From sequence record MZ311865.1: a DNA stretch of 64,000 bases; one strand, 5' to 3'. Numbering within the stretch: position 1 is the stretch's first letter; the number at the start of each line of letters is the position of its first letter. The position numbers were made by a program, and so were the translations under genes. Shown here one piece after another: positions 1 through 64,000 of the stretch. The notes below the pieces were generated by a model. The model did not search any database. It was not told the origin of the DNA and worked only from the letters and a program-made list of their open reading frames with translations. Source of the DNA: Escherichia phage vB_EcoM_LNA2.

Positions 1-242
1 GCAACTAAGTTGCTTATGAATATCAAGGTGAGTTCCTTCAATTTATATTTCTCTGCTAGTTTTTCAAAGAAATATTTATCTCGGCGTTTTTGATACGCAT
101 TATCCGAAACACGCATGCACCAGTTATATTTGATTACGTCATACCGACCATTAAAATGTTGTTTGCACATCAAGTATAGTTTGTATACCGATTTTCCGTT
201 AATATAACGTTCTCCGTCAGGAGGCATGCGTATTTTAATCAT
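1..242 (-). CDS. 59: helicase-loading protein gp59, N-terminal part (gene runs off window start)
   Basis: Minus-strand ORF from ATG 240-242; N-term MIKIRMPPDGERYINGKSVYKLY... resembles recalled T4 gp59; synteny 59-33-dsbA-rnh. Confidence 0.6.
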   Translation of the reverse strand, partial: MIKIRMPPDGERYINGKSVYKLYLMCKQHFNGRYDVIKYNWCMRVSDNAYQKRRDKYFFEKLAEKYKLKELTLIFISNLV

Positions 243-577
243 AATAAGAAATCTAACGTATTAGTTTTTTCACCACGAGCAACTGATGGGCGAAGCATGT
301 TTTCGTCAATTGCTTCGCTTGTAATTTTTTCAACAATTCCTGTAGGAATAAATTTAGCAAATTGTGTTTCTGGAATAGAATTTTCTTCCAAGAAAGCAGT
401 TGTTGCTTCTAAATAAGACATACCAAATTGTTCAACCATGGATTCGATAATGAATCCGTTTTCTTGACGGTCAAGCAATTTAGCGATATCATCTTTATCG
501 TGTTTTACTGCTAATTCTTGTTCAGATAAACCGGCCTCATCAACCGGTTTAATATCACTTAGTGAAAACTGTGTCAT
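239..577 (-). CDS. 33: late transcription co-activator gp33
   Basis: 112 aa; MTQFSLSDIKPVDE...TNTLDFLL closely matches recalled T4 gp33; conserved position. Confidence 0.85.
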   Translation of the reverse strand: MTQFSLSDIKPVDEAGLSEQELAVKHDKDDIAKLLDRQENGFIIESMVEQFGMSYLEATTAFLEENSIPETQFAKFIPTGIVEKITSEAIDENMLRPSVARGEKTNTLDFLL

Positions 578-824
578 AAAGCTCGACTACCTCTTCATTT
601 TCAGCTTCAAATTGGTCACGAGCGTCTTTATGATAAAGAGCCAACAAACGATTAAACATTTTTCCATCGACGCCAAGCTCTTCTTTAGCACGAGTACGAA
701 TGTCTTTAATCAGTTCATTATAACCAGAAATTTTAAGTTTGTTATCGGAAGCTTCCTTGACTAGTTTAGCCAGTTCTTCACCATGCACATCTTGATTAAA
801 TTCAACTGCTTCTTTCTTAGCCAT
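555..824 (-). CDS. dsbA: dsDNA-binding protein DsbA
   Basis: Track ORF 555..842; likely start is internal ATG 822-824 (SD GAGGT upstream) giving 89 aa MAKKEAVEF...; matches recalled T4 DsbA. Confidence 0.8.
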   Translation of the reverse strand: MAKKEAVEFNQDVHGEELAKLVKEASDNKLKISGYNELIKDIRTRAKEELGVDGKMFNRLLALYHKDARDQFEAENEEVVELYDTVFTK

Positions 825-831
825 GTTTACC

Positions 832-1749
832 TCAGAATTCATTAATTACACTTGTTAATTTAGAAAGACCAGATTTTACAAAGTATGAATAAATCTTGCC
901 TTTAGGTTGTGGTTTATATGAATTATAATACTCTATAATGGTTGAAGCAATATTATCAGGGATATAATCAAAATCAATGAGAACCAAATTTTCTTGGTAC
1001 CGTTTATATTCTTCTGCACTTAATAATACTTCAGCTTGAGAACGGTCATTGGCAATTGCTTCAATAATTGATGTTTTCATGCTTGGAGTTCGTTCACCAT
1101 CAACTCGAGTAAACCAGAAGTCGCCACGAACTCGAACAGATGCAACGCCATCTTTACGGTCACCTTTAAGAATTTTAGTCATGCAATCAATTTCAGCAGA
1201 ACCGTTCTTAATTTTAACCCATTTTTTCTGTGGTGGCGACCACTGTTTAACGTTAGGGTATTTGTGTAATTGTGTAAAGTCACCGTCTGATGCAACAATA
1301 CATACCTTATGACCGGCTAATGACAAATATTTAGTTAATACACCGATATGGTCATCCGCTTCATACTTATCAATATCCATTACAACGTATGGCATGTATT
1401 TCTTAATCTCATCAACAACTTGGCGGAGTGCAGTAAAATATCCTTCCCAATCCCACTTTGAAGCTTCACGATCGGTTTTACGATTTTTCTTGTAATAGTA
1501 AGCAAAATCACGACGCCAATAACCTGAAGTAGCATTATCCATACACAATACAAATTTTGTATAGCCTTGCTTACGGAACATCACTACGTTTTTACGAATT
1601 GAATTCAAGATTACATGGCGAACCATCGGAACAGTAATTTTATCACCATCTTCAAAGTTGTTTAATGCAGCTGCTAATGCAATGTTACTAAAGTCGGCAA
1701 GTGCAATACCTTCTTTGTAATCTTCATCCAACATCATTTCTAAATCCAT
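832..1749 (-). CDS. rnh: RNase H / 5'-3' flap exonuclease
   Basis: 305 aa; near-colinear with recalled T4 RNase H (FEN-1 family); located immediately upstream of gene 34 as in T4. Confidence 0.9.
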   Translation of the reverse strand: MDLEMMLDEDYKEGIALADFSNIALAAALNNFEDGDKITVPMVRHVILNSIRKNVVMFRKQGYTKFVLCMDNATSGYWRRDFAYYYKKNRKTDREASKWDWEGYFTALRQVVDEIKKYMPYVVMDIDKYEADDHIGVLTKYLSLAGHKVCIVASDGDFTQLHKYPNVKQWSPPQKKWVKIKNGSAEIDCMTKILKGDRKDGVASVRVRGDFWFTRVDGERTPSMKTSIIEAIANDRSQAEVLLSAEEYKRYQENLVLIDFDYIPDNIASTIIEYYNSYKPQPKGKIYSYFVKSGLSKLTSVINEF

Positions 1750-1814
1750 ATGAACCTCTTGTTCAGTTAGTCAACTTATCTATAGTAACATACTCATTTG
1801 AAAGCGTAAACTGG

Positions 1815-1822
1815 TATAAATA
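1815..1822 (+). promoter_or_regulatory. T4-type late promoter TATAAATA upstream of gene 34
   Basis: Exact TATAAATA 31 nt upstream of gp34 ATG; late promoter consensus for gp55-RNAP. Confidence 0.5.
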
Positions 1823-1852
1823 AGTATTATTGAAACAATAAAGGAAAAACGA

Positions 1853-4800
1853 ATGGCCGACATCAAACGTAAGTTCAGAGCCGAAGACGGTCTGGACGCC
1901 GGTGGCGACAAGATTGTTAACGTAGCATTAGCCGACCGTACAGTAGGTACTGATGGCGTAAACGTTGACTTCCTGGTACAAGAAAACACCGTTCAAGTAT
2001 ATGATTCTACGCGTGGATATAACAAAGGATTTGTTGTTCTTTATGACAACCGTTTATATCAAGCAATAAATGATATCGTGTCTCCTTCCGGGGCATTTAA
2101 CCTTTTACAATGGCGTGCAGTTCGTACCGATGCACAATGGATAACTGTAGCTTCTGGGTCTTATCAACTTTCTTCAGGTGAATCGATTTCGGTTAACACT
2201 GGTGCCGGCAATGATATGGTTTTCACGTTGCCAAATGCGCCGGTTGATGGTGACACTATTGTTTTGGCTGATATTGGTGGAAGAACCGGGGCAGTTAAAG
2301 TACAGATTAACGCGTCTGTGCAGAGTATTTTAAACTTTAGAGGCGAACAAGTTCGTACAGTTTTAATGACGCGTCCGCGTTCACAACTAGTGTTTGTGTT
2401 TAGTAATCGTTTGTGGCAGATGTATATTACCGATTATGGTAAAGAATCAATCACTGTTACACCTGCTACACCATATCAAGCGCAAGCAAACGATTTTATT
2501 GTTCTTCGTTTTACTAGTGCAGCACCAATCAACATTACACTTCCACGTAATGCTAACAATGGTGATATAATCAGCCTAGTTGATTTAGATAAATTAAACC
2601 CACTGTATCATACGATTATTAAAACATTTGATGATACAACGTCTATTGGCGAAGTCGGGACTCATATCGTCGAAGGTAGAACTTCTTCTGACGCGTTTTT
2701 TGTTTTTGATGCTGCAAATAGTTTATGGCGTATATGGGAAGGCGACCAGAAATCACGTCTTCGTATTATCCGTACAGATTCAAATATTCGCCCAAATGAA
2801 GAAGTTCTTATTTTTGGTACAAATAACGCTACAGCAGAAACTATTAACCTTACGCTTCCTACAGGAATTTTGACCGGTGACACTGTTAAAATTTCAATGA
2901 ACTACATGCGTAAAGGCCAAACAGTAAAAATTAAAGCTGCCGAAGGTGATACAATTGCTTCTTCTGTTGCATTACTTCAGTTCCCTAAACGTTCTGAATA
3001 TCCACCTGATGCTCAATGGGTCTCTGTTACTGAACTAGAATTCAATGGCACTACTTCATATGTTCCTGTATTAGAATTAGCGTATATCGAAGACACCGAT
3101 TCTGACACTCATTATTGGGTTGTGCAACAGAATGTCCCTACGGTAGAACGTGTTGATGCTGGAACTGATGCTACACGAGCTCGTTTAGGTGTTATTGCTC
3201 TTGCTACTCAAGCGCAAGCAAATGTTGATTTAGAGAATACTCCAGCTAAAGAAGTGGCTATTACTCCTGAAACTTTGGCAAATCGTACAGCAACTGAAGC
3301 TCGACGTGGTATCGCTAAAATTGCTACAACAGCACAAGTTAACCAGAATTCCACAGCATCATTTGTGGACGATACTATTGTTACGCCTAAAAAACTAAAT
3401 GAGCGTACAGCAACTGAAACTCGTCGTGGTCTTGCTGAAATTGCTACTCAGGCTGAAACCGATGCTGGTCTTGATGACACAACGATTATTACACCTAAGA
3501 AATTGCAGGCACGTCAGGGCTCTGAAACACTATCTGGTATAGTTAAATATGTATCAACTACTTCTGCTACACCTGCCGCGACTCGTGGAGCTGCAGGCAC
3601 TAATGTTTATAATAAAGACACAACCACGTTAACTATTTCTCCTAAAGCCCTTGACCAATATAAAGCAACTTATGCTCAACAAGGTGCAGTAATTTTAGCT
3701 GTTGATAGTGAAGTAATTGCTGGTCAATCACAAGCAGGTTATTCTCACGCTGTAGTAACTCCTGAAACACTACATAAGAAAACTTCTACTGATGGACGTA
3801 TTGGTTTAATTGAAATTGCTACGCAAGCAGAAACTAATGCTGGGACTGATTATACACGTGCAGTAACGCCTAAGACGTTAAATGATAGGAAAGCTACGGA
3901 AGGATTATCCGGCATAGCCGAACTTGCTACGCAAGTTGAATTTGATACTGGAACTGATGATACTCGTATCTCGACTCCACTGAAAATTAAAACTCATTTT
4001 GATTCTTCTGACCGTACCAGTGTTAATTCTGATTCCGGACTTATTGAAGAAGGAACCTTGTGGAACCATTATACTCTTGATATTTCTAAAGCAAATGAAA
4101 CACAACGTGGTACACTTCGCGTAGCGACCCAGGCAGAATCTAATGCAGGAACTTTAGATGATGTTCTTATTACTCCTAAAAAGCTTTTAGGGACTAAGTC
4201 CACTGAAACGTCTGAAGGCGTAATTAAGGTTGCTACTCAGGCTGAAACTGTAACAGGAACTTCTGCTAATACTGCTGTATCTCCTAAGAATTTAAAATGG
4301 ATTGTCCAGTCTGAACCAACATGGGCTGCTACTACGGCGATTCGTGGATTCGTTAAAACTTCATCCGGTTCTATTACATTCGTTGGTAATGATACAGTTG
4401 GTTCAACACAACCTTTAGAATCATATGAAAAAAATAGCTATGCTATATCTCCATATGAATTAAACCGTGTACTTGCTAACTATTTGCCATTGAAAGCTAA
4501 AGCAGTAGATAGTAATTTATTAGATGGTCTAGATTCATCTCAGTTCATTCGTAGGGATATTGCACAGACGGTTAATGGTTCACTAACCTTAACCCAACAA
4601 ACGAATCTGAGTGCCCCTCTTGTATCATCTAGTACTGCTACGTTTGGTGGTTCAGTTTCGGCAAATAGTACATTGACTATTTCTAACACTGGAACGACTT
4701 CTTCTCGATTTACATTTGAGAAAGGTCCTGCTTCTGGTAGTAATGCTGATTCTGCATTGTATGTTCGTGTATGGGGTAATAAGTACAGCGGCGGTTCTGA

Positions 4801-5731
4801 TGTAACTCGTGCAACGATTATAGAATTCTCTGATGCTACCGGCTCTCATTTCTATTCTCAAAGAGATACGTCAAATAATGTGTTGTTCAACATTTCAGGT
4901 ACGATGCAATCAGTCAACGCTAGCGTTCGTGGTGTTCTGAACGTTACAGGTGTCTCAACGTTTAATAGTTCAGTTACAGCCAATGGTGAATTTATTGGTA
5001 AATCACCAAATGCTTTTAGAGCAATAAATGGAAATTACGGATTCTTTATTCGTAACGCTGGTAATGACACCTATTTTATGCTCACTGCAGCCGGCGACCA
5101 GACAGGTGGATTTAATGGATTACGCCCTTTAGCTATTAATAATCAATCCGGTCAGGTTACAATTGGTGAAAGTTTGATTATTGCTAAAGGTGCTACTATA
5201 AATTCAGGTGGTTTGACTGTTAACTCTAGAATTCGTTCTCAGGGTACTAAAGCATCTGATTTATATACCCGTGCGCCAACATCTGATACTGTAGGATTCT
5301 GGTCAATCGATATTAACGATTCAGCCACTTATAACCAGTTCCCAGGTTATTTTAAAATGGTTGAAAAAACTAATGAAGTGACTGGGCTTCCATACTTAGA
5401 ACGTGGCGAAGAAGTTAAATCTCCTGGTACATTGACTCAGTTTGGTAATACACTTGATTCACTTTACCAAGATTGGATTACTTATCCAACAACTCCGGAA
5501 GCACGTACCACTCGCTGGACACGTACATGGCAGAAAACTAAAAATTCTTGGTCAAGTTTTGTTCAAGTATTTGATGGGGGTAATCCTCCTCAACCTTCTG
5601 ATATCGGTGCTTTACCTTCTGATAATGCAACAATCGGAAACTTGACAATAAGGGATTTCTTAAGGATTGGTAATGTCCGCATTATTCCAGACCCTGTGAA
5701 TAAATCTGTTAAATTCGAGTGGATTGAATAA
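1853..5731 (+). CDS. 34: long tail fibre proximal subunit gp34
   Basis: 1292 aa; N-term MADIKRKFRAEDGLDAGGDKIVNVALADRTVGTDGVNVDF matches T4 gp34; internal ATQAE..ITPKKL fibre repeats. Confidence 0.95.
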   Translation: MADIKRKFRAEDGLDAGGDKIVNVALADRTVGTDGVNVDFLVQENTVQVYDSTRGYNKGFVVLYDNRLYQAINDIVSPSGAFNLLQWRAVRTDAQWITVASGSYQLSSGESISVNTGAGNDMVFTLPNAPVDGDTIVLADIGGRTGAVKVQINASVQSILNFRGEQVRTVLMTRPRSQLVFVFSNRLWQMYITDYGKESITVTPATPYQAQANDFIVLRFTSAAPINITLPRNANNGDIISLVDLDKLNPLYHTIIKTFDDTTSIGEVGTHIVEGRTSSDAFFVFDAANSLWRIWEGDQKSRLRIIRTDSNIRPNEEVLIFGTNNATAETINLTLPTGILTGDTVKISMNYMRKGQTVKIKAAEGDTIASSVALLQFPKRSEYPPDAQWVSVTELEFNGTTSYVPVLELAYIEDTDSDTHYWVVQQNVPTVERVDAGTDATRARLGVIALATQAQANVDLENTPAKEVAITPETLANRTATEARRGIAKIATTAQVNQNSTASFVDDTIVTPKKLNERTATETRRGLAEIATQAETDAGLDDTTIITPKKLQARQGSETLSGIVKYVSTTSATPAATRGAAGTNVYNKDTTTLTISPKALDQYKATYAQQGAVILAVDSEVIAGQSQAGYSHAVVTPETLHKKTSTDGRIGLIEIATQAETNAGTDYTRAVTPKTLNDRKATEGLSGIAELATQVEFDTGTDDTRISTPLKIKTHFDSSDRTSVNSDSGLIEEGTLWNHYTLDISKANETQRGTLRVATQAESNAGTLDDVLITPKKLLGTKSTETSEGVIKVATQAETVTGTSANTAVSPKNLKWIVQSEPTWAATTAIRGFVKTSSGSITFVGNDTVGSTQPLESYEKNSYAISPYELNRVLANYLPLKAKAVDSNLLDGLDSSQFIRRDIAQTVNGSLTLTQQTNLSAPLVSSSTATFGGSVSANSTLTISNTGTTSSRFTFEKGPASGSNADSALYVRVWGNKYSGGSDVTRATIIEFSDATGSHFYSQRDTSNNVLFNISGTMQSVNASVRGVLNVTGVSTFNSSVTANGEFIGKSPNAFRAINGNYGFFIRNAGNDTYFMLTAAGDQTGGFNGLRPLAINNQSGQVTIGESLIIAKGATINSGGLTVNSRIRSQGTKASDLYTRAPTSDTVGFWSIDINDSATYNQFPGYFKMVEKTNEVTGLPYLERGEEVKSPGTLTQFGNTLDSLYQDWITYPTTPEARTTRWTRTWQKTKNSWSSFVQVFDGGNPPQPSDIGALPSDNATIGNLTIRDFLRIGNVRIIPDPVNKSVKFEWIE

Positions 5732-5739
5732 GAGGTATT

Positions 5740-6867
5740 ATGGAAAAATTTATGGCTAAGTTTGGACAAGGATACGTCCAAACGCCATTTTTATCGGAAA
5801 GCAATTCAGTACGATTTAAATTAAGCATAGCGGGCTCTTGCCCGCTATCAACATCTCCTGCTTATATTAAGTTCCAGGATAATCCACTTGGGTCCCAGGT
5901 TTTTTCCGTTGGATTAAACGTTCGTGTAATAAATCCTACAACAGGTGCAGTAGTTGAATCTAAGACATATAATTTCTCTACTGAAAACGACGCCACGTCA
6001 AGTGCATTTGTTACTTTCATGGACACATATGCTTCAAATTTTATATTTGCTCTTGTTACTAACGCTAAAACAAACTTTCCACCAGAAGTTCTTGCATGGC
6101 TTACTAAATCTGGGAGTTCTGCTATTCCATTAGCTCAACAAGTTTTAAATATAGTGGACATTTCTTATTCTGCATTTTATATTTCTGGTAAGAATGCTAT
6201 AGCACTAGAACATATTAAGTATAGTAATAAGAAAACTTCAACCGACTATAGTACACCACTTGATGTTGTGTACGACACGATCGATGATATTGGTGCTACC
6301 GGCTTCCCTAGTCGTACGTACGAATCGACAGACACATTTTTATCTGCTGTTGGAGGTACTAATAATGAAATTAAAAGGATGCCTACAACGTCCCTTATTA
6401 CACCTCTCGCTGGGTATAAATTGAAGCCTGGAGATTTCCTTTATATGAAATTCCAACTAATGGCCGATGCTGATTTGTTAGCACAAGGGACGACACGACT
6501 TTCTATTCGTTTCTTTAAATCTCCTTCTACTTCACCTATTTCATTTAATGATATAAACTTTGATGGGGCTGCAGGTGAATGGAAGATATATGAAGACTAC
6601 ATAGAAATTCCTGCTGGTGCTGACGGGTTCATGATTTATTGTTATCGTACAGCTCCAGTCGGGCAAGGTGGATTAAGAAACGTTATATTCACTGAAGTGT
6701 CATGTAATGGAAGCGTTTCAAAACCTGCTGAGTTTGGTATAAATGGTATTCGTGTAAATTATGTTTCAGAATCTTTAAGTGCTCCAGACATAATGACATT
6801 ACCTACTCAATCTTCAACTGATACTGGTAAGGTATTTGGACAAGAATTTAAAGAAGCATCAGAATAA
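5740..6867 (+). CDS. 35: long tail fibre hinge connector gp35
   Basis: 375 aa ORF directly after gene 34, size and position as T4 gp35. Confidence 0.85.
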   Translation: MEKFMAKFGQGYVQTPFLSESNSVRFKLSIAGSCPLSTSPAYIKFQDNPLGSQVFSVGLNVRVINPTTGAVVESKTYNFSTENDATSSAFVTFMDTYASNFIFALVTNAKTNFPPEVLAWLTKSGSSAIPLAQQVLNIVDISYSAFYISGKNAIALEHIKYSNKKTSTDYSTPLDVVYDTIDDIGATGFPSRTYESTDTFLSAVGGTNNEIKRMPTTSLITPLAGYKLKPGDFLYMKFQLMADADLLAQGTTRLSIRFFKSPSTSPISFNDINFDGAAGEWKIYEDYIEIPAGADGFMIYCYRTAPVGQGGLRNVIFTEVSCNGSVSKPAEFGINGIRVNYVSESLSAPDIMTLPTQSSTDTGKVFGQEFKEASE

Positions 6868-6872
6868 ATTTA

Positions 6873-6897
6873 GGGAGACTTCGGTCTCCCATTTTTG
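6873..6897 (+). terminator. intrinsic terminator, UUCG tetraloop hairpin + T-run
   Basis: GGGAGAC-TTCG-GTCTCCC followed by ATTTTTGT immediately after gene 35 stop. Confidence 0.55.
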
Positions 6898-6905
6898 TAT
6901 AAATA
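6898..6905 (+). promoter_or_regulatory. T4-type late promoter TATAAATA upstream of gene 36
   Basis: Exact TATAAATA 25 nt upstream of gp36 ATG, with AAGGAG RBS. Confidence 0.5.
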
Positions 6906-6929
6906 TGGTATACATATAAGGAGACAACT

Positions 6930-7595
6930 ATGGCCGATTTAAAAGCTGGTAGTACAACTGGCGGTGCCGTTATATGGCACCAAGGTAATTTCCCTTTAAT
7001 GCCAGCAGGTGATGACGTCCTGTATAAAACGTTTAAACTCTATTCAGAATACAATAAACCACAAGCGGCTGATAACGATTTTGTTTCTAAAGCTAATGGT
7101 GGTACTTTTGCGTCAAAGGTAACATTTAATGCTGGTGTTCAAGTACCATATGCTGTAAACAATACAAACCAAAGCGGTATTTATCCTGGCAATGGCGACG
7201 CAGCTACTTTTGCTACAGCAAATATTGATATTGTTTCATGGTATGGTATTGGTTTTAAATCATCACAGGGTTCAGCAGCCCGAACTGTGGTAATTAACAC
7301 ACGTAATGGTGATATTAGTACAAAAGGTGTTGTGTCGGCAGCTGGTCAAGTAAGAAGTGATGCGACTGCTCCTATAGCAGCGAATGACCTTACTAGAAAA
7401 GATTATGTTGATGGACGAATAAATATTATTACAGATAACGCAAATTCCCGTGTATTGCGTAAAGGCGATACCATGACTGGTACTTTAACAGCACCAAACT
7501 TTTTCTCACAGAATCCGGCGTCTGAGGCTAATCATGTTCCTCGTTTCGACCAGATTGTAATTAAAGATTCTGTTCAAGATTTCGGCTATTATTAA
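6930..7595 (+). CDS. 36: long tail fibre distal subunit connector gp36
   Basis: 221 aa; position and size as T4 gp36. Confidence 0.85.
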
Positions 7596-7603
7596 GAGGA
7601 CTT

Positions 7604-10600
7604 ATGGCTACATTAAAACAGATACAATTTAAAAGAAGCAAAGTAGCAGGAGTTAATCCTACTGCAGCACAATTAGCCGAAGGCGAATTAGCGATAAACT
7701 TAAAAGATCGAACTCTTTTTACTAAAGATGACCTCGGTAATATTATTAGCCTAGGCTTTGCTAAGGGCGGGGATATTAACGGTAATGTAACTCAAAATGG
7801 AGATTATTTACAGAACGGTACATATAATCTCAATGGAAACCAGTTTGTTTATGCAGGAAAATATATTGAATTTTTACCTAAAACTGCAGGCAATGGTGCT
7901 TGGGCTAACCAACATCTGAATAAAGCTCCTATCTTTACAGATTTGAGTTCAACTACTTCTGTTTCAGAATATCATCCGCTGATTAAACAACGCTATAAAG
8001 ATGGAACTTTTTCTGTTGGTACGTTAGTAAACGAAGGAAGTTTTAAAATTCATTTTATGAATGAATCTGGTGATTCGAAATATTGGACGTTTCGCCGTGA
8101 CGGTGGATTTACTGTTGATGGTGGAGGTTTAGCAGTATCAGGAGGTAGTATAACTACATCTGGAAATATTGCAGCTCTCGGAAATATTACTTCGCCTCAG
8201 ATTAATACTAAAAATATTATTTTAGACACAAAAGCATTTGGACAATACGATTCGCAATCATTAGTTCAATATGTTTATCCTGGAACAGGCGAAGAAAATG
8301 GTGTAAACTATCTTCGTAAAGTTCGCGCTAAATCAGGCGGAACTATTTACCACGAAATCGCTTCAGCTCAAACCGGTAAGAATGATGAAATTTCTTGGTG
8401 GACCGGAAATACACTTACTACTAAATTAATGGGCCTTCGTAATGATGGCGCAATGGTATTACGTCGTTCGCTTGCTATTGGCACAATTACCACTGACGAA
8501 AATACTAATAACTATGGCTCTCCTACTCCAATGGGAGAAAGATATATTGCTTTGGGCGATGCTGCCACTGGTTTAAAATACATTAAGCAGGGTGTTTATG
8601 ATTTAGTAGGTAATTGGAATTCTGTTGCTTCTATTACTCCAGATAGTTTCCGTAGTACTCGTAAAGGTATATTTGGCCGTTCCGAGGACCAAGGTGGAAC
8701 ATGGATAATGCCGGGAACCAATGCTGCTCTCTTGTCTGTTCAAACACAAGCTGATAATAACAATGCTGGAGACGGACAAACTCATATCGGGTACAACGCT
8801 GGCGGTAAAATGAACCACTATTTCCGCGGTACTGGTCAGATGAATATCAATACCCAACAAGGTATGAAAATTAACCCGGGTATTTTGAAACTGGTAACTG
8901 GCGGTGAAAGTATTAGCTTTAATGCCGCAACTGGAAGTATTAATTCTACATTAGCTTTTCGTCTTAATAAAGGCATAATTATTGATGGACCTGATAATCA
9001 GGGATTCCAGTTTAACGCCCCGACGGCTGCAGATGGTACTAGAAGTATATACTGGAACAGTGGTACTCGCGCAGGTCAAAACAAAATCCCTGTTACAGTT
9101 AAAGTGTGGGGTAATTCATTTAACGCATCTGGCGATCGTTCTCGTGAAACGGTTTTTGAAGTAGCTGATGGGCAAGGTTACCATTTTTATTCTCAACGCG
9201 TAGCTCCTGCTCCTGGTTCTACCGTCGGACCTATTCAATTTCGAGTTAATGGTGGTTTATTAACTTCAGGTAGTATTGTTACTTCTGGTTCTATTACAAC
9301 TGAATCTTCTTTAAGTGTTAATAATGGCATGTCAGTAAACGGACAAGCTAAATTCGGTGGAACAGCTGATGCATTAAGAATTTGGAATGCTGAATACGGC
9401 GCAATTTTCCGTCGTTCAGAAGCATCATTATATATTATCCCGACTCCTAAAGATGCTGGAGAATCAGGCGGTATAAGTAATCTTAGACCATTGATAATAG
9501 AACTGAACACTGGCACAGTTAAAATGTCGCATGATGTTCATTTAGGAGATTCTGGATCTGGTACAGGATTATTACAAGTAAGTAATAGTCTTAAAACTAT
9601 TAAAATGATATGTCCAGTAACTATTACTGAACGTAATGCAGCGCTTACTCTAGATTCTCCTTCATCTTCTTCTGCTAATTATTTACAGGGTTCTAAAGCT
9701 GGAACTAGAACGTGGTATGTTGGTCTTGGTGGCTCTGGAAATGATTTATCACTTTATAGTCAATCTTATGGACACGGTCTTGTTATAAGCGATAATTTCG
9801 TGGCAATCAGTAAACCTCTTAAAGTTGGAAATGCTCAATTCGGTACTGATGGTAACATTACTGGTGGTTCTGGTAATTTTGCTAACTTGAATACCACAAT
9901 AAATAACCTTAAGACGGATATTGTGTCGAGTTACCCAATTGGTGCTCCGATTCCTTGGCCTACTGATACACCTCCTGAAGGTTATGCCATAATGGAAGGT
10001 CAAACATTTGATGCTGGCTTGTATCCTAAGTTAGCTGCGGTGTATCCTTCCGGCACTCTGCCTGATATGCGTGGTCAAACTATCAAGGGTAAACCATCTG
10101 GGCGTGCTGTATTAAGTACAGAAGCGGACGGCGTTAAGTCACATAGCCATAGTGCAAGTGCATCAAGCACAGATTTGGGTACTAAAACTACGTCAAGCTT
10201 TGATTATGGTACTAAGACGACAAGTAGCTTCGACTATGGTACTAAGACCAGTAATACCACTGGTAACCATAACCATACCGTGAGTGGTAATACTGGTTCC
10301 GCTGGTGCGCACCAACACGCGCGTTCAGGTCCTCAGGTACAAGGCGGCATACCCACTAGCGTATTCTATGATGGATACAATAGTGCTGGTCCAAACGGCA
10401 ACGCTAAATTCACTGCAACCGTGAGCGGTGCTACTGCATCGTCGAATATGGCCAAAACTTCTTCAGACGGCGCCCACACCCATAGTTGGTCAGGAACTAC
10501 TAGCGCTACTGGTAACCATGCTCATACTGTGGGTATTGGTGCTCATACCCATTCGGTAGGTATTGGTGCCCACTCTCATTCGGTAGCGATTGGTTCTCAT

Positions 10601-10687
10601 GGCCATACTATCACTGTAAATAGTACAGGTAATACAGAAAACACGGTTAAAAACGTTGCTTTTAACTATATCGTTCGTTTAGCATAA
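7604..10687 (+). CDS. 37: long tail fibre distal subunit / receptor-binding protein gp37
   Basis: 1027 aa; N-term [20 protein letters not shown] like T4 gp37; C-terminal His-x-His repeats ([33 protein letters not shown]) typical of gp37 tip. Confidence 0.9.
10178..10249 (+). repeat. tandem 30-nt repeat (2.4 copies) inside gene 37
   Basis: ggtactaaaactacgtcaagctttgattat / ggtactaagacgacaagtagcttcgactat / ggtactaagacc encodes [10 protein letters not shown] x2.4. Confidence 0.6.
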
Positions 10688-10692
10688 GGAGA

Positions 10693-10714
10693 AGGGACTT
10701 CGGTCCCTTTTTAT
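10693..10714 (+). terminator. intrinsic terminator, UUCG tetraloop hairpin + T-run
   Basis: AGGGAC-TTCG-GTCCCT followed by TTTTAT, 6 nt after gene 37 stop. Confidence 0.55.
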
Positions 10715-10717
10715 AAC

Positions 10718-11269
10718 ATGAAACTCTATCATTATTATTTTGACACTAAAGAATTTTACAAAGAAGAAAATTATAAACCATTAAAAGGCGTAGGATTTCC
10801 GGCTCATTCGACACCAAAAAAACCTTTAGACCCTAAAGAAGGCTATGCTGTTATATTTGATGAACGCGAACAAGAATGGGTATATGTTGAAGACCATCGC
10901 GGAAAAACAGTATGGACTTATGATAAGCAAAAAATTGTTATTGACACCCCAGGTGCTCTTCAAAATGTTACTACAGAAGAACCTGGTGAATTTGACATTT
11001 GGACCGGTGACGGGTGGAAGGAAGATGAAGCATATAAACGCGTAGTTCAACGTGATAAGAAAATTCATGAACTCTATAAATTATTCAGTGTTTTAAGTTC
11101 TCTTATTGACGCAGAGGTTGCTAATAGAGAAGAAAAACGAAAATTTAAAGAGCTCAAAAAATTCTTTGCTCTTTTAGAAAAACATGAACATCTTGGCGGC
11201 GAATTCCCTAAATTCCCTGACCTTGAAAACAAATCTATTATCAAAGCGATTATAAATATCTTTAAGTAA
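10718..11269 (+). CDS. 38: tail fibre assembly chaperone gp38 (T4-type)
   Basis: 183 aa; MKLYHYYFDTKEFYKEENYKP... matches recalled T4 gp38. Confidence 0.85.
   Translation: MKLYHYYFDTKEFYKEENYKPLKGVGFPAHSTPKKPLDPKEGYAVIFDEREQEWVYVEDHRGKTVWTYDKQKIVIDTPGALQNVTTEEPGEFDIWTGDGWKEDEAYKRVVQRDKKIHELYKLFSVLSSLIDAEVANREEKRKFKELKKFFALLEKHEHLGGEFPKFPDLENKSIIKAIINIFK
11251..11258 (+). promoter_or_regulatory. T4-type late promoter TATAAATA upstream of holin t
   Basis: Exact TATAAATA inside 3' end of gene 38, 20 nt upstream of t ATG. Confidence 0.45.
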
Positions 11270-11278
11270 GGAGGTATT

Positions 11279-11938
11279 ATGGCAACACCAAAAGTGTCAT
11301 TTTCGCCTAGTGATATTCTATTTGGGTTGCTAGATCGTATTTTCAAAGATAACGCTACTGGAAAGGTTTTAATGTCCCGAGTAGCGGTAATTATTCTTTT
11401 GTTCCTAATGGCACTAATATGGTACAAAGGAAGTATTTTGCTGGATTATTATGTAAGAGCTAAGTATGATACTTATACTGAAATAATCCAAAAAGAACGA
11501 GCTTTACGTTTTGAATCTGCGGCTCTAGAACAACTGCAAATAGTTCATATCTCATCTGGTGCAGATTTTAGTGCTGTGTATTCTTTCAGACCTAAAAACT
11601 TAAATTATTTTGTCGACCTTATAGCTTATGAAGGCAAACTACCTAGCACAATTTCTGAAAAGTCCCTTGGTGGATTCCCGGTGGATAAAACGGCCAATGA
11701 ATATATAATTCATTTAAGTGGCCGTCATTTCTCGTCTAAATCAGAATTTGCATTTTTGCCTACAAAATCTAAGACTGCCGAACTTTCTTATATGTATAGT
11801 TGTCCATACTTTAATTTGGATAACATCTATGCTGGAACTGTGACGATGTATTGGTATAAGGGGAATAATATACTTGAGGAAGATCGCTTAGCGGCTATAT
11901 GCAACCAAGCGGTCCGAATACTAGGAAGGGCTAAATAA
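11279..11938 (+). CDS. t: holin T
   Basis: 219 aa; MATPKVSFSPSDILFGLLDRIFKDNATGKVL... with one N-terminal TM segment; matches recalled T4 holin. Confidence 0.9.
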   Translation: MATPKVSFSPSDILFGLLDRIFKDNATGKVLMSRVAVIILLFLMALIWYKGSILLDYYVRAKYDTYTEIIQKERALRFESAALEQLQIVHISSGADFSAVYSFRPKNLNYFVDLIAYEGKLPSTISEKSLGGFPVDKTANEYIIHLSGRHFSSKSEFAFLPTKSKTAELSYMYSCPYFNLDNIYAGTVTMYWYKGNNILEEDRLAAICNQAVRILGRAK

Positions 11939-12211
11939 TTAGTTGTTAGAATACATCGCTAAATGACGATAAATATTTTCAAAACCTTCATTGAATTCAC
12001 TAATCAGTGTTTTCTTTTCTTCGGCAGTTAAATTTGTAATTAGTTTTCTGAACGAATTCTGATTTAGCTGCCGACCATCTTTTTTAATTCCAATCTCATT
12101 CAAGAATCCGATGAAACTTGCTCGGTCTTCAACAATATCTTCCCTAGAGAATTTAATCAAAATAGAAGCAATAGTAATAATTTCACGTACGATTTCAATG
12201 TCTTTATTCAT
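11939..12211 (-). CDS. asiA: anti-sigma70 factor AsiA
   Basis: 90 aa; MNKDIEIVREIITIASILIKFSREDIVE... near-identical to recalled T4 AsiA. Confidence 0.9.
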   Translation of the reverse strand: MNKDIEIVREIITIASILIKFSREDIVEDRASFIGFLNEIGIKKDGRQLNQNSFRKLITNLTAEEKKTLISEFNEGFENIYRHLAMYSNN

Positions 12212-12257
12212 AACGTTTTATTCATTCCACTTAATTGATAGGAGTATAGTACCATTA

Positions 12258-12419
12258 TCAGTGTTGATTGTAAACGGCTTTTTCTACGCTTTTAACGTAA
12301 TCGGTATAGTCTTCCTGTTCGTACGAGTGTAAGACCAAGAATTGAACTAATAGTTCATTATAGACTAAAGCCTCACGCTCACGTTCGGCCTCTACTACGT
12401 TCTGAAGATTATGACTCAT
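12258..12419 (-). CDS. hypothetical early protein (53 aa from internal start)
   Basis: Track ORF 12258..12473; internal ATG 12417-12419 has AAGGAA SD and avoids long overlap with upstream ORF. Confidence 0.35.
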   Translation of the reverse strand: MSHNLQNVVEAEREREALVYNELLVQFLVLHSYEQEDYTDYVKSVEKAVYNQH

Positions 12420-12708
12420 ATTGTTCCTTATAACTATCAATGTAGTCCTGTATGTCAAAGAATGACATTTCATATTCTAGGACATTAAGAGCCCGTTCTT
12501 CAGTATAGTCAGAACCAAAGACGATAGTGATTTCACCAGGATTCATGTGATTGAAATCGACACTAAAAGGAATACGAGAACAGACTTCATCTTCCATATC
12601 TACGATAACACTACGACACACTTCTCGGTTAACCTGATAAAGCTCTGCAAGTTCTTCACAATGAATAACAAGTTCAGTGGCAGGATTTTCTTTGATTTTA
12701 GTAAGCAT
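12409..12708 (-). CDS. hypothetical early protein (asiA-motA interval)
   Basis: Track ORF 12409..12795; probable start ATG 12706-12708 (MLTKIKENP...); acidic C-terminus; no recognisable motif. Confidence 0.4.
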   Translation of the reverse strand: MLTKIKENPATELVIHCEELAELYQVNREVCRSVIVDMEDEVCSRIPFSVDFNHMNPGEITIVFGSDYTEERALNVLEYEMSFFDIQDYIDSYKEQYES

Positions 12709-12791
12709 AGTCTTTACCCTTATGTTTTTGTTTACGTTTAGATTGAAGTTCTGATTTCTTTTTGTCCTTATGGACGGAAGCCTTATTGAAA

Positions 12792-13010
12792 TCATGTTTT
12801 GCTACAAGATTGTTCATAATGATTTATAACCTCGTTTAAACATTTGTCTGTGAAAGAAAACTTTTTAGCCACAGAACATTCTATAATGTGCTCTTTCAAA
12901 TCTTTAGAGTCAGTATATCCCATCTCAGTAATAAAGTGACGAATTAAAGCTTTATTCTTATCATTAACAGAATTAAAATAATCTGCTTTAGAATCAATTA
13001 TTCTCATCAT
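12792..13010 (-). CDS. hypothetical early protein
   Basis: 72-aa ORF, same strand and tight spacing as neighbours. Confidence 0.4.
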   Translation of the reverse strand: MMRIIDSKADYFNSVNDKNKALIRHFITEMGYTDSKDLKEHIIECSVAKKFSFTDKCLNEVINHYEQSCSKT

Positions 13011-13275
13011 CTAATTTCCTTAATTGATATTGCAATGAGCTAATAATTTCTTCGTTCATTTTAATATACATGTCGCGCAAGAAAGGTTTTAACCCATCAC
13101 GAATAATTGCTAACGTATCACCTTTACATAAATTAACCAAATAAGGATGGTCTAAAGCCTCCCAACCAGGCTGATTAGCATACATACCATAATTTTCTTC
13201 CATCATAGCATTCAGGCGTTTGATATGATTAATGTGGGCTTCAATAGCATCAATCTGGAGTTGTTTAAGATTCAT
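12994..13275 (-). CDS. hypothetical early protein
   Basis: 93-aa ORF in operon context; no motif recognised. Confidence 0.45.
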   Translation of the reverse strand: MNLKQLQIDAIEAHINHIKRLNAMMEENYGMYANQPGWEALDHPYLVNLCKGDTLAIIRDGLKPFLRDMYIKMNEEIISSLQYQLRKLDDENN

Positions 13276-13736
13276 TAGTAAAGGTCCTCAGAGTAAAGTT
13301 CTTTTTCATTACCACCACGTTCAATACGTACTTGTCCAGCGTAAGTTGCAATAATCATTGCTTCTTCACGTGTCCAATAATTACTATATTGGTCAATAAA
13401 CCCTTGGTCATCATCACAAACTTGTTGAGTAACTAATTGAGGTTTAACTACATCTAAAACTTCTGCCATATCTTTAGAATAATGACGAGCACCTGGAATA
13501 ATAAGAGTTCGTCCATCTTTTAATTTAAAACGGTTGGCTGCACAGACAATTCGTCGTTGATACTTTTGGTTTTCATCCCAATACAAAGTCTGCCAACAGA
13601 TTTCAGGAACTTCATCTAAAACATTTTGTTCTGTATATTCACCACCGTAAGAAGCTAATTTAGCAGCCAAACTTTCCGGAGTCTCACGAGATAAAGCTTT
13701 ATCTAACAGAGCTAAACGTTCTTTAAAAGTTTTCAT
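13275..13736 (-). CDS. hypothetical early protein
   Basis: 153-aa ORF, stop/start overlap with flanking genes. Confidence 0.5.
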
Positions 13737-14062
13737 TTAAACCATCCTTTAATACGTTGCCACAAAGTTTTCTGCTGAGCTTTGTTAACACCAATCGAAC
13801 GAATAACCGGTTGTGACTGCTGATATTCTTTATAATCTTCTTTATAGATTTCGTAAGCTGCATCAACAAATGAACTGATCGCTGCCATGTAGTTTTTACG
13901 AAGGCCAAATGGCGCGTCATTATTTTCACGAATAACCGTATATTGGCCTGCTTTAATCTTTACAATTGTCCCTAAATAAGCCCCGTGGTACCAAATATCC
14001 CATCCTTCCTGAGTAGGTTCTGCACATTTACGAAGTTCGTTAATAATATTCAGCTTATTCAT
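13733..14062 (-). CDS. hypothetical early protein
   Basis: Track ORF 13733..14083; ATG 14060-14062 preferred (GAGGAA SD), 109 aa [12 protein letters not shown]... Confidence 0.45.
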
Positions 14063-14072
14063 TATGTATTCC

Positions 14073-14705
14073 TCACAGTACATTAGTTACAAGGGTAATG
14101 ATTTCTTTGGACACATTAGGGAAGTCAATGTAAGTATATTTACCACCGATCTTAATCTTAACATCATTTTCAAGAGAAGTAAACAGCTTTGATTCAGTTT
14201 CTGACATGTTGTATGCAAAGATTCTAAGAGCGCCATCTCGACGAATTTCAATTTGGCGAATGCCTAGAACTCGTTTAGCGAATCGAACTTCTAAGTTACT
14301 ACGGTTTTCACCAATTTCTTTAACTTCAACTTTATCTTTAATATTTTCAAAAACAAAGTTTGCTAATTCATGCATTTCAGGAGTAACTCCACGTGCTTTT
14401 CTAGTGTTACGTTTCTGAAGAAGTTCTGGAGCATTTTCTTTGGCAAAGAGGTCTGCAGCTTTTTGGATAATATCCATTGCTTCGCCTGTTGCTACAAGTC
14501 CATCACCGGATTTTTCGACTAAACCTTTCTTAATCAATACACCAATGTTAGAGTTAACAACTGATGCATTGTATTCCGCTTCCAGAGCTTCACGGACATT
14601 GGCAGCAGTGGTGAAGTTGTTCTTAATGATATAAACCATTATTGCAGCAGTTTTTTCATTCAGAGCGTTTTCAGAAGCTTTGATGATGTAAGTAACTTTA
14701 GACAT
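14073..14705 (-). CDS. motA: middle transcription activator MotA
   Basis: 210 aa; MSKVTYIIKAS...NIGVLIKKGLVEKSGDGL... matches recalled T4 MotA; position between asiA and gene 52. Confidence 0.9.
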   Translation of the reverse strand: MSKVTYIIKASENALNEKTAAIMVYIIKNNFTTAANVREALEAEYNASVVNSNIGVLIKKGLVEKSGDGLVATGEAMDIIQKAADLFAKENAPELLQKRNTRKARGVTPEMHELANFVFENIKDKVEVKEIGENRSNLEVRFAKRVLGIRQIEIRRDGALRIFAYNMSETESKLFTSLENDVKIKIGGKYTYIDFPNVSKEIITLVTNVL

Positions 14706-14775
14706 TTTATTTCTCCAAATTAGTATTTGTTTTGATAGGTCTATAATATCATGTTTGAAGCAAAAGTAAACTTTA
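14701..14775 (-). repeat. copy A of ~75-bp duplicated promoter/5'UTR/start-codon cassette
   Basis: Near-identical to 15021..15097; includes GTTTAC -35, TATAAT-like -10, SD and ATGTCTAAA start of motA. Confidence 0.7.
14742..14771 (-). promoter_or_regulatory. T4-type early promoter (GTTTAC-N18-ATTATA) for motA
   Basis: Minus strand reads GTTTACttttgcttcaaacatgatATTATA; ~40 nt upstream of motA start. Confidence 0.5.
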
Positions 14776-14809
14776 TTTTGGGCTCTTTTTCCAAAAGCCC
14801 TGGTAAAAT

Positions 14810-15025
14810 TTACAAACTCATTTCTTTAATAAGGCCAATAAGTTTTGCCTTTTTAGAACGAAGCTTTTCTAAACGATGTCCATTTGAACCGCGAACCACT
14901 AAAGAATTGATTTCAACTTCTAAGAAATTTAATTCTTCAACAAGTGCTTTACGGGGAGCATTCATACCAGGTTTAACTTTACCAAAACGAGTAGTTGTGT
15001 TTTGGGTTAATTTCATTTTAGACAT
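14810..15025 (-). CDS. hypothetical 71-aa basic protein flanked by duplicated promoter cassette
   Basis: ORF MSKMKLTQNTTTRFGKVKPG...; starts with same ATGTCTAAA context as motA; lies between genes 52 and motA. Confidence 0.5.
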   Translation of the reverse strand: MSKMKLTQNTTTRFGKVKPGMNAPRKALVEELNFLEVEINSLVVRGSNGHRLEKLRSKKAKLIGLIKEMSL

Positions 15026-15097
15026 TTTATTTCTCCAATTTGGTTGTTTTGTTTTGATAGGTCTATAATATCATGTTTGAAGCACATGTAAACTGTT
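15021..15097 (-). repeat. copy B of ~75-bp duplicated promoter/5'UTR/start-codon cassette
   Basis: Near-identical to 14701..14775 (3-nt indel, few mismatches). Confidence 0.7.
15064..15093 (-). promoter_or_regulatory. T4-type early promoter (GTTTAC-N18-ATTATA)
   Basis: Minus strand GTTTACatgtgcttcaaacatgatATTATA upstream of the 71-aa ORF. Confidence 0.5.
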
Positions 15098-15103
15098 TTG
15101 TGA

Positions 15104-15134
15104 GAAAAATGCACAAAAGGGAGCCGAAGCTCCC
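15104..15134 (-). terminator. intrinsic terminator (UUCG hairpin + U-run) after gene 52
   Basis: Plus GGGAGC-CGAA-GCTCCC (15119-15134); on minus strand hairpin is followed by TTTTGTGCATTTTT. Confidence 0.5.
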
Positions 15135-15210
15135 TAATCATGTTTGTCCAACCAATACAGCCAAATCACTAGTGCAGCTATTGCACCGAGAAATCCTAAG
15201 GCTAGGGCAC

Positions 15211-16536
15211 TCAAAGTGCCTCCAAGTCTTTAGTGTACTCTGTCACAACATCGGTAGACTTCCAATACTCATTTTCTTCTTTCTTAGCTTTAGCTTCTTC
15301 GGCTAGTTTACGTGCTTCATCGGAAGTGATATGGAAGATGTTAAGACCTACCAGTTTATCGACATGTTCTTTATACATTTCTATTTGTGCTAGCTCTTCA
15401 GTCAAAGCTTTACGAGTCTTGCCCTGAATCACAATTTCACCGTTGATAACTTTTTTGATGAAGTGTGCCTTAGCAAAAGCCAGTTTAAATGCTTTTTCAG
15501 ATTCAAGGATTTTGTTGTCAATACGTTTCTGAACGTAAGTCTTACGGACTTCAACAAAATCTTTGATTAAGTCCACTACGTTATCGTAGACAGCTAATTT
15601 ACCCTTTTCATTAATCACTGTGATGTTTTGTGAACGACGTTCGATGAGACTAAAATCTTTCATGATTTTTTCATGACGTAGCTCTTCATCATCAGGAAGC
15701 GAGTACTCTTTACGGAACTTCACCTTAAACCCAAAGCCGTGTTCACCACAATCATCTTCCCATGAGATTAGACCTTTGTCTTCCAACGGGTCAAGAACCT
15801 TACTCACATACGTTTCACGGTCGAATTTATATGGGATTTCAGTTATCTGCATTTGAGTGCGAGATGTGAACTTATACGTTCCGTGAATCTCATAACGCCC
15901 ATCAACTTCATGTACTTCACCACGGAATTCCGGGAATTCAACTTTTGGCTTAGTGACATTTTTACCTTGAAGAGCTTGTAATACAGCCTTTTTTACCGAT
16001 TTAAAACTATGAGGCAGAATATTTGTTGCGTAACCGGTTGCAATACCAGAGACGCCATTCAAAAGAACTGTCGGAATAATAGGAAGATAGAATTTTGGTG
16101 GAATGTGTTCTTTATCTTCATGAGCTGGAGCATATTCAGTATCTTTATATACGTTATAGAAATTTTTACTTACACGAGCAAAAATATAACGAGATGCTGC
16201 AGCTTTTTGGACTGTTCTAGAACCAAAGTTGCCTTGGCCATCTAACAGTGGATAGTTGTTGTTCCATGTGTTAGCCATCAATGCACCTGCATCTTGTGCA
16301 GAAGATTCACCATGGTGATAACCTAAATCTGCAACACCGCCTGCAATTGACGCAAGTTTATGAAATTTTTCTTTATTACCACGAGCCAAATCTAACGCAC
16401 GATGGACCACAAAACGTTGAACCGGCTTAAATCCATCAATCATGTTTGGGATTGCACGGTTTTCAACGGTGTACATCGCATATGCTAAGGCTTCGTTATC
16501 AATAATACTTTTTAGATTACGAGAATTCAATTGCAT
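15211..16536 (-). CDS. 52: DNA topoisomerase II medium subunit gp52
   Basis: 441 aa; MQLNSRNLKSIIDNEALAYAMYTVENRAIPNMIDGFKPVQRF (GyrA-like) matches recalled T4 gp52. Confidence 0.9.
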   Translation of the reverse strand: MQLNSRNLKSIIDNEALAYAMYTVENRAIPNMIDGFKPVQRFVVHRALDLARGNKEKFHKLASIAGGVADLGYHHGESSAQDAGALMANTWNNNYPLLDGQGNFGSRTVQKAAASRYIFARVSKNFYNVYKDTEYAPAHEDKEHIPPKFYLPIIPTVLLNGVSGIATGYATNILPHSFKSVKKAVLQALQGKNVTKPKVEFPEFRGEVHEVDGRYEIHGTYKFTSRTQMQITEIPYKFDRETYVSKVLDPLEDKGLISWEDDCGEHGFGFKVKFRKEYSLPDDEELRHEKIMKDFSLIERRSQNITVINEKGKLAVYDNVVDLIKDFVEVRKTYVQKRIDNKILESEKAFKLAFAKAHFIKKVINGEIVIQGKTRKALTEELAQIEMYKEHVDKLVGLNIFHITSDEARKLAEEAKAKKEENEYWKSTDVVTEYTKDLEAL

Positions 16537-16540
16537 ATTT

Positions 16541-16681
16541 TCACCATATTAATGAACGAATATCCATTATAACATCTGAAATGAAAAGCACTACTTGGAT
16601 TAGTCCAAACATCACACCGTAGTACAGAACCGTAAGCAACAACAAGAGCCCGAAGGCTCCTGCTAAAATTTTCTTAATCAT
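16541..16681 (-). CDS. small hydrophobic protein (46 aa), ac/52.1-like position
   Basis: Hand-translated: MIKKILAGAFGLLLLLTVLYYGVMFGLIQVVLFISDVIMDIRSLIW; TAATG overlap with upstream small ORF. Confidence 0.35.
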   Translation of the reverse strand: MIKKILAGAFGLLLLLTVLYYGVMFGLIQVVLFISDVIMDIRSLIW

Positions 16682-16827
16682 TACTCGCCTTTTAACACGT
16701 TAAGAAGAGCTAAGACCGCTAAGGTACCTTGTGATACGGCCTGTTGAAATACTGTTGTTTCGCCTGTAACTAAAGTGCTAACGAATAAAAATGTCCAACA
16801 CAGCAATGCAATAATCCATGCTATCAT
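16681..16827 (-). CDS. small hydrophobic protein (48 aa)
   Basis: Hand-translated: MIAWIIALLCWTFLFVSTLVTGETTVFQQAVSQGTLAVLALLNVLKGE; GAGGTAA SD upstream. Confidence 0.35.
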   Translation of the reverse strand: MIAWIIALLCWTFLFVSTLVTGETTVFQQAVSQGTLAVLALLNVLKGE

Positions 16828-16879
16828 TTTAATTACCTCAAAAATAAATTAAAGGCCCAACTTAATAGGCCTGTATAAA

Positions 16880-17326
16880 TTAGTAACTCTGCAGAATGAA
16901 TTTGAAATTATCTGCCAGAAGACGGTTCATTTCAGTGAGTGTTTGATATTCTGATGTATGGTTGCGAGTGAATGCCAGAGCCAATTGACCTTTACCATAA
17001 CCAGTGGTCAGTGGTTTCATGTTCTTAGCTGCAACAAAGATTACATCATATTCAATATTGTTAGTGCCCATGGTACGGGCTAGTTGTGAACGGCCTTGAC
17101 GAATGTGAGAAAGAATTGCATCCAACCCTTGTTTAGAACGTTGACGTCCTACAAAGAATCGTGCTGCTACTTGTCGCCAATCAGATGAACCTTTAACGAA
17201 GAAGTAAAAACCTTCACGAGAACGAAACTCTTTAGAAACTTCAGAACCGTATTCGCCATTACGAACTACTGCAACAACTTCACCGCCAACTGCCAGAAGG
17301 TCTTTACGAGTTAAATATTTGGACAT
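16880..17326 (-). CDS. ndd: nucleoid disruption protein Ndd
   Basis: 148 aa; ...FYVGNQRSKQG..LSHIRQ.RSQLART...[38 protein letters not shown] matches recalled T4 Ndd. Confidence 0.85.
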
Positions 17327-17362
17327 GCTAATTTCCTCAATTGATTAATGTTTTTGTAATCC

Positions 17363-17396
17363 ATGAGAGCATTATACTCTGCTCTCAAGAGTTTGT
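17363..17396 (-). repeat. 34-bp exact repeat, copy 1 (promoter-hairpin module)
   Basis: atgagagcattatactctgctctcaagagtttgt identical to 62096..62129; contains inverted repeat GAGAGC/GCTCTC around the -10. Confidence 0.7.
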
Positions 17397-17399
17397 ACA
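17371..17399 (-). promoter_or_regulatory. early promoter (TGTACA-N17-TATAAT) upstream of ndd
   Basis: Minus strand TGTACAaactcttgagagcagagTATAAT; -10 lies in loop of 6-bp stem. Confidence 0.45.
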
Positions 17400-17402
17400 A
17401 TT

Positions 17403-17603
17403 TTATTCGGCTATATCAGAACGTTCAAAAAGCTCTTCAACAGTTAAACATTCAGTGTCATCTTCAATAAAGAATCGAGTCCAACACGTTGGGGCGATAC
17501 AGTTATGAGTTTGTCCGGCTATAGAAGCTACACGAATAAGCTGCTGGCCATTGTTCAGGACAAATTTTTCACCAATTTCAACATCTTTAAAAAGCTTAGC
17601 CAT
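17403..17603 (-). CDS. hypothetical early protein
   Basis: 66-aa ORF; promoter 17632-17661 upstream. Confidence 0.4.
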   Translation of the reverse strand: MAKLFKDVEIGEKFVLNNGQQLIRVASIAGQTHNCIAPTCWTRFFIEDDTECLTVEELFERSDIAE

Positions 17604-17631
17604 TTTGTGTTCCTCATGTTTCAGTAGGACT

Positions 17632-17661
17632 ACTATACCATAATCCTACCTTGTTGTAAAC
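17632..17661 (-). promoter_or_regulatory. T4-type early promoter (GTTTAC-N18-TATAGT)
   Basis: Minus strand GTTTACaacaaggtaggattatggTATAGT. Confidence 0.5.
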
Positions 17662-17663
17662 AA

Positions 17664-17774
17664 TTAAATTACATTAAAATATGTTAAAGCCAACCATGTT
17701 CCAGTGAACGAACATGCAATGTAAAAACCCGTATCACAAATTGTTCTTAGTACAATAAGAAGTGCAATTTTCAT
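17664..17774 (-). CDS. tiny hydrophobic peptide (36 aa)
   Basis: Hand-translated MKIALLIVLRTICDTGFYIACSFTGTWLALTYFNVI; ATGA overlap with upstream tiny ORF. Confidence 0.3.
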   Translation of the reverse strand: MKIALLIVLRTICDTGFYIACSFTGTWLALTYFNVI

Positions 17775-17857
17775 AAGTACCTCAACACAATTGAAAATAT
17801 TATACAAATCATTGGGATACTAAGCAACCATATTCCTATCCACATTTTAGAGCTCAT
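17771..17857 (-). CDS. tiny hydrophobic peptide (28 aa)
   Basis: Hand-translated MSSKMWIGIWLLSIPMICIIFSIVLRYL; start overlaps stop of upstream 87-aa ORF. Confidence 0.3.
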   Translation of the reverse strand: MSSKMWIGIWLLSIPMICIIFSIVLRYL

Positions 17858-18117
17858 ATCTCAACTTCCGCGAGTTCCATATATCCTTTGTTGATAACCT
17901 CTTTAAGGTCTTTAGAAAGAATAACACTAAAATGGTCGTTCATATGTCCATTAACTAAACGAGTTATTTCTGCTTCAGATGACATATAAGGCACGTCTGA
18001 GTCCCAATGAGATAGACCCAAATGGGTATAAATCATCCCTTCGTCATCTGCAGTGTTGTACATTGAAACAAATTCGCCTGTTACTTTATGTTTTGCGTAG
18101 AAAAATTTAAATTTCAT
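17854..18117 (-). CDS. hypothetical early protein
   Basis: 87-aa ORF with promoter 18144-18173 upstream. Confidence 0.45.
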   Translation of the reverse strand: MKFKFFYAKHKVTGEFVSMYNTADDEGMIYTHLGLSHWDSDVPYMSSEAEITRLVNGHMNDHFSVILSKDLKEVINKGYMELAEVEI

Positions 18118-18143
18118 GATGTTATCCTCTTTTAGATAGGACT

Positions 18144-18173
18144 ACTATATCATAGTCCTACTTAGTTGTAAAC
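18144..18173 (-). promoter_or_regulatory. T4-type early promoter (GTTTAC-N18-TATAGT) within stem-loop
   Basis: Minus strand GTTTACaactaagtaggactatgaTATAGT; plus-strand TAGGACT/AGTCCTA inverted repeat flanks the -10. Confidence 0.5.
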
Positions 18174-18185
18174 ACTTTTATGAAA

Positions 18186-18743
18186 TTAAAGATGAAGATA
18201 CCACCCGTTGTAGTTGCTCTTGCGGACGATTTTCTTTAGGTCTTCATGGTCTCCCACGAACTTTATAGAATAAGAGAAGACGTCAGGTGAGGTTTCTTTG
18301 ACATCTAATATAATAATGCAATCTGCGACTCGATGGTTCAAGAAGGGCCCTATATTGATTCCATTACCACCCGGATAATCACCACTGTATCCTGTGGTAA
18401 CTGAAATCCATTTAGAATCTATCTGGTGTGTCTTGACTTCTACACGAATTCCACAATACTTGGGATGGGCTAACACGTCCCACGCATACGTGTACGGGTC
18501 TTCTACGTCTTCAATACCTTTATTAACATATCCGTCTAGCCAATTTGCTACCACATACTCTGCAAAGACCGCAACCTTACAACGTCGAACTACATCTTCT
18601 TTGTTTTGGTCAGGATTTTGGCTCAGGGAATACCGAGCAGTGTCAGCAATCTTCACCTTCATTTCACTAGTCAAAAACTCATTCGACAGGATAAATGTCG
18701 GAAGATTCTTCAGTCTCAACAGTCCCAAGTTCGTCTTTACCAT
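18186..18743 (-). CDS. denB: DenB-like endonuclease IV candidate (185 aa from internal start)
   Basis: Track ORF 18186..18806; position between ndd and rIIB as T4 denB; start at ATG 18741-18743 gives T4-like length; sequence identity not verified. Confidence 0.4.
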   Translation of the reverse strand: MVKTNLGLLRLKNLPTFILSNEFLTSEMKVKIADTARYSLSQNPDQNKEDVVRRCKVAVFAEYVVANWLDGYVNKGIEDVEDPYTYAWDVLAHPKYCGIRVEVKTHQIDSKWISVTTGYSGDYPGGNGINIGPFLNHRVADCIIILDVKETSPDVFSYSIKFVGDHEDLKKIVRKSNYNGWYLHL

Positions 18744-18966
18744 AGATACCTCTGATGTGTAGTTCGCCAAAATAAATGCGGTCACCTTCTTCAAGATATT
18801 CAGCATCTACCGGTGGGATTTCAATAACAACTTCGTCGCATTCTAACCAGCCGTAGTGTGCATCACCAGGATGTTTTACCAATTTAGCACAATAAACTGA
18901 TTTACACTTATGATGACCACGAAGATTAGCAATTTTGGATTCTGATACGTCAAATGGATGAATCAT
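18679..18966 (-). CDS. hypothetical protein
   Basis: 95-aa ORF downstream of rIIB; contains HHKCKSVYC...C; overlaps denB-like ORF start, so one start is uncertain. Confidence 0.35.
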   Translation of the reverse strand: MIHPFDVSESKIANLRGHHKCKSVYCAKLVKHPGDAHYGWLECDEVVIEIPPVDAEYLEEGDRIYFGELHIRGIYGKDELGTVETEESSDIYPVE

Positions 18967-18977
18967 AATTACCCCTA

Positions 18978-19002
18978 AAGAAAAAAGGGGACCGAAGTCC
19001 CC
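18978..19002 (-). terminator. intrinsic terminator (UUCG hairpin + U-run) after rIIB
   Basis: Plus GGGGAC-CGAA-GTCCCC (18987-19002) preceded by A-run; minus strand hairpin then TTTTTTCTTT. Confidence 0.5.
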
Positions 19003-19007
19003 AATTA

Positions 19008-19955
19008 TTATTCTGCAAATAATTCAGTAACGTCTGAAATTACTTCATAACGACAAGTACGCATCTTAGCATCGCCATAGTCAACTGGGATAGATACAAC
19101 ATCACGTGGATGAACTTTAACCTTCACAACTTTATCTGAGCTTGAACCAAAGTGGCGAATATAAGATTTAGCACAAACGTGGAGACCGCGAGAACAGGTT
19201 TGAGTATCATCGTCGTTAACTCGAGTACGAGGCATTGAAACAACTTTACCTGGGGAGTTATCAAACGTACCACTATAGCAGTCTAAATAGTCCTTACGAA
19301 CTACTTTCCACGCATAGAAATGACCATCTTCAGTGATTTCAATATCGTTTGCAACCAAGAAGTCGAATAAACGTTGTACAGCTTTTTCGCTTGGGTTTTC
19401 TAACAGGTTTTCAAGGAATGGCAGATAGAATTTAAAGTCTTCACCTTTTTCCATGGAATCAATAATACGGTTAACCAGCCCTGAACGAATCTCTATACCT
19501 TGATAAAATAAACTACCACCTTCAATAACAACATTACCGTCAACAAACTTACTAATAGCTTTCTTGATGTTAATAAGTTCGACAGCTTTACTAAGGTTTC
19601 CTGCGACCAAATTAGCTTTAATTTCTTCAAAATTTGCATGACTTGATGGAGTCGCATTGTATGCTACGCGTCCTTCAATAATTGAAATAAATTTAGATGA
19701 CGCGTTCCATATGATTTCAGGACGATGTCCGCCGATAATAGGTTCATCATTTTCTGGAACTTCTTCGATTACATAAGAGGCATCGTTTGCTTCAGGGACA
19801 ACGCCTTCTGCTTTAAAATTCTTAACAATCTTACGAAGAGTATCTGTTGAAATGTCGAAGTAATCGGCAATTTCTTTACGAGTCCATTTGCCTGATTCAA
19901 CCAGGCCATAAGCTTCTAACTGTTCTTCTTGGGACAAGCATTTGATATTGTACAT
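19008..19955 (-). CDS. rIIB: rapid-lysis/lysis-inhibition protein rIIB
   Basis: 315 aa; MYNIKCLSQEEQ... and C-terminal FYAWKVVR...TQTCSRGLHVC.KSYIRHFGSS match recalled T4 rIIB. Confidence 0.9.
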   Translation of the reverse strand: MYNIKCLSQEEQLEAYGLVESGKWTRKEIADYFDISTDTLRKIVKNFKAEGVVPEANDASYVIEEVPENDEPIIGGHRPEIIWNASSKFISIIEGRVAYNATPSSHANFEEIKANLVAGNLSKAVELINIKKAISKFVDGNVVIEGGSLFYQGIEIRSGLVNRIIDSMEKGEDFKFYLPFLENLLENPSEKAVQRLFDFLVANDIEITEDGHFYAWKVVRKDYLDCYSGTFDNSPGKVVSMPRTRVNDDDTQTCSRGLHVCAKSYIRHFGSSSDKVVKVKVHPRDVVSIPVDYGDAKMRTCRYEVISDVTELFAE

Positions 19956-19964
19956 AATGTTTCC

Positions 19965-22178
19965 TTATTTGGCCGCTTCCACGGCCTTCATGAATTTAAC
20001 GATTTGAGCGACCTGTTCTTTAGAAAGAGTACCACGTCGTCCCATGTATTCTGACACAATATGATAATTGGTTTCAAATTCAATAACCATTTTATCATCA
20101 TTATCGTAAGCATTATCTTTAAGCTTATCGAAAATTTTAGCACACAATTCTAACTTCTTATTCAGATCTCTGTTAGTAGCACCCGAGAATCGATTCCAAC
20201 CCCAACGATTATTTACTGTTGAAAGTTTTGCAAAATCTTTACTGATTTCTTTGTTCTTAGAGCTAAAATACTTACTAAGGAAGTTAAGCTCTTCATTACG
20301 AGTAATATGATTCAAATAAGGCTGTGCTCTACGACTTGGTGATACATACTCATCATAATCCACTTTATCAATTAGCGTAATATAGTCGTTAATTGATTTT
20401 TCGAACAAGCATTCTACTTCACCAAGTTTACGAACTTTCTTAGCAATCTGTGGACGAACTACAGTGAACTCTTTAATACCTGACAAATCAGCAATACGGG
20501 TCAAGAAATTGGAGTCATAGTTCAACCAACCTTTATCTGCGTCAAGACATTCAGCATTAGAACGATTACGAACTATAGCATAACCTTGGATTTCATCAGC
20601 TTCACTCGCTGGAATAAAGAGATCTTCTAATACCCAAACATCGTTTTCATTCTTAAAGAACCGATGAGCACTTGGAGATTTAGGACGAGGCTCATTAGTT
20701 CGTTTCCTGACTTCAATCCATGGTTTAACGATTTGTAAAAGCTCTGAAGTCTTGTACATGTTAATGCTATCGCCATCAAAGATAACTTTAAGGCGTTCCA
20801 GAAGTTTCATTGCATCTTCGTCTGTAGGGTCAACGAATAGTACGCTTTTACCAAAACCGCGTGGAACTTTACCGGTTAATTTAACCTCGTCTTTAGACAT
20901 TTCAATTGAATTAAGAGCTCGCATTAATGGAACGCGTCCCTTAACGTCGTCAATAACAATTTCAACGTTTTTAATGTTAATGCCAATCAGACTGTTAATT
21001 GAAATGGTTGCCGTTGAGCTACCGCTTTCACGAATACGACGAAGACGAGGGGATTCAACGATATCGTATACGACACCAAGATTACACCACTCAGGCCCCA
21101 TTTTAAAACGTTTGTACAACTCAGAATAAGTTAGTTGTTCTTTAGAGTATTTCAGTGATTCAATATTAGACCCGGCCTTTTCCATGTATTTACGAGCGGT
21201 ATAGCCAAGAGAATCAATTTCACGGAACACATGACGTGGGTATTTACAATCAATCCATTTCTTAGAATCTTCAGCAAATAATTTTGCATCGATTTCTGCA
21301 ACACGTTTATGGATATTTGCTACTGTACGTTTATCAAATGACAATGCTTCACGAGACGGGGCTACATCTAGTTCACCCATAGGGAATTTAATATAAGCTG
21401 TAGTGCATCGCGTCATCATCCATGTTTGTTCTTTAATAACACTTCCGATTGGATATACAATACCACCATAAACAGCCATGATATTACCACGTTCACCCCA
21501 TGGAGCTTCCTTGGCCAAATATACATCGTCAAATTCTGGGAAGTATTTGATATCTTTAACACCGCGAACTTCTGCAATATCACCTAGAGGACGCATAACA
21601 TATGCAATTTCAGATGCGAACTTTTCAAAATCTTCTGGGTTAACCGGTACAACTACTTCTACACCCGTACGGTCATCAGGGCCCATCTTATCTACAAAGG
21701 TTGGCTTAATCTGTGGACCACTGTCATCTTGGTAGATTACGTAACCACGAACTTCACCATTGTGATAAGACGTAAGGTTAAACGTATCAGTATATGCTAG
21801 CGGAGCTTTAGAGCCGAGTCCGAATCCACCAATGAAATCGTTACTCGATGTTTTAGTTGAAGCAAAATATGAGTTATAGATTCCTGGCTCTTCGTCATTA
21901 CCTCGAATGGTGAAATCACTCATACCAGGACCAAAGTCTCGAACTACAAAACGTGGGTCTAAACGACCTGGAGCCTGAACAATAAACTTATCAGTGCAAC
22001 CGTTAAGAATTTGTCCATCGATACAGTTTGTAATTAATTCACGTACACAAGCCAATTCTTTGTTTGTATAAAGGTCATTAGACAAAATCTTATAAACTTT
22101 GCTATTGCCTTGAATAGTAAATGCTGTGCTCTTACCGCCTGAACCAATAATCGTTTCTTTAGCCGTTTCAATAATCAT
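19965..22178 (-). CDS. rIIA: rIIA protein
   Basis: 737 aa; MIIETAKETIIGSGGKS...ELITNCIDGQILNG (GHKL-like N-term) matches recalled T4 rIIA. Confidence 0.9.
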   Translation of the reverse strand: MIIETAKETIIGSGGKSTAFTIQGNSKVYKILSNDLYTNKELACVRELITNCIDGQILNGCTDKFIVQAPGRLDPRFVVRDFGPGMSDFTIRGNDEEPGIYNSYFASTKTSSNDFIGGFGLGSKAPLAYTDTFNLTSYHNGEVRGYVIYQDDSGPQIKPTFVDKMGPDDRTGVEVVVPVNPEDFEKFASEIAYVMRPLGDIAEVRGVKDIKYFPEFDDVYLAKEAPWGERGNIMAVYGGIVYPIGSVIKEQTWMMTRCTTAYIKFPMGELDVAPSREALSFDKRTVANIHKRVAEIDAKLFAEDSKKWIDCKYPRHVFREIDSLGYTARKYMEKAGSNIESLKYSKEQLTYSELYKRFKMGPEWCNLGVVYDIVESPRLRRIRESGSSTATISINSLIGINIKNVEIVIDDVKGRVPLMRALNSIEMSKDEVKLTGKVPRGFGKSVLFVDPTDEDAMKLLERLKVIFDGDSINMYKTSELLQIVKPWIEVRKRTNEPRPKSPSAHRFFKNENDVWVLEDLFIPASEADEIQGYAIVRNRSNAECLDADKGWLNYDSNFLTRIADLSGIKEFTVVRPQIAKKVRKLGEVECLFEKSINDYITLIDKVDYDEYVSPSRRAQPYLNHITRNEELNFLSKYFSSKNKEISKDFAKLSTVNNRWGWNRFSGATNRDLNKKLELCAKIFDKLKDNAYDNDDKMVIEFETNYHIVSEYMGRRGTLSKEQVAQIVKFMKAVEAAK

Positions 22179-22190
22179 ATTTTTCTCTCA

Positions 22191-22391
22191 TCACAAGTTA
22201 CGTTTAAAAATTTCTGCCACTTCGAGAAGTTCTTCTTTAGTAGCTGTATCGGTTTGTATTTTATATCGAATTTCTTTAAAGCGTTCTTTAAAGGACTCTG
22301 CTGACTCGATATCAAAAAATCTTTGGATAAGCCGGAATTCCCGGAGCACTGCTTTATCAAAAAGTTCCAAGTCCACGTTATATGTTCTCAT
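22191..22391 (-). CDS. hypothetical protein (rIIA.1 position)
   Basis: 66-aa ORF immediately upstream of rIIA. Confidence 0.5.
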   Translation of the reverse strand: MRTYNVDLELFDKAVLREFRLIQRFFDIESAESFKERFKEIRYKIQTDTATKEELLEVAEIFKRNL

Positions 22392-22483
22392 AATATTCTC
22401 TTCAGTAGATTCCTAGGGCACTATTACTAAAGACCATATAATCTATCATCTTATGTGTAATAGTGCCTCAGGCTATTCAGGAT

Positions 22484-23584
22484 TTACGCTGTGAAGATTT
22501 TATCCCACATCGCAACAACTGCATCTCGATTATACTTCTTCCATACTGCTTCAGCACGTTTAACTCGAGCTTCGTATGTGTCAGTGAATTCTAATACAGC
22601 TTTTGTGTAAAGCGCAACTACTTCTTTCTTAGGAGTAGAGGAATCAATTTCTACACGCACAGTATCTGGGTCGTATTCGAATGTCGCATGAGGATAATCC
22701 TTAAAAACTAACTGGATTACAGGGACACCTTTAGAGATGGCTTCAATAGAACTATTCTCTACCGTACCTGTGTCAGGACACGTATTAATAAGTGCTTTAG
22801 CTGTTTTAAGACGTTCCATAATTTCACTGTGTGGAGCATCAATAATAACAGGATATTTAGCCGGTGGCGCCCATTTACTAGGACAGTATCCTACACCATT
22901 TTCGCCTAGTGCTTTAATCGCTTCAAGAGCAACATCAGTACGACGCATTTTAGTGTCATAACGTTGTGCACTAATAATCAGATCCGTCGCCGGAAGAACT
23001 TCTGGCTTTTCAGTCAAACAAATAACCGGATAATCTTCGGCTTCAAACAACGGATTTGCTCGCCAATAATCATAATCAATTTTGTCAGTCAGACCTGAAG
23101 TCATATAACAATATTTGCGTTCAAATTCACGGAAGGCTTTAGTAGGAGCATAGCTCTTCCCACCATTCTTATGAATTTGAATAGTCTGGTCCCAAATTTG
23201 AACAATGCCACGAGATACTGGTTCAAATGGTGTTGCCATAAAATTCTTATGAACTTTAGAGAGACCTGCGTCTTTAATTGCCTGAACGGTTAGTTTAGTC
23301 GGTTCCATAGTAACAACAAAATCGTATTCATGGATGCCGGCTAGTTCAACAATCTTACGAGCCATAGTATAACTCATACCTAGACTGAATTTTGTCAGAT
23401 GACCAACAGGATGATGATTAACTTTCCAATCACCAAATGTGTCATTATCAAAACCGATATAATCAATATCAGCACCGATGGACACAAGATATTTCAACAC
23501 GTTCAAATGAACCGCTTCAAGACCACCTTGTACACGTTCTGGGTTAAATGGGACTGCACGAGATGGGATAAACATAACTTTCAT
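22484..23584 (-). CDS. GT-B fold glycosyltransferase, candidate hmC-DNA (arabinosyl)transferase
   Basis: 366 aa; C-terminal GTVENSSIEAISKGVPVI resembles GT-B donor-binding motif; occupies T4 gene 60/mobA slot between rIIA.1 and 39. Confidence 0.6.
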   Translation of the reverse strand: MKVMFIPSRAVPFNPERVQGGLEAVHLNVLKYLVSIGADIDYIGFDNDTFGDWKVNHHPVGHLTKFSLGMSYTMARKIVELAGIHEYDFVVTMEPTKLTVQAIKDAGLSKVHKNFMATPFEPVSRGIVQIWDQTIQIHKNGGKSYAPTKAFREFERKYCYMTSGLTDKIDYDYWRANPLFEAEDYPVICLTEKPEVLPATDLIISAQRYDTKMRRTDVALEAIKALGENGVGYCPSKWAPPAKYPVIIDAPHSEIMERLKTAKALINTCPDTGTVENSSIEAISKGVPVIQLVFKDYPHATFEYDPDTVRVEIDSSTPKKEVVALYTKAVLEFTDTYEARVKRAEAVWKKYNRDAVVAMWDKIFTA

Positions 23585-23610
23585 AATTAAGCCTTATTAA
23601 AATTAAAATG

Positions 23611-23628
23611 AAGCTCCCGAAGGAGCTT
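23611..23628 (-). terminator. UUCG-tetraloop RNA hairpin at 3' end of gene 39
   Basis: Plus AAGCTCC-CGAA-GGAGCTT; on minus strand followed by A/T-rich run. Confidence 0.45.
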
Positions 23629-25444
23629 AGGACATCCATTCTTTACGAAGTTCTGAATCATCACCCATCAACATTTCAAAGAGTTCTTTCCAATTTTCAG
23701 GAAGTTTAACTACGTCGTACACAGGGTTCTGAATCATTTCACGATATTCTGACTTTTCAAGGGAGCCTAATCCCTTGATGTATCGAATACTGTGCTTAGG
23801 CAGTGTATCTTTAACTTCTTCGTACTCAGCCACAGTATAAAACCATTTTTGAGTTTTGCCAATTTGTGCAATAATTACAGGCGTTTTAACAAAGCGAATA
23901 CGTCCTTGTTCAAACAATTCAGGCCAATTACTAAAGAAAGCAAGCAAAGCCGGATAGATACTTCCAAGACCGTCATGATCGGCATCGGTCATAATTGCAA
24001 TATTACGATAGTTCGTATTCTCTGCCTTTTCACCAAGAATAAGACCCGTGATAGCACAGATATCAAAGAGCTCTTTGTTCTTCATCATATCAGCATATGA
24101 CATACCCCAGCTATTCATCACCTTACCACGTAATGGGAATCCACCGTGTAGTTCACGGTCACGAACATCAATGAGATAACCAATTGCCGAATCACCTTCT
24201 GTTAAGAACAATGTCGTATCTGCATCTTTACCGCATTGGTTAGCTTTAATATGCTTATGAACCTTAGCTTTAGTTGCCTTTTTAGCTGCTTTAGTTTCTG
24301 CAGCCTTTTCTGCTGCCAATTTACGAGCTAATGCTGCTTCAACAATAGGCATAATCAAGGCTTCGTTTTTAAGAAGTGCCTGAGCAATTTTCTTAGCATC
24401 TAATTGGATATGATTACGAATATCACCATACGTTGACGTTAAACGTTCTTTAGTCTGAGAATCAAAACGCATGTTGCTCATGTCTCTAATAAACATCAAC
24501 ATTGTGAGACATTCTTTAACACGAGCTTTAGTGACTTCAATACCCTTATATTTCTTTTTAATACCAGGCAAAAGATGTTCGCAGATATCATCCATTACAC
24601 ATTCAACATGATGACCACCATTTTTAGTATGGATGTTATTCACGTAAGTTAAATGACGGAAGCCATCTGGTGATGTTGTGAATGCCATAGAGACTCTATC
24701 GTTTTCTTGAATGATGTTATCTTCGCCAAATTGTTTAGCAAATCGTTTAAAATTACCATCAACCTTTTTACCATTAAATGTGAACTTGATATCAGGATAA
24801 ACGACTGCCAATGTTTGAAGTCGGTCTAAAGTAATATCTAAATAAATTTGAGATAAATTATGCTCTTCAAATGAAGAGAAATCAGGAGTGAAGATTACTT
24901 TAGTGCCTTTACCTTTAGATTTCTTAGAAGACCATGATTTGTTTTCCATTCCGTTTGAACAGTTAACAGTGATTTCATTTTCGCCATCTGACGTGATGCC
25001 TGTAAACAACGTAGAGAAGATATTAGTTAAACTACTCCCGACGCCGTTCATACCACCAGTCTTGCGTTCAGAGTCATCACCAAAGTTACCACCAGCCTTT
25101 GGAATAGTCCAGGCTGCTACAGGCCCAGGAATTTGTTCACCTGTTTGGTCGGTAACTAAACCTTGAGGAATACCACGTCCGTTATCTTCCACTGAGACTT
25201 GATTATTTTTAATTTGCACATCGATTTTATTTGCAAACTTAAATGATGTACGAATAGCTTCATCAACCGAGTTGTCAATAATCTCATCGATTAATTTAAC
25301 CAGACCAGGAACATATTCAACTTGTTGATATTTGCCAAACAAAAAACGCTCATGTGCTTCTTTAGCAGAAGAACCAATATACATACCACTACGTTTCTTA
25401 ATATGTTCTACATCTGACAATACCTTAATTTCATTTTTAATCAT
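23627..25444 (-). CDS. 39: DNA topoisomerase II large subunit, fused gp39+gp60
   Basis: 605 aa GyrB-like ATPase (MIKNEIKVLSDVEHIKKRSGMYIGSS...); continuous ORF, unlike T4 split genes 39 and 60. Confidence 0.9.
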   Translation of the reverse strand: MIKNEIKVLSDVEHIKKRSGMYIGSSAKEAHERFLFGKYQQVEYVPGLVKLIDEIIDNSVDEAIRTSFKFANKIDVQIKNNQVSVEDNGRGIPQGLVTDQTGEQIPGPVAAWTIPKAGGNFGDDSERKTGGMNGVGSSLTNIFSTLFTGITSDGENEITVNCSNGMENKSWSSKKSKGKGTKVIFTPDFSSFEEHNLSQIYLDITLDRLQTLAVVYPDIKFTFNGKKVDGNFKRFAKQFGEDNIIQENDRVSMAFTTSPDGFRHLTYVNNIHTKNGGHHVECVMDDICEHLLPGIKKKYKGIEVTKARVKECLTMLMFIRDMSNMRFDSQTKERLTSTYGDIRNHIQLDAKKIAQALLKNEALIMPIVEAALARKLAAEKAAETKAAKKATKAKVHKHIKANQCGKDADTTLFLTEGDSAIGYLIDVRDRELHGGFPLRGKVMNSWGMSYADMMKNKELFDICAITGLILGEKAENTNYRNIAIMTDADHDGLGSIYPALLAFFSNWPELFEQGRIRFVKTPVIIAQIGKTQKWFYTVAEYEEVKDTLPKHSIRYIKGLGSLEKSEYREMIQNPVYDVVKLPENWKELFEMLMGDDSELRKEWMS

Positions 25445-25485
25445 GTTGTCTCCTCGTTATGAAGGTATTCTATCATCCGAAATCT

Positions 25486-25507
25486 AAAGCAAAAAGGGCC
25501 GAAGCCC
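25486..25507 (-). terminator. short UUCG hairpin + U-run
   Basis: Plus GGGC-CGAA-GCCC preceded by AAAAA; minus strand hairpin then TTTTT. Confidence 0.4.
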
Positions 25508-25951
25508 TTATTTAAATTTAATTTTCTGAAGTGCATCAATTGCAGCTAAACGCCCTTGTTCACTTTTAACTGTAATGACCACATCGCCTGATACGATCAC
25601 CGAACCATCAACAAATTCTATAGAGCCTTTTTTGAAATCGACAGCTGTATCTGGTTCCGGAACTTCTTCAAAGAATTTAAATTCTGCACCATAAATCAGA
25701 ATATCACCTTGCATACTAATGATTGTACGTCTAGGTCCATCGGTTTCAGCGGCAATCATTGAAACACCATAACCAATCATCTCTTCTACAATAAAATCTC
25801 TTGATAATAAAACTGTATGCAGAGTAGTGTTAAGACGTTTACCAGTTGTATTAAGAATTCTCAAGAAATTATCTTCTTGACCTTTGATAATACGATATTT
25901 CTTACCAACTTCAAAACCTTTAAAACCTTTAAAAGCCGTATTAAAAGCCAT
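25508..25951 (-). CDS. hypothetical early protein
   Basis: 147-aa ORF downstream of gene 39. Confidence 0.5.
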   Translation of the reverse strand: MAFNTAFKGFKGFEVGKKYRIIKGQEDNFLRILNTTGKRLNTTLHTVLLSRDFIVEEMIGYGVSMIAAETDGPRRTIISMQGDILIYGAEFKFFEEVPEPDTAVDFKKGSIEFVDGSVIVSGDVVITVKSEQGRLAAIDALQKIKFK

Positions 25952-25953
25952 AA

Positions 25954-26133
25954 TTAACCCTTCTTAAGTAAGTCGTAAAAACCACCGTTCACATGTTTAG
26001 GAGCAGAAACCCGACGAGTAGACAGACGATGACATTCAGGGCAAACATCGTTTTCTCGTTCAGAAATCCTTTTAATTTTTTCATATTCATGACCACAATC
26101 TTCAGATTGACATTTATAGTCGTATAACGGCAT
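25954..26133 (-). CDS. FmdB-like zinc-ribbon protein (59 aa)
   Basis: Hand-translated [59 protein letters not shown]; CxxC...CPxC ribbon; not in ORF track (<60 aa). Confidence 0.45.
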   Translation of the reverse strand: MPLYDYKCQSEDCGHEYEKIKRISERENDVCPECHRLSTRRVSAPKHVNGGFYDLLKKG

Positions 26134-26546
26134 TATTGTTCCTTAAAGTGAGCTTTCAACATTTGATACAAAGACCATGCCTGGTCGTTATTTTCGATAG
26201 TAATCGTCATCACCGGAAATTCAGACAATTCATCAAGTTCACCAGAATCTTGCTCTTCAGACTCTTGATACGGATTTCCAACTTCGTCAAAGAACTCTGC
26301 TTCATTCGTGGAGAGCCAGATAAAGTTTTCATCAAGGATGTCACCGCCTGTTGCGTATCCAACCATGCCAGTAGATGTCACAATTTTAGTAGGACGACCA
26401 AGATGGTCAACATCTAATATTTTAAATGGTTCCATGCCAAGACGTCGTGCGTAAATCCCATTATCAGTGTGGTCTTTAATAAACTCTTCTTGGGCACGTT
26501 TATCTTTAAATTGGTACCATGAGTTAACGCGGAATTTATTAGCCAT
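26133..26546 (-). CDS. hypothetical early protein
   Basis: Track ORF 26133..26564; ATG 26544-26546 gives TAATG coupling with upstream gene; 137 aa, acidic. Confidence 0.45.
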
Positions 26547-26773
26547 TAGTAAGTTTCCTTCCAATAAGTTGTACCATTTTCAGTGATTTCACGGAAGATA
26601 CCATAGATAGGCATTTCGTCACCGAGTTTTTCGTAAACGTAAACCACTTCAGTGTAGCATAAAAATTCAGTCCAGTTTTTCTGTACAACAACTAAATCAG
26701 GATTAAACAGAACATCTTCAAACTCATCGATGTTTGAATCAGTAGTTACGTTTTTAATGATTTGACGTTTCAT
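26546..26773 (-). CDS. hypothetical early protein
   Basis: Track ORF 26546..26818; internal ATG 26771-26773 with GAGGAGAA SD lies downstream of promoter 26802-26830. Confidence 0.45.
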
Positions 26774-26801
26774 AATATTCTCCTCTTGTTTTGATAGGTC
26801 T

Positions 26802-26830
26802 ATAGTATCATAGACCATAGTTGTTGTACA
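26802..26830 (-). promoter_or_regulatory. early promoter (TGTACA-N17-TACTAT) within stem-loop
   Basis: Plus GGTCTA-tagtatca-TAGACC inverted repeat encloses the -10. Confidence 0.4.
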
Positions 26831-27355
26831 TCATTTTAGCAAAATAAAATCAACTTGTTCTGCCAATGAACGTCTGAACATTAATTGACAACTTCCGAGG
26901 ATGAAATCAGGTGCTTCATAGACCGCGATGTAGTATCCTTTAGCTTTCAAGAGTTCAACATCCACCTGGTCATCAAACCATGCATAAACCGCGTCAACAC
27001 TTTCAAATCCAAAATAGAACTCTTGAGCCCAATCTTCGCTCAATTCAAATGTGTGCTCAATTCTATAGTATCTTAAGATATTTTGTTCAAGGAGTTTGTC
27101 TTCATTTACTGTAGGACGATTAGGGACATTATAGTTGTCGCCATGATGGTAGAAGTTACCTGAGAGTATTCCATGCTTATCAAGGAACTCCCATGTTTCT
27201 TCAGAGTTGTCGGTGCCCGACCAACCGTATGGCGAACGAGGTTCTTTATTCCAAGAGGTTTCCCAAATTCTGACGGCTTTACCGTCTTCAATAGCAATTC
27301 CTGGTAATGATTCACGTTGAGTACAAAAACTACGTTCTACGCGGTAAACTAACAT
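26831..27355 (-). CDS. hypothetical early protein
   Basis: 174-aa ORF; 5' UTR carries 12-bp inverted repeat that would pair with the SD. Confidence 0.5.
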   Translation of the reverse strand: MLVYRVERSFCTQRESLPGIAIEDGKAVRIWETSWNKEPRSPYGWSGTDNSEETWEFLDKHGILSGNFYHHGDNYNVPNRPTVNEDKLLEQNILRYYRIEHTFELSEDWAQEFYFGFESVDAVYAWFDDQVDVELLKAKGYYIAVYEAPDFILGSCQLMFRRSLAEQVDFILLK

Positions 27356-27360
27356 ATTAT

Positions 27361-27410
27361 TCTCCTCTGGTTGATATGGTTATAATATCAAAACCAGAGG
27401 AGAAGTAAAC
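27361..27410 (-). promoter_or_regulatory. promoter-in-stem-loop module: 12-bp inverted repeat sequestering SD + internal early promoter
   Basis: TCTCCTCTGGTT (27361-27372) / AACCAGAGGAGA (27392-27403) perfect inverted repeat; GTTTAC 27405-27410; -10 at 27381-27386 in loop. Confidence 0.5.
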
Positions 27411-27414
27411 AACT

Positions 27415-27834
27415 TTATGCAAAAGATGCTGGACAATATTTTTTGATTTGGAACTCAGGAACTACCATGAACTGTCCAGCAAAAACAATGTTATAAAGCT
27501 TGACTCCATCTTCAACCCATTGGTCACTGATGAACCCAGCGACTTGATTCGTTGTCCACGGTGTTCCATCTGTCGCAGAGGCAATGGTGAACTTGTGGTC
27601 TTTTACAACTAAAACCGATCTGCACAGTTTCCATTTGAACGCTTTTTCTTCCGGTTCAATGAATTGGCTTTTAACGTAACCAATGTTACCATCGGCGTCA
27701 CGAACTTTAACTTCGTTACGTCCAAAAACAGGATCACTCACATAAAGAACTTCAACCAACTTCCCGGCAACTTTAGAGCGAGAAGCATCCGATACGTGTA
27801 CATAATCACCAATAGAGAGATTTGCAATATTCAT
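27415..27834 (-). CDS. paralog family member A (139 aa), unknown function
   Basis: Shares C-terminal motif GFISDQWVEDG.KLYNIVF.G.F.VV with next two ORFs. Confidence 0.55.
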   Translation of the reverse strand: MNIANLSIGDYVHVSDASRSKVAGKLVEVLYVSDPVFGRNEVKVRDADGNIGYVKSQFIEPEEKAFKWKLCRSVLVVKDHKFTIASATDGTPWTTNQVAGFISDQWVEDGVKLYNIVFAGQFMVVPEFQIKKYCPASFA

Positions 27835-27843
27835 AATAATTCC

Positions 27844-28341
27844 TTAAGCTTTACGAGGAGACACATAGCGAGTGATTTCAGATTCTTCAACAACTCGGAA
27901 GTCACCTAAGAATACAATATTGTATAGCTTTTTACCATCTTCAACCCATTGGTCGCTGATGAAGCCGCACATAGTATCAGTTTTGCTTGGATAACCGTAT
28001 TCGTCGATGTAATCAAATTCTTTATCGGTTATAAATTCAACGCCTTTGCAAAGGGCCCATTTGAACTGTGTAGTAGGCTCAACGATATCGCTTGAAGCAA
28101 AGTGTGCAGGTGCAACTTCTTCGCTTGAAGCAAATTGGACTCGTATATGTTTTTCCAGGAATTTAGGACTTACGTAAGCATACTGGGCATCTTGTCCGCC
28201 AAAACTGGGGATGATTCGAACTTTAACTTCTTTAACACGTCCCATGCCGTTAGTACGAAGCCCTGCTACTTCAACCAGACGACCTGCAGCTTTAGAACGA
28301 GAAGCAGGAGATACACGAAGGATTTCACCAATAGTAATCAT
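27844..28341 (-). CDS. paralog family member B (165 aa), unknown function
   Basis: Track ORF 27844..28404; start moved to ATG 28339-28341 (MITIGEIL...) because promoter 28372-28402 lies inside the longer ORF. Confidence 0.55.
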   Translation of the reverse strand: MITIGEILRVSPASRSKAAGRLVEVAGLRTNGMGRVKEVKVRIIPSFGGQDAQYAYVSPKFLEKHIRVQFASSEEVAPAHFASSDIVEPTTQFKWALCKGVEFITDKEFDYIDEYGYPSKTDTMCGFISDQWVEDGKKLYNIVFLGDFRVVEESEITRYVSPRKA

Positions 28342-28371
28342 ATTTTTTCTCTCTTTGTTTAAGTTGAATTC

Positions 28372-28402
28372 ATTATACTCCATCCATCCTTGGATGTAAA
28401 AC
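28372..28402 (-). promoter_or_regulatory. T4-type early promoter (TTTACA-N17-TATAAT)
   Basis: Minus strand GTTTTACatccaaggatggatggagTATAAT. Confidence 0.5.
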
Positions 28403-28403
28403 A

Positions 28404-28898
28404 TTAATTAAGAATATTAACTACTGCACTACGTGGAACAACACTAAAATCACCAGCATGAACAACGTTAATAAGTTCAACACCATCTTCAATCCACTGG
28501 TCAGTTACCCATCCACTCACTGGACCTGCGAACGGACGTCGAATTGAAACGGCTTTACACAACAAATCAGTAGGCTCAATAGGCTTAATCAGAGTACCGT
28601 ACATACAAGCGATGTCCATATCAAAGTGGAGACCATCTTTAACAGGTGCTTCTTCAATCAAGAGTTCAAAGTCGGTGCTCGGAAGGGCAGTAGTAGAAAT
28701 TGTACCGTATGAATTTTTAATTTCTAAGAATAACCAAGGGCCTTCAACTTGTTTGATGAAGTTAACAATAGTGAAACTATTACCTTGAGTGGCACCTAAA
28801 ATTTCACAAAACTTTTCATAAGCTCGCACTGAAGCACCGTACCAATTGATTTGTTTTTCGTCTTTCAGGATGTAAGTAGCCGTAGTATTGATATTCAT
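28404..28898 (-). CDS. paralog family member C (164 aa), unknown function
   Basis: C-terminal SGWVTDQWIEDGVELINVVHAGDFSVV aligns with paralogs A/B. Confidence 0.55.
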   Translation of the reverse strand: MNINTTATYILKDEKQINWYGASVRAYEKFCEILGATQGNSFTIVNFIKQVEGPWLFLEIKNSYGTISTTALPSTDFELLIEEAPVKDGLHFDMDIACMYGTLIKPIEPTDLLCKAVSIRRPFAGPVSGWVTDQWIEDGVELINVVHAGDFSVVPRSAVVNILN

Positions 28899-28929
28899 AA
28901 TGTTTTTCCTGTTTGGTTAAGATAGAAAG

Positions 28930-28959
28930 ATTATACTCCAACCATCCTTGGTTGTAAAC
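28930..28959 (-). promoter_or_regulatory. T4-type early promoter (GTTTAC-N18-TATAAT)
   Basis: Minus strand GTTTACaaccaaggatggttggagTATAAT; spacer near-identical to promoter 28372-28402. Confidence 0.55.
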
Positions 28960-28964
28960 TGCTT

Positions 28965-29642
28965 TTATCGCTGTTTTACACTTAACGGGTCAGGATTCTC
29001 AGGGACATCTTCAAGGCCAAGCGCATAACGCTGAGCATATTTTAACATCAAAATATCTTTAGCACAATCATGAATACTATCATGGGCAACGAATCCTTTT
29101 AGCGTACCCATCGGTAATGGACACATACTTAATCCTCGTGTCAACGAGTAAGCTTCGATTGCTGTACGAATATCACGTTGAGCCCAGAATTTAACCGGTT
29201 CTAATTTATCAGTATCAATATCTGGTTCAAGAACACCTTCATCACGATAGAGGTCACGAATCAAATCGACCAAGATTGGGAAGTCAAAGCTCATACCACG
29301 GCACCACATCTGTGATTTCCATTGGTCAACTTTATTAGCTCGACAATAATCTAAAAAGATTTTAATGCCTTCAAGCGTAGTGACATCGTCTTCAGACGGA
29401 GCCAAGTTTTTACGCGCTTCAGCAGATTGTTCTTTCCACCATTTCATAGTGGATTTAGCGAAAACTCGCTTCCCTTTCTGAGAAGCTAAATTAAATTTAA
29501 TTCGCTTACCTCGTTGAACAAGGTCTTCAAATGATTCAACAACTTCTGGGTCGGAATTATATGCAATAACCGCAAGGTCAATAACAGCCGCTTTTGATGT
29601 ATTGCCGAATGTTTCAAAATCTATAATAACATCAGTGCTCAT
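28965..29642 (-). CDS. dexA: exonuclease A (DEDDh 3'-5' exonuclease)
   Basis: 225 aa; N-terminal IIDFETFG Exo I motif; position upstream of dda as in T4. Confidence 0.8.
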   Translation of the reverse strand: MSTDVIIDFETFGNTSKAAVIDLAVIAYNSDPEVVESFEDLVQRGKRIKFNLASQKGKRVFAKSTMKWWKEQSAEARKNLAPSEDDVTTLEGIKIFLDYCRANKVDQWKSQMWCRGMSFDFPILVDLIRDLYRDEGVLEPDIDTDKLEPVKFWAQRDIRTAIEAYSLTRGLSMCPLPMGTLKGFVAHDSIHDCAKDILMLKYAQRYALGLEDVPENPDPLSVKQR

Positions 29643-29651
29643 AATTTTCTC

Positions 29652-30965
29652 TCAAATAAAATGGACGTCAAACCGGCCACGAGTTGTGCCGACATACAAT
29701 AACTGTTTAGCTAATTCTGAATCGGCATAATGGATACACGGTGTATAAACAAAGGCCGTGTCAACAGACATACCCTGAGCCTTATGGAAGGTTGATACTG
29801 GTAGTGCCTTCACCTTAGTGAACATACGTTTAGCATCCCAGAATTCGCTCCATGGAGCTTTACCACCTTTATTCCAGAATTTGTATGTTTCTGCTGTCTT
29901 AGCCAAAAACAAATTGAATTTATAAAGCTCTTCTTCAGAAGAAATAACCTTTATATCTTCACGGATGTATTCTTCATCATCCCCATATGTTTCTACTGTA
30001 AGATTCCAGTATCGTATCATATATTCGCCTGAAACACCACGTGCTTTAACGAATGTAGACGTTTCTACAGCATCTCGAATACGAACGAATTGCCCATTAT
30101 TGAAAAGCATTTCGGTCATATTTTTACCGTCTAGCTTATATGTCTTAGTAAATGGCTCTTGTAGAACAATGACTTCGTCTTTAATAAATGGTTTTTCTGT
30201 TTCAAGAAGTTTTCGGCGAATAATTGAATTTAACTTGTCCACCGACTTATTTGTGAATGCCATCATTCGATTTTCGAAAAGGTCTTCAGGAGTTTTAACG
30301 ACGTTAAAATAGTTCATCATATACGATTTAAGGTCTGTATATCCATGAACACCGTGTCCATCAACTACTTTATCGTAAATCCATTTGCCATTACGAATAT
30401 CAGTCGCAACATCAATAATTGGTGCATTACTACGTTTAACTTCTGTAAGGTTGCATTGCACGAAGTCTTTGTGAGTGAAGAAAGGACTTAGATACGCAGT
30501 TGATTCGCCTGGGTCTACCGGTCGAATTTGACATCGGTCGCCGATTCCAATTACTGTGCACCATTTAGGGATACTAGCTAACATTATTTTAAACAGAGAA
30601 CGGTCGCACATTGACGCTTCATCAAATAACAGTACACGACACAAGGCTAAGTCGGGAACCTTTTTCTGTTCAAACAATACGTTTTCTTCGTATGTAGTTG
30701 GGTTGATTTTAAGAATGCTATGAATAGTCGATGCTTCTTGACCTGCAAGTTTGCTTAGAACCTTTTTAGCAGCATGTGTAGGGGCTGCTAAAATAATACC
30801 TGATTCTCCAGAAGAAATAAGGGCTTCAACGATGAATCTAGTAAGGGTTGTTTTACCTGTACCAGCAGGTCCATTAATAGTTACATGATGTTTCTTTTCT
30901 TTAATAGCTTCCATAACAACGTTGAAGGCGTTTTTCTGGCCTTCAGTCAAATCATCAAATGTCAT
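29652..30965 (-). CDS. dda: Dda DNA helicase (SF1B)
   Basis: 437 aa; MTFDDLTEGQKNAFNVVMEAIKEKKHHVTINGPAGTGKTT... near-identical to recalled T4 Dda. Confidence 0.9.
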   Translation of the reverse strand: MTFDDLTEGQKNAFNVVMEAIKEKKHHVTINGPAGTGKTTLTRFIVEALISSGESGIILAAPTHAAKKVLSKLAGQEASTIHSILKINPTTYEENVLFEQKKVPDLALCRVLLFDEASMCDRSLFKIMLASIPKWCTVIGIGDRCQIRPVDPGESTAYLSPFFTHKDFVQCNLTEVKRSNAPIIDVATDIRNGKWIYDKVVDGHGVHGYTDLKSYMMNYFNVVKTPEDLFENRMMAFTNKSVDKLNSIIRRKLLETEKPFIKDEVIVLQEPFTKTYKLDGKNMTEMLFNNGQFVRIRDAVETSTFVKARGVSGEYMIRYWNLTVETYGDDEEYIREDIKVISSEEELYKFNLFLAKTAETYKFWNKGGKAPWSEFWDAKRMFTKVKALPVSTFHKAQGMSVDTAFVYTPCIHYADSELAKQLLYVGTTRGRFDVHFI

Positions 30966-31273
30966 CGTAAAGTCCCTGCAATTGGAATACTAACAATACG
31001 GCCTGTATCCAGGATTCGTTGATACAATTTTTGCGTCTCCGCATCTAGTTTAATGTGTTTCATTTCAAGCTTATTAAACCAGAATTTACGCGGAGTTTCG
31101 ACCATTCTTAGAACTCCCATTTTTAAATCTGTTTTATACTGTGTTTTCAAAGTATCGAAAACTTTATCTGCAATATCCTTTCTAAAAAATACTGCAGGAC
31201 GATGCTCATCAAGTGGAACCGGGACAGTAAATCCTTCCATATCTCGATAAACTATTGCATATACATAAACCAT
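30962..31273 (-). CDS. hypothetical protein (dda.1 position)
   Basis: 103-aa ORF translationally coupled to dda. Confidence 0.5.
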   Translation of the reverse strand: MVYVYAIVYRDMEGFTVPVPLDEHRPAVFFRKDIADKVFDTLKTQYKTDLKMGVLRMVETPRKFWFNKLEMKHIKLDAETQKLYQRILDTGRIVSIPIAGTLR

Positions 31274-31275
31274 AA

Positions 31276-32022
31276 TTAACCTTTAATCAGTTGGAATAAT
31301 GATGCGCTAAGTGGTAAGCCACGTTTCAATTTTAATTTACCAATGAAACCGATCTTTTCAAAACGTTGCAGACCTTGGATAACTTTATCATATGTATCGA
31401 AAAGCGATTCAGCGTCAGTTAATTTAGTTTTAGTTTTCCAGTCAGAGCCTTTAAGAAGAACGTTGAGTTTAGTAAGTTCACGGCCTTCTGCTTGATGTGA
31501 GCCATTAATGCGTGCTTTCAAAGCAACAATTCTAAGTTTAGATTCGTTAGATAAAGGTTGATTTTTCATCATGTTCGCCATATGCTTAACACGATTTTCA
31601 CGTTTTGCTCGGATTTTTAAAATAGTACCATAAACCTTTTTAATTTGGGCCCATTTCTTCTCGTCGAGATTAAGTTTCTCTACTTTACTGGCAGAAGGAT
31701 TAGCGATACGTCTTGCAATGGCATCACGTTTCTCAATAAGCTCTTCTAATGTTAAATCAGAACGAGCCGTGTTATATTTTTTCTTAACTGGGATAACATT
31801 ACCTTTAATGTAGCCTATATCATTATTAAAACGTTCTAAGGATAATTTCTCACCTTCAACAGAGTTATTGAAAGATTCACCTGAGTAAGCGCAGACCTTT
31901 TGATCAAGAATGTTTTTAAGGTAATTAAAGTCTAAGTTAAAATCCTTAGAGCGCCTCTTCGCAGAAGCTCTGGTGTGGTCAAGACGACGATTGATTTTGT
32001 TAATTTTATTATTAGATAACAT
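31276..32022 (-). CDS. Srd-like protein candidate (248 aa, basic)
   Basis: Size and position (between mod genes and dda) fit T4 srd; sequence identity not verified. Confidence 0.4.
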   Translation of the reverse strand: MLSNNKINKINRRLDHTRASAKRRSKDFNLDFNYLKNILDQKVCAYSGESFNNSVEGEKLSLERFNNDIGYIKGNVIPVKKKYNTARSDLTLEELIEKRDAIARRIANPSASKVEKLNLDEKKWAQIKKVYGTILKIRAKRENRVKHMANMMKNQPLSNESKLRIVALKARINGSHQAEGRELTKLNVLLKGSDWKTKTKLTDAESLFDTYDKVIQGLQRFEKIGFIGKLKLKRGLPLSASLFQLIKG

Positions 32023-32070
32023 AATATTTTCCTCTGTCTTACGGACGTTAGGTCATTTAGCTGATGGGTC

Positions 32071-32099
32071 TATAATATCATGCCCTCAGGTAGTGTACA
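32071..32099 (-). promoter_or_regulatory. early promoter (TGTACA-N17-ATTATA) upstream of srd-like gene
   Basis: Minus strand TGTACActacctgagggcatgatATTATAGACC; shares GGTCTATAATATCATG motif with other copies. Confidence 0.4.
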
Positions 32100-32174
32100 C
32101 TCCTTTTTCGTAAAATGCTTTAATTTTTTATGTGTTATAATGGTTCTGAGTTCCATCCGGTTATTCCAATCCAG

Positions 32175-32783
32175 TCAGTAACCGACAATAGACAGATTCC
32201 AGATTGTATAACGTCCATCTTGAATAATAGAATCTACACGCAGTGTAGTCCCTATAGGGAGCATAAATTCACATTCGTCAGATATAAGCCTAGCATTAGA
32301 CCGTCTTGTCGCTTCAGGGAAAGCTCCATTGAACTCACAAGATGGCGCAGCCAGAATCATGTTAAGCATATGTTCACGGAAGTTGAAAGCAAATGGCGCA
32401 TCTTTGATGCAGAACATATTAAATGTTCCGTAAAAATTATACGAAGCAAAGTTACGTGCTACACCGAACACTGGGCTGAAGCTCATTACTCTGTCAAATT
32501 TAATAATACTACCAATGCCTTTATCATCAAGTGTGGCCATAGTTTTCTTAGAGATTCCACGATACATTGTCTCAGGAACAGAAGATGTCCAATTTCTACG
32601 AACGATTGAACTTAACTCCTGTTGAATACAGTCTGGCTTGTTTTCCATACACTGCCAAAGGATGCTTTGTTCATTATCGTTGAATTGACTATCAATTTCA
32701 TACTGCAATTCATCTTGATATTCAGGGTTTTGAGCACGTCGAACCATTTCTTCAATTTCACACTCGTTATACGGCATAAACAT
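32175..32783 (-). CDS. modA: Mod-family ADP-ribosyltransferase (ModA-like)
   Basis: 202 aa; R-S-E type motifs (MYRGISK, SFSP, DECEFMLP); paralog of adjacent ORF; modA vs modB assignment tentative. Confidence 0.6.
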   Translation of the reverse strand: MFMPYNECEIEEMVRRAQNPEYQDELQYEIDSQFNDNEQSILWQCMENKPDCIQQELSSIVRRNWTSSVPETMYRGISKKTMATLDDKGIGSIIKFDRVMSFSPVFGVARNFASYNFYGTFNMFCIKDAPFAFNFREHMLNMILAAPSCEFNGAFPEATRRSNARLISDECEFMLPIGTTLRVDSIIQDGRYTIWNLSIVGY

Positions 32784-32840
32784 TTAGGTTTCTCCTGTGG
32801 TTGATAAAGGTATAGTATCATCATCGGAAGAGTTTGTACA

Positions 32841-33422
32841 CTAAAAATTCAACATTTTCAAATGAATGATTTTGTATAATCGAGATAAAGGGTCATATTC
32901 TAAGTCTTCAATTTCCACAATCTCAAATCTAGAGATACCTGAGACCATGTACTCTTGTTCAGATTCAATCATATCTAGGATGTCAACACGCGTTTCTTCC
33001 ATAACATGCTTAGGGTTCTTTCCGGCGAGTACAATGTTAACCATGTTTTGGTAGTAATCAAAAATGAATGGAGCATTCCTGAGACTAAGAATAGTGTACG
33101 TCTGATATTCCCATCTCCCAGAGAATTGACGAGCTGTACTGAAATCAGTTGTGAATGATGTTACTCGTCCAGGAGACCAATAGCATCCAACAGAAAGAAG
33201 TGAAAGACGTTCTACTTCTTCTGGAGTTACACCACGGTAGAGTTCTACTGGTACTGTAGAAGTCATATGCTTACGAACAAGATGGTCTAATTCATAGTGG
33301 AAATCCGGGTCTTCCTTAGAATCGGTGCAAGCCCAGAGAATGTTTTGTTCTTGGCGGGTGAATTTGCTATCAATCAGATTTGTTAGGTATTCACGTTCTT
33401 GAAGTTCAGATTGACATGTCAT
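32841..33422 (-). CDS. modB: Mod-family ADP-ribosyltransferase (ModB-like)
   Basis: 193 aa; LYRGVT, SF.TTDFS, SEQEYMV motifs; shares N-terminal ...NILW.C... with adjacent paralog. Confidence 0.6.
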   Translation of the reverse strand: MTCQSELQEREYLTNLIDSKFTRQEQNILWACTDSKEDPDFHYELDHLVRKHMTSTVPVELYRGVTPEEVERLSLLSVGCYWSPGRVTSFTTDFSTARQFSGRWEYQTYTILSLRNAPFIFDYYQNMVNIVLAGKNPKHVMEETRVDILDMIESEQEYMVSGISRFEIVEIEDLEYDPLSRLYKIIHLKMLNF

Positions 33423-33449
33423 GATAGACCTCCATTTAAAGATAAGCCT

Positions 33450-33478
33450 ATCATAACACGAGAGGAGGGAATGTAAAC
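33450..33478 (-). promoter_or_regulatory. T4-type early promoter (GTTTAC-N17-TATGAT)
   Basis: Minus strand GTTTACattccctcctctcgtgtTATGAT upstream of modB-like gene. Confidence 0.4.
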
Positions 33479-33638
33479 TACTTTTTAAGCTTTCCTACTA
33501 AAGGTCCGTCAGGTCCAGGTTGTTCTAACATGAATAAGGATGCTTTAAAAAGCAATGTCAACCCTTTCACCATTCGATACCATGTCTCAAAGTCTTTTTC
33601 CTTGATTTCTAGTAAGAATTTCTCTTTAAATTTCTCTT

Positions 33639-33827
33639 TCATTTCCAAGGACTCCATGGTGGAGGGTCGTCATAATAAGAGGCAAGGTCTTTCAGGGCTT
33701 CAACAGGTAAACTAAAGCCGTGACGTTGTATAATACTATCTAGTTCATCAACAAGTTCACTACGATGCACTTTAGGAGCCTCAACTTCAGGCTCATCAAA
33801 CATACTCATCAAGTCCATATTATTCAC
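33639..33827 (-). CDS. hypothetical protein
   Basis: 62-aa acidic ORF. Confidence 0.35.
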   Translation of the reverse strand: MNNMDLMSMFDEPEVEAPKVHRSELVDELDSIIQRHGFSLPVEALKDLASYYDDPPPWSPWK

Positions 33828-34284
33828 CGAGATAAAAACTAGCAGGTTCAGAGAATGTTTCTAGCGCTACACCTTTTGTCTTAAAAAATTTCCAAATAGC
33901 CCGTTGCAAATGGATTAAATCCGCTAATGATGTGATAAAGTATTTTTTGGCAAAATACTTATGGTCTCGCTTTTCAAACAAGTCTAAACGCTTTTCTGGA
34001 TTCACATAAACTGCATTTTCCGTAGATTCATAACCTAAGTCCTTTATGCCTTCTTCAAGACTAAACGGAGAATTTTTAGAACGAGTAATAGCTCCAACTC
34101 GCTCTACACGAATTTTGTAACCTTTAGGAATCTGCAATTTACAGAATTCTTCTACGATATATTGCGGATTATTTAGACTTTTGTTAATGAGAATAGCTAT
34201 TTCTAGTGGAGTCTTATCTTCTACTGGTATATGTTTAAACGACTTGGCTTCAAGCAAATACATTTTAAATAACATAACATCCAT
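33820..34284 (-). CDS. hypothetical protein
   Basis: 154-aa ORF in soc-modB interval. Confidence 0.45.
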   Translation of the reverse strand: MDVMLFKMYLLEAKSFKHIPVEDKTPLEIAILINKSLNNPQYIVEEFCKLQIPKGYKIRVERVGAITRSKNSPFSLEEGIKDLGYESTENAVYVNPEKRLDLFEKRDHKYFAKKYFITSLADLIHLQRAIWKFFKTKGVALETFSEPASFYLGE

Positions 34285-34490
34285 TATAATTTCCTCGATG
34301 GTTCACCCATATAAAGTTTTACAATACGTTCGCCTTCATCTTCGATGAGCTTCTCTTCGTGTTTCTGGAATTCTTTAGCCATATTCTCTTCAAGAACATC
34401 CAGCCAATCTTCTGGACCGACACCATCGTCCCAGCTTTTAAACCATTTTACTATTCTGTTCATTCGCAGCTCCCTGAGCTTGAACCACAA
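34284..34490 (-). CDS. hypothetical protein
   Basis: 68-aa ORF, ATGA-type coupling with downstream gene. Confidence 0.4.
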   Translation of the reverse strand: MWFKLRELRMNRIVKWFKSWDDGVGPEDWLDVLEENMAKEFQKHEEKLIEDEGERIVKLYMGEPSRKL

Positions 34491-34660
34491 TCAGAATAAC
34501 TTGACCCAGAATCACCAGGCCAAGACGATACGTATGAATGATTATAATCGGAAGAGCTTGAAGCATTAACCTGTTTTGTTTTTGGACGAACAACTTCTTC
34601 CATCATTCCGTCACCGATATATTCCCAACTTTTTTCGTGTGTATCAGGAATAGGCATCAT
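34460..34660 (-). CDS. hypothetical protein with Ser-rich C-terminus
   Basis: Track ORF 34460..34783; start moved to ATGATG 34655-34660 to avoid 110-nt overlap; C-term SSSSDYNHSYVSSWPGDSGSSYSDCGSSSGSCE. Confidence 0.35.
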   Translation of the reverse strand: MMPIPDTHEKSWEYIGDGMMEEVVRPKTKQVNASSSSDYNHSYVSSWPGDSGSSYSDCGSSSGSCE

Positions 34661-34673
34661 ACCTTCGCCTGGA

Positions 34674-34901
34674 TTAACAGCAAACAACTTCTTCAGCATC
34701 GTAAGCATTAATTGTTCCTCGAACAAAACGAACACCGCCATCGTCCCAACGGATTTCGGCGTTAAATTTGACGTCTTCACCATCCATCATGAATGAGTGT
34801 ACGACTACATCATCATAGTATCCAAGACCATACTTCAATGAAACTTCTTGAGCAATCAAAGCACCTAATGTGTTATTAGGTTTAATCCAACGATTTAACA
34901 T
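34674..34901 (-). CDS. hypothetical protein
   Basis: 75-aa ORF with promoter 34930-34959 upstream. Confidence 0.4.
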   Translation of the reverse strand: MLNRWIKPNNTLGALIAQEVSLKYGLGYYDDVVVHSFMMDGEDVKFNAEIRWDDGGVRFVRGTINAYDAEEVVCC

Positions 34902-34929
34902 ATTGTTCTCCTCTTAAGTAAGTAAGAAT

Positions 34930-34959
34930 ATCTTAACACAGTTTTTAGTGGTTGTAAAC
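34930..34959 (-). promoter_or_regulatory. T4-type early promoter (GTTTAC-N18-TAAGAT)
   Basis: Minus strand GTTTACaaccactaaaaactgtgtTAAGAT. Confidence 0.4.
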
Positions 34960-34969
34960 TGTAGAAACA

Positions 34970-34998
34970 AAAAAAAAAAGGAATCCCGAAGGATTCCT
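34970..34998 (-). terminator. intrinsic terminator (UUCG hairpin + long U-run) after soc
   Basis: Plus A10 then AGGAATCC-CGAA-GGATTCCT; on minus strand hairpin followed by T10. Confidence 0.55.
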
Positions 34999-35005
34999 TG
35001 AATTA

Positions 35006-35242
35006 TTAACCAGCTACTGGTGTAGGCGTAAACATTGCGGCGTTCTTAGTTTTCCAATCAGATGCATCAGAAACTACAGTAGAATATGCTGCCTTTTCTG
35101 ACGGAAAGATTTGGTAATGAGAATCCGCAATCCGATGTTCGTTTGAATAAATCTCAAACGGCACAGAAACTTCCATACCTTTAACTTCTTTACCTTCACC
35201 AGCAGGATGCGTAAAGGTTTTGATGTTTACATAACCACCCAT
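35006..35242 (-). CDS. soc: small outer capsid protein Soc
   Basis: 78 aa; GYVNIKTF...HYQ.FPSEKAAYSTV matches recalled T4 Soc. Confidence 0.8.
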   Translation of the reverse strand: MGGYVNIKTFTHPAGEGKEVKGMEVSVPFEIYSNEHRIADSHYQIFPSEKAAYSTVVSDASDWKTKNAAMFTPTPVAG

Positions 35243-35273
35243 AATTAACTCCTTTGTTGTTTAATTACAGGTG

Positions 35274-35281
35274 TATTTATA
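35274..35281 (-). promoter_or_regulatory. T4-type late promoter TATAAATA (minus strand) upstream of soc
   Basis: Plus tatttata = minus TATAAATA, about 35 nt upstream of soc ATG. Confidence 0.45.
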
Positions 35282-35288
35282 TCAGTAA

Positions 35289-35810
35289 TCAGTAACCATT
35301 ATCCTGGCGTTCAAAGTTGTGTTGGTTTTTCAAGTAGTAAAGTTTAAAGATTTCTTCAGCGGAAAGACCAAGACCTTGGAACATATTCAGAACAAAGTGC
35401 AGAATATCAATCATCTCGAATTTAATTTCGAGCTGGTCTTCAGGAGACAGTTCATCGATACGACGATTTCGATATTCAGCATGTTGAGCTTTCCAAGGCT
35501 TCCATACAGAGCTAGCGGCTTTTTCACCATTGCTCATACCACCAAGTGAAGTCAACAGTTCACGGAATTCATCATCAATATAATCTTTCTGATTACGCAG
35601 CCAATCAACAACATCGCCAGCAGTGGCCAATTCGTCAGGATGTTTGTTATGTTCAGGCTTATCATTTGCCAGACGAACCTGTAAAGATTTCTGCATATCA
35701 AGCATTACCTGCAGAGGGTCTTTATCTTCATGAATCAGAGCATTAAAATAAGCTTCTTCTGCTTTATCAACACCAGAAATAAGTTGTGAACATTCGTTAA
35801 AGTGCGCCAT
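35289..35810 (-). CDS. 56: dCTPase-dUTPase gp56
   Basis: Track ORF 35289..35825; start at ATG 35808-35810 (MAHFNEC...); DPLQVMLDMQ...ETAGDVV.W...DDEFRELLTSLG matches recalled T4 gp56. Confidence 0.85.
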   Translation of the reverse strand: MAHFNECSQLISGVDKAEEAYFNALIHEDKDPLQVMLDMQKSLQVRLANDKPEHNKHPDELATAGDVVDWLRNQKDYIDDEFRELLTSLGGMSNGEKAASSVWKPWKAQHAEYRNRRIDELSPEDQLEIKFEMIDILHFVLNMFQGLGLSAEEIFKLYYLKNQHNFERQDNGY

Positions 35811-35900
35811 TATTTTTCCTTTCAATTCAGTATAAGAGAGTTTAATTCTAACATTAATTTTATAAAGCGTAATAAATAATAAGGTAACTAAGGAGATATT

Positions 35901-36098
35901 ATGTTTAAACTTCCATCGTTAATCAACGCTATTAAAGGCAATAAAAAGAAAACTGCTATCGCTGCAATAGTTGTAGGTGGCATTATTTCATGGAACTTCG
36001 GGATTGCGCCATTGTTAGTTGCCCATGGTGTTATGGTTCCTTCTGTTCCATTGGATACTGTAGTTGATTTGGCCTTTGCTATTATAGGGCTTGTTTAA
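35901..36098 (+). CDS. small membrane protein (65 aa) on opposite strand
   Basis: Strong AAGGAG RBS 8 nt upstream; two predicted TM segments; convergent with gene 61. Confidence 0.5.
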   Translation: MFKLPSLINAIKGNKKKTAIAAIVVGGIISWNFGIAPLLVAHGVMVPSVPLDTVVDLAFAIIGLV

Positions 36099-37117
36099 AT
36101 CTTAGAATAATGAGATAATCTCATTTTAGCATGCAACCCACTTGAAATATTCTGTTTCATATATTCTAAAATTTCTTGTGGTGTTGCATTTTCTTTCATT
36201 ACCATATCATTCACATCCTTTGATCTCCACGGAGCTCGGTCCCAGAACATGACACGTTCGCCTGCATCAACTAATCGCTTCATGCGAGCTATAGTATCCG
36301 GATGCCTAGGTTCATTATCCATCACCCATACCCGACGTTCTTTAAATGGTACCACATCTAAATCTATTGAGCCGCCTGTAATAGCTATTGCATTGGGTAT
36401 GAATAAACTATCAATAGGGCCTTCCATTACCCAGACGTCTCCTTCCTTAACACGTTCAACACCATAAATTTTTGTTGCAGACTCAAATGCTTTAATAGTG
36501 ATATATTTCTGAGGAGCATCTTTACGAAGTGCACGTCCTTGGAATGACTCAGCCTTCCCGTCTTTATTAAAAATAGGAATCACTAAACGTGGTTCGGGAA
36601 TCTCTTTCTTATACGTACCAGGTTGAATCTTGTTGACCAATTTAGGCCATTCTAATGTGAACCATAATCTGTTCCATGATTCTTTAGGAATGCATCGAGA
36701 CTTAACATATTTCACAATAGGATGCTCTTCAGGCAGCTTGTCCAGACGAGAACAAGACGGCAAAGAATTTATAGTCTTTTTCTCCGGTTCTGGTTTATGT
36801 TCAGGAACCTTTTCAATCTTTGGTTCCATTCTAGCTTTTTCTTTACGAACTTCCATTAGATATTCGCGGTAAAGCTCTTCATCATACTCTTTTAAGTATC
36901 CGGAAATTGTATTGTGGTATTGGCAGTTATAGCAATGTACATTACCAGGAGTACCGCCATAATACCATCCACGAGCTTTCATTGCATCTGTCTGGGAGTC
37001 GCCACAAACTGGACAACGAAATGTTAATTTAAATGTGCTTGAATTATTGATTTGTCTAAAACGAGGTAGGTGAGAAAACGCACGATAAGCAAATTCATTA
37101 TCTATCCATTCAGCCAT
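36095..37117 (-). CDS. 61: DNA primase gp61
   Basis: 340 aa; N-terminal zinc ribbon CPVCGDS...CYNC and TOPRIM-like core; position as T4 gene 61. Confidence 0.9.
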   Translation of the reverse strand: MAEWIDNEFAYRAFSHLPRFRQINNSSTFKLTFRCPVCGDSQTDAMKARGWYYGGTPGNVHCYNCQYHNTISGYLKEYDEELYREYLMEVRKEKARMEPKIEKVPEHKPEPEKKTINSLPSCSRLDKLPEEHPIVKYVKSRCIPKESWNRLWFTLEWPKLVNKIQPGTYKKEIPEPRLVIPIFNKDGKAESFQGRALRKDAPQKYITIKAFESATKIYGVERVKEGDVWVMEGPIDSLFIPNAIAITGGSIDLDVVPFKERRVWVMDNEPRHPDTIARMKRLVDAGERVMFWDRAPWRSKDVNDMVMKENATPQEILEYMKQNISSGLHAKMRLSHYSKI

Positions 37118-37156
37118 AGTATTCTCCAGAGGCCTTAAATTAATAAGGCCATCATA

Positions 37157-37624
37157 TCACAACTTATTAATATTTACTTTAATTCGCTTTCTTTTCTTGG
37201 AAGGAATTTGTTCTGGACCTTTATTTACGACTGCACCTGTAGTTGTTCCTGATGCAACAGCTTGAGGACTACCGCCTGAATCACCAGCAACCATATCCTC
37301 AAATAAAGGGAGTTCTTTAAATATTTCTTTCTGTTGTTCTTCCGTAATGTTATAGCGTGAAGCTACAGCACTCCAGGCAGACATCATTGAGGCCATTCCA
37401 TTAAGACCTGGAACAGTGCTCATCATTCGCTTCATTGAACGAACTGAAGCATGAAAAGGTGTATAAGCCGCTTTCTCTTCGGGAGTAGAAGGACGTTTAA
37501 GAACACTTCCACGTTCATCGATGATTTTGGCTTCGTATGCTTTCCATTCGGTAAAAGGTTTTTGCATTAGCCGAATAAACTTATATGCATAAACAGAATC
37601 TATTGCAGTGTTAATAATACCCAT
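37157..37624 (-). CDS. hypothetical protein (61.1 position)
   Basis: Track ORF 37157..37651; start at ATG 37622-37624 preceded by AGGAGG SD. Confidence 0.5.
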   Translation of the reverse strand: MGIINTAIDSVYAYKFIRLMQKPFTEWKAYEAKIIDERGSVLKRPSTPEEKAAYTPFHASVRSMKRMMSTVPGLNGMASMMSAWSAVASRYNITEEQQKEIFKELPLFEDMVAGDSGGSPQAVASGTTTGAVVNKGPEQIPSKKRKRIKVNINKL

Positions 37625-37643
37625 AGGTACCTCCTGAGTATAT

Positions 37644-37841
37644 TTAATCAATTACAAAGATTGCTTTGTCACCATTTATATCTGTGACTTCATACGTAGT
37701 GCCTTCATACTGTGGAATATTCCAAATTACACCATCATTAGCTTTTACGCTAATATGGCATTGGTGTTTTGAAACAACTTCATAATCTTCAAAACTTGTA
37801 AAAACACTAATTTTAGAACCAGTGCAAATTGCAGTAGTCAT
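37644..37841 (-). CDS. hypothetical protein
   Basis: 65-aa ORF. Confidence 0.4.
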   Translation of the reverse strand: MTTAICTGSKISVFTSFEDYEVVSKHQCHISVKANDGVIWNIPQYEGTTYEVTDINGDKAIFVID

Positions 37842-37842
37842 T

Positions 37843-38502
37843 TTAACCTCGATTCATAAATGCATTAAATATTTGGTCATCAACAGAAATTTCTAATTCG
37901 ACTTCAATTGTTTCAGCCTTTTCTTCAGGTGGTAATTCGTATCCACACACTACAATTTTTTCATCGATATCAAAATATACAGAAGCAATACGATTAATGT
38001 TACTTTCAGTTAAGTCTAAATCAACATCAACATCTTTTTGACCTACACTTAAAGGATAACTAATACGGGTTATTTTATTATCTTTAACAAAGAGTCCACC
38101 GACATACTCTGTACTACGTTTGAAGTTTACACGTTTCCGAAATGAAAGATATGATGCATCTTTACCGTGAGCTCGGCTCATAGGACATAATGAATAGCTA
38201 GAATAAGAGATGTCAAATCCTACACCTTCAATATGAGCCAACGCGTCATGATTAAACCAATTATAATCATATGCCAAATCCATTATATTGTAATATGTGA
38301 AAGGCACCGGATTAACATCATACGTTGTACCTTTAAAATCTGCCCAGGCAACGATTTCGTTATCTTTAACAATTACAAAAATTACACCAATATGGTATCC
38401 GTTATTATTTTCGTTAGGCGTTATATTATAACATTGTGCATTAGGAAATTTACCATATTTAAATGGCGCATTTTTGTGCATATAATAAATCATATTATTC
38501 AC
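37843..38502 (-). CDS. hypothetical protein
   Basis: 219-aa ORF between sp and 61. Confidence 0.5.
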   Translation of the reverse strand: MNNMIYYMHKNAPFKYGKFPNAQCYNITPNENNNGYHIGVIFVIVKDNEIVAWADFKGTTYDVNPVPFTYYNIMDLAYDYNWFNHDALAHIEGVGFDISYSSYSLCPMSRAHGKDASYLSFRKRVNFKRSTEYVGGLFVKDNKITRISYPLSVGQKDVDVDLDLTESNINRIASVYFDIDEKIVVCGYELPPEEKAETIEVELEISVDDQIFNAFMNRG

Positions 38503-38788
38503 CTGTGATTTCGGTTACGATATCTTTGTTATCGAAATTAGGGTCACAATACAAAACATAATTGTACTGCATGATACCACCAGACTTAAGTTGTTCAACA
38601 ACTTTATTAACCATATTAGGACGGTCTCGTTTAGTGATGTTCATGATATCAGAGAAGATTTGTTGTTCAACATCTTCTTGATTTGCAGTCATTGACCACT
38701 CACAGAGGTCTTTATCATAACCTGCTGTAACTGGAGCCGGTGCACATGATACTGCAAGTAAGATTGCTGCCAATGATAACTTTTTCAT
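38495..38788 (-). CDS. sp: Spackle periplasmic protein (Sp)
   Basis: 97 aa; signal peptide MKKLSLAAILLAVSCA; GYDKDLCEWSMTA...SGG.MQYNYVLYCD matches recalled T4 Sp. Confidence 0.8.
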   Translation of the reverse strand: MKKLSLAAILLAVSCAPAPVTAGYDKDLCEWSMTANQEDVEQQIFSDIMNITKRDRPNMVNKVVEQLKSGGIMQYNYVLYCDPNFDNKDIVTEITGE

Positions 38789-38817
38789 TTTAACTCCTTA
38801 GTTGATTTGATAGGACT

Positions 38818-38847
38818 ACTATACTATAGTCCATCTATAATGTAAAC
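38818..38847 (-). promoter_or_regulatory. T4-type early promoter (GTTTAC-N18-TATAGT) within stem-loop
   Basis: Minus strand GTTTACattatagatggactatagTATAGT; plus GGACTA/TAGTCC inverted repeat. Confidence 0.5.
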
Positions 38848-38851
38848 AAGT

Positions 38852-39100
38852 TTATTCTTTTTCGCGAATAATAATTACTTGTTGAGGCTGCTGAGCAGAT
38901 TTCTTTTCGGCAACGATAGACCAAATTAAAGTTCCAATCCAACCAATCATCGTCCAGTTAAAGAGTAAAGATACAAAGAAGATTGCTGTTGTGCTTTTTG
39001 TGCCACGAATAAGTGCGATTACCCAAGGCAACATGTAAATGATGATTGAACCAATACCTGCGATTAAAACTGCTACTGAACTAGCTACGAATAATTCCAT
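38852..39100 (-). CDS. superinfection-immunity (Imm)-like membrane protein
   Basis: 82 aa, two TM segments, motif LIRGTK...LLFNWTMIGWIGTLIWS resembling Imm family. Confidence 0.5.
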   Translation of the reverse strand: MELFVASSVAVLIAGIGSIIIYMLPWVIALIRGTKSTTAIFFVSLLFNWTMIGWIGTLIWSIVAEKKSAQQPQQVIIIREKE

Positions 39101-39161
39101 GTTAATTTCCTCTTGATTTGTTATGTTTATAATATCTTGTTTTAACTTTGGTGTAAACCAA

Positions 39162-39530
39162 TTAATTAAATTTGTTTAAACGTTCAATACACTGGACGTA
39201 GTTATTTGCGATTTGTTTCTGGGTAGGCTCTTTACCAGTTGTTTCAACATAGCGAATGAATGCGATTTCAGTAGCCTGTAGACAATGTTCTTTAACGCGT
39301 TGTTCTTTTGACAATGCTACAGTATCAGAGTCACGATAACGTTGAGCATGGGCATCAGCTTGAATCATTCGATTACCTACAGTAACCGGGTCTTCCACTT
39401 CAACTTTAGGTTGGTCGTACTGTTTAACATTCGGATTGTAAATCAGTTGGCCAACGTTATTAGGGATAAAGCCATGGGCACCACATCCGGTTAATCCAAA
39501 TACCATTGTTAAAGCGATTAATTTTTTCAT
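39162..39530 (-). CDS. putative lipoprotein
   Basis: 122 aa; signal peptide with lipobox LTGC (MKKLIALTMVFGLTGC). Confidence 0.55.
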   Translation of the reverse strand: MKKLIALTMVFGLTGCGAHGFIPNNVGQLIYNPNVKQYDQPKVEVEDPVTVGNRMIQADAHAQRYRDSDTVALSKEQRVKEHCLQATEIAFIRYVETTGKEPTQKQIANNYVQCIERLNKFN

Positions 39531-39559
39531 TTTAATTTCCTCTGTAGTTGATAGAAAGA

Positions 39560-39589
39560 TAGTAACATAGTATGTGGTGCTTGTAAACA
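39560..39589 (-). promoter_or_regulatory. T4-type early promoter (GTTTAC-N18-TACTAT)
   Basis: Minus strand GTTTACaagcaccacatactatgtTACTAT upstream of lipoprotein gene. Confidence 0.45.
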
Positions 39590-39601
39590 GTTATTTTAAA
39601 A

Positions 39602-39790
39602 TTATCGAAAATCTGCTTCGAAAACTTTCTCGTCATTAACAAATGCTTTAACTAATGCGTTGTTCACTTCAGCAAGTTGTACCGTAACCCACTCGATTTC
39701 TTCGCGATCACCTGATAACATGATATCTTTAGTGAACATCTCACCGCTTTTAAACCAACCGATAAAAGTAACTTTAGTTAATTTGCTCAT
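39602..39790 (-). CDS. dmd: Dmd antitoxin (discriminator of mRNA degradation)
   Basis: Track ORF 39602..39811; from internal ATG 39788-39790: MSKLTKVTFIGWFKSGEMFTKDI...VNNALVKAFVNDEKVFEADFR matches recalled T4 Dmd. Confidence 0.75.
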   Translation of the reverse strand: MSKLTKVTFIGWFKSGEMFTKDIMLSGDREEIEWVTVQLAEVNNALVKAFVNDEKVFEADFR

Positions 39791-40104
39791 ATTTCCTCGC
39801 AAAATGCCCATTCAGCGTGATAAACTGTAGCACCTTTAGTATCATTCATTTGAACTACGTCTACCGGAGAAATTACTCGATAGAGACGTGGTTCACCTCC
39901 ATAAGAGCGTGCTGCTCGTCCTGCATAAATCTTTGCTAAACCGATATCTTCAGTAAAGAATACACGATCCAAGTTTTTCTTACGTCCAGTTTCAGACAGA
40001 ACTCCTGTTTCCTCAGGAGGACAAAGCATGTTTTCGATGTTAGCTGAACTACTTGAACCGTGATAAAAAATCTTAAATTCTGCTTTACAATCGATGGTTT
40101 TCAT
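39787..40104 (-). CDS. hypothetical accessory protein (105 aa)
   Basis: ORF between 41 and dmd with no remembered T4 counterpart; contains FYHGSS...KIYAGRA...E. Confidence 0.45.
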   Translation of the reverse strand: MKTIDCKAEFKIFYHGSSSSANIENMLCPPEETGVLSETGRKKNLDRVFFTEDIGLAKIYAGRAARSYGGEPRLYRVISPVDVVQMNDTKGATVYHAEWAFCEEI

Positions 40105-40129
40105 TTTGTTCTCCAGTAGTTGATAGGTC

Positions 40130-40159
40130 TATAATAACACAACTACTGGAGAAGTAAAC
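40130..40159 (-). promoter_or_regulatory. T4-type early promoter (GTTTAC-N18-ATTATA)
   Basis: Minus strand GTTTACttctccagtagttgtgttATTATAGACC. Confidence 0.45.
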
Positions 40160-40534
40160 TTAAAAACGTAATTTAGATATATCTGCGTTGATTTCGGTTT
40201 GGTTTGCGTCGTATGCAATTAAACGAACAGCTTTAGATGGATCATTCAATGCATAGAAATGATGGAACATTGCTCGAACGATATCACCATTTACGAGTTC
40301 TACCTGGATAGGAGAACCTTTTTCGAGTTGGAAATGTTCATAGGCTTTGATGGTTCGCAGATAATCAAGTTTTTGATTTCCGGCTCCAACAATTTGTACG
40401 ATACGTTTGCCCATGTTTTCCATACGAGATACAATAGTTTTAGGAGCAAGAATAACGTAGGTTGCCAGCGGAGAAACTACTTCAACAGTGGTGTTTTCGG
40501 TGATTGCAGTAAAAATTGCTTGAGACATATTCAT
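40160..40534 (-). CDS. hypothetical accessory protein (124 aa)
   Basis: ORF immediately downstream of gene 41 on minus strand. Confidence 0.45.
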   Translation of the reverse strand: MNMSQAIFTAITENTTVEVVSPLATYVILAPKTIVSRMENMGKRIVQIVGAGNQKLDYLRTIKAYEHFQLEKGSPIQVELVNGDIVRAMFHHFYALNDPSKAVRLIAYDANQTEINADISKLRF

Positions 40535-40563
40535 AATGTTTTCCTCTTGGTTTGTGTAAGTAC

Positions 40564-40593
40564 ATCATATCATGCCTAGAGGAAGATGTAAAC
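40564..40593 (-). promoter_or_regulatory. T4-type early promoter (GTTTAC-N18-TATGAT)
   Basis: Minus strand GTTTACatcttcctctaggcatgaTATGAT directly after gene-41 hairpin. Confidence 0.4.
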
Positions 40594-40599
40594 CCCGAA

Positions 40600-40617
40600 A
40601 GGAGACCGAAGTCTCCT
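40600..40617 (-). terminator. UUCG-tetraloop RNA hairpin after gene 41 (no U-run)
   Basis: Plus AGGAGAC-CGAA-GTCTCCT; 5 nt after gene 41 stop on minus strand. Confidence 0.4.
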
Positions 40618-40622
40618 TTTTG

Positions 40623-42065
40623 TTAAAATTTTAACTCATTGGCTAAGCTATCTAGGTCAGCACGTGTTGCTTTGGCTTTACCTACGCGTTCCGTACGATT
40701 CACCTCTGCCTGACGCATCTGAGCACCTGCGTTTTCATTTACTGTGTTAGGTGTGTTCATGCCTTCTTGCTCAATCTCAACCCATTTCTGGTTGCCTTTA
40801 CGTACACCCATCAGGAATTTATTCCACTTATTCTTATCACCATATCGTGATTTGATTTGTTTGATAAGTTGTTGTTCAGCTTGTGCAAGTTCTTCGGTTT
40901 CAATTACGGCCAACATGAAATCTGCTGTTGCTGGTAAACCTGCTGATTCTGCAATATCGCTCATGTTCATATCCGAAGCATCCCATGCTGCACGTCCTAC
41001 TTGAGCTGCAGTCCATAGAACTGTTTCAGATTCTACTGCTAATGCACGAAGTTCTTCTGCGATAGCTTTAACTAATGTGTAGCTATTTTCAGTGTAAACT
41101 CTGATACGACAAGACCCACAAATACCTAAGTAATCAACCATGATTACAGATGGCACAAAGTTCTTCTTGAGTTTCAATTCATTAAGCAATGCACGGAATG
41201 TATTAGCATTAGCTCCGCCAGTAGGATACTGTTTAACTACTAAACGTCCTAATGTGGATTTTGAACGCCATTTTTCCATCTTGGCTTTATATTCAGCATA
41301 AGATACGTTACCATCATCAATATCATCGAGTGATACATCAAGCATGTTTGCATCTATACGCTTAGCACAAACTTCTTCGGCCATTTCCATGGAAATATAA
41401 AGAACATTATGACCTGTTTGAAGATAATCTGCAGCAAGTGAACAAAGGCCTAAAGATTTACCAACGTTAACACCAGCCATTAAAACATTCAGCGTACCGG
41501 TTTCAGCACCACCTTTAGTGATTTTATTCAGAATGTTTAATTTGAACGGGACCTTACGTGCTTTATTTAGATAAGAAAGCCAGCGTGCTTCATAGTCTTC
41601 CATCCAGTCATGTCCAACATAACTATCAAACGAAATTGAAAGTGCTTGACGCATAATATCAGGAATAGCTCCTACGTCAGGCATTTTCTTGTTACGTTGT
41701 TCTGGAGGTAGTTCAGCATTAGACTGAATCTCAATGATTTTGGACGTAGCGTTATACATCGCTTTTTGCTGGACATATTTCTCAGTTTCTTTAACCAACC
41801 ATTCGTGGTCTTCAGGAGTATCAGCCAATTTTTCAATTAGGTCTGAAGTTCCTTTATATTCAGCTTCAGTTAAAGAACTGTTATCTAAAGCCACCTTTAA
41901 TGCATTGATAGACGGCATTGCATTATATTCGTTAACGTGGCTCTTTATAATTTTAAAGACATTTTTTGCCGGTCCACGCTCAAAATACTCAGAATCCATA
42001 TAAGGCCAGACCTTAGAAAAATAAGCCTGGTCATATACTAGATGAGACAAAATAATTTCTACCAC
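40623..42065 (-). CDS. 41: replicative DNA helicase gp41 (DnaB-like)
   Basis: 480 aa; Walker A GVNVGKS, RecA-like core; position and size as T4 gp41. Confidence 0.9.
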   Translation of the reverse strand: MVEIILSHLVYDQAYFSKVWPYMDSEYFERGPAKNVFKIIKSHVNEYNAMPSINALKVALDNSSLTEAEYKGTSDLIEKLADTPEDHEWLVKETEKYVQQKAMYNATSKIIEIQSNAELPPEQRNKKMPDVGAIPDIMRQALSISFDSYVGHDWMEDYEARWLSYLNKARKVPFKLNILNKITKGGAETGTLNVLMAGVNVGKSLGLCSLAADYLQTGHNVLYISMEMAEEVCAKRIDANMLDVSLDDIDDGNVSYAEYKAKMEKWRSKSTLGRLVVKQYPTGGANANTFRALLNELKLKKNFVPSVIMVDYLGICGSCRIRVYTENSYTLVKAIAEELRALAVESETVLWTAAQVGRAAWDASDMNMSDIAESAGLPATADFMLAVIETEELAQAEQQLIKQIKSRYGDKNKWNKFLMGVRKGNQKWVEIEQEGMNTPNTVNENAGAQMRQAEVNRTERVGKAKATRADLDSLANELKF

Positions 42066-42074
42066 GATAACTCC

Positions 42075-42437
42075 TTAAAAGAATTTAAATTTTTTCTTGG
42101 TCCGTTCATTAAAAGCTTGTTGTACTTGCATTGTAATACATTTTTCAACATGCGGTGCAAGTTCTGCTTTTCTGTCCTGGTCAAGAACTGCAAAGTCCAT
42201 TACGATTTTACCATCAACCCAGTCTAGTTTTGTAATATAGACTATATGATGAGAACCATCTTCAAGTGTAATCAGAATCTCTTGAATGACATTTTCCATT
42301 GCTGAACGGATAATTTTAAGAGATTCATTAAACACTCGTTCTTTGCGAATGTCTTCCCCTTCCGAAGAAGGGGATTCATCAACGATTTCTAGATTTAAAT
42401 CATCGAGATTATTCATCGAAATCTTCCATTTCATCAA
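42075..42437 (-). CDS. 40: gp40-like head vertex assembly chaperone candidate
   Basis: 120-aa ORF between uvsX and 41 as T4 gene 40; assignment by synteny only. Confidence 0.45.
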   Translation of the reverse strand: MMKWKISMNNLDDLNLEIVDESPSSEGEDIRKERVFNESLKIIRSAMENVIQEILITLEDGSHHIVYITKLDWVDGKIVMDFAVLDQDRKAELAPHVEKCITMQVQQAFNERTKKKFKFF

Positions 42438-43581
42438 GGTCGTTTTCTATATCTGCTGCAGACGGAGCATCAGAAGTTTTAACCGGAACTTTAGTTGTTG
42501 CTTTGCAATTAATAAGGTCATTAACAGCGTCATCAACTTCTTTAATAGAAGAGATAGCACCTAGTTTATATTTAGTTTCAATTGCATCTCGGAAAGGTTT
42601 GTGTTTAAACAAAGGTCCCCAGAATTCTACACAATCAGTAGCTTTAGCACGCCATGATTTTTCTTCACGAATCATTTCGCCAGTTTCTTCGTCAAGGAAT
42701 TCACGAGCATACCAACCAGCTTTAGGCTTAACTACAAAACCAATTTCAGTTGCCATTTCTAACAAGCCACTGAATGGGTCGATACCACCATCAAAATTAA
42801 CAGTGATTGGGAAAGTAGATTTTTCTTTAACGGTGCGAGATTTTTCCGCTTTCAACGTGAAGTCATAACCGGTCAATTCTGTACCTTCTTTAACCTGACG
42901 TTTAGAGATAAAAAATACCGTGTTGGCAGAATAAAGAATACCTGTACCACCACCCATAATCTCTTTAGGATACAATCCGCCGATTTCCATTGCTGTATGG
43001 TTGATTGCAACACATGGAATATCTTTAATAGTCAGATAAGGAGTCACAATGCGGAACAGAGATTTAAGTGCCTTAGCACGAGACATATCACCTACAACTT
43101 TCTCGTTCAATGCATCTTCAGTTTCTTTCTTAGATGCAGTATTACCGATTGAATCGATAAAGATAATAACTTTATCACCGCGTTCAATCGCGTCAAGCTG
43201 ATTAGTCATATCAACTTTAAGTTGTTCGACAGATTGAATCGGAGTATGAACTACACGGTCTAAATCAACACCCATTGAACGAAAATAAGATTCTGAAGCA
43301 CCAAATTCAGAATCATAGAACAAACAAATTGCATCTTTATATTTCTTCATATATGCTGCAACCATGGTCAGCCCAAACAACGTTTTAAAGTGTTTAGAAG
43401 GAGCAGCAAAAATAGTTAAGCCTGATTGCAACCCGGCATTCAGTGCACCACCTAATGCAATATTCAACATCGGAATACGAGTAGGGACTTCATCACGATT
43501 ATTAAACAGCTTAGACTTAGTCAAGTCTGCAGTCATTTTAGAAGTAGAAGCTTTAATCAGACGAGATTTTAAATCAGACAT
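42409..43581 (-). CDS. uvsX: UvsX recombinase (RecA-like)
   Basis: 390 aa; MSDLKSRLIKASTSK...KNGWYAREFLDEETGEMIREEKSWRAK...FWGPLFKH.PFRDAI matches recalled T4 UvsX. Confidence 0.9.
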   Translation of the reverse strand: MSDLKSRLIKASTSKMTADLTKSKLFNNRDEVPTRIPMLNIALGGALNAGLQSGLTIFAAPSKHFKTLFGLTMVAAYMKKYKDAICLFYDSEFGASESYFRSMGVDLDRVVHTPIQSVEQLKVDMTNQLDAIERGDKVIIFIDSIGNTASKKETEDALNEKVVGDMSRAKALKSLFRIVTPYLTIKDIPCVAINHTAMEIGGLYPKEIMGGGTGILYSANTVFFISKRQVKEGTELTGYDFTLKAEKSRTVKEKSTFPITVNFDGGIDPFSGLLEMATEIGFVVKPKAGWYAREFLDEETGEMIREEKSWRAKATDCVEFWGPLFKHKPFRDAIETKYKLGAISSIKEVDDAVNDLINCKATTKVPVKTSDAPSAADIENDLDEMEDFDE

Positions 43582-43680
43582 TGTATTTTTCCATAGGCAT
43601 CATTATATTTTACTCATGTTTAAAAGATAAGACGATTATATAATAAGGGTTATACAGCATTTAAAACTTTAAACAGGCTC

Positions 43681-44229
43681 TTAACGAGCCCATTTGATAA
43701 TTTCTGTAATCAAATTATTACGTTCGCTTGCATTAAATCCTATAACTTTGTTAGCACCATCATGATTAAGTAATTGATACGTTTGGATTTCGTTATGAAT
43801 TGCAAACTCTTCAAAATATGAAATGACTGTATTAAAACCAAATGAAGACAAAGTAATAAGGTCGTCTTCAAAACTTTCAGTCATTTCGTTACGTGTTAAA
43901 ATAATTGTGAACACATCATGGTTTTGGCAAAGACGAACATAGTCCTGTTCATAAACGTCAAGAACCGAGTCCGCATCTTGTCGAATACGTCCGTAAACCC
44001 AGTTACTAATATATCCACGGTCTAATAGATAAATCTTAGTAGGGTCTAAATAATTCAACATCGTTTCGAAACAGCCAACTTCATTTCGAGACTTAACATC
44101 GAAACGTCCATCAACTGTTCGTTTAGGGAAATCAATCTTTACATATCTTTCACTAATTTCCATTATGTCATTAATGAAAGTTGTTTTACCAGCATTATCT
44201 GGGCCATCTACTAAAATAATTTTAGCCAT
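43681..44229 (-). CDS. P-loop NTPase / small kinase-like protein
   Basis: 182 aa; Walker A LVDGPDNAGKTT at N-terminus; occupies T4 uvsX-beta-gt interval. Confidence 0.5.
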   Translation of the reverse strand: MAKIILVDGPDNAGKTTFINDIMEISERYVKIDFPKRTVDGRFDVKSRNEVGCFETMLNYLDPTKIYLLDRGYISNWVYGRIRQDADSVLDVYEQDYVRLCQNHDVFTIILTRNEMTESFEDDLITLSSFGFNTVISYFEEFAIHNEIQTYQLLNHDGANKVIGFNASERNNLITEIIKWAR

Positions 44230-44230
44230 T

Positions 44231-45130
44231 TTATTCCTCGATTACGACATCTTCATATTTAGGTATATTATACGGTGAAGAAATTAAAGCGTTAAAGTAG
44301 ATGAACTCACCAAGACCTGGATGGAATACTTCTTCAGGATTTTCGAAATATTGAATTTTCGGACGTCCTTTAAGAATTTGATAGTACTCAGTTTTAGTTG
44401 GTTTAAAAATTCGAATCAACGCTTCTTCAGGATACTTATTTCTGTCGAAGCTATTATTTGGATCGGTTATATAAAGCGGTTGACCTAATTGAATTGCGCA
44501 TTCAACAACTTGTTCAAAACGATAGCATGGGTCACTAATTCGAAATGGATGAAAAATACCATCTAGATGAATAGGAGCCAAATCACCTACAAGACGCTGC
44601 ATGATGGAAGGACGTATAACTTTCTGCGTTACGATAATCTTATTACCATCTGCACCAGCGTTAACCAGCACTTCTTTTTGACGTTCATTCAACACAGTAG
44701 TTTGAAGTGAACGATTAACCGACAACATATCGGTTTTTAAGAATTCGTCAATATAAAAACGTGGTTTATTAGGGTCTGCAGTGATATTGAAATTGAATTC
44801 CGCATCAAAAGCGCCGTCATATCCAGTGATATCTGTGATTAGAAAATCACAGTCATAATAAGCAATTAATGAATCAACCACAAATTCATTTTCAGACCAG
44901 AAATATTTACGAGTGTTATACGCGTTATCTTTATACCATAATGGAACAAACTTAAATTCTGGAAAAAGACGTTCGCATTCTTTAATATCAGATGCATTAC
45001 GTGGATATGTAATCACATCACCCGGATTAGCACGGTGCAAATGAAGTTGGAAGTTGCCATCCTTAAGGATAGCATACTGTCCAGTTTCATAAGACCGCAT
45101 ACTCAAGATAGGTACGCGGAAAATAGCCAT
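44231..45130 (-). CDS. hypothetical protein in beta-glucosyltransferase slot
   Basis: 299 aa between uvsX and gene 42 where T4 has beta-gt; no resemblance to recalled T4 beta-gt. Confidence 0.5.
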   Translation of the reverse strand: MAIFRVPILSMRSYETGQYAILKDGNFQLHLHRANPGDVITYPRNASDIKECERLFPEFKFVPLWYKDNAYNTRKYFWSENEFVVDSLIAYYDCDFLITDITGYDGAFDAEFNFNITADPNKPRFYIDEFLKTDMLSVNRSLQTTVLNERQKEVLVNAGADGNKIIVTQKVIRPSIMQRLVGDLAPIHLDGIFHPFRISDPCYRFEQVVECAIQLGQPLYITDPNNSFDRNKYPEEALIRIFKPTKTEYYQILKGRPKIQYFENPEEVFHPGLGEFIYFNALISSPYNIPKYEDVVIEE

Positions 45131-45846
45131 TAGTCAAGGAATCCTTTAACATAATCAAAATCACGTTCAAACACATGGGCACTTACCATGGTATGAGTAT
45201 AATCACCAACTTCTACACCACATTCTTTAGCGATATAATGAAGTAATTTTCCTTGGAGATAAAAATCCAACTGCATAACAACAGCACAGTTCTGAGAACG
45301 CATATGACAGTGGGTATAAAGCTTACCATCACGAATATAATAAGTCACTGAGTCAGTACATGGATATTCAAGTGTTTCGTCCGAATCAAGCAAAGCCTGA
45401 TCAGAACTTTCTAGAATTTGGAACACAACTCTTCGAGAGTTAGGCTTCTCTTTAAGTTCTTTTAGAAGAGCTGGTAATTGGGCCGCAATGCGAGGACCAT
45501 AGAAAGTGTTGAAGTTCGCCGGCAAAACATCTGATTTTGGTTTAGAAATAAATTTAGCGACATTAGGATATGCCTTAAACGCTTCTTCTGCGTTGGTACC
45601 ACCAGAAATCATAAACTTCCAGAAGTCTTCGGCATATTCATAAGAGATGCGGTTAATACGTGGGTCGGTCATTTTGAATGATGATGGAGTGTCAACAACT
45701 ACTGTCATAGACCCAATTTCATTACAACGTCCAATACGAGAATCAGTTACGAATTCCGGGTTTTCTAAAATTTCACGATTGACAGCTTTAAATGCGGATT
45801 GAAAATCTGCGGCTTTAATATATTTCATTGTGTTATGTTTTCCCAT
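45130..45846 (-). CDS. 42: dCMP hydroxymethylase gp42 (thymidylate-synthase fold)
   Basis: 238 aa; YPCTDSVTYYIRDGKLYTHCHMRSQN resembles TS/dCH catalytic-Cys region; conserved position. Confidence 0.75.
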   Translation of the reverse strand: MGKHNTMKYIKAADFQSAFKAVNREILENPEFVTDSRIGRCNEIGSMTVVVDTPSSFKMTDPRINRISYEYAEDFWKFMISGGTNAEEAFKAYPNVAKFISKPKSDVLPANFNTFYGPRIAAQLPALLKELKEKPNSRRVVFQILESSDQALLDSDETLEYPCTDSVTYYIRDGKLYTHCHMRSQNCAVVMQLDFYLQGKLLHYIAKECGVEVGDYTHTMVSAHVFERDFDYVKGFLD

Positions 45847-45978
45847 GTTTACCTCAATACAATTTATTATATACTCAATTCATAAAGCTTATTTGAATTT
45901 CTTAGCGATGTTGATATAACGTAAAGCTTCAGCATCGATATTTCCAAGAACACTATGAAGAAATGCATCAGCGTAGTA

Positions 45979-46128
45979 TTACAGTTGAACAGGTTCTTTA
46001 ATCACTTTAGCCGCTTTAGTTTCAAACAGGCCCATCAGGGCCTTTTTAAGAATTTGTTCGTTAGTGTTCAGTTTCGTAGTCAAAATCTCTTCATTAAGTT
46101 GGTGGTTAAAAGTTTTTCTAGAAATCAT
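45979..46128 (-). CDS. small protein (49 aa) coupled to Cys-rich enzyme gene
   Basis: Hand-translated MISRKTFNHQLNEEILTTKLNTNEQILKKALMGLFETKAAKVIKEPVQL; ATGA overlap with upstream gene. Confidence 0.3.
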   Translation of the reverse strand: MISRKTFNHQLNEEILTTKLNTNEQILKKALMGLFETKAAKVIKEPVQL

Positions 46129-47285
46129 TCCGGGTACCTCAAAGCGTCATCAGAGTTAGTTATATCAATAATAGATATAGAGTTTTCTGATAACCCATTT
46201 TTAGATAACTGACGTTTATAATATCTTTCACAATATGTACACGTTGACCCACAGATTTCATTAGCACAATCGAAATCTGGATGTCTGAACCACCTTTTTT
46301 CTAAAAAGCCATCTAACAAAGAGGTTTCAATATTTACTGTATGTGAAAACTCAGTTTCGTTTTCAAGAGTGAAAATAGTCTCTAAAGGCTTCCACAGTTC
46401 TAACAAATTACCTTCAAACTTTTCAGAAGCGTATGCTTCAAGAACTTTCAAAATGTAGTCTGTGCTACCTGTACGTCCTGAAACTTTGAATTGAGTGATA
46501 CCAATATCATTATAAAGTTTCAAATCTTGAGGACGAACAAAACGAGTTCTCAACCAGTTAAATGGGTCTGTATCACGAGCTTTAATACAGTGCTGCATAG
46601 GATATCCGTTTAAGGATTTAGCATCATCAGCTGTAACATCAGTACTATGGAAAATATAGCAAGAGTCACGATAGCTACAATGTGTTGTATACCCTTTACC
46701 AGCATTAGAACAGAACTCATTTACAAGAACTTCAAATATTATATTGTTCTTATTACAAAACTCTGCTGCACGCTTCAGGAAAGAAACTGAACGGTTCTTA
46801 TGAATTCCACAGCAGACCTTTTTGATATTATATTGGTCGTGCAAGTATTTGATTTGAGTTACAGCATCGACATGTAGAATTGTTGAAACTTCAATCTCAA
46901 TGTCTTTATTGACTTCACGAACAATTTCCATAACAACAGGGTTAGCGATAGTAATACGCCATACGCCTATTGACCAAAGATACTGAACATAATCCTGAAT
47001 AGCTTTCTTCTTCCACTCAACTAGTTCTCTTTTTGAACCAGGATTTATCGTGTTGAGTGTATAGTTAAAGCAAATACCTAATTCGTTACAACGTTTAACG
47101 TAATCTTCTAACATCTTTTTGTCAACGTCAGGAAGCCTAAAATCAGGTCTGGCTGCTACAAAAGCCATTTCTCTTGTAGAGCCGTATACTTCGTTTATCA
47201 AGCTATTAGGATAAGTTTTATTGAGCTCTACGATTTTATCAAGAAGAGCTAAATCAAAATTCGTTCCGATTTTAAAAGTATTCAT
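46125..47285 (-). CDS. Cys-rich enzyme of unknown function (possible Fe-S/metal enzyme) in sugar cassette
   Basis: 386 aa; Cys clusters VCCGIHK, EFCSNAGKGYTTHCSYRDSC, C-terminal DCANEICGSTCTYC (CX3CX2C). Confidence 0.5.
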   Translation of the reverse strand: MNTFKIGTNFDLALLDKIVELNKTYPNSLINEVYGSTREMAFVAARPDFRLPDVDKKMLEDYVKRCNELGICFNYTLNTINPGSKRELVEWKKKAIQDYVQYLWSIGVWRITIANPVVMEIVREVNKDIEIEVSTILHVDAVTQIKYLHDQYNIKKVCCGIHKNRSVSFLKRAAEFCNKNNIIFEVLVNEFCSNAGKGYTTHCSYRDSCYIFHSTDVTADDAKSLNGYPMQHCIKARDTDPFNWLRTRFVRPQDLKLYNDIGITQFKVSGRTGSTDYILKVLEAYASEKFEGNLLELWKPLETIFTLENETEFSHTVNIETSLLDGFLEKRWFRHPDFDCANEICGSTCTYCERYYKRQLSKNGLSENSISIIDITNSDDALRYPE

Positions 47286-47343
47286 TTTTTTGCATCTCGC
47301 GTTAATTGATGCGATGGTTTTTTTGCAGGTCTTACTTAAATTA

Positions 47344-47745
47344 TTATAGATTCGGTTTATACGATTTAAATGTTTCGAATTCGCCTTTATTCATAAGAGC
47401 TTTGAATTCGTCAGGACGCATAGCTTTGTCGTCGATAATCCAATCATATACTGGTTTATGTGTTAGCAAATTATGGTACTTCAAGCCAATGTTTGCCAAG
47501 TTCTGAATCAGACTTGGGAGAATGTCAATTGCTATACGACCAGGACCTACTGACTTCATACCGCGAGCAGTGTAAAGCGTTATGGTATGCCCTGCATCAT
47601 ACAGAGCATTAATGGCAGACACCATTTCGGTGTCTGGTTTGAAGTTCACGTAATCACGATTGTTATTCCATTCCGTGATGCAATCATCGACATCAAAACA
47701 AAGATTAAGCATGTTTTCTACACGGTGCATTAGATTCGTTCCCAT
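47344..47745 (-). CDS. HAD-superfamily phosphatase (KdsC-like)
   Basis: 133 aa; motif I FDVDDCIT, motif II ITLYTARG, motif IV WIIDDK. Confidence 0.6.
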   Translation of the reverse strand: MGTNLMHRVENMLNLCFDVDDCITEWNNNRDYVNFKPDTEMVSAINALYDAGHTITLYTARGMKSVGPGRIAIDILPSLIQNLANIGLKYHNLLTHKPVYDWIIDDKAMRPDEFKALMNKGEFETFKSYKPNL

Positions 47746-49415
47746 TGATGAGTGATATCGCCACCGATTGGACGATAGGAAACACCAGTTTCTTTATCAG
47801 TTAGTACCCATTTACCAGGATTTTTTGTAATCAGAGTAGCCGTTACAGGTTCTGCTACGTCATAACTAATAGAGCCGTCTTGAAGTACACGGCCCATATT
47901 ACGTAATTGCTTAGTCAGAAGTTCCATACCTTTATAATATGCGGCTACCGCTTTAAGTGGATTATTCTTGAAATAACCACCTAATGCAATCCAGATAATT
48001 GCTACAGCCAAATGATGATACTCGTTAAACGAACTCATCTTTCCATATTTGTAAACTAGTGGATTGATGTTAATAGTCACATTACAAGTTGTTTCGTCAA
48101 TAGTAAACTGTCCCCAGGTCGGATTAGCGTTGAATTCATCATAACCTGAAACAGCATAAAGCACTTTAGCTTCATCGTACAATTTTGGCCCGTAAATCTT
48201 GGTTTCACCAAAATATCCACGAGGGTCGATAAACTTGACTTCGCCGTTATCAGTAATCATAGTATTACTGAAGTTCGGGTCGCCGTGAATAACAGAGTAC
48301 TGTCCCTGAGAACGGTTATGATAACGAATAAGGTGTTCTAAAGCTTGTTTCAGCATTGGCTTCAGACGTCCAATCTTAGTGTAGTTCACATGTGTGATTT
48401 TACCAAATGAATCAATCAATGGTTGAATGCTTTCACAACGATCAATAACTTTCGTATAGAATTCTTTAGTGAAATCACGACGAACAGTTTCAGGACTTAC
48501 AAAATAAGTGTCTGTGCTGAATTTCAGTGCATCTAAAATTGCACCAACAATTTGTGGACGAGCAAGACTTGATTTGGATTTAATATATTCAAATGCCGGC
48601 TTACCTTTAATGCGTTCCATTTCAAAGTTATTTTCATTAACAGAAACTAACTGAGGGACTGAATCTGATTTCACTTTAAGATACCATGAAATCTCATCTT
48701 TCTGAAGAGCTCGACCCTGTTCGGTTAATGCGAATTTAGTTACAGTTTCTTCACCAATTTCAACTGCATTAAAACTACGATTAAGTTCACGAACTTCATG
48801 AGCTTTTTCAAGTTTAGGCATATCACCTAAATCAATTAGATTCATAAGCTCTGATTTATTGAATGTGCTGCCGTAAAGGAATTCTACGAAATCACGTCCT
48901 TTGCAGTATTCATGAATTTCCTCATCAGTAGAACCCATATAGAATTCCCAGTCTTTGAACTGATAAATTCCTACAACATTACCACCTGTTGAACCTACGT
49001 TAGTGATATTTTCACCGTCGAAATTATATCGACATTCGTCACCCTTAACATAGATTGCGTTAACATTCCAAGACCATGAACCAAAATCGGGAATAATATC
49101 ACACCAGTTAACAATTACGTTATGGCCGTCTAAATCTTTGTGTAATTTAGCAAGAGCATAAGCAGAACCATACGCTTCATCAACTGTACGAATAGTCACA
49201 TTGAACTCTTCTTGCTCACAATAAGCTCGAACAGTTTCAGCAAATTTTGAATGAACTACTACAATAATTTCATCTGCGCCAAGGTCAGAATAAATTGTAT
49301 ACAAATTGCTCAGAATAGTGTCTTGTTTATAGTTAACAAGCACCTTAGGAATATGATGCGTTATTGGATACAAACGAGTTGCTAATCCAGCACCAAGAAT
49401 AACAGCTTTTTTCAT
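47730..49415 (-). CDS. bifunctional sugar-1-phosphate nucleotidyltransferase / anomeric sugar kinase
   Basis: 561 aa; N-term KAVILGAGLATRLYPIT (RmlA/GalU-type); C-term VIHGDPNFSNTMI...FIDPRG (APH/choline-kinase-like catalytic loop). Confidence 0.65.
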   Translation of the reverse strand: MKKAVILGAGLATRLYPITHHIPKVLVNYKQDTILSNLYTIYSDLGADEIIVVVHSKFAETVRAYCEQEEFNVTIRTVDEAYGSAYALAKLHKDLDGHNVIVNWCDIIPDFGSWSWNVNAIYVKGDECRYNFDGENITNVGSTGGNVVGIYQFKDWEFYMGSTDEEIHEYCKGRDFVEFLYGSTFNKSELMNLIDLGDMPKLEKAHEVRELNRSFNAVEIGEETVTKFALTEQGRALQKDEISWYLKVKSDSVPQLVSVNENNFEMERIKGKPAFEYIKSKSSLARPQIVGAILDALKFSTDTYFVSPETVRRDFTKEFYTKVIDRCESIQPLIDSFGKITHVNYTKIGRLKPMLKQALEHLIRYHNRSQGQYSVIHGDPNFSNTMITDNGEVKFIDPRGYFGETKIYGPKLYDEAKVLYAVSGYDEFNANPTWGQFTIDETTCNVTININPLVYKYGKMSSFNEYHHLAVAIIWIALGGYFKNNPLKAVAAYYKGMELLTKQLRNMGRVLQDGSISYDVAEPVTATLITKNPGKWVLTDKETGVSYRPIGGDITHQWERI

Positions 49416-49456
49416 GTTGTGGTCCTCATTGGTAAGTAGGTGTATTGTACACTATT

Positions 49457-49600
49457 CTAGTTAAAGCATTCATACTTTGCTTGTAGTCCAATCATAATCC
49501 ATCCAATTACAAGTGTTGGAATCATTACTGGAGCCGTTAAGCTCCAGTAGATAGTCATGGCAAGCATCAATAGTAAAAGTCCTATTGTTATTGCTTTCAT
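49457..49600 (-). CDS. small membrane protein (47 aa) inside sugar cassette
   Basis: Hand-translated MKAITIGLLLLMLAMTIYWSLTAPVMIPTLVIGWIMIGLQAKYECFN; start overlaps SIS gene stop. Confidence 0.3.
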   Translation of the reverse strand: MKAITIGLLLLMLAMTIYWSLTAPVMIPTLVIGWIMIGLQAKYECFN

Positions 49601-50232
49601 TGTTCGCCTCGTAACATGGCACCTAGTGCACCGCCTGGATGGAACTTAAGGAAGTCATTAGAGGTAAATCCACGTTCAGACGAAAGGTTGATAGCAAACG
49701 TATCGATAAGCGCTAACAACAATGTAGTGGACATAGTCGGAGCCAGAGAATTCTCATCAACCTCTACCGCGATGCCTGTACAGAAAGAGTAATCAAAAAG
49801 GGCTTCATTTTCTTGTGGAATGTCTGGGTTACAATGCAACAGAATCTGTTTGACGTTCGGTCGAATCATTTTAAGATGCTTAGCCACGCCTATCATTTCT
49901 TCAGTTTTACCAGAACGACTAATATGAATCAACACATCATTAGGCGCAATGAATCCTGCATCACCGTGAGAATAATGCCCAGTGTTCAAGTACATACTCG
50001 GGATACCGAGTGAAGCAAATGTCTCAGAAGCTTTAGTTGCAATATTAGCATTCTTACCAACACCTGTAATAATTACTCGGCTTTCATAATTACTAAGTCC
50101 CGGGCGTCGAAGAGTTTCTAGAATAGCATTATAACGAGCAGGGTTTTGACTAATTACTTTGGCCATAGCGGCCAAAGAAGAAGCTTGTTTTATGATTGCG
50201 TCAATAGCGATAGTAATAGGAGTAGTTTTCAT
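49597..50232 (-). CDS. SIS-domain sugar-phosphate isomerase (KdsD/GutQ-like arabinose-5-phosphate isomerase, no CBS domains)
   Basis: 211 aa; VIITGVGKNANIATKASETFASLG...LIHISRSGKTEE resembles SIS domain of API. Confidence 0.65.
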   Translation of the reverse strand: MKTTPITIAIDAIIKQASSLAAMAKVISQNPARYNAILETLRRPGLSNYESRVIITGVGKNANIATKASETFASLGIPSMYLNTGHYSHGDAGFIAPNDVLIHISRSGKTEEMIGVAKHLKMIRPNVKQILLHCNPDIPQENEALFDYSFCTGIAVEVDENSLAPTMSTTLLLALIDTFAINLSSERGFTSNDFLKFHPGGALGAMLRGEQ

Positions 50233-50272
50233 ATTTCTCTCATTTAATTAGTTTACCGTCCATGGCATTATA

Positions 50273-52984
50273 TCAAAAATCGAACATATCGAACAGAGAT
50301 GCTTTCTTCTCGTAATCGAGTTTCGCTGCTGATGTGAATCCTTCAAGTGGTTTAATAAATGTCTTCTCAAGGAGAACAGTGTAGTCCATCCAATGAAGTA
50401 CATCGTCTTTAATTAAATCTGTGATTTCAGTACCAGAAGGCCATGCGATACATTTATCACCGAATGGGTTTCCTTCACGTAAAGGCAGAACATATACTTT
50501 TTCACCTTCTACAACTTGTGGTGCATCGATATTACCTTTGATAGCCCGGTTATACGTCAGAATTCCACGAATATGGAACGGGCATTTAGGACCAGGGAAT
50601 CCACCGACGTCATATTTAGCAATGTTATTCGCAGAAGATACCGACGCGATGCTAATATAATTCAATTGACGGAATTCTTTTTCAAACTCTTTAAAATATT
50701 CTTGTAATGATTCTTCACCTTCTTGAAGCATACGACGAATACATTCTTTAAGAGCTTTCTGTACTGCTTTAGGAGTCGAAGATTTCTGAGTCTCTAGACC
50801 CATGATTTTGAGTTTAGGCTCAGCGTAACGAGTACCTTCCATATCCCACACGTTTAATGCATAACGTTTCTTACCAGTCCAAAATCCGCCAATACCTTTA
50901 GAACCGAGTGGAGGCCCAGCGATAGCTTCTCGGTCCATGAACATTAAGTGTTGTTTATTGTTCATGTATTCACACATTTCACGGAAACCTCTATCAATAG
51001 CAGGTTCCATACGTTCATGTGCAAACTTATCTAAGAAGTCTACCCAATGGTTGGTATCACGGAATTTAGATTCACCAACCTTATCAATAATTTTATCTGC
51101 AGATACGTAAATGGAGTCTGTATCACCATATAGAACGAAAGCTTCACCTTCTGTACCACAAACTTCATTCAGATATTCATTAACTTTACGTTCAATCCAC
51201 TGTAAAGCCATTTGCCCGAATGTTGTGATTGCAGTAGCATTACGCAAATCATAATAACGGAACCAAACGTTTCCAAGTGCACCATAAAGCGAGTTGATGA
51301 GCAATTTACGGTTAATCTGTGCAGTCATACCTGCAACTTCAGTACGTTGAGCTCTAAACAACATTTCATTAAGAGATTTAGCAGACAACTTTTTAATCTT
51401 TTCTTTAATCTCGTCAGTGAAGTCGAAACGATAATCAACATCTAATGGTTCGTCAACAGAAAGATTAGGATTATGCAATGCCTCTTTAATTATTTCACCA
51501 TTACGTTGAGCTGCAAGCATGTAACCTTTATGTTCTTTACGTTGATTAAAGACCTTAGTGATTTCAGTTGGAACTACACCATCACGGTCTTTATAATACA
51601 TCATGCCGTTAGGAGAACAACTGTACACATCAGAAGGACGTTCAGCAACAGCGTTAATATAATCATGCAATGGAGCTACTTTAAACGTTCCTGCTATTGT
51701 TTCTGGGCTAATATTCACTTGGCGAATGATGCTTGGATACAGAGATGTAAGGTCGAAACTCATTACATATTTGTATCGATTTGGAATAGGTTCCTTAACA
51801 AAAGCGCCAGGATAAGGTTGAACCGGGTGAGAACGACCTTGTGGAATCACCTTGTTCTGCTCTTTAAGGCTATTAAAAATAATAGCATCCCATGTTTTAA
51901 TTGGACTAAACACAGATTGAATCTGTATCTTAGCATAATAACCCATGTCCAAACTCAAGTTGATGAACTGACGCTTAGCATCAATTTGCAATACACGATA
52001 CACGTCGATAATGTTATAAGAAATATATCGTTGGTGATTGCTTTCACGAAGCTTAGAAATAGGGCCGTCATATTTCAGTTTACCAACGTTCAATTCAAAT
52101 TCTGAAATGTAATCCAGAGAATACGACGGTTGATTGGTAAAAGAGAATTTTTTGTAAAGGTCAATGTAATCAAGAACAGAGATACCGAACAATGTAATGA
52201 TTTCACGAGAACCATACATGTTTTCGATAACTTTAACACGAGTTTTACGATGTGGTGATAAACGTTTCGCAGTAGATTCGCCAAAAATATTCTTGATTCG
52301 GTTATACACATATGGAATATCAAATGACTCAACGTTCCATCCAGTCAAAATGACAGGAGTTTTCTGTTGCCAGAAGTTGAGATATTCCATCAACAATTCT
52401 TTTTCGTTATCGAACGGCATATAAATGATTTTATCGATAATTTCAGATGGAACTTCATCACCACCTTGTTCTTGAAGTTTAGCAGCGATTTCAATAGACC
52501 ATTCTTCTACATTACCGTATGGAGAATTCAATAGATCAAATACGTAGAACCTGTCGTCAATTGAGTCATAATGGGTGATAGCATCAATCGGATGTTTTGC
52601 TTGTGACGGCTCAGGGAACCCATCTGGAGATGTTACTTCGATGTCGAAGTTAGCCACACGAATTTTTGTATGGTCGTATTTGATTTCATAGTTATAAGTG
52701 TCAGACAAATACGCCAATTTGAAATCGTCCATGCCAAGTGCTTCAAGTCCGATATCTTCCATGCGTTTAATCCATTGGGAGGCATCACGCATATTAGCGA
52801 ACAACTTACGAGTACACGGCTTACCGTAGATATCGAAATATTTCGTAGCCTGACTTTCCGGACAATGAGCAAACAGTGATGGTTTATATTCTACTTCACG
52901 AGTACGTTCACGGCCATTAGAATCGATGTAACGTTCAAAAATTGAATCACCAATCTGTTCAACCGTTAAGTAAAATTCTTTCAT
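50273..52984 (-). CDS. 43: DNA polymerase gp43 (family B)
   Basis: 903 aa; MKEFYLTVEQIGDSIFERYIDSNGRERTREVEYKPSLFAHCPESQATKYFDIYG... matches recalled RB69 gp43; exo DIE and pol YGDTDS motifs. Confidence 0.95.
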   Translation of the reverse strand: MKEFYLTVEQIGDSIFERYIDSNGRERTREVEYKPSLFAHCPESQATKYFDIYGKPCTRKLFANMRDASQWIKRMEDIGLEALGMDDFKLAYLSDTYNYEIKYDHTKIRVANFDIEVTSPDGFPEPSQAKHPIDAITHYDSIDDRFYVFDLLNSPYGNVEEWSIEIAAKLQEQGGDEVPSEIIDKIIYMPFDNEKELLMEYLNFWQQKTPVILTGWNVESFDIPYVYNRIKNIFGESTAKRLSPHRKTRVKVIENMYGSREIITLFGISVLDYIDLYKKFSFTNQPSYSLDYISEFELNVGKLKYDGPISKLRESNHQRYISYNIIDVYRVLQIDAKRQFINLSLDMGYYAKIQIQSVFSPIKTWDAIIFNSLKEQNKVIPQGRSHPVQPYPGAFVKEPIPNRYKYVMSFDLTSLYPSIIRQVNISPETIAGTFKVAPLHDYINAVAERPSDVYSCSPNGMMYYKDRDGVVPTEITKVFNQRKEHKGYMLAAQRNGEIIKEALHNPNLSVDEPLDVDYRFDFTDEIKEKIKKLSAKSLNEMLFRAQRTEVAGMTAQINRKLLINSLYGALGNVWFRYYDLRNATAITTFGQMALQWIERKVNEYLNEVCGTEGEAFVLYGDTDSIYVSADKIIDKVGESKFRDTNHWVDFLDKFAHERMEPAIDRGFREMCEYMNNKQHLMFMDREAIAGPPLGSKGIGGFWTGKKRYALNVWDMEGTRYAEPKLKIMGLETQKSSTPKAVQKALKECIRRMLQEGEESLQEYFKEFEKEFRQLNYISIASVSSANNIAKYDVGGFPGPKCPFHIRGILTYNRAIKGNIDAPQVVEGEKVYVLPLREGNPFGDKCIAWPSGTEITDLIKDDVLHWMDYTVLLEKTFIKPLEGFTSAAKLDYEKKASLFDMFDF

Positions 52985-53044
52985 TTAATTTCCTTTAGAC
53001 GAGTTATTGTCTTTTGTTTGTTGATGAACTTATTATACTCCAAA

Positions 53045-53060
53045 TGGGACCGAAGTCCCA
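53045..53060 (-). promoter_or_regulatory. UUCG hairpin between regA and gene 43 (terminator and/or gp43 translational operator element)
   Basis: Plus TGGGAC-CGAA-GTCCCA; lies 61 nt upstream of gp43 ATG on minus strand, followed by TATAAT-like box. Confidence 0.4.
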
Positions 53061-53065
53061 TTGCT

Positions 53066-53434
53066 TTAATTACCAATTGTATATTTTGCTTTCAAAGTCC
53101 AGTCATCTTTCTGTTTAAAAGAGATGACACGGAAGTTATTAGTCAGGCCAAACAGATCTTCACGAGCAGAGTCTTCAATAACAATCAAGCCCCAGTCTTC
53201 AAGCAACTGAGCAATCGAATCACGTCGCTGATAGTCTTCACCATCAATATCAACCTGCCGTCCATCCATACGCAACATTTCTTTAAAGTGGACGATGTAG
53301 TATTTACCTTGCTTTTGGAGGATATGACAGGACTGATAAAGGACTTTATCCTTGTTATTAGCGATGCCCATACGGGTCAGAGTCTCTTTGACTTTCAGAA
53401 AATCTTCGGGGTTCTTCAATTTAATTTCGATCAT
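53066..53434 (-). CDS. regA: translational repressor RegA
   Basis: Track ORF 53066..53443; start ATG 53432-53434 gives 122 aa MIEIKLKNPEDFLKVKETLTRMGIANNKDKVLYQSCHILQK... matching recalled T4 RegA. Confidence 0.85.
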   Translation of the reverse strand: MIEIKLKNPEDFLKVKETLTRMGIANNKDKVLYQSCHILQKQGKYYIVHFKEMLRMDGRQVDIDGEDYQRRDSIAQLLEDWGLIVIEDSAREDLFGLTNNFRVISFKQKDDWTLKAKYTIGN

Positions 53435-53436
53435 TT

Positions 53437-54000
53437 TTACCATTCCAATGCTAATTTTTTAAATTGTTTTTGTTCTTTCACATTTTTTGTAACTTCTTTG
53501 AGAAACTCATCAGTGACCATGGCCTTCAGTTCTTTAAGGACTATTGGCAACTTGTTATTTTTTTCAAGGAGCCGCTTATACTCGGTAGCATCATTCATGT
53601 TGATTGTGTAATGTTTCATCAACAGTTTGATAACTAGTAACTCTGAAGTGTCTTCGACTAGTTTAGCCCATTTAGAGAATCGACGACCACGCGGAATTGC
53701 CGCCATCATATAGTTGAAGTGCGCTTCATCACTTAATTCAGAACCGACTAAGTTCATCATGTAAACAGCTGGCATACATTCTGGGAACTGGGATAATGAG
53801 TTCTCAACCATAAATTTTGAATAGTCGACCTGAGCAATTGACATAGATTTCTTTTCATTAATAGCATTAATGATTTTAAAAAATTCATTCTCAGGTTTTT
53901 CTTTAAACATATCAGCACATTTTTGAATCGCATCAGCGTCATTAGACTTCCATGCAATTTGGTGCTCGTTAAGCTGGACGTCATCATCAAATAAGTTCAT
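53437..54000 (-). CDS. 62: clamp loader small subunit gp62
   Basis: 187 aa; position between 44 and regA. Confidence 0.85.
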
Positions 54001-54001
54001 A

Positions 54002-54964
54002 TTATTTCCAAGTCAGTTCGCAGGTCAGTTGAAGAAGCATATACATAACATGTAATTCAATATTACTTGCTAATCCATGAAACTTATTATTTTCGCCTGC
54101 AATTTCATAAAGCGAAATAATACTTTTACCAGGTGCAACTTGGTCATAACATTCTGAAACTAATTTATCGATGAACCATGAATAATCTGCGGCATATTTT
54201 GGAGCTAATGCACGAAGCTGTTTGATATCTTTATTTTTCATTGCTTCTATGACATCATCTACTGTGCCACGATCATTGGTCACAATCGACAAAATACCTG
54301 CGTCAAGAACACCTTTAGACGAGTACTGGTCTAATTGACCAATTGTACGACGAAAGTCCGGGAAGTTCTTTTTAACCAGAGCTGCAACAACTTTCATATC
54401 AGCGATTTCGATATTTTCGTTCTTACAGATTTCAACCATACGATGAATCATTTTCTTCATCATCGAGATTTTATCTTCTTCGGTTGGACGTCCGAATTCG
54501 ATAACTCGACAACGACTACGTAATGGTTCAATAATTCCATCGATGTTGTTAGCAGTAATAATAATAGAACAGTTACTAGAGAATTCTTCCATGAATGTAC
54601 GAAGGTGCCGTTGTGATTCGGCGAGGCCACTACGGTCAAATTCATCAATAACAATAACTTTAGGCTTGCCTTCCATTGAGACTGAACGAGCGAATGCAGT
54701 TAACGGACCACGTACAAAATCAATTTTACAATCAGAACCGTTGACGAACATCATTTCAGCGTTGATATCGTTACATAATGCTTTTGCTACGGTTGTTTTA
54801 CCGGTACCAGGAGATGGAGAGTGCAAAATAATATGAGGAAGTTTTCCTTTAGATACTAAAGACTTGAATGTTTCATGGTCATACGCAGGCAGAATACATT
54901 CGTCAATGGAAGAAGGACGATATTTCTGTTCTAGAATGTGCTCTTTGGAATTGATAGTAATCAT
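54002..54964 (-). CDS. 44: clamp loader large subunit gp44 (AAA+)
   Basis: 320 aa; [29 protein letters not shown]...[10 protein letters not shown] matches recalled T4 gp44. Confidence 0.9.
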
Positions 54965-55039
54965 GTAATTTTCCTCATTATCATTAAACTGGAGGATTTC
55001 TCCTCCATAATCGTATCACAATAAACGTAAAGCTTTGAC

Positions 55040-55726
55040 TTAGAAGTCGTGAGTAGAATCGGCTTCCATCGCAATAACATAACTTACTTGAGAGCTTTCA
55101 AACTTAGCTGCAACTTTATCACCAGCTCCCCACAACATTACTTTATAGTTACCTGGCTGGATTTTCATATTAGCCATATTGATTACGAAGTTAAAGTTGT
55201 TAGAACCATCATAATCGGTAAGAGTCAAAGAATACTTAGGACGAGTTAGTCCAGAATCTTCAACTTTATTGTAGCCATTGATAACAATTTTACCATCTTT
55301 ATTTGTAATAGCAATTGTATCAATCTGAAGACCACGTGAAACTCGAAGCAATTGTTGAAGGTCTTCGGCTTTAATTTCAGTAATCACAGAAGCCACTGGG
55401 AATTGAATTGGCTTATTAGGAAAAACAATGGTGCTCTTGTCGGCAGCAGGCCAATAAACTGTAGAACGTGTATCTGCAATTTTAATATTGCCATCAGTAT
55501 GCATTGAAATTTCGGCATCATCAGACACTAGACTCAAAATGCTTAAGAAGCTATTCAAATCATAAAGTGCTACGTCAAAATCAATTTCATCAGAGATATT
55601 TGCTTCCGCATAAGTGGTGCCATTAACTGCACGAGTCATAATAAATTTACCTTGACTCAGCAGAATACCGGAGTTAATAGAGGCAAAGTTTTTCAGAATA
55701 GCGATAGTATCTTTAGACAGTTTCAT
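55040..55726 (-). CDS. 45: sliding clamp gp45
   Basis: Track ORF 55040..55741; start ATG 55724-55726 gives 228 aa MKLSKDTIAILKNFASINSGI... matching recalled T4/RB69 gp45. Confidence 0.9.
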   Translation of the reverse strand: MKLSKDTIAILKNFASINSGILLSQGKFIMTRAVNGTTYAEANISDEIDFDVALYDLNSFLSILSLVSDDAEISMHTDGNIKIADTRSTVYWPAADKSTIVFPNKPIQFPVASVITEIKAEDLQQLLRVSRGLQIDTIAITNKDGKIVINGYNKVEDSGLTRPKYSLTLTDYDGSNNFNFVINMANMKIQPGNYKVMLWGAGDKVAAKFESSQVSYVIAMEADSTHDF

Positions 55727-55768
55727 TTTATTTCCTTTCAAGACAATTCAAAGTTTATAACAAATTTA

Positions 55769-56185
55769 TTATGCAGCAACCATCTGCTTTTTAATAGCTT
55801 CAGGCAGTGATTCAATATATTCTGGAATTTTGGAAGCAACAATTTCGCCAGCTGCAATTAGTTGTTCGTCGGCATCAACACAATAGAAATCTTCCAGACG
55901 CTCAGAACCGTCTTTATCAAGAACGATTTTTCCGCCGGCTTCAATAGAATCTTTATAGTGCTTACGCATCAGATGAATCCACATATCAGATACATCGTTA
56001 TCAATAAAACCATAAATCATAAAACGAGTTTCTTGTGGCAAAGATTGGAGTTTTTTAGCACTTGCGTCATCACAATGCAGGACCCATGCTTTACGAACAC
56101 GATTATGGTTATGTGGGTTAGCGTCAGTACGGATAGAAGTAACTTTCAGATCAGCAGCAGTGAAACCTTTAGCAGTAGTAAACAT
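55769..56185 (-). CDS. rpbA: RNA polymerase-binding protein RpbA candidate
   Basis: 138-aa ORF between 45 and 46 as T4 rpbA; by synteny. Confidence 0.55.
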   Translation of the reverse strand: MFTTAKGFTAADLKVTSIRTDANPHNHNRVRKAWVLHCDDASAKKLQSLPQETRFMIYGFIDNDVSDMWIHLMRKHYKDSIEAGGKIVLDKDGSERLEDFYCVDADEQLIAAGEIVASKIPEYIESLPEAIKKQMVAA

Positions 56186-56197
56186 ATTATTTCTCTC

Positions 56198-56398
56198 TTA
56201 TTCGTAGAAGTCGGTAACTGTCCATGCGGAATTGCGATTAGACATTATTTTATTATACTCATCTTTAAAAGCAGATTTGAGCATTTGTTCAGTAACAATA
56301 TGTTCTTCACCTGAAAACGTATTGGTCAAAACATATTTTTTAATTTCAGGGACAACGAGAAGATGTTGACCGGTTGAATACTCCATGTTGTTCTCCAT
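56198..56398 (-). CDS. hypothetical protein
   Basis: 66-aa ORF. Confidence 0.4.
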   Translation of the reverse strand: MENNMEYSTGQHLLVVPEIKKYVLTNTFSGEEHIVTEQMLKSAFKDEYNKIMSNRNSAWTVTDFYE

Positions 56399-56440
56399 TT
56401 AATTTGATGTGGTCATTATAACCACATCATGTTAAAGCGT

Positions 56441-58129
56441 TTATGAAACAGTCATTACCGTAAATCGTCCAACTTTGCTCATCTGAAGATGTTGTCCATA
56501 CCGTTGAGGGTCATGGTCTCGATGAGAGATAATGAACACATTAGTATTTTGTAAACTTCCAAGAATGGTATCTATAGCCTTAACAGCCTCAGAATCGACA
56601 GCACCATCAAAAACCTCATCAAGAATCAGAGTGTTGATTTTAACACCAGAGACCTTTTCAGCAATATCTCGCCATGTAAACAACAATGCGATATCGATAC
56701 GTGCCTTTTCACCTTGACTAAATGAAGCATAGCTAAAATCTTCACGACCACGTGATTTTATAGATTCATTGAATTCTTCGTCAATAGAAAACACGTAATC
56801 AGCTTCCATGATTTTAAGATAATGATTAATCTGCTTGTTGAACAGAGGCACATATTTTTTAATGATAGCACCTTTAATACCAGAATCTTTTAACATATCT
56901 GTGATAATACCACGATGGTATTTTTCAAGAACGATATCCGATTTTGTTTTAATGATTTTATCAAGTTCTTTTTGAAGCAAAGCTATCTCATCAGCATGGT
57001 CGATAAATTCCGCCGAGGCTTGTTCTATTGCAGCTTTAACTTTCTTAGCTTTATCAATAGTGGCAATCATTGCTTGTTTCTTGGTACGAATATCAGATGC
57101 AAGGTCCTGTTTAGTCTTAACATTAGCTCTATATTCGTCCACTAGGACACTCAGATTATCTCTGTGATAGGTAAGTTGCTCGAATGAGTGATTACATTCA
57201 TGAAGCTTATCGGTAATCTTAGAGACAATAGGATCGCCCTGATGCAACTGTGATGCACAAGTAGGACATGTACCGCCATCATGATACATCTTAATAACTT
57301 TGTTATATGAGTCAATTTTAGATTTAATCAAGAATGCTTCTTGTCCTATCTTGTTGAATGCCTCAGTAGGGTCTTCATCAAGAACGATATTAAGTAGTCG
57401 CTCATTAGCTTCTTCGATTTCTGCTTTTAATGAACGAGCTTCTTTGGCTAGGTCGTCATACATATTCTGTAGACGCGCTACATTATCACCAGATAATTTC
57501 TTTTGACGTTCGATATTCTCGTTATAAATCTTAATTTGTTGGATAATACCATCTTTCTTGGCATCGAGAACTTGTCCCTGGGAATTAAGTTCTCGAACTT
57601 GAGACTTATTGATTTTATCCATTTCAGCGAGTGTGCCGACTTCTAAAAGGTCTTCGACAAGTTTTCTACGAGCAGGGGTGCTAAGAGCCATGAAAGGGGT
57701 ATACCCTGCCGTCCCAAGCACAACGATCTGTTTAAAAGACGCGTATGACATTCCGATGCTACGTTCAAATTCTTCTTGGAAGTCACGACTGCTGGCAGAT
57801 TCATCAAGACGAACACCGTCAACGGAGATTTCGAAAATATTGGGCTTTTGGCCACGTTTAATGAAGTATTTTTTATCATCGAATTCCATCCAAAGCTCAA
57901 CTAAGAGCTCTTTCTTGTTCGTGCTATTAATGATTTGTCCTTTCTTAACATCACGAAATGGTTTACCGAAAAGTCCGAAAGTAATGGCTTCTAACATCGT
58001 AGATTTACCACCGCCATTTTTACCAGTGATTAATGTCTTTTGGACTTTATCTAATTGGATATCAATAGGATTCCCACCTACCGACATGATGTTTTGATAA
58101 CGAACACGATTTAATTTAAATGATTTCAT
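56441..58129 (-). CDS. 46: recombination endonuclease subunit gp46 (Rad50/SbcC-like ATPase)
   Basis: 562 aa; Walker A GKNGGGKST, coiled-coil centre with CPTC zinc hook, signature and Walker B at C-terminus. Confidence 0.9.
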   Translation of the reverse strand: MKSFKLNRVRYQNIMSVGGNPIDIQLDKVQKTLITGKNGGGKSTMLEAITFGLFGKPFRDVKKGQIINSTNKKELLVELWMEFDDKKYFIKRGQKPNIFEISVDGVRLDESASSRDFQEEFERSIGMSYASFKQIVVLGTAGYTPFMALSTPARRKLVEDLLEVGTLAEMDKINKSQVRELNSQGQVLDAKKDGIIQQIKIYNENIERQKKLSGDNVARLQNMYDDLAKEARSLKAEIEEANERLLNIVLDEDPTEAFNKIGQEAFLIKSKIDSYNKVIKMYHDGGTCPTCASQLHQGDPIVSKITDKLHECNHSFEQLTYHRDNLSVLVDEYRANVKTKQDLASDIRTKKQAMIATIDKAKKVKAAIEQASAEFIDHADEIALLQKELDKIIKTKSDIVLEKYHRGIITDMLKDSGIKGAIIKKYVPLFNKQINHYLKIMEADYVFSIDEEFNESIKSRGREDFSYASFSQGEKARIDIALLFTWRDIAEKVSGVKINTLILDEVFDGAVDSEAVKAIDTILGSLQNTNVFIISHRDHDPQRYGQHLQMSKVGRFTVMTVS

Positions 58130-58380
58130 ATGTATTCTCTTCGAATGAAGTCCTCTACATATTTTAACATGTCATCTCTATCAGCAAAATACTCATCTAG
58201 TTCTGCATACATAACAACACCTGGTGCGTACTCGCAGGTAACATACATTGTTCCAAAGAAACGAGGAGTTGATTCCTCGTAATTCTCAGTCCATTCAACG
58301 ATACCAATATAACCATCACCAATACTAAATTCATGACGATGGATTTCATAATCAGTCTTCGTCATTATACGCATCCTCAA
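58126..58380 (-). CDS. hypothetical protein (46.1 position)
   Basis: 84-aa ORF coupled to gene 46. Confidence 0.45.
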   Translation of the reverse strand: MRMRIMTKTDYEIHRHEFSIGDGYIGIVEWTENYEESTPRFFGTMYVTCEYAPGVVMYAELDEYFADRDDMLKYVEDFIRREYI

Positions 58381-58609
58381 TACACGCTTCAGCCATTTTA
58401 AGAATAGATCCAGGAGTATCGTTGTCCATTATATTAAAGCTAAATTCAATAGCCCAGTCGGTGCAGACATGAACTGCTTTAACTTCATTGCCTTCAACGC
58501 GTAATGGCTCAATCCAATACTTGATAGTGTTCTCGAATCCATCATCATCTTTAACGTCCATTTCAACTTCAAGCCCGAGCCCAGCATTATTAAATTCATC
58601 TAAAGTCAT
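58352..58609 (-). CDS. hypothetical protein (46.2 position)
   Basis: 85-aa acidic ORF. Confidence 0.45.
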   Translation of the reverse strand: MTLDEFNNAGLGLEVEMDVKDDDGFENTIKYWIEPLRVEGNEVKAVHVCTDWAIEFSFNIMDNDTPGSILKMAEACIEDAYNDED

Positions 58610-59625
58610 TGTGTTGCCTCAATATAAAGTTCGTTGGAATATTTGACCAGCGCTTCTCTGTCTTCGTCTGAGATATCTGGAATCGCGTCAATATATTCTT
58701 TAATGATATCTTGAAGTGATTTAATCTCGATTTCCTGGTCGTCATCAGATTCAACACTGTTATCAACTTTAGAAACCATACGAAGAGAGTGAACTACTTT
58801 TTCAAGTTCAGATTCAAACTTAGTCAACTCTGAATCAATTTCTGATACTATAACACGTACGGCTAGATTAGTATAATCAGAATAATTGATTTTGCCTTTA
58901 AACGGATAAGTGATTCGTCTATGCCATGTTGTTTCATTAGGAATAAATTCCATACGTTCAACATCAGTGTCAAATACCCAGAATCCGCGCGGGTCATTCT
59001 CATCACCTGCAGTAAGGGTCCATGGTGTCCCAATATATTTGACGTTAGCAGCTTCAGAGATTGTGTGGAAGTGGCCAGACCAGACTTGTTTATAGGTCTT
59101 TAAGAAATCAGGTTCAAGCCCATGAGACTTCATTCCTTTATAGAAATAAAAGCCGTTCAGTTCCCAGTGACCAACACAATACGCAGCAGAAGAAGTCTTG
59201 ATGTGCTCTAAGATTTCACCTGTATTTTCTTCACACATCCATGGAACGATATCAATCAGACATCCGTCAAAATCTACAGTAGTTGGATGCTCGTAAATAG
59301 TAAAGTTTTCAAATTGAGTCAACAATTCAGAAACAGTGTTAGGTGTTATTGTATTCTTAAACGCCATGTCATGGTTTCCTATCGTGACATGAACGTGAAT
59401 GCCTGCTTTAGAAATCATATCAACGATTTCACGATTGAATTCCATTGTACGATGTGTTATTGCTTTACGGACGTCAAACCAATCACCGTACTGAATCCAA
59501 GTTTTAATCCCGTGTTTCTTAGAGTATTCAATTGCTTGTCGAATACCATCACGTTGAATATCTTGAACCCATGGGTCGTCTTGTTTGACTCCGATATGGA
59601 AGTCGCCTAAGTGCAAAATTTTCAT
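58606..59625 (-). CDS. 47: recombination endonuclease subunit gp47 (Mre11/SbcD-like)
   Basis: 339 aa; phosphoesterase motifs LHLGDFH, GDWFD, GNHD, GHWE/GHFH. Confidence 0.9.
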   Translation of the reverse strand: MKILHLGDFHIGVKQDDPWVQDIQRDGIRQAIEYSKKHGIKTWIQYGDWFDVRKAITHRTMEFNREIVDMISKAGIHVHVTIGNHDMAFKNTITPNTVSELLTQFENFTIYEHPTTVDFDGCLIDIVPWMCEENTGEILEHIKTSSAAYCVGHWELNGFYFYKGMKSHGLEPDFLKTYKQVWSGHFHTISEAANVKYIGTPWTLTAGDENDPRGFWVFDTDVERMEFIPNETTWHRRITYPFKGKINYSDYTNLAVRVIVSEIDSELTKFESELEKVVHSLRMVSKVDNSVESDDDQEIEIKSLQDIIKEYIDAIPDISDEDREALVKYSNELYIEATQ

Positions 59626-59670
59626 ATTATTTCCTCATTAGTTAATTCATTTTATCATCCGTTTATAAAG

Positions 59671-59697
59671 CAAAAAAAGGAACTCCGAAGAGTTCCT
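59671..59697 (-). terminator. intrinsic terminator (UUCG hairpin + U-run) upstream of gene 47
   Basis: Plus A7 then AGGAACTC-CGAA-GAGTTCCT; minus strand hairpin then TTTTTTTG. Confidence 0.5.
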
Positions 59698-59869
59698 ATC
59701 CACATAGTACACCGTACAGAGGCTCATTTGAACTTTTAAATCGAATGGGCTTGTACGTAATAGTTCCTTCGGCTTTAGCTTTATCATAAGACTCTTTAAA
59801 ACGTCTCATTCTTTCTGCTTTGCCTTTACGGATTTTATCAAAATTTTCAGAAGTCAGGATGTTCGTCAT
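59696..59869 (-). CDS. small basic protein (57 aa)
   Basis: Hand-translated MTNILTSENFDKIRKGKAERMRRFKESYDKAKAEGTITYKPIRFKSSNEPLYGVLCG; not in ORF track. Confidence 0.3.
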   Translation of the reverse strand: MTNILTSENFDKIRKGKAERMRRFKESYDKAKAEGTITYKPIRFKSSNEPLYGVLCG

Positions 59870-59908
59870 GCATAAGCACCTCTCAGAAAATGCCTAAACC
59901 GATTTCTC

Positions 59909-60130
59909 TCATCGTTTCCACCATTTCTTAACTTGAAATGAATCGACCCACACGAGTTGTTTTGGGTCTGCCTTTACAATAGGCGGACAAATTTCTGTAA
60001 TAGAACCGTCGTGATATTCCTTTTCAGAAATTTTAACACAAAGAGGACCTCCCAATTTAAGGGTGAACCCTGCGTTCAGCTTCAGACGTTTAAACTTTGT
60101 TTGAACTAGCGCCATTAATGATGTCCTCAA
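59909..60130 (-). CDS. hypothetical protein (start uncertain)
   Basis: 73-aa ORF overlapping next ORF by 40 nt. Confidence 0.3.
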   Translation of the reverse strand: MRTSLMALVQTKFKRLKLNAGFTLKLGGPLCVKISEKEYHDGSITEICPPIVKADPKQLVWVDSFQVKKWWKR

Positions 60131-60413
60131 TAGCCTGACGAGTAGTAACCCACTGGATTTTAATTAACTTGTCATTATACGGTTGTCGTAGAATATCCCG
60201 AGATTTCTTAATAGCATATTCGTAAGCTTCGAAGTTGTTTTGAATTGCTGCTTCTTGAGCATGAGCATAAAGACGGTTTAGTTCAAAACGATTCTTTTTA
60301 AGAATCTTTTCGGATTTTTTACGTGCTTCAGCTTCATTTTTCTTTTGGATTTCTTGTAGCATTTTAGCTACTGCATCTTCTGCTTCTTTATTTTCAATAA
60401 TCTCGGTAGTCAT
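60090..60413 (-). CDS. hypothetical protein
   Basis: 107-aa ORF, Lys/Glu-rich. Confidence 0.45.
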   Translation of the reverse strand: MTTEIIENKEAEDAVAKMLQEIQKKNEAEARKKSEKILKKNRFELNRLYAHAQEAAIQNNFEAYEYAIKKSRDILRQPYNDKLIKIQWVTTRQAIEDIINGASSNKV

Positions 60414-60414
60414 A

Positions 60415-60624
60415 TTATCTCATTAAATTAAAATAAAAACGTCCATCCTCTTCAATACAGAACTCATATTCAACTGGAGTCCCGTTTATCGAAAATGACA
60501 CGTCATGTGGGTTCAAAGGGTCGATGTCAAAATTAATTTTAAATTCACGACCCAACAGTTTTACCAAATAAGGGATTGCTTCGTCAAAAGGTTCTTCTAA
60601 GTAGTTAGAGATGTCAATTGTCAT
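60415..60624 (-). CDS. hypothetical protein
   Basis: Track ORF 60415..60708; internal ATG 60622-60624 reduces overlap with gene 55. Confidence 0.4.
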
Positions 60625-61171
60625 CCTCATATAAAAAATCCAAACTAGGCGAATCGCTAACAACTTCCTTCTTTTCAGCCCCAGGAGCTTTATAAGCGGA
60701 TTCTTCATAATGCGTCATTTTATCGTAGATGTCTTGAATAAACGTTTCATCTACCAACGCTACCATATCATCGTCATGACTGTCGTAGACATTATGAACG
60801 AAGTAACTATATTTCTTTGCAACTTCCTTACGTTCTTTTTTGATACGTTGGACAAAAGCATTAAAACAAGCTCGAGTTATGTATGCATGTGGGTTATTGT
60901 ACTTAGTTTCGTCGAAATTATGAAGTCCCTTAATAGAGGCTTCAATCCCATCTGCAATCATCTCCTGCTTCCAAGACTGGGTATATCCTGAAAAGTTGAA
61001 ACGTTTGGACAGGCCTTCGGCGATAAGCATAATTGCTAAACCGATGGTATCATTCTGACGAATAATTTTGTTTGGGTCTTTATTATTTAAGAGCTCCTTT
61101 TTCCACTCGATTATAGCGGCGAGAAGCTCTTTATTATTCACATAGTTATTTTTAGGTTTTTGTTCAGTCAT
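60614..61171 (-). CDS. 55: late-promoter sigma factor gp55
   Basis: 185 aa; ...[77 protein letters not shown] near-identical to recalled T4 gp55. Confidence 0.9.
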
Positions 61172-61243
61172 AAGTACCTCTTAGCTCAATTCATAGGTCT
61201 ATTATATCATAATATTTAGAGACCTATCTTAAAGCACGAGATA

Positions 61244-61513
61244 CTATCGGAGCAAACAATAAGCCTGAAACACTTTTTCCATTAAACGTTTGAACTCATG
61301 GATATCGATATAAAGCTCAGTAAGACCGGCATTATAAAGAAAATCTAAAAAGTTCTCATGTGTTTCGTTATAGTCGCCTTCGTTTAATTTAGATACATGA
61401 GTTTCCCAAAAACCAACACCTTTAACGAATGGAAAATACGTGACTTTCATATATTCGTCAACATAAAATTCGCCCAGCTTTTCTTCAGTTATACTGATTC
61501 GAGTTAATTTCAT
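61244..61513 (-). CDS. hypothetical protein
   Basis: 89-aa ORF. Confidence 0.45.
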   Translation of the reverse strand: MKLTRISITEEKLGEFYVDEYMKVTYFPFVKGVGFWETHVSKLNEGDYNETHENFLDFLYNAGLTELYIDIHEFKRLMEKVFQAYCLLR

Positions 61514-61737
61514 TCTAGTTCCTTTGCTGCTTCAAGAGCATCATCCAACGAATCAAATTGGTCAACGAAATCGATATTCAACGCATCGTCAGCCGTAGCA
61601 TATAGCCACCATTGTTTGAATTCATATTCTAGGATAAATCCAAGCCCTTCAATCTGAGAAAGACCTAGGCTATTTGTACCAACTTCGTAACCAGCTAGAC
61701 GCAGGTCATTAATCAAAGATTCTGTTAATACGCTCAT
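61510..61737 (-). CDS. hypothetical protein
   Basis: 75-aa acidic ORF. Confidence 0.45.
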   Translation of the reverse strand: MSVLTESLINDLRLAGYEVGTNSLGLSQIEGLGFILEYEFKQWWLYATADDALNIDFVDQFDSLDDALEAAKELE

Positions 61738-62066
61738 TTTACCGCCTTAACAATTTTCAGGTCAACGAATTTTTTCTTACGTTGATTTTTCATACGACGG
61801 ATAGTCTTTTCAGAGATTTCATGTTTCTGATAAGCTTTAGATTCAACACCAAATGCAGCAACATCAAATTCAGAAAGAATATATTGTACTAGAATTTCAC
61901 GAATAGAATTACGTCCAATTTTCTGGTCGTGTTTTTGCATGATTTCATAAAGACGGAATTCCCACGCGTCAAGAACTTGAGGAGTAACAATATTGCCGGA
62001 TTCCAGAAGAGCAACAACTTTATCGAAAGCGAAAGAATTAACTACATTTTTGATTTTAGTAGACAT
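61734..62066 (-). CDS. hypothetical protein
   Basis: Track ORF 61734..62105; ATG 62064-62066 has GAGGAAAA SD (MSTKIKN...); longer ORF would start inside promoter repeat. Confidence 0.45.
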   Translation of the reverse strand: MSTKIKNVVNSFAFDKVVALLESGNIVTPQVLDAWEFRLYEIMQKHDQKIGRNSIREILVQYILSEFDVAAFGVESKAYQKHEISEKTIRRMKNQRKKKFVDLKIVKAVK

Positions 62067-62095
62067 ATTATTTTCCTCGGTTATTTTATTATCCA

Positions 62096-62129
62096 ATGAG
62101 AGCATTATACTCTGCTCTCAAGAGTTTGT
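62096..62129 (-). repeat. 34-bp exact repeat, copy 2 (promoter-hairpin module)
   Basis: Identical to 17363..17396. Confidence 0.7.
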
Positions 62130-62132
62130 GCA
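62104..62132 (-). promoter_or_regulatory. early promoter-like element (TGCACA-N17-TATAAT)
   Basis: Same -10/hairpin as ndd promoter; -35 diverges just outside the repeat. Confidence 0.4.
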
Positions 62133-62372
62133 TTATTCCGTGATAAGATAATGTAAATAGTTTGCTTGACGAACACTGATATCAACACCCATATCAAAGA
62201 TACCTTTATAGAACGGGTATTTGTTTTCAGTAGAATCTAGACTAAAAGCCTTTCCACCACAACTAACGGTAATAGCATCAGTTAAAGTGTCATATACAAA
62301 CTTAATAGTTGAGCCATTCACTACGACTTCAAGACGTTTTTTCGATGTAATAACGTCTAATTCTTGTTCCAT
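62133..62372 (-). CDS. hypothetical protein
   Basis: 79-aa ORF. Confidence 0.4.
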   Translation of the reverse strand: MEQELDVITSKKRLEVVVNGSTIKFVYDTLTDAITVSCGGKAFSLDSTENKYPFYKGIFDMGVDISVRQANYLHYLITE

Positions 62373-62435
62373 GATATTTTCCTCATTTTAAGACGATAGG
62401 AAGATAATAACATGACTTCCTATCGTTGTATATTA

Positions 62436-62648
62436 TTATCCGAACTTTTTAGCGCCTTTCCAACCTTCGTACATAGCTGCGCAAGTCAATAGCACGGCAT
62501 GTTGGCATTCTTTGTATTTGTAAATCCAGAACCAGCGTAAGAAGTCTTCATCCTCAACGCCGTTGAGTTTCATATTGGCAAAGAATTCGGCACGTTCTTC
62601 ACGAAGCTTTTGCGATAACATAGATTCAGGATTCATTTTGTGTTCCAC
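62436..62648 (-). CDS. hypothetical protein
   Basis: 70-aa ORF. Confidence 0.4.
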   Translation of the reverse strand: MEHKMNPESMLSQKLREERAEFFANMKLNGVEDEDFLRWFWIYKYKECQHAVLLTCAAMYEGWKGAKKFG

Positions 62649-62860
62649 GCCCCATTTTCATCGATGAACTTAATCCAGTCATTTACAGACCATTTAGTTG
62701 TATCACCCTTTGGATTAACATTTAAAGTATATAATCCCTGCTTAAAAAGCATTCGTTTGATATTCATAATTTCCTCAACTGTAACGATAACATTCGTTAG
62801 CTTTACGTTTGGCTTCAGTATGAGAAGTATTATAATCATACTCTTCTTTACTGTAAACAT
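62633..62860 (-). CDS. hypothetical protein
   Basis: 75-aa ORF. Confidence 0.4.
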   Translation of the reverse strand: MFTVKKSMIIILLILKPNVKLTNVIVTVEEIMNIKRMLFKQGLYTLNVNPKGDTTKWSVNDWIKFIDENGAWNTK

Positions 62861-63068
62861 CTTTTTTCAACTTACGAACTTCTTTGCGGAGTTGTCGATT
62901 CATTTCATTCTTGACTTCAGAATCAACGCCTTTCATACGTTTCCATTTATCTGAGCGGAAAATGTTTTCAACCATGTCTTTGTGGCTAACACCGTCAGGA
63001 GCTTTACGCTTACCAAAATAGTCGTAATCGCGAACTTTCAAATCTTTACGACGATATGTTTTACCCAT
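62775..63068 (-). CDS. hypothetical basic protein
   Basis: Track ORF 62775..63095; ATG 63066-63068 with GAGGT SD (MGKTYRRKDL...). Confidence 0.4.
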   Translation of the reverse strand: MGKTYRRKDLKVRDYDYFGKRKAPDGVSHKDMVENIFRSDKWKRMKGVDSEVKNEMNRQLRKEVRKLKKDVYSKEEYDYNTSHTEAKRKANECYRYS

Positions 63069-63075
63069 AAGTACC

Positions 63076-63324
63076 TCAGAGGTTGATTGATACAACGCGT
63101 TTGATAAAATTCACTTCACTTACTGAAAGGTCTTTAAGACCGATTGATTCTAAACGCTGAGTAAGCGTCAACATCGGGATATAATCCCAATGAGTTTTAG
63201 TTGCTTGATAAGTACGAACTCCATTAGCAATTTCAACGTTCAAATCGGAAATGGTAATGAATATCGGACGCTCGTCATTAACTTTAAGGGTTAGAACAAC
63301 TTTCTTTGAATCTAAACTAATCAT
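63076..63324 (-). CDS. hypothetical protein
   Basis: 82-aa ORF. Confidence 0.4.
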   Translation of the reverse strand: MISLDSKKVVLTLKVNDERPIFITISDLNVEIANGVRTYQATKTHWDYIPMLTLTQRLESIGLKDLSVSEVNFIKRVVSINL

Positions 63325-63503
63325 GACTTAATTTCCTTCGCAATTGAACAGAAGATACCACGGTCACAAAGCATTTCACCAATTTCTGGATATTTGATTG
63401 AACGGTACCAAACATCCAGGCTTGAAACTCTGGTTATCTGTATGGCATTACCATTGACAGAATAGTACTGGTCAACCTTAATTTCTTTATCTTCAATTGT
63501 CAT
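63321..63503 (-). CDS. hypothetical protein
   Basis: Track ORF 63321..63665; ATG 63501-63503 with GAGGAAA SD (MTIEDKEIK...) preferred; long N-terminus is hydrophobic run through promoter region. Confidence 0.35.
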   Translation of the reverse strand: MTIEDKEIKVDQYYSVNGNAIQITRVSSLDVWYRSIKYPEIGEMLCDRGIFCSIAKEIKS

Positions 63504-63669
63504 TTTATTTTCCTCTATAGTAGATGGTTTAATCTTAACACATCTATTGAGGATGTAAACTGTTTTATGAAAATATTTTTTGATTTGAGAGGGGCACAAG
63601 GAGATAGTGAAGTGAAGATTCCAATGGATTATATTAGAAATGAGATAAAGAAGACCAGGCGGCACCTGG

Positions 63670-63978
63670 TCAATCTTCTATGATATCAGAGTCATATCCT
63701 AATGAAATCAAGGTCTTTTTAAACTCTGCAATATTCTTTTGTTTCTTATCATTTAAAAATATGACAGGATAACGAATATTAAGTGAAGTGAATCCTGCAC
63801 GTTTAGCAAGAGATACGATTAAAGGACGGTCATATTCAATCTTACCATTATTAGTGAGGACTTTATAAAATGTATAAGGGGCATTGAGCTCCTTTAAAAG
63901 TTTTGTAACAGTATAACATCCTGGACAACGTCCTACTTCTTCAGGGATGCCATAAATTTCAATCTTGTTGTGTTCCAC
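63670..63978 (-). CDS. nrdH: glutaredoxin-like redoxin (NrdH-like)
   Basis: 102 aa; N-terminal CPGC redox motif (IEIYGIPEEVGRCPGCY); located beyond gene 55 as T4 nrdH. Confidence 0.5.
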   Translation of the reverse strand: MEHNKIEIYGIPEEVGRCPGCYTVTKLLKELNAPYTFYKVLTNNGKIEYDRPLIVSLAKRAGFTSLNIRYPVIFLNDKKQKNIAEFKKTLISLGYDSDIIED

Positions 63979-64000
63979 AATTATTCCTTACCAAAAACAG

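Follow-up and report, generated by a model that had tools for sequence, protein, structure and literature searches.

A repeated 34-bp element of a Mosigvirus genome: a probable early-promoter cassette with a hairpin around its -10 box and an adjoining RegB-type site

Background

The closest described counterparts of the element considered here are the promoter-early stem-loop (PeSL) cassettes of T4-type phages, known from RB49 and phi1 (Arbiol et al. 2010) and from T4/PST and KVP40/nt-1 (Comeau et al. 2014). Their stem-loops commonly lie between the -35 box and the -10 box or overlap the latter, and the cassettes are repeated, stand at indel junctions and recombine with each other (Arbiol 2010; Comeau 2014).

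A direct homologue is found in T4 itself, in the early promoter and leader of gene motB (GTTTACAAACTCT-TGGGACCA-GAGTATAA-TGGTCCCG-TGGAGTATAAAA). Promoter-dependent primer-extension stops in vivo and cleavage by the RegB nuclease have both been demonstrated there, and the motB site, GGAGUAUAAAA, is a model RegB substrate that is cleaved in vivo as well as in vitro (Durand 2006, in the consulted passages of which we found no discussion of the hairpin). In T4 early RNAs, strong sites of RegB/S1 cleavage follow the consensus GG^AGRAYARAA (Uzan & Miller 2010; Durand 2006). The motB element differs from the copies described below in serving another downstream gene, in a stem that has been altered by compensatory changes, and in having GGAG where these have GGAU.

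The T4 genes e, soc, 49 and I-TevI have a promoter placed inside a hairpin, with the consequence that read-through RNA folds and the promoter's own RNA does not. The element resembles these in having its predicted start at the end of a hairpin, which leaves read-through RNA as the only kind to hold both arms. It differs in that the T4 promoters are late promoters whose hairpin sequesters the ribosome-binding site; the Shine-Dalgarno sequence (SD) here stands 20-30 nt past the hairpin, which does not sequester it.

The DNA analysed is a window of 64,000 nucleotides from Escherichia phage vB_EcoM_LNA2 (MZ311865.1), an RB69-like T4-type phage of the genus Mosigvirus, to which several records are 98-99% identical. 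We know of no description of PeSLs in phages of the RB69 type.

The repeat and its genomic setting

The 34-mer ATGAGAGCATTATACTCTGCTCTCAAGAGTTTGT (minus-strand form, ACAAACTCTTGAGAGCAGAGTATAATGCTCTCAT) occurs exactly at two places in the 64-kb window, at 17363-17396 (copy 1) and at 62096-62129 (copy 2), both read on the minus strand. A search of the whole window finds no further copy at up to 3 mismatches and none at up to 12, and 100 dinucleotide-preserving shuffles of the window contain no match; the exact repeat at two loci that had been picked out in an earlier, sequence-only reading is thus secure. With flanks included, the likeness of the two copies extends over 54 nt at 85%.

The genes around both copies are on the minus strand, and each element (2 of 2) is intergenic, running from the stop codon of a same-strand upstream ORF to the SD and ATG of the downstream ORF. 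Copy 1, identical in RB69, lies in a 76-nt gap (17327-17402) between the stop codon, at 17403, of ndd.1 (66 aa, 17403-17603) and the ATG, at 17326, of ndd (148 aa, 16880-17326), the gene that it would serve. Copy 2 lies in a 66-nt gap (62067-62132) between the stop codon, at 62133, of a 79-aa ORF (62133-62372), a divergent allele of RB69 ORF075c, and the ATG, at 62066, of a 110-aa ORF (61734-62066). Placement of the copies upstream of ndd and of a 110-aa ORF had been recognized from the start; the latter can now be named as the homologue of gene 55.2. These neighbours match the annotated RB69-type gene pairs ndd.1/ndd and ORF075c/55.2.

Promoter elements

Both copies have σ70-like -35 and -10 boxes separated by a 17-nt spacer and directed toward the downstream gene, which is the architecture of T4 and RB69 early promoters. 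In copy 1, the -10 hexamer TATAAT is at 17371-17376 and the -35 hexamer TGTACA, which is only partly inside the exact repeat, at 17394-17399; in copy 2, TATAAT is at 62104-62109 and a weaker -35 hexamer, TGCACA, at 62127-62132 (all minus strand). Counting the usual 7 nt from the -10 box predicts that transcription starts at an A in each copy (17364 and 62097), and it follows that the 34-bp repeat covers approximately -32 to +2. In this numbering the -10 box is a perfect TATAAT at -12 to -7 in both copies. Positions -36 to -31 read TTGTAC (copy 1) and ATGCAC (copy 2), with 4 of 6 and 3 of 6 matches to GTTTAC, and by that standard both -35 boxes are weak; most other members of the family defined below have GTTTAC or GTGTAC.

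Copies 1 and 2 correspond to Pe:165022 (HMM score 18.2) and Pe:42515 (HMM score 8.9) among the RB69 early promoter predictions of Nolan et al. 2006, in which neighbouring promoters score 38-40; the stronger RB69 promoters Pe:165283 and Pe:165795 are the window promoters at ~17637 and ~18149. The identification of both copies as promoters, already proposed from the sequence, is sustained as a prediction by the T4/RB69 early architecture, by these RB69 assignments (Nolan 2006) and by the T4 motB homologue. Both are therefore treated as predicted σ70 early promoters, presumably active in LNA2 from the starts given above.

An ATG that had been remarked beside the -10 box arises when the CAT at the predicted +1 is read on the plus strand; other family members do not conserve it, and the remark is withdrawn. 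Read as the start of a leaderless or short ORF, this plus-strand ATG opens a 35-aa antisense ORF that has no support. The minus-strand AUG at +1 of copy 1 was likewise rejected as a start codon, being missing in copy 2 and in most family members, and so was a plus-strand promoter with TATACT in the loop, for which there is no acceptable -35 box and which the promoter scan did not find. (Two GenBank records, KT184310.1 and OL960577.1, label the same 34-bp element differently, as 'sequence similar to consensus host promoter' and as 'terminator'.)

A covariance model of the promoter-hairpin family finds no member in the window beyond copies 1 and 2, which score 64 and 62 bits (the T4 motB element scores 67 bits). 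A partial match of 20 bits is made at 32822-32842 (minus strand), where TGTACAAACTCTT has the -35 box and spacer in common with the 34-bp element and then diverges. This promoter is upstream of modA, by position in the modA-modB gap of RB69.

A hairpin around the -10 box

The minus-strand inverted repeat TGAGAGCA-gagtataa-TGCTCTCA, alike in both copies, specifies an 8-bp stem with 4 G-C pairs and an 8-nt loop. In copy 1 it occupies 17364-17387, with its 5' arm in the promoter spacer (approximately -23 to -16) and its 3' arm at approximately -7 to +1; the hairpin of copy 2, at 62097-62120, has the same sequence. (The inverted repeat had been described at first as a 6-bp stem with the whole TATAAT box in its loop. 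The hairpin is there, with a stem of 8 bp and only TATAA in the loop, the last T of the box belonging to the 3' arm.) As RNA the hairpin has a predicted dG of ~-12.6 kcal/mol and a z-score of ~-3.4 against shuffles. Transcription is predicted to begin at the final base of the 3' arm, and the hairpin would for that reason be present only in transcripts that read through from the upstream gene. Read-through RNA from ndd.1, for example, would hold the full hairpin ~16 nt past the ndd.1 stop codon.

Three other promoters of the window that had been described as sitting in small stem-loops, at 18135-18160, 26796-26815 and 38813-38832, are indeed all predicted early promoters, and each has its -10 box within a hairpin. 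The arrangement extends further: the -10 box is in a loop in ~10 of the 18 predicted early promoters of the window, and 44-nt segments around the -10 box of the 18 predicted minus-strand early promoters fold with a mean of -8.8 kcal/mol, as against -4.5 kcal/mol at 374 control -10-like hexamers. This difference (Mann-Whitney p = 0.0012) indicates that placing the -10 box in a hairpin is common among the early promoters of this genome.

Two further predicted early promoters (minus strand, 27353-27410 and 40102-40159) lie in larger hairpins, of 13-14 bp and -21 to -24 kcal/mol. An anti-SD sequence within the promoter spacer, TTCTCCTCTGGTT or TTCTCCAGTAGTTG, makes up the 5' arm, and the 3' arm holds the downstream SD, which is also a RegB consensus (GGAGAATAATA, GGAGAACAAAA). 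Read-through RNA would mask both SD and RegB site, and the promoter's own RNA would expose both. These two promoters, as distinct from the 34-bp element, do follow the logic of the T4 e, soc and 49 late-promoter hairpins.

What might the hairpin of the 34-bp element do in RNA? In the original reading of PeSLs it would serve mainly as a terminator or attenuator against polymerase arriving from upstream, each small gene being provided with a promoter of its own and RegB being uninvolved. One PeSL stem-loop of RB49/phi1 reduces lacZ expression approximately as much as rrnB T1 does (Arbiol 2010), one GenBank record annotates the 34-bp element as a terminator, and the sense-strand G.U pattern described below would suit any role at the level of RNA. 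The element also resembles an intrinsic terminator in forming an RNA hairpin directly past a stop codon. It differs from one in that the stem is short (just 8 bp, of which 4 are G-C), of moderate stability and not followed by a U tract: the tails after the stem are UGGAUUACAA and UUGGAUAAUA, the RNA continuing with UGGAUUAC or UUGGAUAAU. A terminator scan of the minus strand calls neither copy. With no U tract and no call, an intrinsic (Rho-independent) terminator was rejected; the broader terminator or attenuator reading, which also leaves unexplained the invariant GGA and A-rich motif directly past the stem, is possible but rather unlikely. (The families of Rfam 15, searched at gathering score, have no match anywhere in the window.)

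Selection on the hairpin among T4-like phages

An exact 24-mer scan of IMG/VR returned 3 loci only, and was replaced by a degenerate pattern with a free stem. IMG/VR and a metagenome collection were scanned for CAAACTCT-N8-GAGTATAAT, in which the 5' arm is free and the 3' arm is untouched. The result is bimodal: 38 distinct T4-like members form 6 or more of the 8 pairs, and a further 61 sequences, unrelated to these, average ~2 pairs (none of these 61 has T4-like flanks). The blocks ACAAACTCT and GAGTATAAT were fixed in the search pattern, and their invariance is for that reason not evidence. The promoter-hairpin family so defined is found in at least 4 T4-like genera.

The evidence that bears on function is in the stem, which was left free. 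In 31 distinct 40-nt members, 97.6% of stem cells are paired, a figure that is inflated by the 6-of-8 pairing filter; the compensatory pattern is unaffected by that filter. Six of the 8 stem pairs have changed on both sides among these 31 members (which are phylogenetically related, so that there were fewer independent events than the counts suggest). The covariation score is 0.514, compared with 0.26 in shuffles, none of 500 of which reaches 0.514, and sliding the partner by 1-3 columns as a control leaves only ~44% of cells paired. Pairing that is kept by compensatory changes implies selection for the hairpin, and in this respect the strong selection on a common regulatory module that had been surmised from the exact identity of the two copies is borne out.

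The stem cells that are not Watson-Crick pairs indicate which nucleic acid is selected. On the sense strand 28 of these are G.T and 2 are A.C. Sense-strand A-to-G and C-to-T changes both feed G.T cells, and the strand-mirror changes are almost missing. The sense-strand excess of G.T argues for selection on RNA of mRNA sense, rather than on a DNA cruciform. (The wobble tally is better strand evidence than a comparison of folding energies: the sense strand folds more stably in 30 of 31 members, but this was discounted, since even a perfect stem shows a difference of ~1 kcal/mol from one strand to the other.) The hairpin is thus most likely selected as RNA, in read-through transcripts, and a role in read-through RNA is more likely than one in promoter recognition.

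An inverted repeat might alternatively act in DNA, as a cruciform or hairpin that exposes the -10 box as a single strand and so helps to melt the promoter, or as a target of a junction enzyme that makes the element a recombination hot spot. The hairpin promoters of phage N4 and the single-stranded DNA promoters of plasmids are precedents for the former. The -10 box in a loop in ~10 of 18 predicted early promoters would accord with a role in DNA, as would the location of the element at recombination junctions and the crossovers that have been mapped inside PeSL loops (Arbiol 2010). However, a cruciform requires pairing in both strands, and the 28 G.T cells (against 2 A.C) become A.C mismatches in the antisense strand; moreover, an 8-bp stem with an 8-nt loop makes a poor cruciform, and homologous recombination requires sequence identity alone and no palindrome. 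An action in DNA is accordingly judged improbable.

Dyad symmetry centred on the -10 box is also the classic geometry of a repressor site, and the palindrome could in principle be the operator at which a dimeric DNA-binding protein shuts these promoters off. The arms, however, vary with genus and locus (GAGAGC, GGGACC, GGGGTC, GGGAGT) while remaining complementary, which speaks for a nucleic-acid structure and not for a sequence recognized by protein; an operator is very improbable.

The RegB-type site

Directly past the stem, each copy has a RegB/S1-type site (minus strand). In copy 1 this is GGATTACAAAA at 17352-17362, 1 nt past the hairpin, with 10 of 11 matches to GGAKRAYARAA; in copy 2 it is GGATAATAAAA at 62084-62094, 2 nt past the hairpin, with 11 of 11. 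As RNA, the copy 1 site GGAUUACAAAA is the poorer match to consensus, and the copy 2 site GGAUAAUAAAA is identical to the GGAU site of the T4 55.2 leader. Predicted folds put the site outside the hairpin, and both sites are in intergenic leaders. In this region, which is outside the search pattern, GGA stands 1-2 nt past the stem in 37 of 37 distinct family members, and 36 of the 37 agree with GGAKRAYARAA at no fewer than 9 of its 11 positions. RegB consensus sequences show no enrichment over the entire window (22 against an expected 22), and the argument therefore rests on the position and conservation of the site and not on abundance.

Several properties of T4 RegB bear on how these sites are to be read (Durand 2006). 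GGAU, which is present at both window sites, is rarely cut by T4 RegB; the GGAU of T4 55.2 is one of only two such sites that are cleaved in vivo in T4. The copy 1 site has C at position 7, a base that is not seen among the cut T4 sites. Cleavage requires no sequence 5' of GGAG, from which it follows that the hairpin is not part of the nuclease site itself. RegB (its gene lies outside the 64-kb window) would be expected to cut at the window sites, on the strength of their sequence and placement.

The pairing of hairpin and site is seen in T4 even where the promoter is not. Upstream of T4 ndd and 55.2, the promoter is absent, and at both places a hairpin is kept, with UUGGAG/U and then an A-rich tail after it. 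This suggests that hairpin and following RegB site form a unit of their own. The two T4 hairpins, between ndd.1 and ndd (region L164, 2542-2601) and between 55.3 and 55.2 (region L165, 787-840), precede UUGGAGUAGAAAA or UUGGAUAAUAAAA; one is GGCCGUG...CGCGGCC, and the other has a UUCG tetraloop and a U run.

Copies 1 and 2 can thus probably be thought of as a three-part regulatory cassette on the minus strand, made up of early promoter, hairpin and RegB/S1-type site. The description of the module as a promoter with a hairpin, which the sequence-only reading had given, was essentially right, and did not include the RegB-type site next to it or the link to PeSLs as already published.

Comparison with PeSL cassettes

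The correspondence with PeSLs is close. The element is intergenic, between an upstream stop codon and a downstream SD and ATG; it is repeated in the genome and placed among small non-essential early genes; it stands at insertion or replacement junctions between close relatives (copy 2, and gp277 of SP18, below); and it has σ70-like boxes with a ~17-nt spacer and a stable stem-loop of the class that overlaps the -10 box. There are also differences. The stem is A/G-mixed (GAGAGC), where that of RB49 is polyG/polyC, and the stem-loops of PST/T4 are placed just upstream of the promoter (Comeau 2014). The subfamily in the window adds a conserved RegB-type site directly past the stem, with no U tract. 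On the AT-rich tract upstream of PeSLs the comparison is less clear-cut: the flanks upstream of the element, GCCGAATAAAAT and CACGGAATAA, have no more than a moderate AT content and extend into the end of the gene before it. The element is very probably a PeSL-type early-promoter cassette, and as such it belongs to an already described class of shuffled cassettes; it is real, and mostly ordinary.

Relatives, mobility and recombination

The repeat is widespread among relatives, the opposite of the absence that would have told against the sequence-only reading: the 34-mer, or at least 28 nt of it, is present at 347 places in 160 phage records, at 2-3 copies per genome among carriers. A third Mosigvirus locus, upstream of e.6 and outside the window, matches at 33 of 34 positions. 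The location of the module changes with genus. In T4 it stands before motB, in Mosigvirus before ndd, 55.2 and e.6, in Gaprivervirus before ndd, gp277, motB and a 160-aa ORF, and in phage AR1 before e.6. When applied to four T4 regions, the family covariance model finds the motB element only, and none at the orthologous T4 loci of ndd, 55.2 and e.6.

The two copies differ in conservation. Over the 71 nt made up of copy 1 and its flanks, 132 records, among them RB69, have an identity of at least 99%, and the copy itself is invariant in ~150 records while the flanking DNA differs by 1-5%. Copy 2 is variable, with at least 99% identity in 21 records only and 96 records in the 90-95% band. The RB69 version of copy 2, CGAGAGAT-gagtataa-TTCTCTCG, differs from that of the window at 5 hairpin positions, and in two stem pairs both partners are changed (T-A has become C-G, and C-G has become A-T). 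Copy 2 of 8 further relatives forms a nested series from the RB69 type to the window type. These states fit either recombination tracts that end inside the element or stepwise compensatory change by way of a U.G intermediate.

It had been suggested that exact identity at two loci reflects recent recombination. This is plausible, in that copy 2 is polymorphic and mosaic and stands at the junction of a swapped cassette. The last step to 34 of 34 requires less: phages ST0 and LF82-3 have 33 of 34, and a single G/A difference, which turns U.G into U-A, separates them from 34 of 34, so that a point change explains this step equally well. More broadly, 18 of the 34 positions are pattern-fixed and the same in all collected members, and the 16 stem positions, which differ between genera, are common to the two to three Mosigvirus copies. 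The shared stems, with the mosaic states of copy 2, point to recent common origin or to recombination among copies.

Could the hairpin then lack any function of its own, the copies being identical simply through very recent copying of one from the other? T4-type phages recombine at short homologies, and the two copies are identical, as this would require. Against it, the architecture is kept with compensatory changes in at least 4 genera and at several loci, and copy 1 has remained invariant over a range of records in which its flanks have not; copying alone is a very unlikely account, and selection on the hairpin remains the preferred one.

The 79-aa ORF upstream of copy 2 has 50-90% identity to its counterparts in RB69 and six other relatives, between flanks that are 95-100% identical. 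The low-coordinate junction of this swap is in the 34-bp element and the other is at the next hairpin promoter. The alleles of the ORF fall into two classes, ~30% apart in DNA, among Mosigvirus genomes that are otherwise 95-100% identical, and the hairpin promoter upstream of the ORF (~62380-62432) is polymorphic in LF82-3, OLB35 and phiE142.

Shigella phage SP18 (region L015, 166519-167787) has gp277 (112 aa) between ndd.1 and ndd, with a family copy on each side, where Mosigvirus has a single copy. This layout is the topology expected of the insertion of a cassette at a PeSL.

Other repeats were encountered in the window. At 14678-15102, two adjacent near-identical units ~320 bp apart each combine an early promoter (-10 boxes at 14748 and at 15070, with 91% identity across 55 nt) with a common gene start, GGAGAAATAAAATGTCTAAA, as if a small early gene had been duplicated in tandem. 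At 27444-28514, three 94-nt direct repeats, 62-70% identical and ~430-550 nt apart, are in coding sequence, at the position of the motB.2/MotB-like/motB paralogue cluster of RB69. Periodic families of 19-48-nt direct repeats at 3131-4248 (plus strand) are in a large gene and probably encode a repeated peptide motif of a tail fibre.

A possible mechanism

How promoter, hairpin and RegB-type site might work together can be set out tentatively; we consider the specific mechanism, which joins the hairpin to RegB, somewhat less than probable. The σ70 early promoter would fire right after infection, for ndd (copy 1) and for gene 55.2 (copy 2). The promoter's own transcripts would lack the hairpin, and the RegB/S1 site, GGA(G/U) with its A-rich tail, 1-2 nt past the hairpin, would form their extreme 5' end. 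Read-through transcripts would carry the hairpin just past the upstream stop codon, where it would mark and protect the upstream message at its 3' end, acting as an attenuator, or as a barrier to exonuclease once RegB cuts GG^A. In both kinds of transcript, cleavage of the leader by RegB would leave a 5'-OH end on the downstream message. Such an end would lead to rapid decay, as in T4, and early genes of the ndd and 55.2 type would thereby be kept transient. Apart from the role of RegB, identity at 34 of 34 positions would probably arise because the Mosigvirus copies (at ndd, at 55.2 and, in relatives, at e.6) are recent paralogues or have been homogenised by recombination, and the cassettes would serve as portable patches of homology at which neighbouring small genes are swapped.

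Conclusions

The general picture of T4 early transcription is left unchanged. What the element provides is a clean example of how T4-type phages pack gene control into short portable cassettes: a unit of ~50 nt, comprising promoter, hairpin and nuclease site, is placed before different early genes in each genus and marks the edges of swapped genes. The new part is comparative, and consists of a strand signature of hairpin selection that points to RNA, together with a fixed RegB-type site that has been validated in T4 at the motB and 55.2 homologues. The association of hairpin with RegB site offers a testable alternative to the terminator role that is usually assumed for the stem-loops of PeSLs.

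More speculatively, the stem-loops of this subfamily, and perhaps those of PeSLs generally, may be not terminators but one half of an RNA 'punctuation mark', a reading that we regard as doubtful. If it is true, polycistronic early RNA would be cleaved by the phage nuclease at a point just past a hairpin that protects it, and the same RegB site would strip the triphosphate end from transcripts of the embedded promoter. One portable 50-nt cassette would then couple initiation, separation of cistrons and timed decay.

Follow-up and report, generated by a model that had tools for sequence, protein, structure and literature searches.

Genomic neighborhood of the 366-aa protein gene

The analyzed window, a 64,000-nucleotide stretch of the genome of Escherichia phage vB_EcoM_LNA2 (MZ311865.1), comes from a Mosigvirus (RB69-like phage). 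On its minus strand, an ATG-initiated gene at positions 22484..23584 encodes a 366-aa GT-B glycosyltransferase that is orthologous to RB69 ORF003c/gp3. One flank of this gene is rIIA.1 (22191..22391), which shares 71% identity with T4 rIIA.1, and the other is the fused gene 39/60 topoisomerase (605 aa; 23627..25444), in which T4 gp39 residues 1-473 are followed by gp60 residues 27-174 in a single frame. The first-pass annotation had reported a 366-aa open reading frame between rIIA.1 and the fused topoisomerase gene, and its coordinates, strand, length and flanks all match our results. Because the family is present in 211 phage records, the protein matches PHROG 8302 from end to end (residues 1-366; E = 1.5e-222), and a crystal structure is available for a 98%-identical protein (see below), the gene is not a chance open reading frame.

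A UUCG-tetraloop hairpin (AAGCTCC-TTCG-GGAGCTT; 23611..23628, minus strand), found by a scan for terminator-like structures and by direct reading of the sequence, lies in the spacer of 42 nt that separates the stop codon of the topoisomerase gene from the glycosyltransferase start codon. A scan for sigma-70-type promoters, which is silent on T4-type middle promoters and finds sigma-70-like sites more rarely than in shuffled sequence, shows no promoter-like site in the spacer upstream of the gene; judging from the sequence, the glycosyltransferase is therefore probably co-transcribed with gene 39.

Identity, fold and conserved residues

The gene is already known, being a re-identified RB69 ORF003c/gp3-type gene: the protein is 98.9% identical in amino acid sequence to RB69 ORF003c (NP_861693), 100% identical to the homolog from phage mogra, and 98% identical to the proteins in PDB entries 9iqz ('phage HY126 glycosyltransferase') and 9ir0 (the same protein with UDP). 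ORF003c has been proposed as an arabinosyltransferase (Thomas et al. 2018) because HHpred showed similarity with T4 alpha-GT and because Gly and Arg residues that bind phosphate are conserved; it is the glycosyltransferase at this locus to which the first-pass annotation referred as proposed for RB69 arabinosylation. RB69 gp3 is now labelled 'beta-arabinosyltransferase 2' (NAR 2026).

The GT-B assignment made at the first pass also holds. The AlphaFold2 model of the protein, which is of moderate confidence (pLDDT 61), consists of two halves with alternating beta-alpha elements, and a Foldseek search with this model yielded 213 PDB matches at E <= 1e-3, with 9iqz and 9ir0 on top, followed by BshA, PimA and GtfA. 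The model, these matches and the 98%-identical crystal structure identify the protein as a GT-B glycosyltransferase, and the UDP bound in 9ir0 indicates that it binds UDP, as part of a nucleotide-sugar donor. By sequence, the family is isolated, and only fold comparison ties it to GT-B: neither Pfam-A nor NCBIfam contains a family that matches the protein at E <= 10, and comparison of the family profile with PDB sequences recovered no glycosyltransferase except 9iqz. Membership in the CAZy GT4 or Pfam Glycos_transf_1 sequence models was considered and rejected, there being no significant family match.

The C-terminal motif that had drawn attention to this protein, GTVENSSIEAISKGVPVI, was located at residues 273-290 and is the best-conserved block of the family, with G273, T274, E276, S279, E281, A282, I283, G286, P288 and V289 invariant. 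At the level of sequence alone, this block (T-G-T-V-E276-N-S-S-I-E281-A-I-S-K-G-V-P-V) reads as E-x4-E, whereas the GT4 motif is E-x7-E; G273 stands 8 positions before E281. Also invariant across the family are G20-G21, R208 and R214, which are consistent with a predicted role in phosphate binding.

DNA chemistry and the modification cassette

The DNA of Mosigviruses contains mono- and di-arabinofuranosyl 5-hydroxycytosine, not arabinosyl-hmC (NAR 2026, AEM 2026). In RB69 and Mosigvirus NP, arabinofuranose is ether-linked to 5-hydroxycytosine, with both mono- and di-Araf-5hodC present; the first sugar is alpha-linked to the base oxygen and the second is attached through a beta-1,3 linkage. The first-pass annotation had taken hmC to be the acceptor, which is at odds with this published chemistry and with the identity of the gene 42 homolog. 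The product of the latter, encoded at the T4 gene 42 position (45130..45846, minus strand), is a ThyA-family protein (Pfam Thymidylat_synt) and, from the literature on RB69 gp48, a predicted dCMP 5-hydroxylase (5hodCMP synthase). It is near-identical, over all 238 residues, to a chain of PDB entries 9iqc and 9ir2 that was deposited as 'Thymidylate synthase' (phmmer E = 2e-160); given the reported crystal structure of the HY126 hydroxylase, we take 9iqc to be the HY126 5hodCMP hydroxylase. GenBank records such as that of Bas47 still give the 366-type gene the label 'hmC arabinosyltransferase', which is outdated with respect to the base and probably also with respect to the step.

The sugar-nucleotide cassette previously noted at 46-50 kb was recovered with its Peptidase_U32, NTP_transferase plus kinase, and SIS domains, all encoded on the minus strand. 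It comprises a 386-aa Peptidase_U32-family protein (46125..47285; RB69 gp50 equivalent; PF01136, E = 7e-11) that shows a weak match to UbiU and is found at >= 80% identity in 221 phage records; a 133-aa HAD-like phosphatase (47344..47745; equivalent to RB69 gp51 and HY126 AfhF) with no Pfam match, assigned from its cassette position and the literature; a 561-aa bifunctional sugar-1-phosphate nucleotidyltransferase and kinase (47730..49415; equivalent to RB69 gp52:53 and HY126 AfhE) that combines a Pfam NTP_transferase domain with a kinase-like C-terminus and whose type, AfhE, makes UDP-arabinofuranose according to the literature; and a 211-aa SIS-domain protein (49597..50232; Pfam SIS; RB69 gp55 equivalent), an arabinose-5-phosphate isomerase according to the literature. 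Also on the minus strand are a 182-aa nucleotide kinase-like protein (43681..44229; RB69 gp45 equivalent, NAR 2026 Table 1) with no Pfam match, which corresponds in position and size to the kinase of the DLP1/DLP3 cassette, and the homolog of T4 gp56 (35292..35810; 72% identity, E = 5e-83 by tblastn), a dCTPase that clears dCTP from the pool.

A second GT-B-fold protein, of 299 aa, is encoded inside the cassette (44231..45130, minus strand) by a gene located between uvsX and the gene 42 homolog, where T4 has its beta-gt gene; the protein is equivalent to RB69 gp46:47 and DLP3 gp79 (45.9% identity to the latter) and had been missed at the first pass. This protein has no Pfam match; its AlphaFold2 model (pLDDT 94) yields Foldseek matches to UDP-GlcNAc 2-epimerases, MshA, sucrose-phosphate synthase and 9ir0. 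The absence of T4 alpha-gt and beta-gt homologs, noted earlier, stands, given that tblastn searches against the whole window gave best E values of 1.4-2.9, none of them at 22484-23584. A recent duplication linking the 366-aa and 299-aa families was considered and rejected (profile-profile probability 0.4%; BLASTP E = 3).

Phyletic distribution

The 211 records that contain the 366-aa type come from Mosigviruses, Acinetobacter phages and one Tegunavirus record, and the 299-aa type is found in 348 phage records from many genera, including phages of Klebsiella, Serratia, Yersinia, Proteus and Shewanella. By counts of organism names, rather than record by record, the lineages that carry the 366-aa type are among those that carry the 299-aa type (for example, 55 vs 57 records of Acinetobacter phages), so that the former distribution is nested within the latter, and the 299-aa type is present in all arabinosylating lineages checked. 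On the same counts, the 366-aa family is restricted to phages equipped with the 5hoC/UDP-Araf cassette. The converse does not hold: besides Thanatos and LC53, about 130 cassette-bearing phage records have no 366-aa homolog.

The family is too narrow for deep searches to add context. A word-indexed homolog search returned 5 clusters, and 12 came from an exhaustive search, with a profile, of 1.84 billion representatives; a scan of IMG/VR found 7 loci, with Mosigvirus-like sequences at 98-100% identity and four at about 40-43%, and the distant relatives sit on contigs of 1.5-4.5 kb. Among the characterized relatives, DLP3 gp77 and gp76 show 42.6% (E = 1e-109) and 40.3% (E = 2e-98) identity to the 366-aa protein, respectively. 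In the neighbor-joining tree, Mosigvirus gp3 branches outside the gp76/gp77 duplication, and therefore step-for-step orthology between gp3 and either DLP3 protein cannot be claimed.

The number of 366-type copies tracks the number of sugars across the handful of phages with measured chemistry: there are none in the mono-arabinosylated Thanatos and LC53, one in the di-arabinosylated RB69, NP and Bas47, and two (gp76 and gp77) in the tri-arabinosylated DLP3.

A probable second-sugar arabinofuranosyltransferase

The 366-aa protein belongs to the phage DNA-arabinosylation system, and we consider it probable that it is a chain-extending, UDP-Araf-dependent arabinofuranosyltransferase that attaches the second sugar through the beta-1,3 linkage; we infer that its step is the second, not the first. 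In the proposed pathway, dC would be replaced by 5-hydroxy-dC via the ThyA-like hydroxylase, and UDP-D-arabinofuranose would be made from ribulose-5-phosphate by the 46-50 kb cassette. The 299-aa GT-B protein (44231..45130) would begin the chain by joining an alpha-linked arabinofuranose to O5 of cytosine, and the 366-aa enzyme would move a second arabinofuranose from UDP-Araf to O3 of the first sugar in DNA, the predicted product being beta-D-Araf-(1->3)-alpha-D-Araf-O5-cytosine. The thicker sugar coat may provide extra protection from DNA-targeting host defences.

The first-pass annotation had the 366-aa enzyme place the pentose on the base itself. This is probably not the case, given the mono-arabinosylated phages that lack a homolog, the presence of the 299-aa GT-B protein in all arabinosylating lineages checked and the requirement of the DLP3 homologs for arabinosylated DNA. 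Because Thanatos and LC53 have no 366-aa homolog, another enzyme must form the base-sugar bond in these phages, and the sole other GT-fold protein of the cassette is the 299-aa one, which thus becomes the candidate base-proximal (first, alpha) arabinosyltransferase. Two findings count against this candidacy: DLP3 gp79 was inactive on 5hoC DNA, and TH1_063, the Thanatos homolog of the 299-aa protein, has been reported to act as a UDP-xylose pyrophosphorylase in vitro. Both observations favor the alternative that the 366-aa protein is the initiating transferase, transferring the first (alpha) Araf onto the 5-hydroxyl of cytosine in DNA, with the 299-aa protein engaged in other work, such as sugar-nucleotide metabolism. 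The same assignment follows the original HHpred-based proposal of Thomas et al. (2018), with 5hoC in place of hmC, and the glycosyltransferase that was crystallized with UDP from HY126 is of the 366-aa type. We nevertheless regard an initiating role as unlikely in view of the many cassette-bearing phages without a 366-aa homolog and the inactivity of the DLP3 homologs on 5hoC DNA.

The proposed second-sugar role draws on the biochemistry of DLP3, where gp76 and gp77 together add arabinose from UDP-Araf to RB69 DNA in vitro and none of the glycosyltransferases is active on 5hoC DNA; the in vitro demonstration of UDP-Araf transfer to arabinosylated 5hoC DNA comes solely from this pair. However, gp76 and gp77 are mutually dependent for activity, and the sugar that they add is the third (beta-1,5), not the second, which counts against the role proposed here. 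The partner dependence in these assays would also be compatible with a promiscuous or processive 366-aa enzyme that performs both transfers in Mosigviruses, with the 299-aa protein being redundant or an accessory subunit, and the mixture of mono- and di-arabinosyl forms in virions fits a single distributive enzyme. Such an enzyme would have to form first an alpha linkage to a phenol-like oxygen and then a beta-1,3 linkage to a sugar hydroxyl; it is unusual for one active site to yield both anomeric outcomes, and the phyletic nesting better fits a division of labor, which makes this reading quite improbable.

About 21 kb separate the Mosigvirus gene from the cassette, and the nearest structural neighbors of the gene product are glycosyltransferases that act on lipids, small molecules and polysaccharides (PimA, BshA, WaaG). 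Conceivably, then, the protein could travel with the T4-like early genes and modify an acceptor other than DNA, for example, a protein or a glycan of the host envelope. We find this scarcely credible: by organism-name counts, the family is confined to phages with an arabinosylation cassette; in Acinetobacter phages, two 366-type paralogs lie inside the cassette, adjoining the kinase, the 299-type glycosyltransferase and the ThyA-like gene; and homologs act on DNA in vitro.

Returning to the second-sugar role, it can be speculated, with considerable doubt, that the single Mosigvirus enzyme acts alone, for example, as a homodimer in place of gp76/gp77, and extends only a subset of arabinosyl-cytosines defined by sequence or context. 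[quoted passage not shown]

The number of arabinoses added (one, two or three) has been reported to alter the set of restriction, CRISPR and glycosylase defences that a phage can evade, so that a gene responsible for the second sugar would be a practical determinant of host range and would also bear on the ease of sequencing and engineering therapeutic Mosigviruses. According to a second-hand statement, deletion of an arabinosyltransferase named Aat in Bas46 sensitized the phage to a defence system.

Comparison with known systems

RB69 ORF003c/gp3 and its HY126 ortholog are the same gene as the one described here, with 98-99% amino acid identity, equal length and an identical location, flanked by rIIA.1 and gene 39; only 4-8 substitutions separate the proteins, and there is no functional distinction. 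DLP3 gp76 and gp77 belong to the same family from end to end and share G20-G21, R208, R214 and the TGTVEN-S-EAIS-G-PV block. Unlike the Mosigvirus gene, they are two paralogs, are encoded inside the cassette instead of 21 kb away, and arose by a duplication that postdates the divergence from the Mosigvirus lineage.

In logic, the system resembles that of T4, where alpha-GT and beta-GT are phage GT-B enzymes that use a UDP-sugar to modify an altered cytosine in duplex DNA after replication. By tblastn, T4 alpha-GT (GT72) and beta-GT (GT63) show no sequence homology to the 366-aa protein, the similarity being confined to profile-profile comparison (Thomas et al. 2018), and the chemistries differ, with 5-hydroxymethylcytosine and glucose in the T-even systems vs 5-hydroxycytosine and D-arabinofuranose in Mosigviruses. 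The closest parallel in the proposed step is the beta-alpha-glucosyltransferase of T2 and T6 (gentiobiosyl-hmC), which extends a base-borne sugar, as the 366-aa enzyme would. The bacterial GT4-type enzymes PimA, BshA, MshA and WaaG share with the 366-aa protein the GT-B fold and the location of the C-terminal helix motif that binds the nucleotide; by sequence alone, they have E-x7-E where the phage protein reads E276-x4-E281, and the acceptor proposed for the phage enzyme is a DNA-linked sugar.

Position, identity and fold of the 366-aa protein

The 366-aa GT-B protein is encoded on the minus strand at 22484..23584, with an ATG start, exactly where the first-pass annotation had placed it, and tblastn searches of the window with T4 proteins confirmed the neighbors that had been named, namely rIIA.1 (22194-22391, 71% identity to T4 rIIA.1), with rIIA beyond it at 19974-22178, and the fused topoisomerase gene (23627-25444), whose 605-aa product consists of gp39 residues 1-473 followed directly by gp60 residues 27-174. 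The T4 alpha-gt and beta-gt, claimed to be unrecognizable at their syntenic positions, have no homologs anywhere in the window (best E = 1.4-2.9, tblastn). The counterpart of the T4 alpha-gt/mobB slot, bounded by genes 47 and 55, spans only about 1 kb (59625-60626) and contains no glycosyltransferase (GT) homolog (tblastn).

The 42-nt spacer located 5' of the GT start codon contains an AAGG ribosome-binding site and a minus-strand UUCG-tetraloop hairpin with a perfect 7-bp stem (23611-23628) that immediately follows the topoisomerase stop and lies 27 nt ahead of the GT start. Because the spacer contains no promoter-like site, the GT gene and gene 39 probably share a transcript. A comparable GC-rich hairpin, AAGGGC-TTCG-GCCCTT, is located upstream of gene 39 (25494-25509), and both hairpins are possibly RNA-stability or processing elements.

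The 3.5 kb surrounding the gene match about 145 Mosigvirus genomes (e.g. APCEc01, JS09 and mar005P1) at 98-99% DNA identity, and the protein is 100% identical to a phage mogra protein and 98.9% identical to RB69ORF003c; the Bas47 ortholog, in the equivalent position, is annotated as 'putative hmC-arabinosyltransferase'. The RB69 proposal mentioned in the first-pass annotation can be traced to Thomas et al. 2018 (PMC6024577), where ORF003c was picked as the arabinosyltransferase candidate using custom HMMs and HHpred. Crystal structures of a 98%-identical protein, PDB 9iqz ('phage HY126 glycosyltransferase') and 9ir0 ('with UDP'), were released on 2025-07-16 and are probably those of He et al. 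2026. Thus, the gene itself, covered by both the literature and the PDB, is already known. In Shigella phage JK45 (MK962757.1), the full gene is followed by a 136-aa ORF (2691-3101 of the locus) that matches its 3' part. This arrangement is a partial tandem duplication of about 500 bp, located on the rIIA.1 side of the GT gene, in a Mosigvirus-like locus of a phage whose record is classed as Tequatrovirus.

The 366-aa protein showed no Pfam or NCBIfam match at E <= 10 and is covered end to end by PHROG 8302 ('unknown function'). Its AlphaFold model (pLDDT 61, built on six sequences only) matches 9iqz and 9ir0 first, followed by the GT-B enzymes BshA, PimA, GtfA, WaaG and MshA, and the fold is therefore GT-B, as originally predicted. 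The family is very narrow, with 5 clusters in a word-indexed search, 12 representatives among 1.84 billion proteins in an exhaustive profile search, and 7 loci in IMG/VR, of which 3 are of the Mosigvirus type (98-100% identity) and 4 of the Acinetobacter-phage type (about 40-43%). Searched against PDB sequences, the family profile retrieved no glycosyltransferase beyond the 9iqz-type match. The invariant positions in the 12 members include G20-G21, R208, R214 and T-G-T-x-E276-x-x-S-x-E281-A-I-x-x-G-x-P-V; the best-conserved block is the C-terminal motif noted at the outset, GTVENSSIEAISKGVPVI (residues 273-290).

The modified base and a second glycosyltransferase candidate

RB69 DNA contains mono- and di-arabinosylated 5-hydroxy-2'-deoxycytidine, identified by MS/MS and NMR, with the disaccharide form being beta-D-Araf-(1->3)-alpha-D-Araf-O5-cytosine (Araf, arabinofuranose); DNA of the Acinetobacter phage DLP3 carries a third, beta-1,5-linked Araf, and the 5-hydroxyl is introduced on dCMP by a ThyA homolog (Lee et al., NAR 2026, PMC13326640). 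Mosigvirus NP DNA contains the same mono/di mixture as RB69 DNA (Durham-collection paper, PMC13390438). Given that the arabinosylated base in both RB69 and NP is 5-hydroxycytosine (5hoC), the designation of the 366-aa protein as a 5-hydroxymethylcytosine (hmC) arabinosyltransferase names the wrong base.

The 5hoC/UDP-Araf cassette is located downstream of the DNA polymerase gene and encodes, in this order, a SIS isomerase (49597-50232), an NTP-transferase plus kinase (47730-49415), a small HAD-like protein (47344-47745), a Peptidase_U32 protein equivalent to RB69 gp50 (46125-47285, minus strand), a ThyA-family protein (45130-45846), a 299-aa protein (44231-45130, minus strand), a 182-aa kinase-like protein (43681-44229) and, finally, UvsX. 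The ThyA-family protein is near-identical (E = 2e-160) to the chain in PDB 9iqc, which we take to be the HY126 ThyA homolog with a reported crystal structure. Others have demonstrated the 5hodCMP synthase, the presence of mono- and di-Araf-5hoC in virions, the binding of UDP by the HY126 ortholog of the 366-aa protein and, for AfhE and AfhF homologs, UDP-Araf synthesis.

The 299-aa protein, which has no Pfam match, is encoded exactly where T4 has beta-gt, flanked by the gene 42 homolog and uvsX. Its model (pLDDT 94, from 34 homologs) matches UDP-GlcNAc 2-epimerases, GT-B transferases (MshA, sucrose-phosphate synthase and HepE) and 9ir0. The RB69 equivalent, gp46:47, is 99% identical and split in the RB69 record; DLP3 gp79 is 45.9% identical. 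The 299-aa and 366-aa proteins show no detectable sequence or profile homology to each other. The window therefore contains a pair of GT-B candidates that are unrelated to each other, rather than a single one. The overlooked 299-aa protein is likely the base-proximal arabinosyltransferase.

Assignment of the two transfer steps

The 299-aa protein was detected in 348 phage records (tblastn), from phages of Escherichia, Acinetobacter, Klebsiella, Serratia, Enterobacter, Proteus, Yersinia, Edwardsiella, Pectobacterium and Shewanella, and its family includes at least 138 protein clusters. The 366-aa protein was detected in 211 records (tblastn), which comprise Mosigviruses labelled Escherichia, Shigella or 'Enterobacteria', 55 Acinetobacter phages that each have two copies, and a single Tegunavirus record; going by organism counts, all of these lineages fall within those that carry the 299-aa protein. 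The homolog in the lone Tegunavirus-labelled record shows less than 60% identity, and six Yersinia TG1-like records possess the cassette and no 366-aa homolog.

Among phages with a measured number of sugars, that number rises together with the 366-aa copy number: there is no copy in two mono-arabinosylated phages, Thanatos, which is described as having just one ara-GT, and LC53 of Serratia, one in the di-arabinosylated RB69, NP and Bas47 (Bas46, outside this comparison, is likewise reported as di-arabinosylated), and two, gp76 and gp77, in the tri-arabinosylated DLP3. In DLP1, another Acinetobacter phage, and DLP3, the two copies directly adjoin genes for a kinase, a 299-type GT and a ThyA-like protein. 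In a neighbor-joining tree, the gp76-type and gp77-type proteins are sister paralogs (57% identity) and Mosigvirus gp3, the 366-aa protein, falls outside both, so that the family as a whole is best described as 'extending' transferases. In biochemical work on the DLP3 proteins, gp76 and gp77 jointly transferred arabinose from UDP-Araf onto RB69 DNA, and 5hoC DNA was not a substrate for any DLP3 GT.

Taken together, we consider it probable that the 366-aa protein is a UDP-Araf-dependent beta-1,3 arabinofuranosyltransferase that makes the disaccharide, with the 299-aa protein making the base-sugar bond. Under this scheme, the 299-aa protein would join the first sugar to the cytosine base, and the 366-aa protein would then convert alpha-Araf-O5-C in DNA to the disaccharide. 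Several observations run against this assignment: DLP3 gp79, the 299-aa homolog, was inactive in vitro; the Thanatos homolog of the 299-aa protein, TH1_063, is reported as a UDP-xylose pyrophosphorylase; and gp76 and gp77 are mutually dependent, their product being the third sugar, not the second. The first two points leave some room for the 366-aa protein as the initiating transferase, which we nevertheless regard as unlikely given mono-arabinosylation in phages with no copy; that it performs both steps is less likely still. Action on a non-DNA acceptor appears highly improbable, considering the transfer onto RB69 DNA by gp76 and gp77. Accordingly, of the original proposal that this protein puts the pentose on hmC, the role in arabinosylation stands, the base does not, and the step is probably the second sugar, as indicated by the nested distribution and the DLP3 homologs. 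The value of the present analysis lies in correcting the base and the step and in pointing out the second GT-B protein.

A potential oxygen-independent route to 5-hydroxycytosine

The U32 protein (46125-47285) shows unusual conservation, with >= 80% identity in 221 records of Enterobacterales and Shewanella phages, with no Acinetobacter among the genera listed for the matches. The DLP1 and DLP3 cassettes lack the U32 gene; Acinetobacter is a strict aerobe. In the cassette of Serratia phage 92A1, the U32 gene and a chorismate mutase gene occupy locus positions 7632-8801 and 9019-9276, with the mutase gene separating the U32 gene from the one for the ThyA-like protein, and in the LC53 annotation, chorismate mutase also adjoins the U32 gene. 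The characterized bacterial U32 proteins are factors of O2-independent hydroxylation: RlhA, which serves ho5C in rRNA, and TrhP, which serves ho5U in tRNA, are both prephenate-linked (PMC5727448, PMC6599085), and UbiU is named anaerobic ubiquinone hydroxylase in NCBIfam. The distribution of the U32 gene, its chorismate mutase neighbor and these bacterial roles raise the possibility of an O2-independent route to 5-hydroxycytosine in anaerobic hosts. Lee et al. (PMC13326640) call the U32 protein a 'sugar or heterocycle reductase', and U32, prephenate and an anaerobic route are absent from that paper.

Relationship to known glycosyltransferases

The 366-aa protein belongs to the RB69 ORF003c/DLP3 gp76-77 family. 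In the primary sequence, its acidic pair (E276 and E281) reads E-x4-E, where GT4 enzymes have E-x7-E, and G273 is the residue eight positions before E281; membership in GT4 is not demonstrable by sequence models. By sequence, it also falls outside the families of the T-even DNA glucosyltransferases (tblastn with T4 alpha-gt and beta-gt), but it would work in a similar manner, with the closest analogy being the second T2/T6 enzyme, which extends glucosyl-hmC.

Follow-up and report, generated by a model that had tools for sequence, protein, structure and literature searches.

The window analysed here is a stretch of 64,000 nucleotides from Escherichia phage vB_EcoM_LNA2 (MZ311865.1), a T-even coliphage of the RB69/JS09 (Mosigvirus) type whose best matches are 95-99% identical. 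Its minus strand carries an early gene cluster made up of dexA (28965-29642), three MotB-family paralogs (28404-28898, 27844-28404 and 27415-27834), a gene of 174 amino acids (26831-27355), cef (26546-26773) and goF, and the element described below lies within this cluster, between the third MotB-like gene (139 amino acids) and the 174-aa gene. The product of the latter (phrog_1106) is the RB69-type orthologue of T4 motB.2, with about 33% identity to the T4 protein, and the gene has the same annotation in RB69. Its start codon (ATG, 27355-27353) is kept across orthologues, in which M1, Y4, R5, V6 and E7 are invariant. The neighbours of motB.2 are MotB paralogs, whose family carries the annotation of transcription modifiers. 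The 174-aa protein was rejected as a further paralog, since BLASTP against T4 MotB was not significant and a Pfam search gave no match. Sequence searches of the PDB with this protein, and with the 105-aa protein discussed below, found nothing.

Anatomy of the motB.2 leader

Upstream of motB.2 lies a perfect inverted repeat, whose arms read TTCTCCTCTGGTT (27404-27392) and AACCAGAGGAGAA (27372-27360) on the minus strand and enclose a loop of 19 nucleotides. The earlier note had described it as a perfect repeat of 12 bp; the repeat is real and perfect, and its length is 13 bp (27360-27372 / 27392-27404). The window contains two perfect inverted repeats of at least 13 bp with a loop of at most 40 nucleotides, where dinucleotide shuffling yields 0.05. 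Reading along the minus strand, the order is TAA-AGTT-GTTTAC-T-TCTCCTCTGGTT-TTGA-TATTAT-AACCATATC-AACCAGAGGAGA-ATAAT-ATG, where TAA (27417-27415) is the stop codon of the 139-aa MotB-like gene, 10 nucleotides ahead of the 5' arm. The 3' arm (27372-27360) includes the Shine-Dalgarno (SD) sequence GAGGAG of motB.2 at 27367-27362, just as had been claimed. Overlapping it is a RegB/S1-like site, GGAGAAUAAUA (27365-27355), which matches GGAGRAYARAA at 10/11 positions.

The repeat is interleaved with a T-even early (sigma-70-type) promoter, GTTTAC-N17-TATTAT. Its -35 hexamer was correctly located by the earlier note at 27405-27410, and the promoter was recovered independently by a generic sigma-70 scan. 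The -10 hexamer had been placed in the loop as ATTATA; the placement holds, and the register shifts by one base, the best hexamer being TATTAT (27387-27382) within an extended -10, TGaTATTAT (27390-27382), with its TG at 27390-27389. This promoter fits the PST/T4 early (PeSL) promoter consensus TTTACW-N17-TAYWAT, and the broader pattern GTTTAC-N15-19-TANNNT is found 24 times in the window, where 4.6 are expected, with 20 of the 24 on the minus strand. Transcription is predicted to start at about 27375 (an A within 27377-27374), 7 nucleotides past the -10 and inside the loop, in agreement with the start within the hairpin that had been proposed. From this predicted start, the leader would be about 20 nucleotides long (AUCAACCAGAGGAGAAUAAU). 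The 5' arm, UUCUCCUCUGGUU (27404-27392), is complementary to the SD and fills the spacer of the promoter, and so is missing from RNA made by this promoter whatever the exact start site. Mapped onto the promoter in this way, the 5' arm is found only in RNA begun further upstream.

Several known element types were sought at the hairpin. An intrinsic terminator scan of 27360-27404 was negative; the stem is followed by AAUAAUAUGUUAG in place of a U-tract and has a 19-nucleotide loop, and its mixed AU/GC composition is unlike the G-run/C-run type tested in work on promoter-early stem-loop (PeSL) cassettes. The late promoter motif TATAAATA is absent from 27355-27420. A scan of 26400-29100 against Rfam gave no match at the hairpin, and the lone sub-threshold match in that interval is to an unrelated Y_RNA at 28659-28749. 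A genome-wide map of 5' ends for T4 or RB69 was not found in the literature searched.

Folding of the two transcript forms

Two further early promoters on the same strand, both TTTACA-17-TATAAT (11/12) and located at 28958-28930 and 28400-28372, are likely sources of read-through RNA, and a scan between the strong upstream promoters of this strand and the hairpin detected no terminator. Folding of both transcript forms, the check proposed in the earlier note, gave distinct outcomes. For read-through RNA (27420-27335), the predicted fold reaches -24.9 kcal/mol (z = -4.14 relative to shuffles) and consists of 12-13 outer pairs that include the entire SD, together with an inner helix of 6 bp that takes in part of the extended -10. 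RNA starting at the predicted +1 folds at only -0.9 kcal/mol (z = +1.10), leaving the 20-nucleotide leader unstructured. These predictions agree with the claims that read-through transcription would hide the ribosome-binding site and that transcripts from the internal promoter, lacking the 5' arm, would leave it open.

Accessibility was expressed as an opening cost, the energy needed to open the ribosome-docking region from -18 to +13. For motB.2, this cost is 20.8 kcal/mol in the read-through form and 1.7 kcal/mol in the own-promoter form, relative to a median of 5.4 kcal/mol for 98 genes of the window. No genes of the window have higher costs than the 105-aa gene (21.2 kcal/mol), motB.2 and a modB-like gene (19.7 kcal/mol), which rank first to third. 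The SD pairing probabilities of motB.2 (0.97) and of the 105-aa gene starting at 40104 (0.99) are clear outliers among the 98 gene starts.

The arrangement resembles a class of T4 hairpins that sequester the ribosome-binding site and contain an internal late promoter, represented by e, soc, 49 and I-TevI/II/III, along with segB and mobE of phage Aeh1. As in that class, transcripts begun further upstream would hold the SD and/or AUG in a stable helix, and a promoter in or near the helix is predicted to yield a translatable RNA without the 5' strand, the start site itself being predicted. The motB.2 hairpin is comparable or stronger, given opening costs of 9.6 kcal/mol for soc and 17.6 kcal/mol for 49, both validated, and 13.6 kcal/mol for I-TevII. 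However, according to reviews, all known genes with such sequestration are late genes, and where such a hairpin has been documented in T4 (e, soc, 49 and I-TevI), its late promoter delays expression. The internal promoter of motB.2 is instead of the early sigma-70 type rather than the gp55-dependent late type (TATAAATA), the 5' arm is that promoter's own -35/-10 spacer, and the gate would confine expression to the earliest transcripts rather than delay it. The likeness to the T4 temporal switch drawn in the earlier note consequently extends to the design of a promoter within a hairpin, but the promoter is early and the logic inverted. Overall, the interpretation in that note is supported by computation and comparison.

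The same fold bears on cleavage by RegB. In the RegB literature, the RegB/S1 target is described as single-stranded GGAGRAYARAA, usually located at an early-gene SD; of the intergenic GGAU sites in T4, just two are efficiently cut in vivo, and the motB.2 SD is among them. The leader examined here is similar, with its 10/11 site at an early-gene SD and an orthologous site in T4 that is cleaved in vivo. It differs in that the conformation of the site would vary with the promoter from which the RNA was made: in the folding predictions, the GGAGAA half of GGAGAAUAAUA is base-paired in read-through RNA and single-stranded only in the proximal isoform. Secondary structure is reported in the same literature to inhibit RegB, and pairing of the GGAG is predicted to block it, so the hairpin should gate RegB cleavage. 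With the SD open only in the short isoform, the translatable isoform would also be the RegB-sensitive one, and at the motB.2 SD read-through RNA is expected to be untranslated as well as shielded from RegB. The block imposed by such hairpins may be incomplete, since some structured RNAs (modB and a motB mutant) are cut by RegB in vivo, perhaps while nascent (RegB literature). Conditional RegB accessibility at motB.2 is not described in the literature searched, where a single paper names the gene.

Conservation and gene-specificity

Leaders of motB.2 were compared across four T-even genera, using 19 viral-contig loci together with T4, RB69 and an Enterobacter phage; in the underlying IMG/VR search, a single protein query returned 3 near-identical loci and an alignment query returned the 19. 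Among these orthologues, there are at least five unrelated stems. The Mosigvirus stem pairs UUCUCCUCUGGUU with AACCAGAGGAGAA, the Dhakavirus stem UUCUCCUCAUG with CAUGAGGAGAA, the Tequatrovirus stem (including that of T4) UCCUCGGU-AGUUGUGGU with ACCAUAGCUACUGAGGA, and the Kanagawavirus-like stem AUGAUGACCUC with GGAGGUCAUCAU, while two further variants occur in the contig loci L013 and L014. In every one of them, the SD forms the 3' strand, and the 5' strand always lies in the spacer or the -10/discriminator region, upstream of the predicted +1. In the Kanagawavirus types, the AUG is also paired and the helix is shifted about 8 nucleotides downstream.

Compensatory changes between the stems lie at positions -13 to -18 relative to the AUG. 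Outside the SD core, covarying pairs are found at -13 (U-A/A-U/G.U), -14 (G-C/U-A), -15 (G-C/U-A) and -17 (U-A/G-C). Stem variants inside one lineage are wobble transitions, and one clade member (G2469) has an uncompensated C.A mismatch in mid-stem. A column-wise covariation count on the MAFFT alignment was dropped, as the T4-type 5' arm aligns 2 nucleotides out of register; covariation was instead read from a table indexed on the AUG and from an alignment-free comparison of cognate and non-cognate pairs. In the latter, duplexes between each promoter and its cognate leader average -16.9 kcal/mol versus -9.3 kcal/mol for non-cognate combinations, and 1 of 720 permutations is equally good. The stems of the T4 type, L014 and the Kanagawavirus types contain 2-5 G.U pairs, and for stems bearing such pairs the sense strand is far more stable than the antisense strand (-23.7 versus -14.5 kcal/mol and -17.8 versus -8.0 kcal/mol), which points to the mRNA, and not a DNA palindrome, as the target of selection. 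The stem in the window is purely Watson-Crick, so that the orthologues, rather than this stem alone, are what separates RNA-level from DNA-level selection. The position of the gene also varies: motB.2 directly follows dexA in T4, Dhakavirus and Kanagawavirus and follows the three motB paralogs in the source phage, and the hairpin accompanies motB.2 despite its different slot in T4.

The second repeat of this kind in the window (40159-40105, minus strand) precedes the conserved 105-aa gene, whose ATG begins at 40104. It has the same plan, with a -35 GTTTAC (40159-40154), a 5' arm UUCUCCAGUAGUUG (40153-40140), a -10 TATTAT in the loop (40136-40131) and a 3' arm CAACUACUGGAGAA (40122-40109) that carries the SD. 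Its stem is perfect over 14 bp (-22.1 kcal/mol, z = -4.40), GGAGAACAAAA matches the RegB consensus at 11/11 positions, and the upstream stop codon is 6 nucleotides from the hairpin. This strong stem occurs in Mosigvirus only; its neighbours among the lineages retain no more than UCUCC/GGAGA, and distant orthologues are without a stem. Given this restriction to one lineage, the design can be evolutionarily young or dispensable.

Over the initial 50 kb of T4, the same measure picks up 49 and I-TevII, known cases that serve as controls, and also flags motB.2, modB, imm.1, mrh.2 and gene 55. In T4 modB, the 5' strand overlaps the -10 and the 3' strand covers both SD and AUG. Gene 55 represents a middle-promoter version of the design, with a MotA box downstream of its 5' strand. 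Among 29 early promoter-gene pairs, at least 20 show only background complementarity; motB.2 and modB, each in both phages, and the 105-aa gene account for the signal. The design as a generic property of early promoters was rejected on this count; most early promoters form small -10 hairpins without contact to the SD. Capture of the SD is gene-specific and is not a by-product of promoter composition.

PeSL cassettes, rival explanations and a proposed gate

PeSL cassettes are known from T4-like phages (Arbiol et al., 2010; Comeau et al., 2014). In the five subclasses described, the whole stem-loop lies ahead of the transcription start, and the SD forms a module of its own; the authors propose that the cassettes act as terminators or attenuators and in recombination, and translation is not discussed. 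The motB.2 element has the composition of such a cassette, TAA(27417-27415)-AGTT-GTTTACT-N-TATTAT...GAGGAG...ATG, and thus shares with it a stop codon in AT-rich sequence, an early promoter, a stem-loop over the -10, an SD and an ATG. It likewise flanks a small accessory ORF and is linked to an indel and to gene relocation among related phages. It is, in addition, a promoter cassette that recombines in the manner of a PeSL. Unlike a PeSL, its helix straddles the predicted +1 (about 27375) rather than occupying one of the five pre-start sites, and its 3' arm (27372-27360) is itself the SD.

It is unlikely that the element is an ordinary PeSL, serving transcriptional attenuation or insulation and recombination homology with an incidental pairing of the SD. 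Its composition fits, motB.2 is missing from phage F2, where a chimeric junction falls within the element, the motB.2 slot differs between T4 and RB69-type phages, one GenBank record (H112) annotates a 'terminator' at the hairpin, and PeSL stem-loops of RB49 and phi1 lowered downstream lacZ expression (PeSL literature). However, the missing U-tract, the empty terminator scan and a stem that is not of the G-run/C-run type speak against this reading, which also fails to account for the use of the SD as 3' arm by at least five variants that diverged independently, for a helix that slides with the SD and AUG in the Kanagawavirus types, and for a 5' arm that always stays upstream of the +1. Most early-promoter hairpins miss the SD, which sets its capture apart as distinct and gene-specific. 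A PeSL role is compatible with a translational gate, as a second role at the DNA level. A function in RNA stability or processing, in which the hairpin would shield the 3' ends of upstream motB-paralog mRNA from exonucleases or polycistronic RNA from RegB or RNase E, with translational control as a by-product, is quite improbable. The hairpin is stable and intergenic, RegB targets the single-stranded GGAG of early SDs and is inhibited by structure, and T4 motB.2 is a bona fide site; but a 3'-end protector needs neither inclusion of the SD nor straddling of a promoter, and shielding from RegB is physically the same event as blocking the ribosome, so that the two differ in emphasis and are not true alternatives.

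At the DNA level, perfect Watson-Crick arms flank the -10 in both the motB.2 element and its twin, and the neighbouring genes encode MotB paralogs annotated as transcription modifiers, which would suit an operator for a dimeric protein (for example, one of the adjacent MotB-like proteins) or a promoter-modulating cruciform. Such a role is nevertheless very unlikely: with the 2-5 G.U pairs of the orthologous stems, the antisense or DNA palindrome is much weaker, the arms differ among lineages and between the two loci of one genome and so offer no common operator, and the only feature shared by all is the ability to pair with the SD. Judging from its footprint and helicase geometry, a ribosome that terminates extends just a few nucleotides beyond the stop codon. 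It is accordingly highly improbable that ribosomes terminating on the upstream ORF melt the hairpin and thereby couple read-through translation of motB.2 to upstream translation; the stop codons are near (10 nucleotides at motB.2, 6 at the twin), but gaps of at least 10 nucleotides at motB.2, 13 in T4 and about 24 in the Kanagawavirus types would leave the 13-bp stem intact, and a conserved internal promoter would be superfluous. Chance, or hitch-hiking of pyrimidine-rich spacers that are preferred by promoters and happen to complement purine-rich SDs, has a close to negligible probability. Several early promoters in the window do have CT-rich spacers right after GTTTAC, but the complementarity runs well past the SD core with compensatory changes, such repeats number 0.05 in shuffles, and cognate pairs outperform non-cognate ones. 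Each of these explanations is less able to account for the invariant pairing of the SD with a strand that motB.2's own promoter cannot transcribe.

The motB.2 element is therefore probably a translational gate, selective for transcript isoform and set inside an early-promoter cassette, as the folding models suggest. RNA entering from upstream promoters would contain both arms, and on co-transcriptional folding the helix of 12-13 bp and the 6-bp inner helix would lock the motB.2 SD. Ribosomes would then fail to load on read-through RNA, and RegB, which needs a single-stranded GGAG, would likewise be unable to cut the locked SD. RNA from the gene's own promoter would begin in the loop, lack the 5' arm and expose an open 20-nucleotide leader, which would be well translated and would also be a near-consensus RegB/S1 substrate. 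The outcome would be a short, immediate-early pulse of MotB.2 synthesis, ending with shut-off of the early promoters and build-up of RegB and not prolonged by later read-through. No MotA-type middle promoter was seen within about 7 kb upstream of the hairpin, which makes the temporal dimension of this gate uncertain; both isoforms may be early, to the detriment of a strictly temporal reading.

It is conceivable, though doubtful, that T-even phages more broadly carry a hitherto unrecognised class of translational gates that admit expression from a gene's own promoter only. The anti-SD strand would reside in an early spacer or -10 (or, for gene 55, by a middle promoter), travel with the gene and be graftable onto a neighbour, such as cef in phage F2. 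Together with RegB, such gates would give a pulse lasting minutes, preferentially on potentially toxic proteins that modify the host (modB, the ART-like 105-aa protein and motB.2). If the gate at motB.2 is confirmed, sequestration of the ribosome-binding site by a hairpin with an internal promoter would not only delay late genes of T4 but would also be used in reverse, restricting an early gene. This would provide a translation-level basis for separating immediate-early from read-through expression and a concrete function for at least one subclass of PeSL stem-loops, and three T4 systems (early promoters, RegB and modular gene shuffling) would meet in one element of 55 nucleotides. It would also aid the reading of RNA-seq and proteomic time courses and the design of phage expression cassettes. 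As the conserved cases motB.2, modB and gene 55 are present in T4, these proposals are directly testable by existing genetics.

At the DNA level, the cassette of stop codon, -35, arm, -10, arm with SD, and ATG would act as a recombination module that moves or deletes motB.2. Phage F2 has an identical gene order minus motB.2, and its chimeric junction, running from the motB-like gene to cef, falls inside the element. In this junction, the motB.2-type -35 and the arm UUCUCCUCU are fused to the -10 and leader of the cef type. The recombination partner implied is the downstream early-promoter cassette for cef, which in the window is ATGTAC-N18-TACTAT (26831-26802, minus strand). In F2, the transplanted arm pairs at 9 of 9 positions with the SD of cef, AGAGGAGAA.

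Leaders that share the motB.2 design

A twin of the motB.2 leader hairpin lies on the minus strand at 40105-40159, upstream of the gene at 39787-40104. The stem of this twin is perfect over 14 bp (arms UUCUCCAGUAGUUG / CAACUACUGGAGAA), with GTTTAC immediately 5' of the stem, TATTAT in the loop and the Shine-Dalgarno sequence (SD) in the 3' arm, and its GGAGAACAAAA is a perfect match to the RegB consensus. The gene that follows encodes a 105-aa protein (phrog_2110) that is kept in T4-like phages infecting Klebsiella, Aeromonas, Acinetobacter and Vibrio; a single remote match to this protein bears the annotation "putative ADP-ribosyltransferase". In the T4 annotation there is no gene between 41 and dmd, the position that the 105-aa gene occupies in the window. 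The design recurs in weaker form at 40535-40593 on the minus strand, upstream of the 124-aa gene at 40160-40534. This leader reads GTTTAC-a-UCUUCCUCUaGG ... CCaAGAGGAA, with an opening cost (the energy needed to open the ribosome-docking region) of 7.3 kcal/mol and a duplex energy of -13.0 kcal/mol.

The ADP-ribosyltransferase gene at 32841-33422, which is modB-like, is also preceded by a leader hairpin (33423-33478, minus strand). Here, the 5' strand overlaps the -10 (TATGAT), while the 3' strand takes in the AUG together with the end of the SD; the opening cost of this gene, 19.7 kcal/mol, ranks third from the top among 98 genes. The leader of T4 modB (approximately 13131-13190 of the T4 sequence, L077) is identical in design, and a structured modB RNA has been mentioned previously (Durand et al., 2006).

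In the leader of gene 55, encoding the late sigma factor (61172-61250, upstream of the gp55 gene at 60614-61171, minus strand), the SD pairs with a strand located upstream of a MotA box (GTGCTTTAA ... TATAAT), thus placing a middle promoter inside an SD-sequestering hairpin. The T4 counterpart is located at approximately 40158-40235 of L077, and its arms are CAUCCUCU / AGAGGUG, compared with AGUAUCUC / GAGGUACU in the window. These differences in the arms between T4 and the window suggest covariation.

Other promoter-associated hairpins and motifs

Several other early promoters, on the minus strand at 18144-18173, 17632-17661, 38818-38847 and 26797-26816, are accompanied by short hairpins whose loops contain the -10 (e.g., GGACUAUgauauAGUAGUCC). 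Ending near +1 and leaving the SD untouched, these are classical stem-loops of the PeSL (promoter-early stem-loop) type, as likewise carried by the T4 dmd and motB promoters. Two further perfect 11-bp inverted repeats whose loops hold -10-like sequences, at 22417-22467 (GATTATATGG) and 62393-62426 (TGTTATTAT), are situated close 5' of minus-strand gene starts, with the SD outside their 3' arms.

In addition, UAUCAAC/UAUCAAA recurs near the predicted +1 of many early promoters in the window (e.g., 27379-27369, 40128-40118 and 26788-26780, minus strand). Common to the motB.2, 105-aa, cef and further leaders, this motif may represent a conserved initial transcribed sequence.

Cassette shuffling around motB.2

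The minus-strand region at 27415-28898, which holds three MotB-family (PF17613) paralogs in tandem, is hyperplastic, with cassette shuffling. Within a motB-like coding sequence, an Rfam Y_RNA match at 28659-28749 (minus strand; 24.7 bits, gathering score 38; E = 0.05) falls below threshold and is almost certainly a chance match. For the 186-aa ORF (27844-28404, minus strand), the true start is probably the internal ATG at 28341, from which the product reads MITIGEILRV..., resembling MIINIGELARV of T4 MotB; the nominal 5' end contains a strong early promoter, TTTACA-17-TATAAT (28400-28372, minus strand).

In T4, motB.2 comes immediately after dexA; in the window it is relocated to a position downstream of the three paralogs. 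Phage F2 (NC_054913.1) has the same order as the window, dda-dexA-three motB-like genes-cef, without motB.2. At the F2 junction (positions 927-987 of the F2 sequence L083; also L084), a -35/arm of the motB.2 type is fused to a -10/leader of the cef type, a chimeric sequence consistent with cassette deletion or insertion mediated by PeSL.

Follow-up and report, generated by a model that had tools for sequence, protein, structure and literature searches.

A tandem array of three early genes with a common C-terminal domain at the motB locus of a Mosigvirus

MotB of bacteriophage T4 is an abundant protein that is produced from ~1 min after infection and binds both host DNA and T4-modified (glucosyl-hydroxymethylcytosine) DNA tightly and without sequence specificity (Patterson-West et al. 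2021, PMC7827196). Its co-purification with H-NS and StpA requires DNA, and it alters the H-NS footprint; 75 host genes are upregulated, ~1/3 of which belong to the H-NS regulon, burst size is doubled, and over-expression is toxic (PMC7827196). According to papers that cite Son et al. (2021), MotB is a nucleoid-associated protein with DNA-compacting activity that relieves silencing by H-NS. MotB homologues have been sorted into categories with a common C-terminal domain and differing N-terminal domains; T4 MotB.1 is in one such category ('Category 2'), and one gene is probably a duplicate of the other (PMC7827196). RB69 was reported to carry two motB genes, one motB.1 and one 29-aa peptide, and the C-terminal domain of MotB was assigned an OB-fold (cold-shock type) from HHpred (PMC7827196). 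The N-terminal domain of MotB.1 was placed in an LSm-like fold family with GoF and Frd.2, the family domain being a bent five-stranded antiparallel barrel (Kim et al. 2025, PMC12152347). Deletion and amber mutants of T4 motB.1 had no laboratory phenotype and no effect on RNA (PMC12152347).

We analyzed a 64-kb stretch of phage DNA (hereafter the window). Its DNA is 92-99% identical to the Mosigvirus genomes UGJNEcP1, HX01, ST0 and NBG1, the top match is a Mosigvirus at 98.8%, and the window is from a Mosigvirus, an RB69-like relative of T4. A sequence-only reading of the same DNA had noted three consecutive ORFs of 139, 165 and 164 aa and taken them for a tandem array of paralogous early genes with a constant C-terminal domain. 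The three ORFs are present at 27415..27834 (ORF139), 27844..28341 (ORF165) and 28404..28898 (ORF164), each length excluding the stop codon, and BLASTP, Pfam and promoter evidence bears out the array. Genes in this region all lie on the minus strand, in the order dda, dexA, ORF164, ORF165, ORF139, a 174-aa ORF, cef and goF. The array thus lies between dexA and cef, the position of the MotB family in the early region of the Tevenvirinae, and the gene order recurs in HX01, NBG1 and RB69. In RB69 the order motB.1, motB, 'MotB-like', motB.2 is that of the window, and T4 has motB, motB.1 and motB.2 at the equivalent locus. The annotation 'MotB-like transcriptional regulator' is used in relatives, as is 'modifier of transcription', the latter for the counterparts of ORF165. 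Homology and position mark the array as the motB locus of a T4-type phage of the RB69-like kind (Mosigvirus), and based on Pfam, PHROG and synteny with T4 and RB69 we assigned ORF165 as MotB, ORF139 as the additional MotB copy that RB69-like phages carry and ORF164 as MotB.1.

The 174-aa ORF (26831-27355) is labelled 'MotB' or 'transcriptional regulator' in some records. Its phrog_1106 match and alignment identify it as a homolog of T4 MotB.2, and we excluded it from the family because it is unrelated to the C-terminal domain that the three ORFs share (hhalign probability of 0.2). In passing, we noticed that motB.2 has moved and that there is a 33-nt duplication.

Two of the three genes are directly preceded by early-type promoters of the form TTTACA-17-TATAAT, each with 11/12 matches: P1 (28930..28958, minus strand) upstream of ORF164 and P2 (28372..28400, minus strand) upstream of ORF165. 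Their hexamers agree with the T4/PST-type consensus TTTACW-N17-TAYWAT. The sequence-only reading had pointed to two near-identical promoters with a CCAAGGATGG spacer, and this exact string occurs at P1 and P2 only in the 64 kb. The spacer palindrome reads CAACCA-AGGA-TGGTTG in P1 and CATCCA-AGGA-TGGATG in P2, so that a compensatory pair distinguishes the two. P1 is kept in HX01, NBG1 and RB69, and its hairpin has a predicted energy of -6.9 kcal/mol. PeSL shuffling cassettes are defined by a terminator-like stem-loop upstream (PMC4122927); no such stem-loop was seen upstream of P1 or P2, and we do not claim them as PeSL cassettes.

ORF165 matches the Pfam family PF17613 (motB) with an E-value of 6.6e-37 over model positions 2-157 of 162, matches phrog_1671 ('MotB-like transcriptional regulator') at 7.5e-63 and is 47% identical to T4 MotB. 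It consists of a KOW-like N-terminal domain (28156-28341, minus strand) and a C-terminal domain (27847-28068, minus strand) joined by a variable linker. The mechanically called ORF is 186 aa long, from an ATG at 28404, and the second ATG gives 165 aa. We chose the shorter form because the 186-aa extension crosses the promoter and because homologs, including T4 MotB, begin at MITIGE/MIINIGE.

ORF139 has the same two-domain arrangement, with a KOW-like N-terminal domain (27655-27834, minus strand), a short linker and a C-terminal domain (27418-27639, minus strand). It matches PF17613 (4.8e-23) and positions 2-166 of phrog_1671, and corresponds to RB69p010, annotated 'MotB-like'. Its start lies 10 nt past the ORF165 stop, it lacks a separate promoter, and it is probably co-transcribed with ORF165. 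The orthologs of ORF139 form a tight group of 139-aa proteins with 82-97% identity, and intact 139-aa versions with no truncation are present in >25 clusters.

ORF164 is built differently. It matches phrog_2333 over its full length (residues 1-164, 5.3e-81), aligns end to end with MotB.1 proteins of 143-169 aa and is 54% identical to intact T4 MotB.1, which places it in the MotB.1 subfamily; its PF17613 match covers residues 88-159 only. The N-terminal domain (residues 1-86; 28641..28898, minus strand) is of the MotB.1 type, for which an LSm-like beta-barrel was published. Next comes a linker motif, FDMDIACMYGTLIKP (residues 92-106; 28581..28625, minus strand), which was recognized in alignments and lies in a low-confidence linker of the structure model. 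The motif has the form [FIV]D.D[IVL]...Y......P and recurs in many family members that have a PTDLLCK-type C-terminal domain. The shared C-terminal domain of ORF164 (residues 109-164; 28407..28574, minus strand) is, by alignment, of this short PTDLLCK subtype and has five strands in the model.

Pairwise comparison of the three proteins confirmed the common C-terminal block that had been proposed. A three-way alignment has 25 invariant columns, mostly within G.[IV][ST]DQW[IV]EDG..L.N[IV]V..G.F.VV. In composition-adjusted BLASTP, ORF139 and ORF165 matched over their full length (E = 4e-31, 42% identity), whereas ORF164 matched ORF139 over the C-terminal 29 aa only (E = 2e-11, 62% identity) and ORF165 over the C-terminal 36 aa only (E = 4e-10). 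All three proteins scored above the gathering threshold of PF17613 (25 bits), with 127.3 bits for ORF165, 82.2 for ORF139 and 36.8 for ORF164. A tblastn search of the whole 64-kb window with the C-terminal domains retrieved exactly three copies, those in ORF164, ORF165 and ORF139, and no further or remnant copy (nothing else below E = 0.03). Judged by these alignments, the similarity of the three C-termini goes far beyond chance and is not compositional. The accompanying view that the N-terminal regions had diverged held only in part. ORF165 and ORF139 both have the two-domain MotB architecture, and their N-terminal regions are homologous (47% identity); ORF164 lacks this architecture and has only the C-terminal domain in common with them, its N-terminal domain being a swapped one that is unrelated in sequence to theirs.

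AlphaFold2 models of ORF139 and ORF164 each contain two small barrels. The ORF139 model (pLDDT 89.7, pTM 0.79) has beta domains at approximately residues 11-55 and 73-133, and in the ORF164 model (pLDDT 79.5) the domains span residues 8-83 and 116-161, and residues 87-103 form a disordered linker. In both C-terminal domains, strands beta3 and beta4 make a tight hairpin and the last strand is preceded by a short 3-10 turn, and the whole-model structure matches are tandem Tudor and KOW domains. The models favor two SH3/Tudor-like barrels; because of the hairpin and 3-10 turn pattern and the whole-model matches, they suggest an SH3/Tudor-like barrel for the C-terminal domain, contrary to the published OB-fold.

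In the T4 reference (NC_000866.4 / AF158101.6), motB.1 contains one extra G near position 7300, ATTGGAAGATGG versus ATTGAAGATGG; the annotated protein is 119 aa long and ends in DQWIGRWR*, and the remainder of the domain (EDGVELLNVVHAGEYSVVPRSAVVAILN*) is in the next frame. A tblastn search of GenBank phages found an intact 143-aa MotB.1 in 13 other T4, T4T, RB55 and RB59 records, and in exact-pattern scans of IMG/VR neither the T4 frameshift site nor the corresponding intact sequence had a match. In the RB69 reference, two single-T insertions create the '29-aa peptide', and the entries are 132 aa and 29 aa. Kim et al. (2025, PMC12152347) give MotB.1 as 13.8 kDa and use NC_000866.4 coordinates, so the plasmid-expressed MotB.1 of that study may be without most of the conserved domain; the protein in the plasmid assays seems to have been the 119-aa truncated form. 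Because the T4 and RB69 reference motB.1 entries are frameshifted, work based on the annotation studies a protein missing most of its conserved domain. This by-product is of more practical use than the array itself.

A 36-aa C-terminal query found 1510 copies of the shared domain in 774 phage records. Each genome of a Mosigvirus-like phage has three copies, most Tequatrovirus and Dhakavirus genomes have two, and T4-like phages of Klebsiella and Edwardsiella have one, so that homologs across related phages are not single-copy everywhere. A search of 1.84 billion representatives with a profile of the C-terminal domain gave 43 matches, ~27 of which are genuine small phage-type proteins. Large proteins (Ig, subtilase, tail-tip) matched over short hairpin-like stretches alone, and we discounted these matches as spurious. 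The most distant relatives combine a KOW domain with the C-terminal domain, and this architecture is thus probably ancestral. The MotB.1-type C-terminal domain is carried by proteins with a single LSm-like domain (143-169 aa), by a 177-183-aa class, by a 244-252-aa class with seemingly two LSm-like domains, and by KOW hybrids (for example, P0057). Metagenomes additionally contain chimeras of a MotB N-terminal domain with an ORF139-type C-terminal domain (P0156, P0151, P0218), the product expected of recombination between tandem copies. Within Mosigvirus the array genes are 87-99% identical, compared with 99-100% for dda and dexA. Identity to T4 is 47% for MotB, 54% for MotB.1 and 39% for MotB.2, compared with 79% for dda, 67% for dexA, 68% for cef and 76% for goF. 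Measured by these identities, the family evolves faster than its neighbor genes, as the sequence-only reading had supposed.

Taken together, we consider it likely that the array is best read as a motB locus in which the assigned identities and architecture, functions like those of T4 MotB, and an origin by duplication and domain shuffling all hold. The three products of the locus would be small early proteins of two domains each, with a common C-terminal beta-barrel of ~55-75 aa. By analogy, ORF165 would act as T4 MotB does. ORF139 would be a second MotB copy, specific to the lineage and with a shorter linker, and may be a sub-functionalized duplicate with the same DNA-coating activity in a related or partly redundant role. 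ORF164, as MotB.1, would be an LSm-like N-terminal domain fused to the common C-terminal domain; its C-terminal barrel may make the same contact as that of MotB (nucleic acid or self-association), and its differing N-terminal barrel could redirect the protein to a different partner, perhaps RNA. The modest identity of MotB between this phage and T4 (47%) and the lack of a phenotype in T4 motB.1 mutants (PMC12152347) count against this reading. The array may have arisen by tandem duplication, giving ORF165 and ORF139, and by domain shuffling, giving ORF164, and recombination between copies may still be remodeling it.

Arrays of this type had been likened to host-interaction or anti-defense genes. 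The first half of this comparison fits T4 MotB, a DNA-binding protein that changes repression by H-NS (PMC7827196). For the second half, neither our analysis nor the MotB-family literature (PMC7827196, PMC12152347) contained a link to a specific anti-phage defense system, and 'anti-defense' is not supported unless H-NS silencing counts as defense. In its strict form, this explanation would have each paralog inhibit a different immune system, with the duplication and N-terminal swaps as the outcome of an arms race. Early expression from a non-essential, plastic region, evolution faster than that of the neighbors, the variation from 1 to 3 copies and the chimeras would all be expected, as would a protein that is toxic to the host and of conditional benefit to the phage (PMC7827196), and H-NS silencing is sometimes regarded as a defense (PMC7827196). 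However, the documented activity of T4 MotB is non-specific DNA binding and H-NS remodeling, a contact between MotB and H-NS without DNA could not be demonstrated (PMC7827196), and the ortholog groups are well conserved (see ORF139 above) and not hypervariable. We regard a strict anti-defense array as unlikely.

It is quite improbable, in our estimate, that the small barrels, above all those of ORF164, bind RNA or the transcription/translation machinery and not DNA/H-NS, in which case the array would tune mRNA stability or elongation. The idea draws on the original naming of motB as a 'modifier of transcription' and on the grouping of the MotB.1 N-terminal domain with GoF, whose D25Y mutant stabilizes an mRNA (PMC12152347). 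Our own profile comparison of the ORF164 N-terminal domain and the MotB.1 family with the GoF of the window was not significant (probability 0.1), however, and small-barrel folds alone do not indicate a ligand. The T4 transcriptome was unchanged by motB knockdown (PMC7827196), and MotB.1 was without effect in a reporter assay (PMC12152347), where the protein tested was possibly truncated. Finally, the proposal that the shared motif is due to chance or composition, or that ORF139 is a decaying, functionless redundant duplicate, could appeal to the shortness of the stretch in common with ORF164 (~30-36 aa) and to the missing ORF139 promoter, but the chance reading is refuted by the composition-adjusted BLASTP E-values (1e-10 to 1e-31) and the scores of three of three ORFs above a curated Pfam threshold, and with the intact ORF139 orthologs and a confident ORF139 fold model the proposal as a whole is hardly credible.

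Within the motB-locus reading, a further and doubtful extension is that the C-terminal barrel is a docking or self-association module combined with swappable N-termini (KOW, or one or two LSm-like domains) and a DxDxxxxY contact, through which the paralogs would co-assemble into a mixed nucleoprotein coat. If true, DNA compaction and H-NS displacement would be coupled to a second target (for instance RNA, or a host factor to which the linker motif binds), and use of the frameshift-truncated 119-aa form would account in part for the negative results with T4 MotB.1.

The finding is real, ordinary for the Mosigvirus group and already in the literature. The family, the shared C-terminal domain and the arrangement of two motB genes plus one motB.1 in RB69 were published in 2021, so the array is conceptually not new, and against PMC7827196 and PMC12152347 our observation is a rediscovery of a described family. 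T4-type phages make proteins of the MotB family early and in abundance, and these proteins remodel the host nucleoid and silencing by H-NS. The knowledge that Mosigviruses have three members is of help for annotation and for the design of knock-outs, because single deletions may be masked by paralogs.

Several known systems resemble the locus to different degrees. T4 MotB (NP_049626, PF17613, PHROG 1671) aligns with ORF165 over its full length and has the same succession of KOW-like N-terminal domain, linker and C-terminal domain; its gene likewise lies between dexA and cef with an early promoter directly upstream. ORF139 has this architecture in common with T4 MotB as well. Unlike in T4, the MotB gene is present twice in the window, and ORF139 is without ~25 linker residues. 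For MotB.1 of T4 and RB69 (PHROG 2333), the likeness is the full-length phrog_2333 match of ORF164. Compared with the 143-aa MotB.1 of Tequatrovirus, ORF164 has an extra linker insert of ~20 aa that carries the DxDxxxxY motif, and it is intact at 164 aa, in contrast to the frameshifted reference entries of T4 (119 aa) and RB69 (132 + 29 aa). The 53BP1 tandem Tudor, Spt5 KOW6-KOW7 and NusG KOW domains are similar to the models at 10-18% identity and a TM of ~0.4, with a different domain orientation; judged from the models, this likeness is a fold resemblance only and does not support methyl-lysine or RNA-polymerase binding or common ancestry. T7 gp5.5 and T4 Arn are, like MotB, early phage proteins that relieve H-NS-mediated silencing. 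They have no sequence or fold kinship with MotB and bind H-NS directly, whereas MotB associates with H-NS only in the presence of DNA.

The motB.1 gene of the window (ORF164, encoding MotB.1) has an intact frame, unlike that of the T4 reference genome NC_000866.4, which carries an extra G (ATTGGAAGATGG; L003, the T4 reference sequence, 2200-2360, minus strand; counterpart at 28395-28560 of the window). Because of this extra nucleotide, the annotated T4 reference MotB.1 is cut to 119 aa and ends within the conserved DQWIEDG motif. The frame is intact in 13 other records (T4, T4T, RB55, RB59), where the T4 product is 143 aa. The 13.8 kDa quoted for MotB.1 in published work (PMC12152347) is that of the truncated form. 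The RB69 reference (NC_004928) contains two single-T insertions in motB.1 when compared with the window (L004, the RB69 sequence, 3860-4060, minus strand), and as a result the gene is broken into a 132-aa ORF and a 29-aa "hypothetical protein", RB69p012. This is the "Category 3" peptide of a 2021 paper (PMC7827196), and the split probably stems from a mutation in the strain or an error in sequencing rather than from a real mini-gene.

The linker of ORF164 is disordered except for a short conserved motif at residues 92-106 (28581-28625, minus strand; pattern [FIV]D.D[IVL]...Y......P), which reads FDMDIACMYGTLIKP and lies shortly before the PTDLLCK-type C-terminal domain. The motif was also found in distant family members, whichever of the two N-terminal types they carry, and in the 177-183-aa class it is located at the extreme N-terminus; a role as a linear interaction motif is possible. 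In ORF165 (MotB), the linker contains a 33-nt tandem duplication (28088-28134, minus strand), in which TTTGCTTCAAGCGA recurs 33 nt apart and which encodes FASSEEVAPAH / FASSDIVEPTT. Because linker lengths differ among relatives, with MotB proteins of 151, 154, 165 and 172-175 aa, the MotB linker is a hotspot of length variation. Three proteins from metagenome/Logan contigs (P0156, P0151 and P0218) have a MotB-type N-terminal domain and linker, of RB69 type or T4 type, fused to an ORF139-type C-terminal domain. Such chimeras are as expected from unequal recombination between the tandem paralogues, which would leave a two-gene array in place of the three-gene one.

In the spacer of each of the two promoters, on the minus strand, inverted repeats of 6 bp flank a 4-nt loop: CAACCA-AGGA-TGGTTG in the first (within 28930-28958) and CATCCA-AGGA-TGGATG in the second (within 28372-28400), with a compensatory A/T swap between the two. 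The relatives HX01 and NBG1 keep both repeats, and RB69 shares the first; the second promoter has TTGTAC as its -35 in the two relatives checked. Candidate readings are a putative dimer binding site or a DNA or RNA hairpin. A perfect 13-bp inverted repeat, TTCTCCTCTGGTT...AACCAGAGGAGAA (27362-27406, minus strand), is predicted to fold into a hairpin at -23.9 kcal/mol. It spans both the -10 region belonging to a weaker site that resembles a promoter (27409-27382, minus strand) and the Shine-Dalgarno sequence that precedes the gene for the MotB.2 homologue (ORF 27355-26831). This hairpin could terminate the motB transcript, control translation, or do both.

The MotB.2 homologue itself (26831-27355, minus strand; phrog_1106) is 39% identical to T4 MotB.2. 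It is annotated as "MotB" or "transcriptional regulator" in some database records, for which sequence comparison gives no support. In the window and RB69 the gene is downstream of the motB genes and adjoins cef, whereas in T4 it is upstream of them and adjoins dexA, a shift that is a local gene-order rearrangement inside a plastic region.
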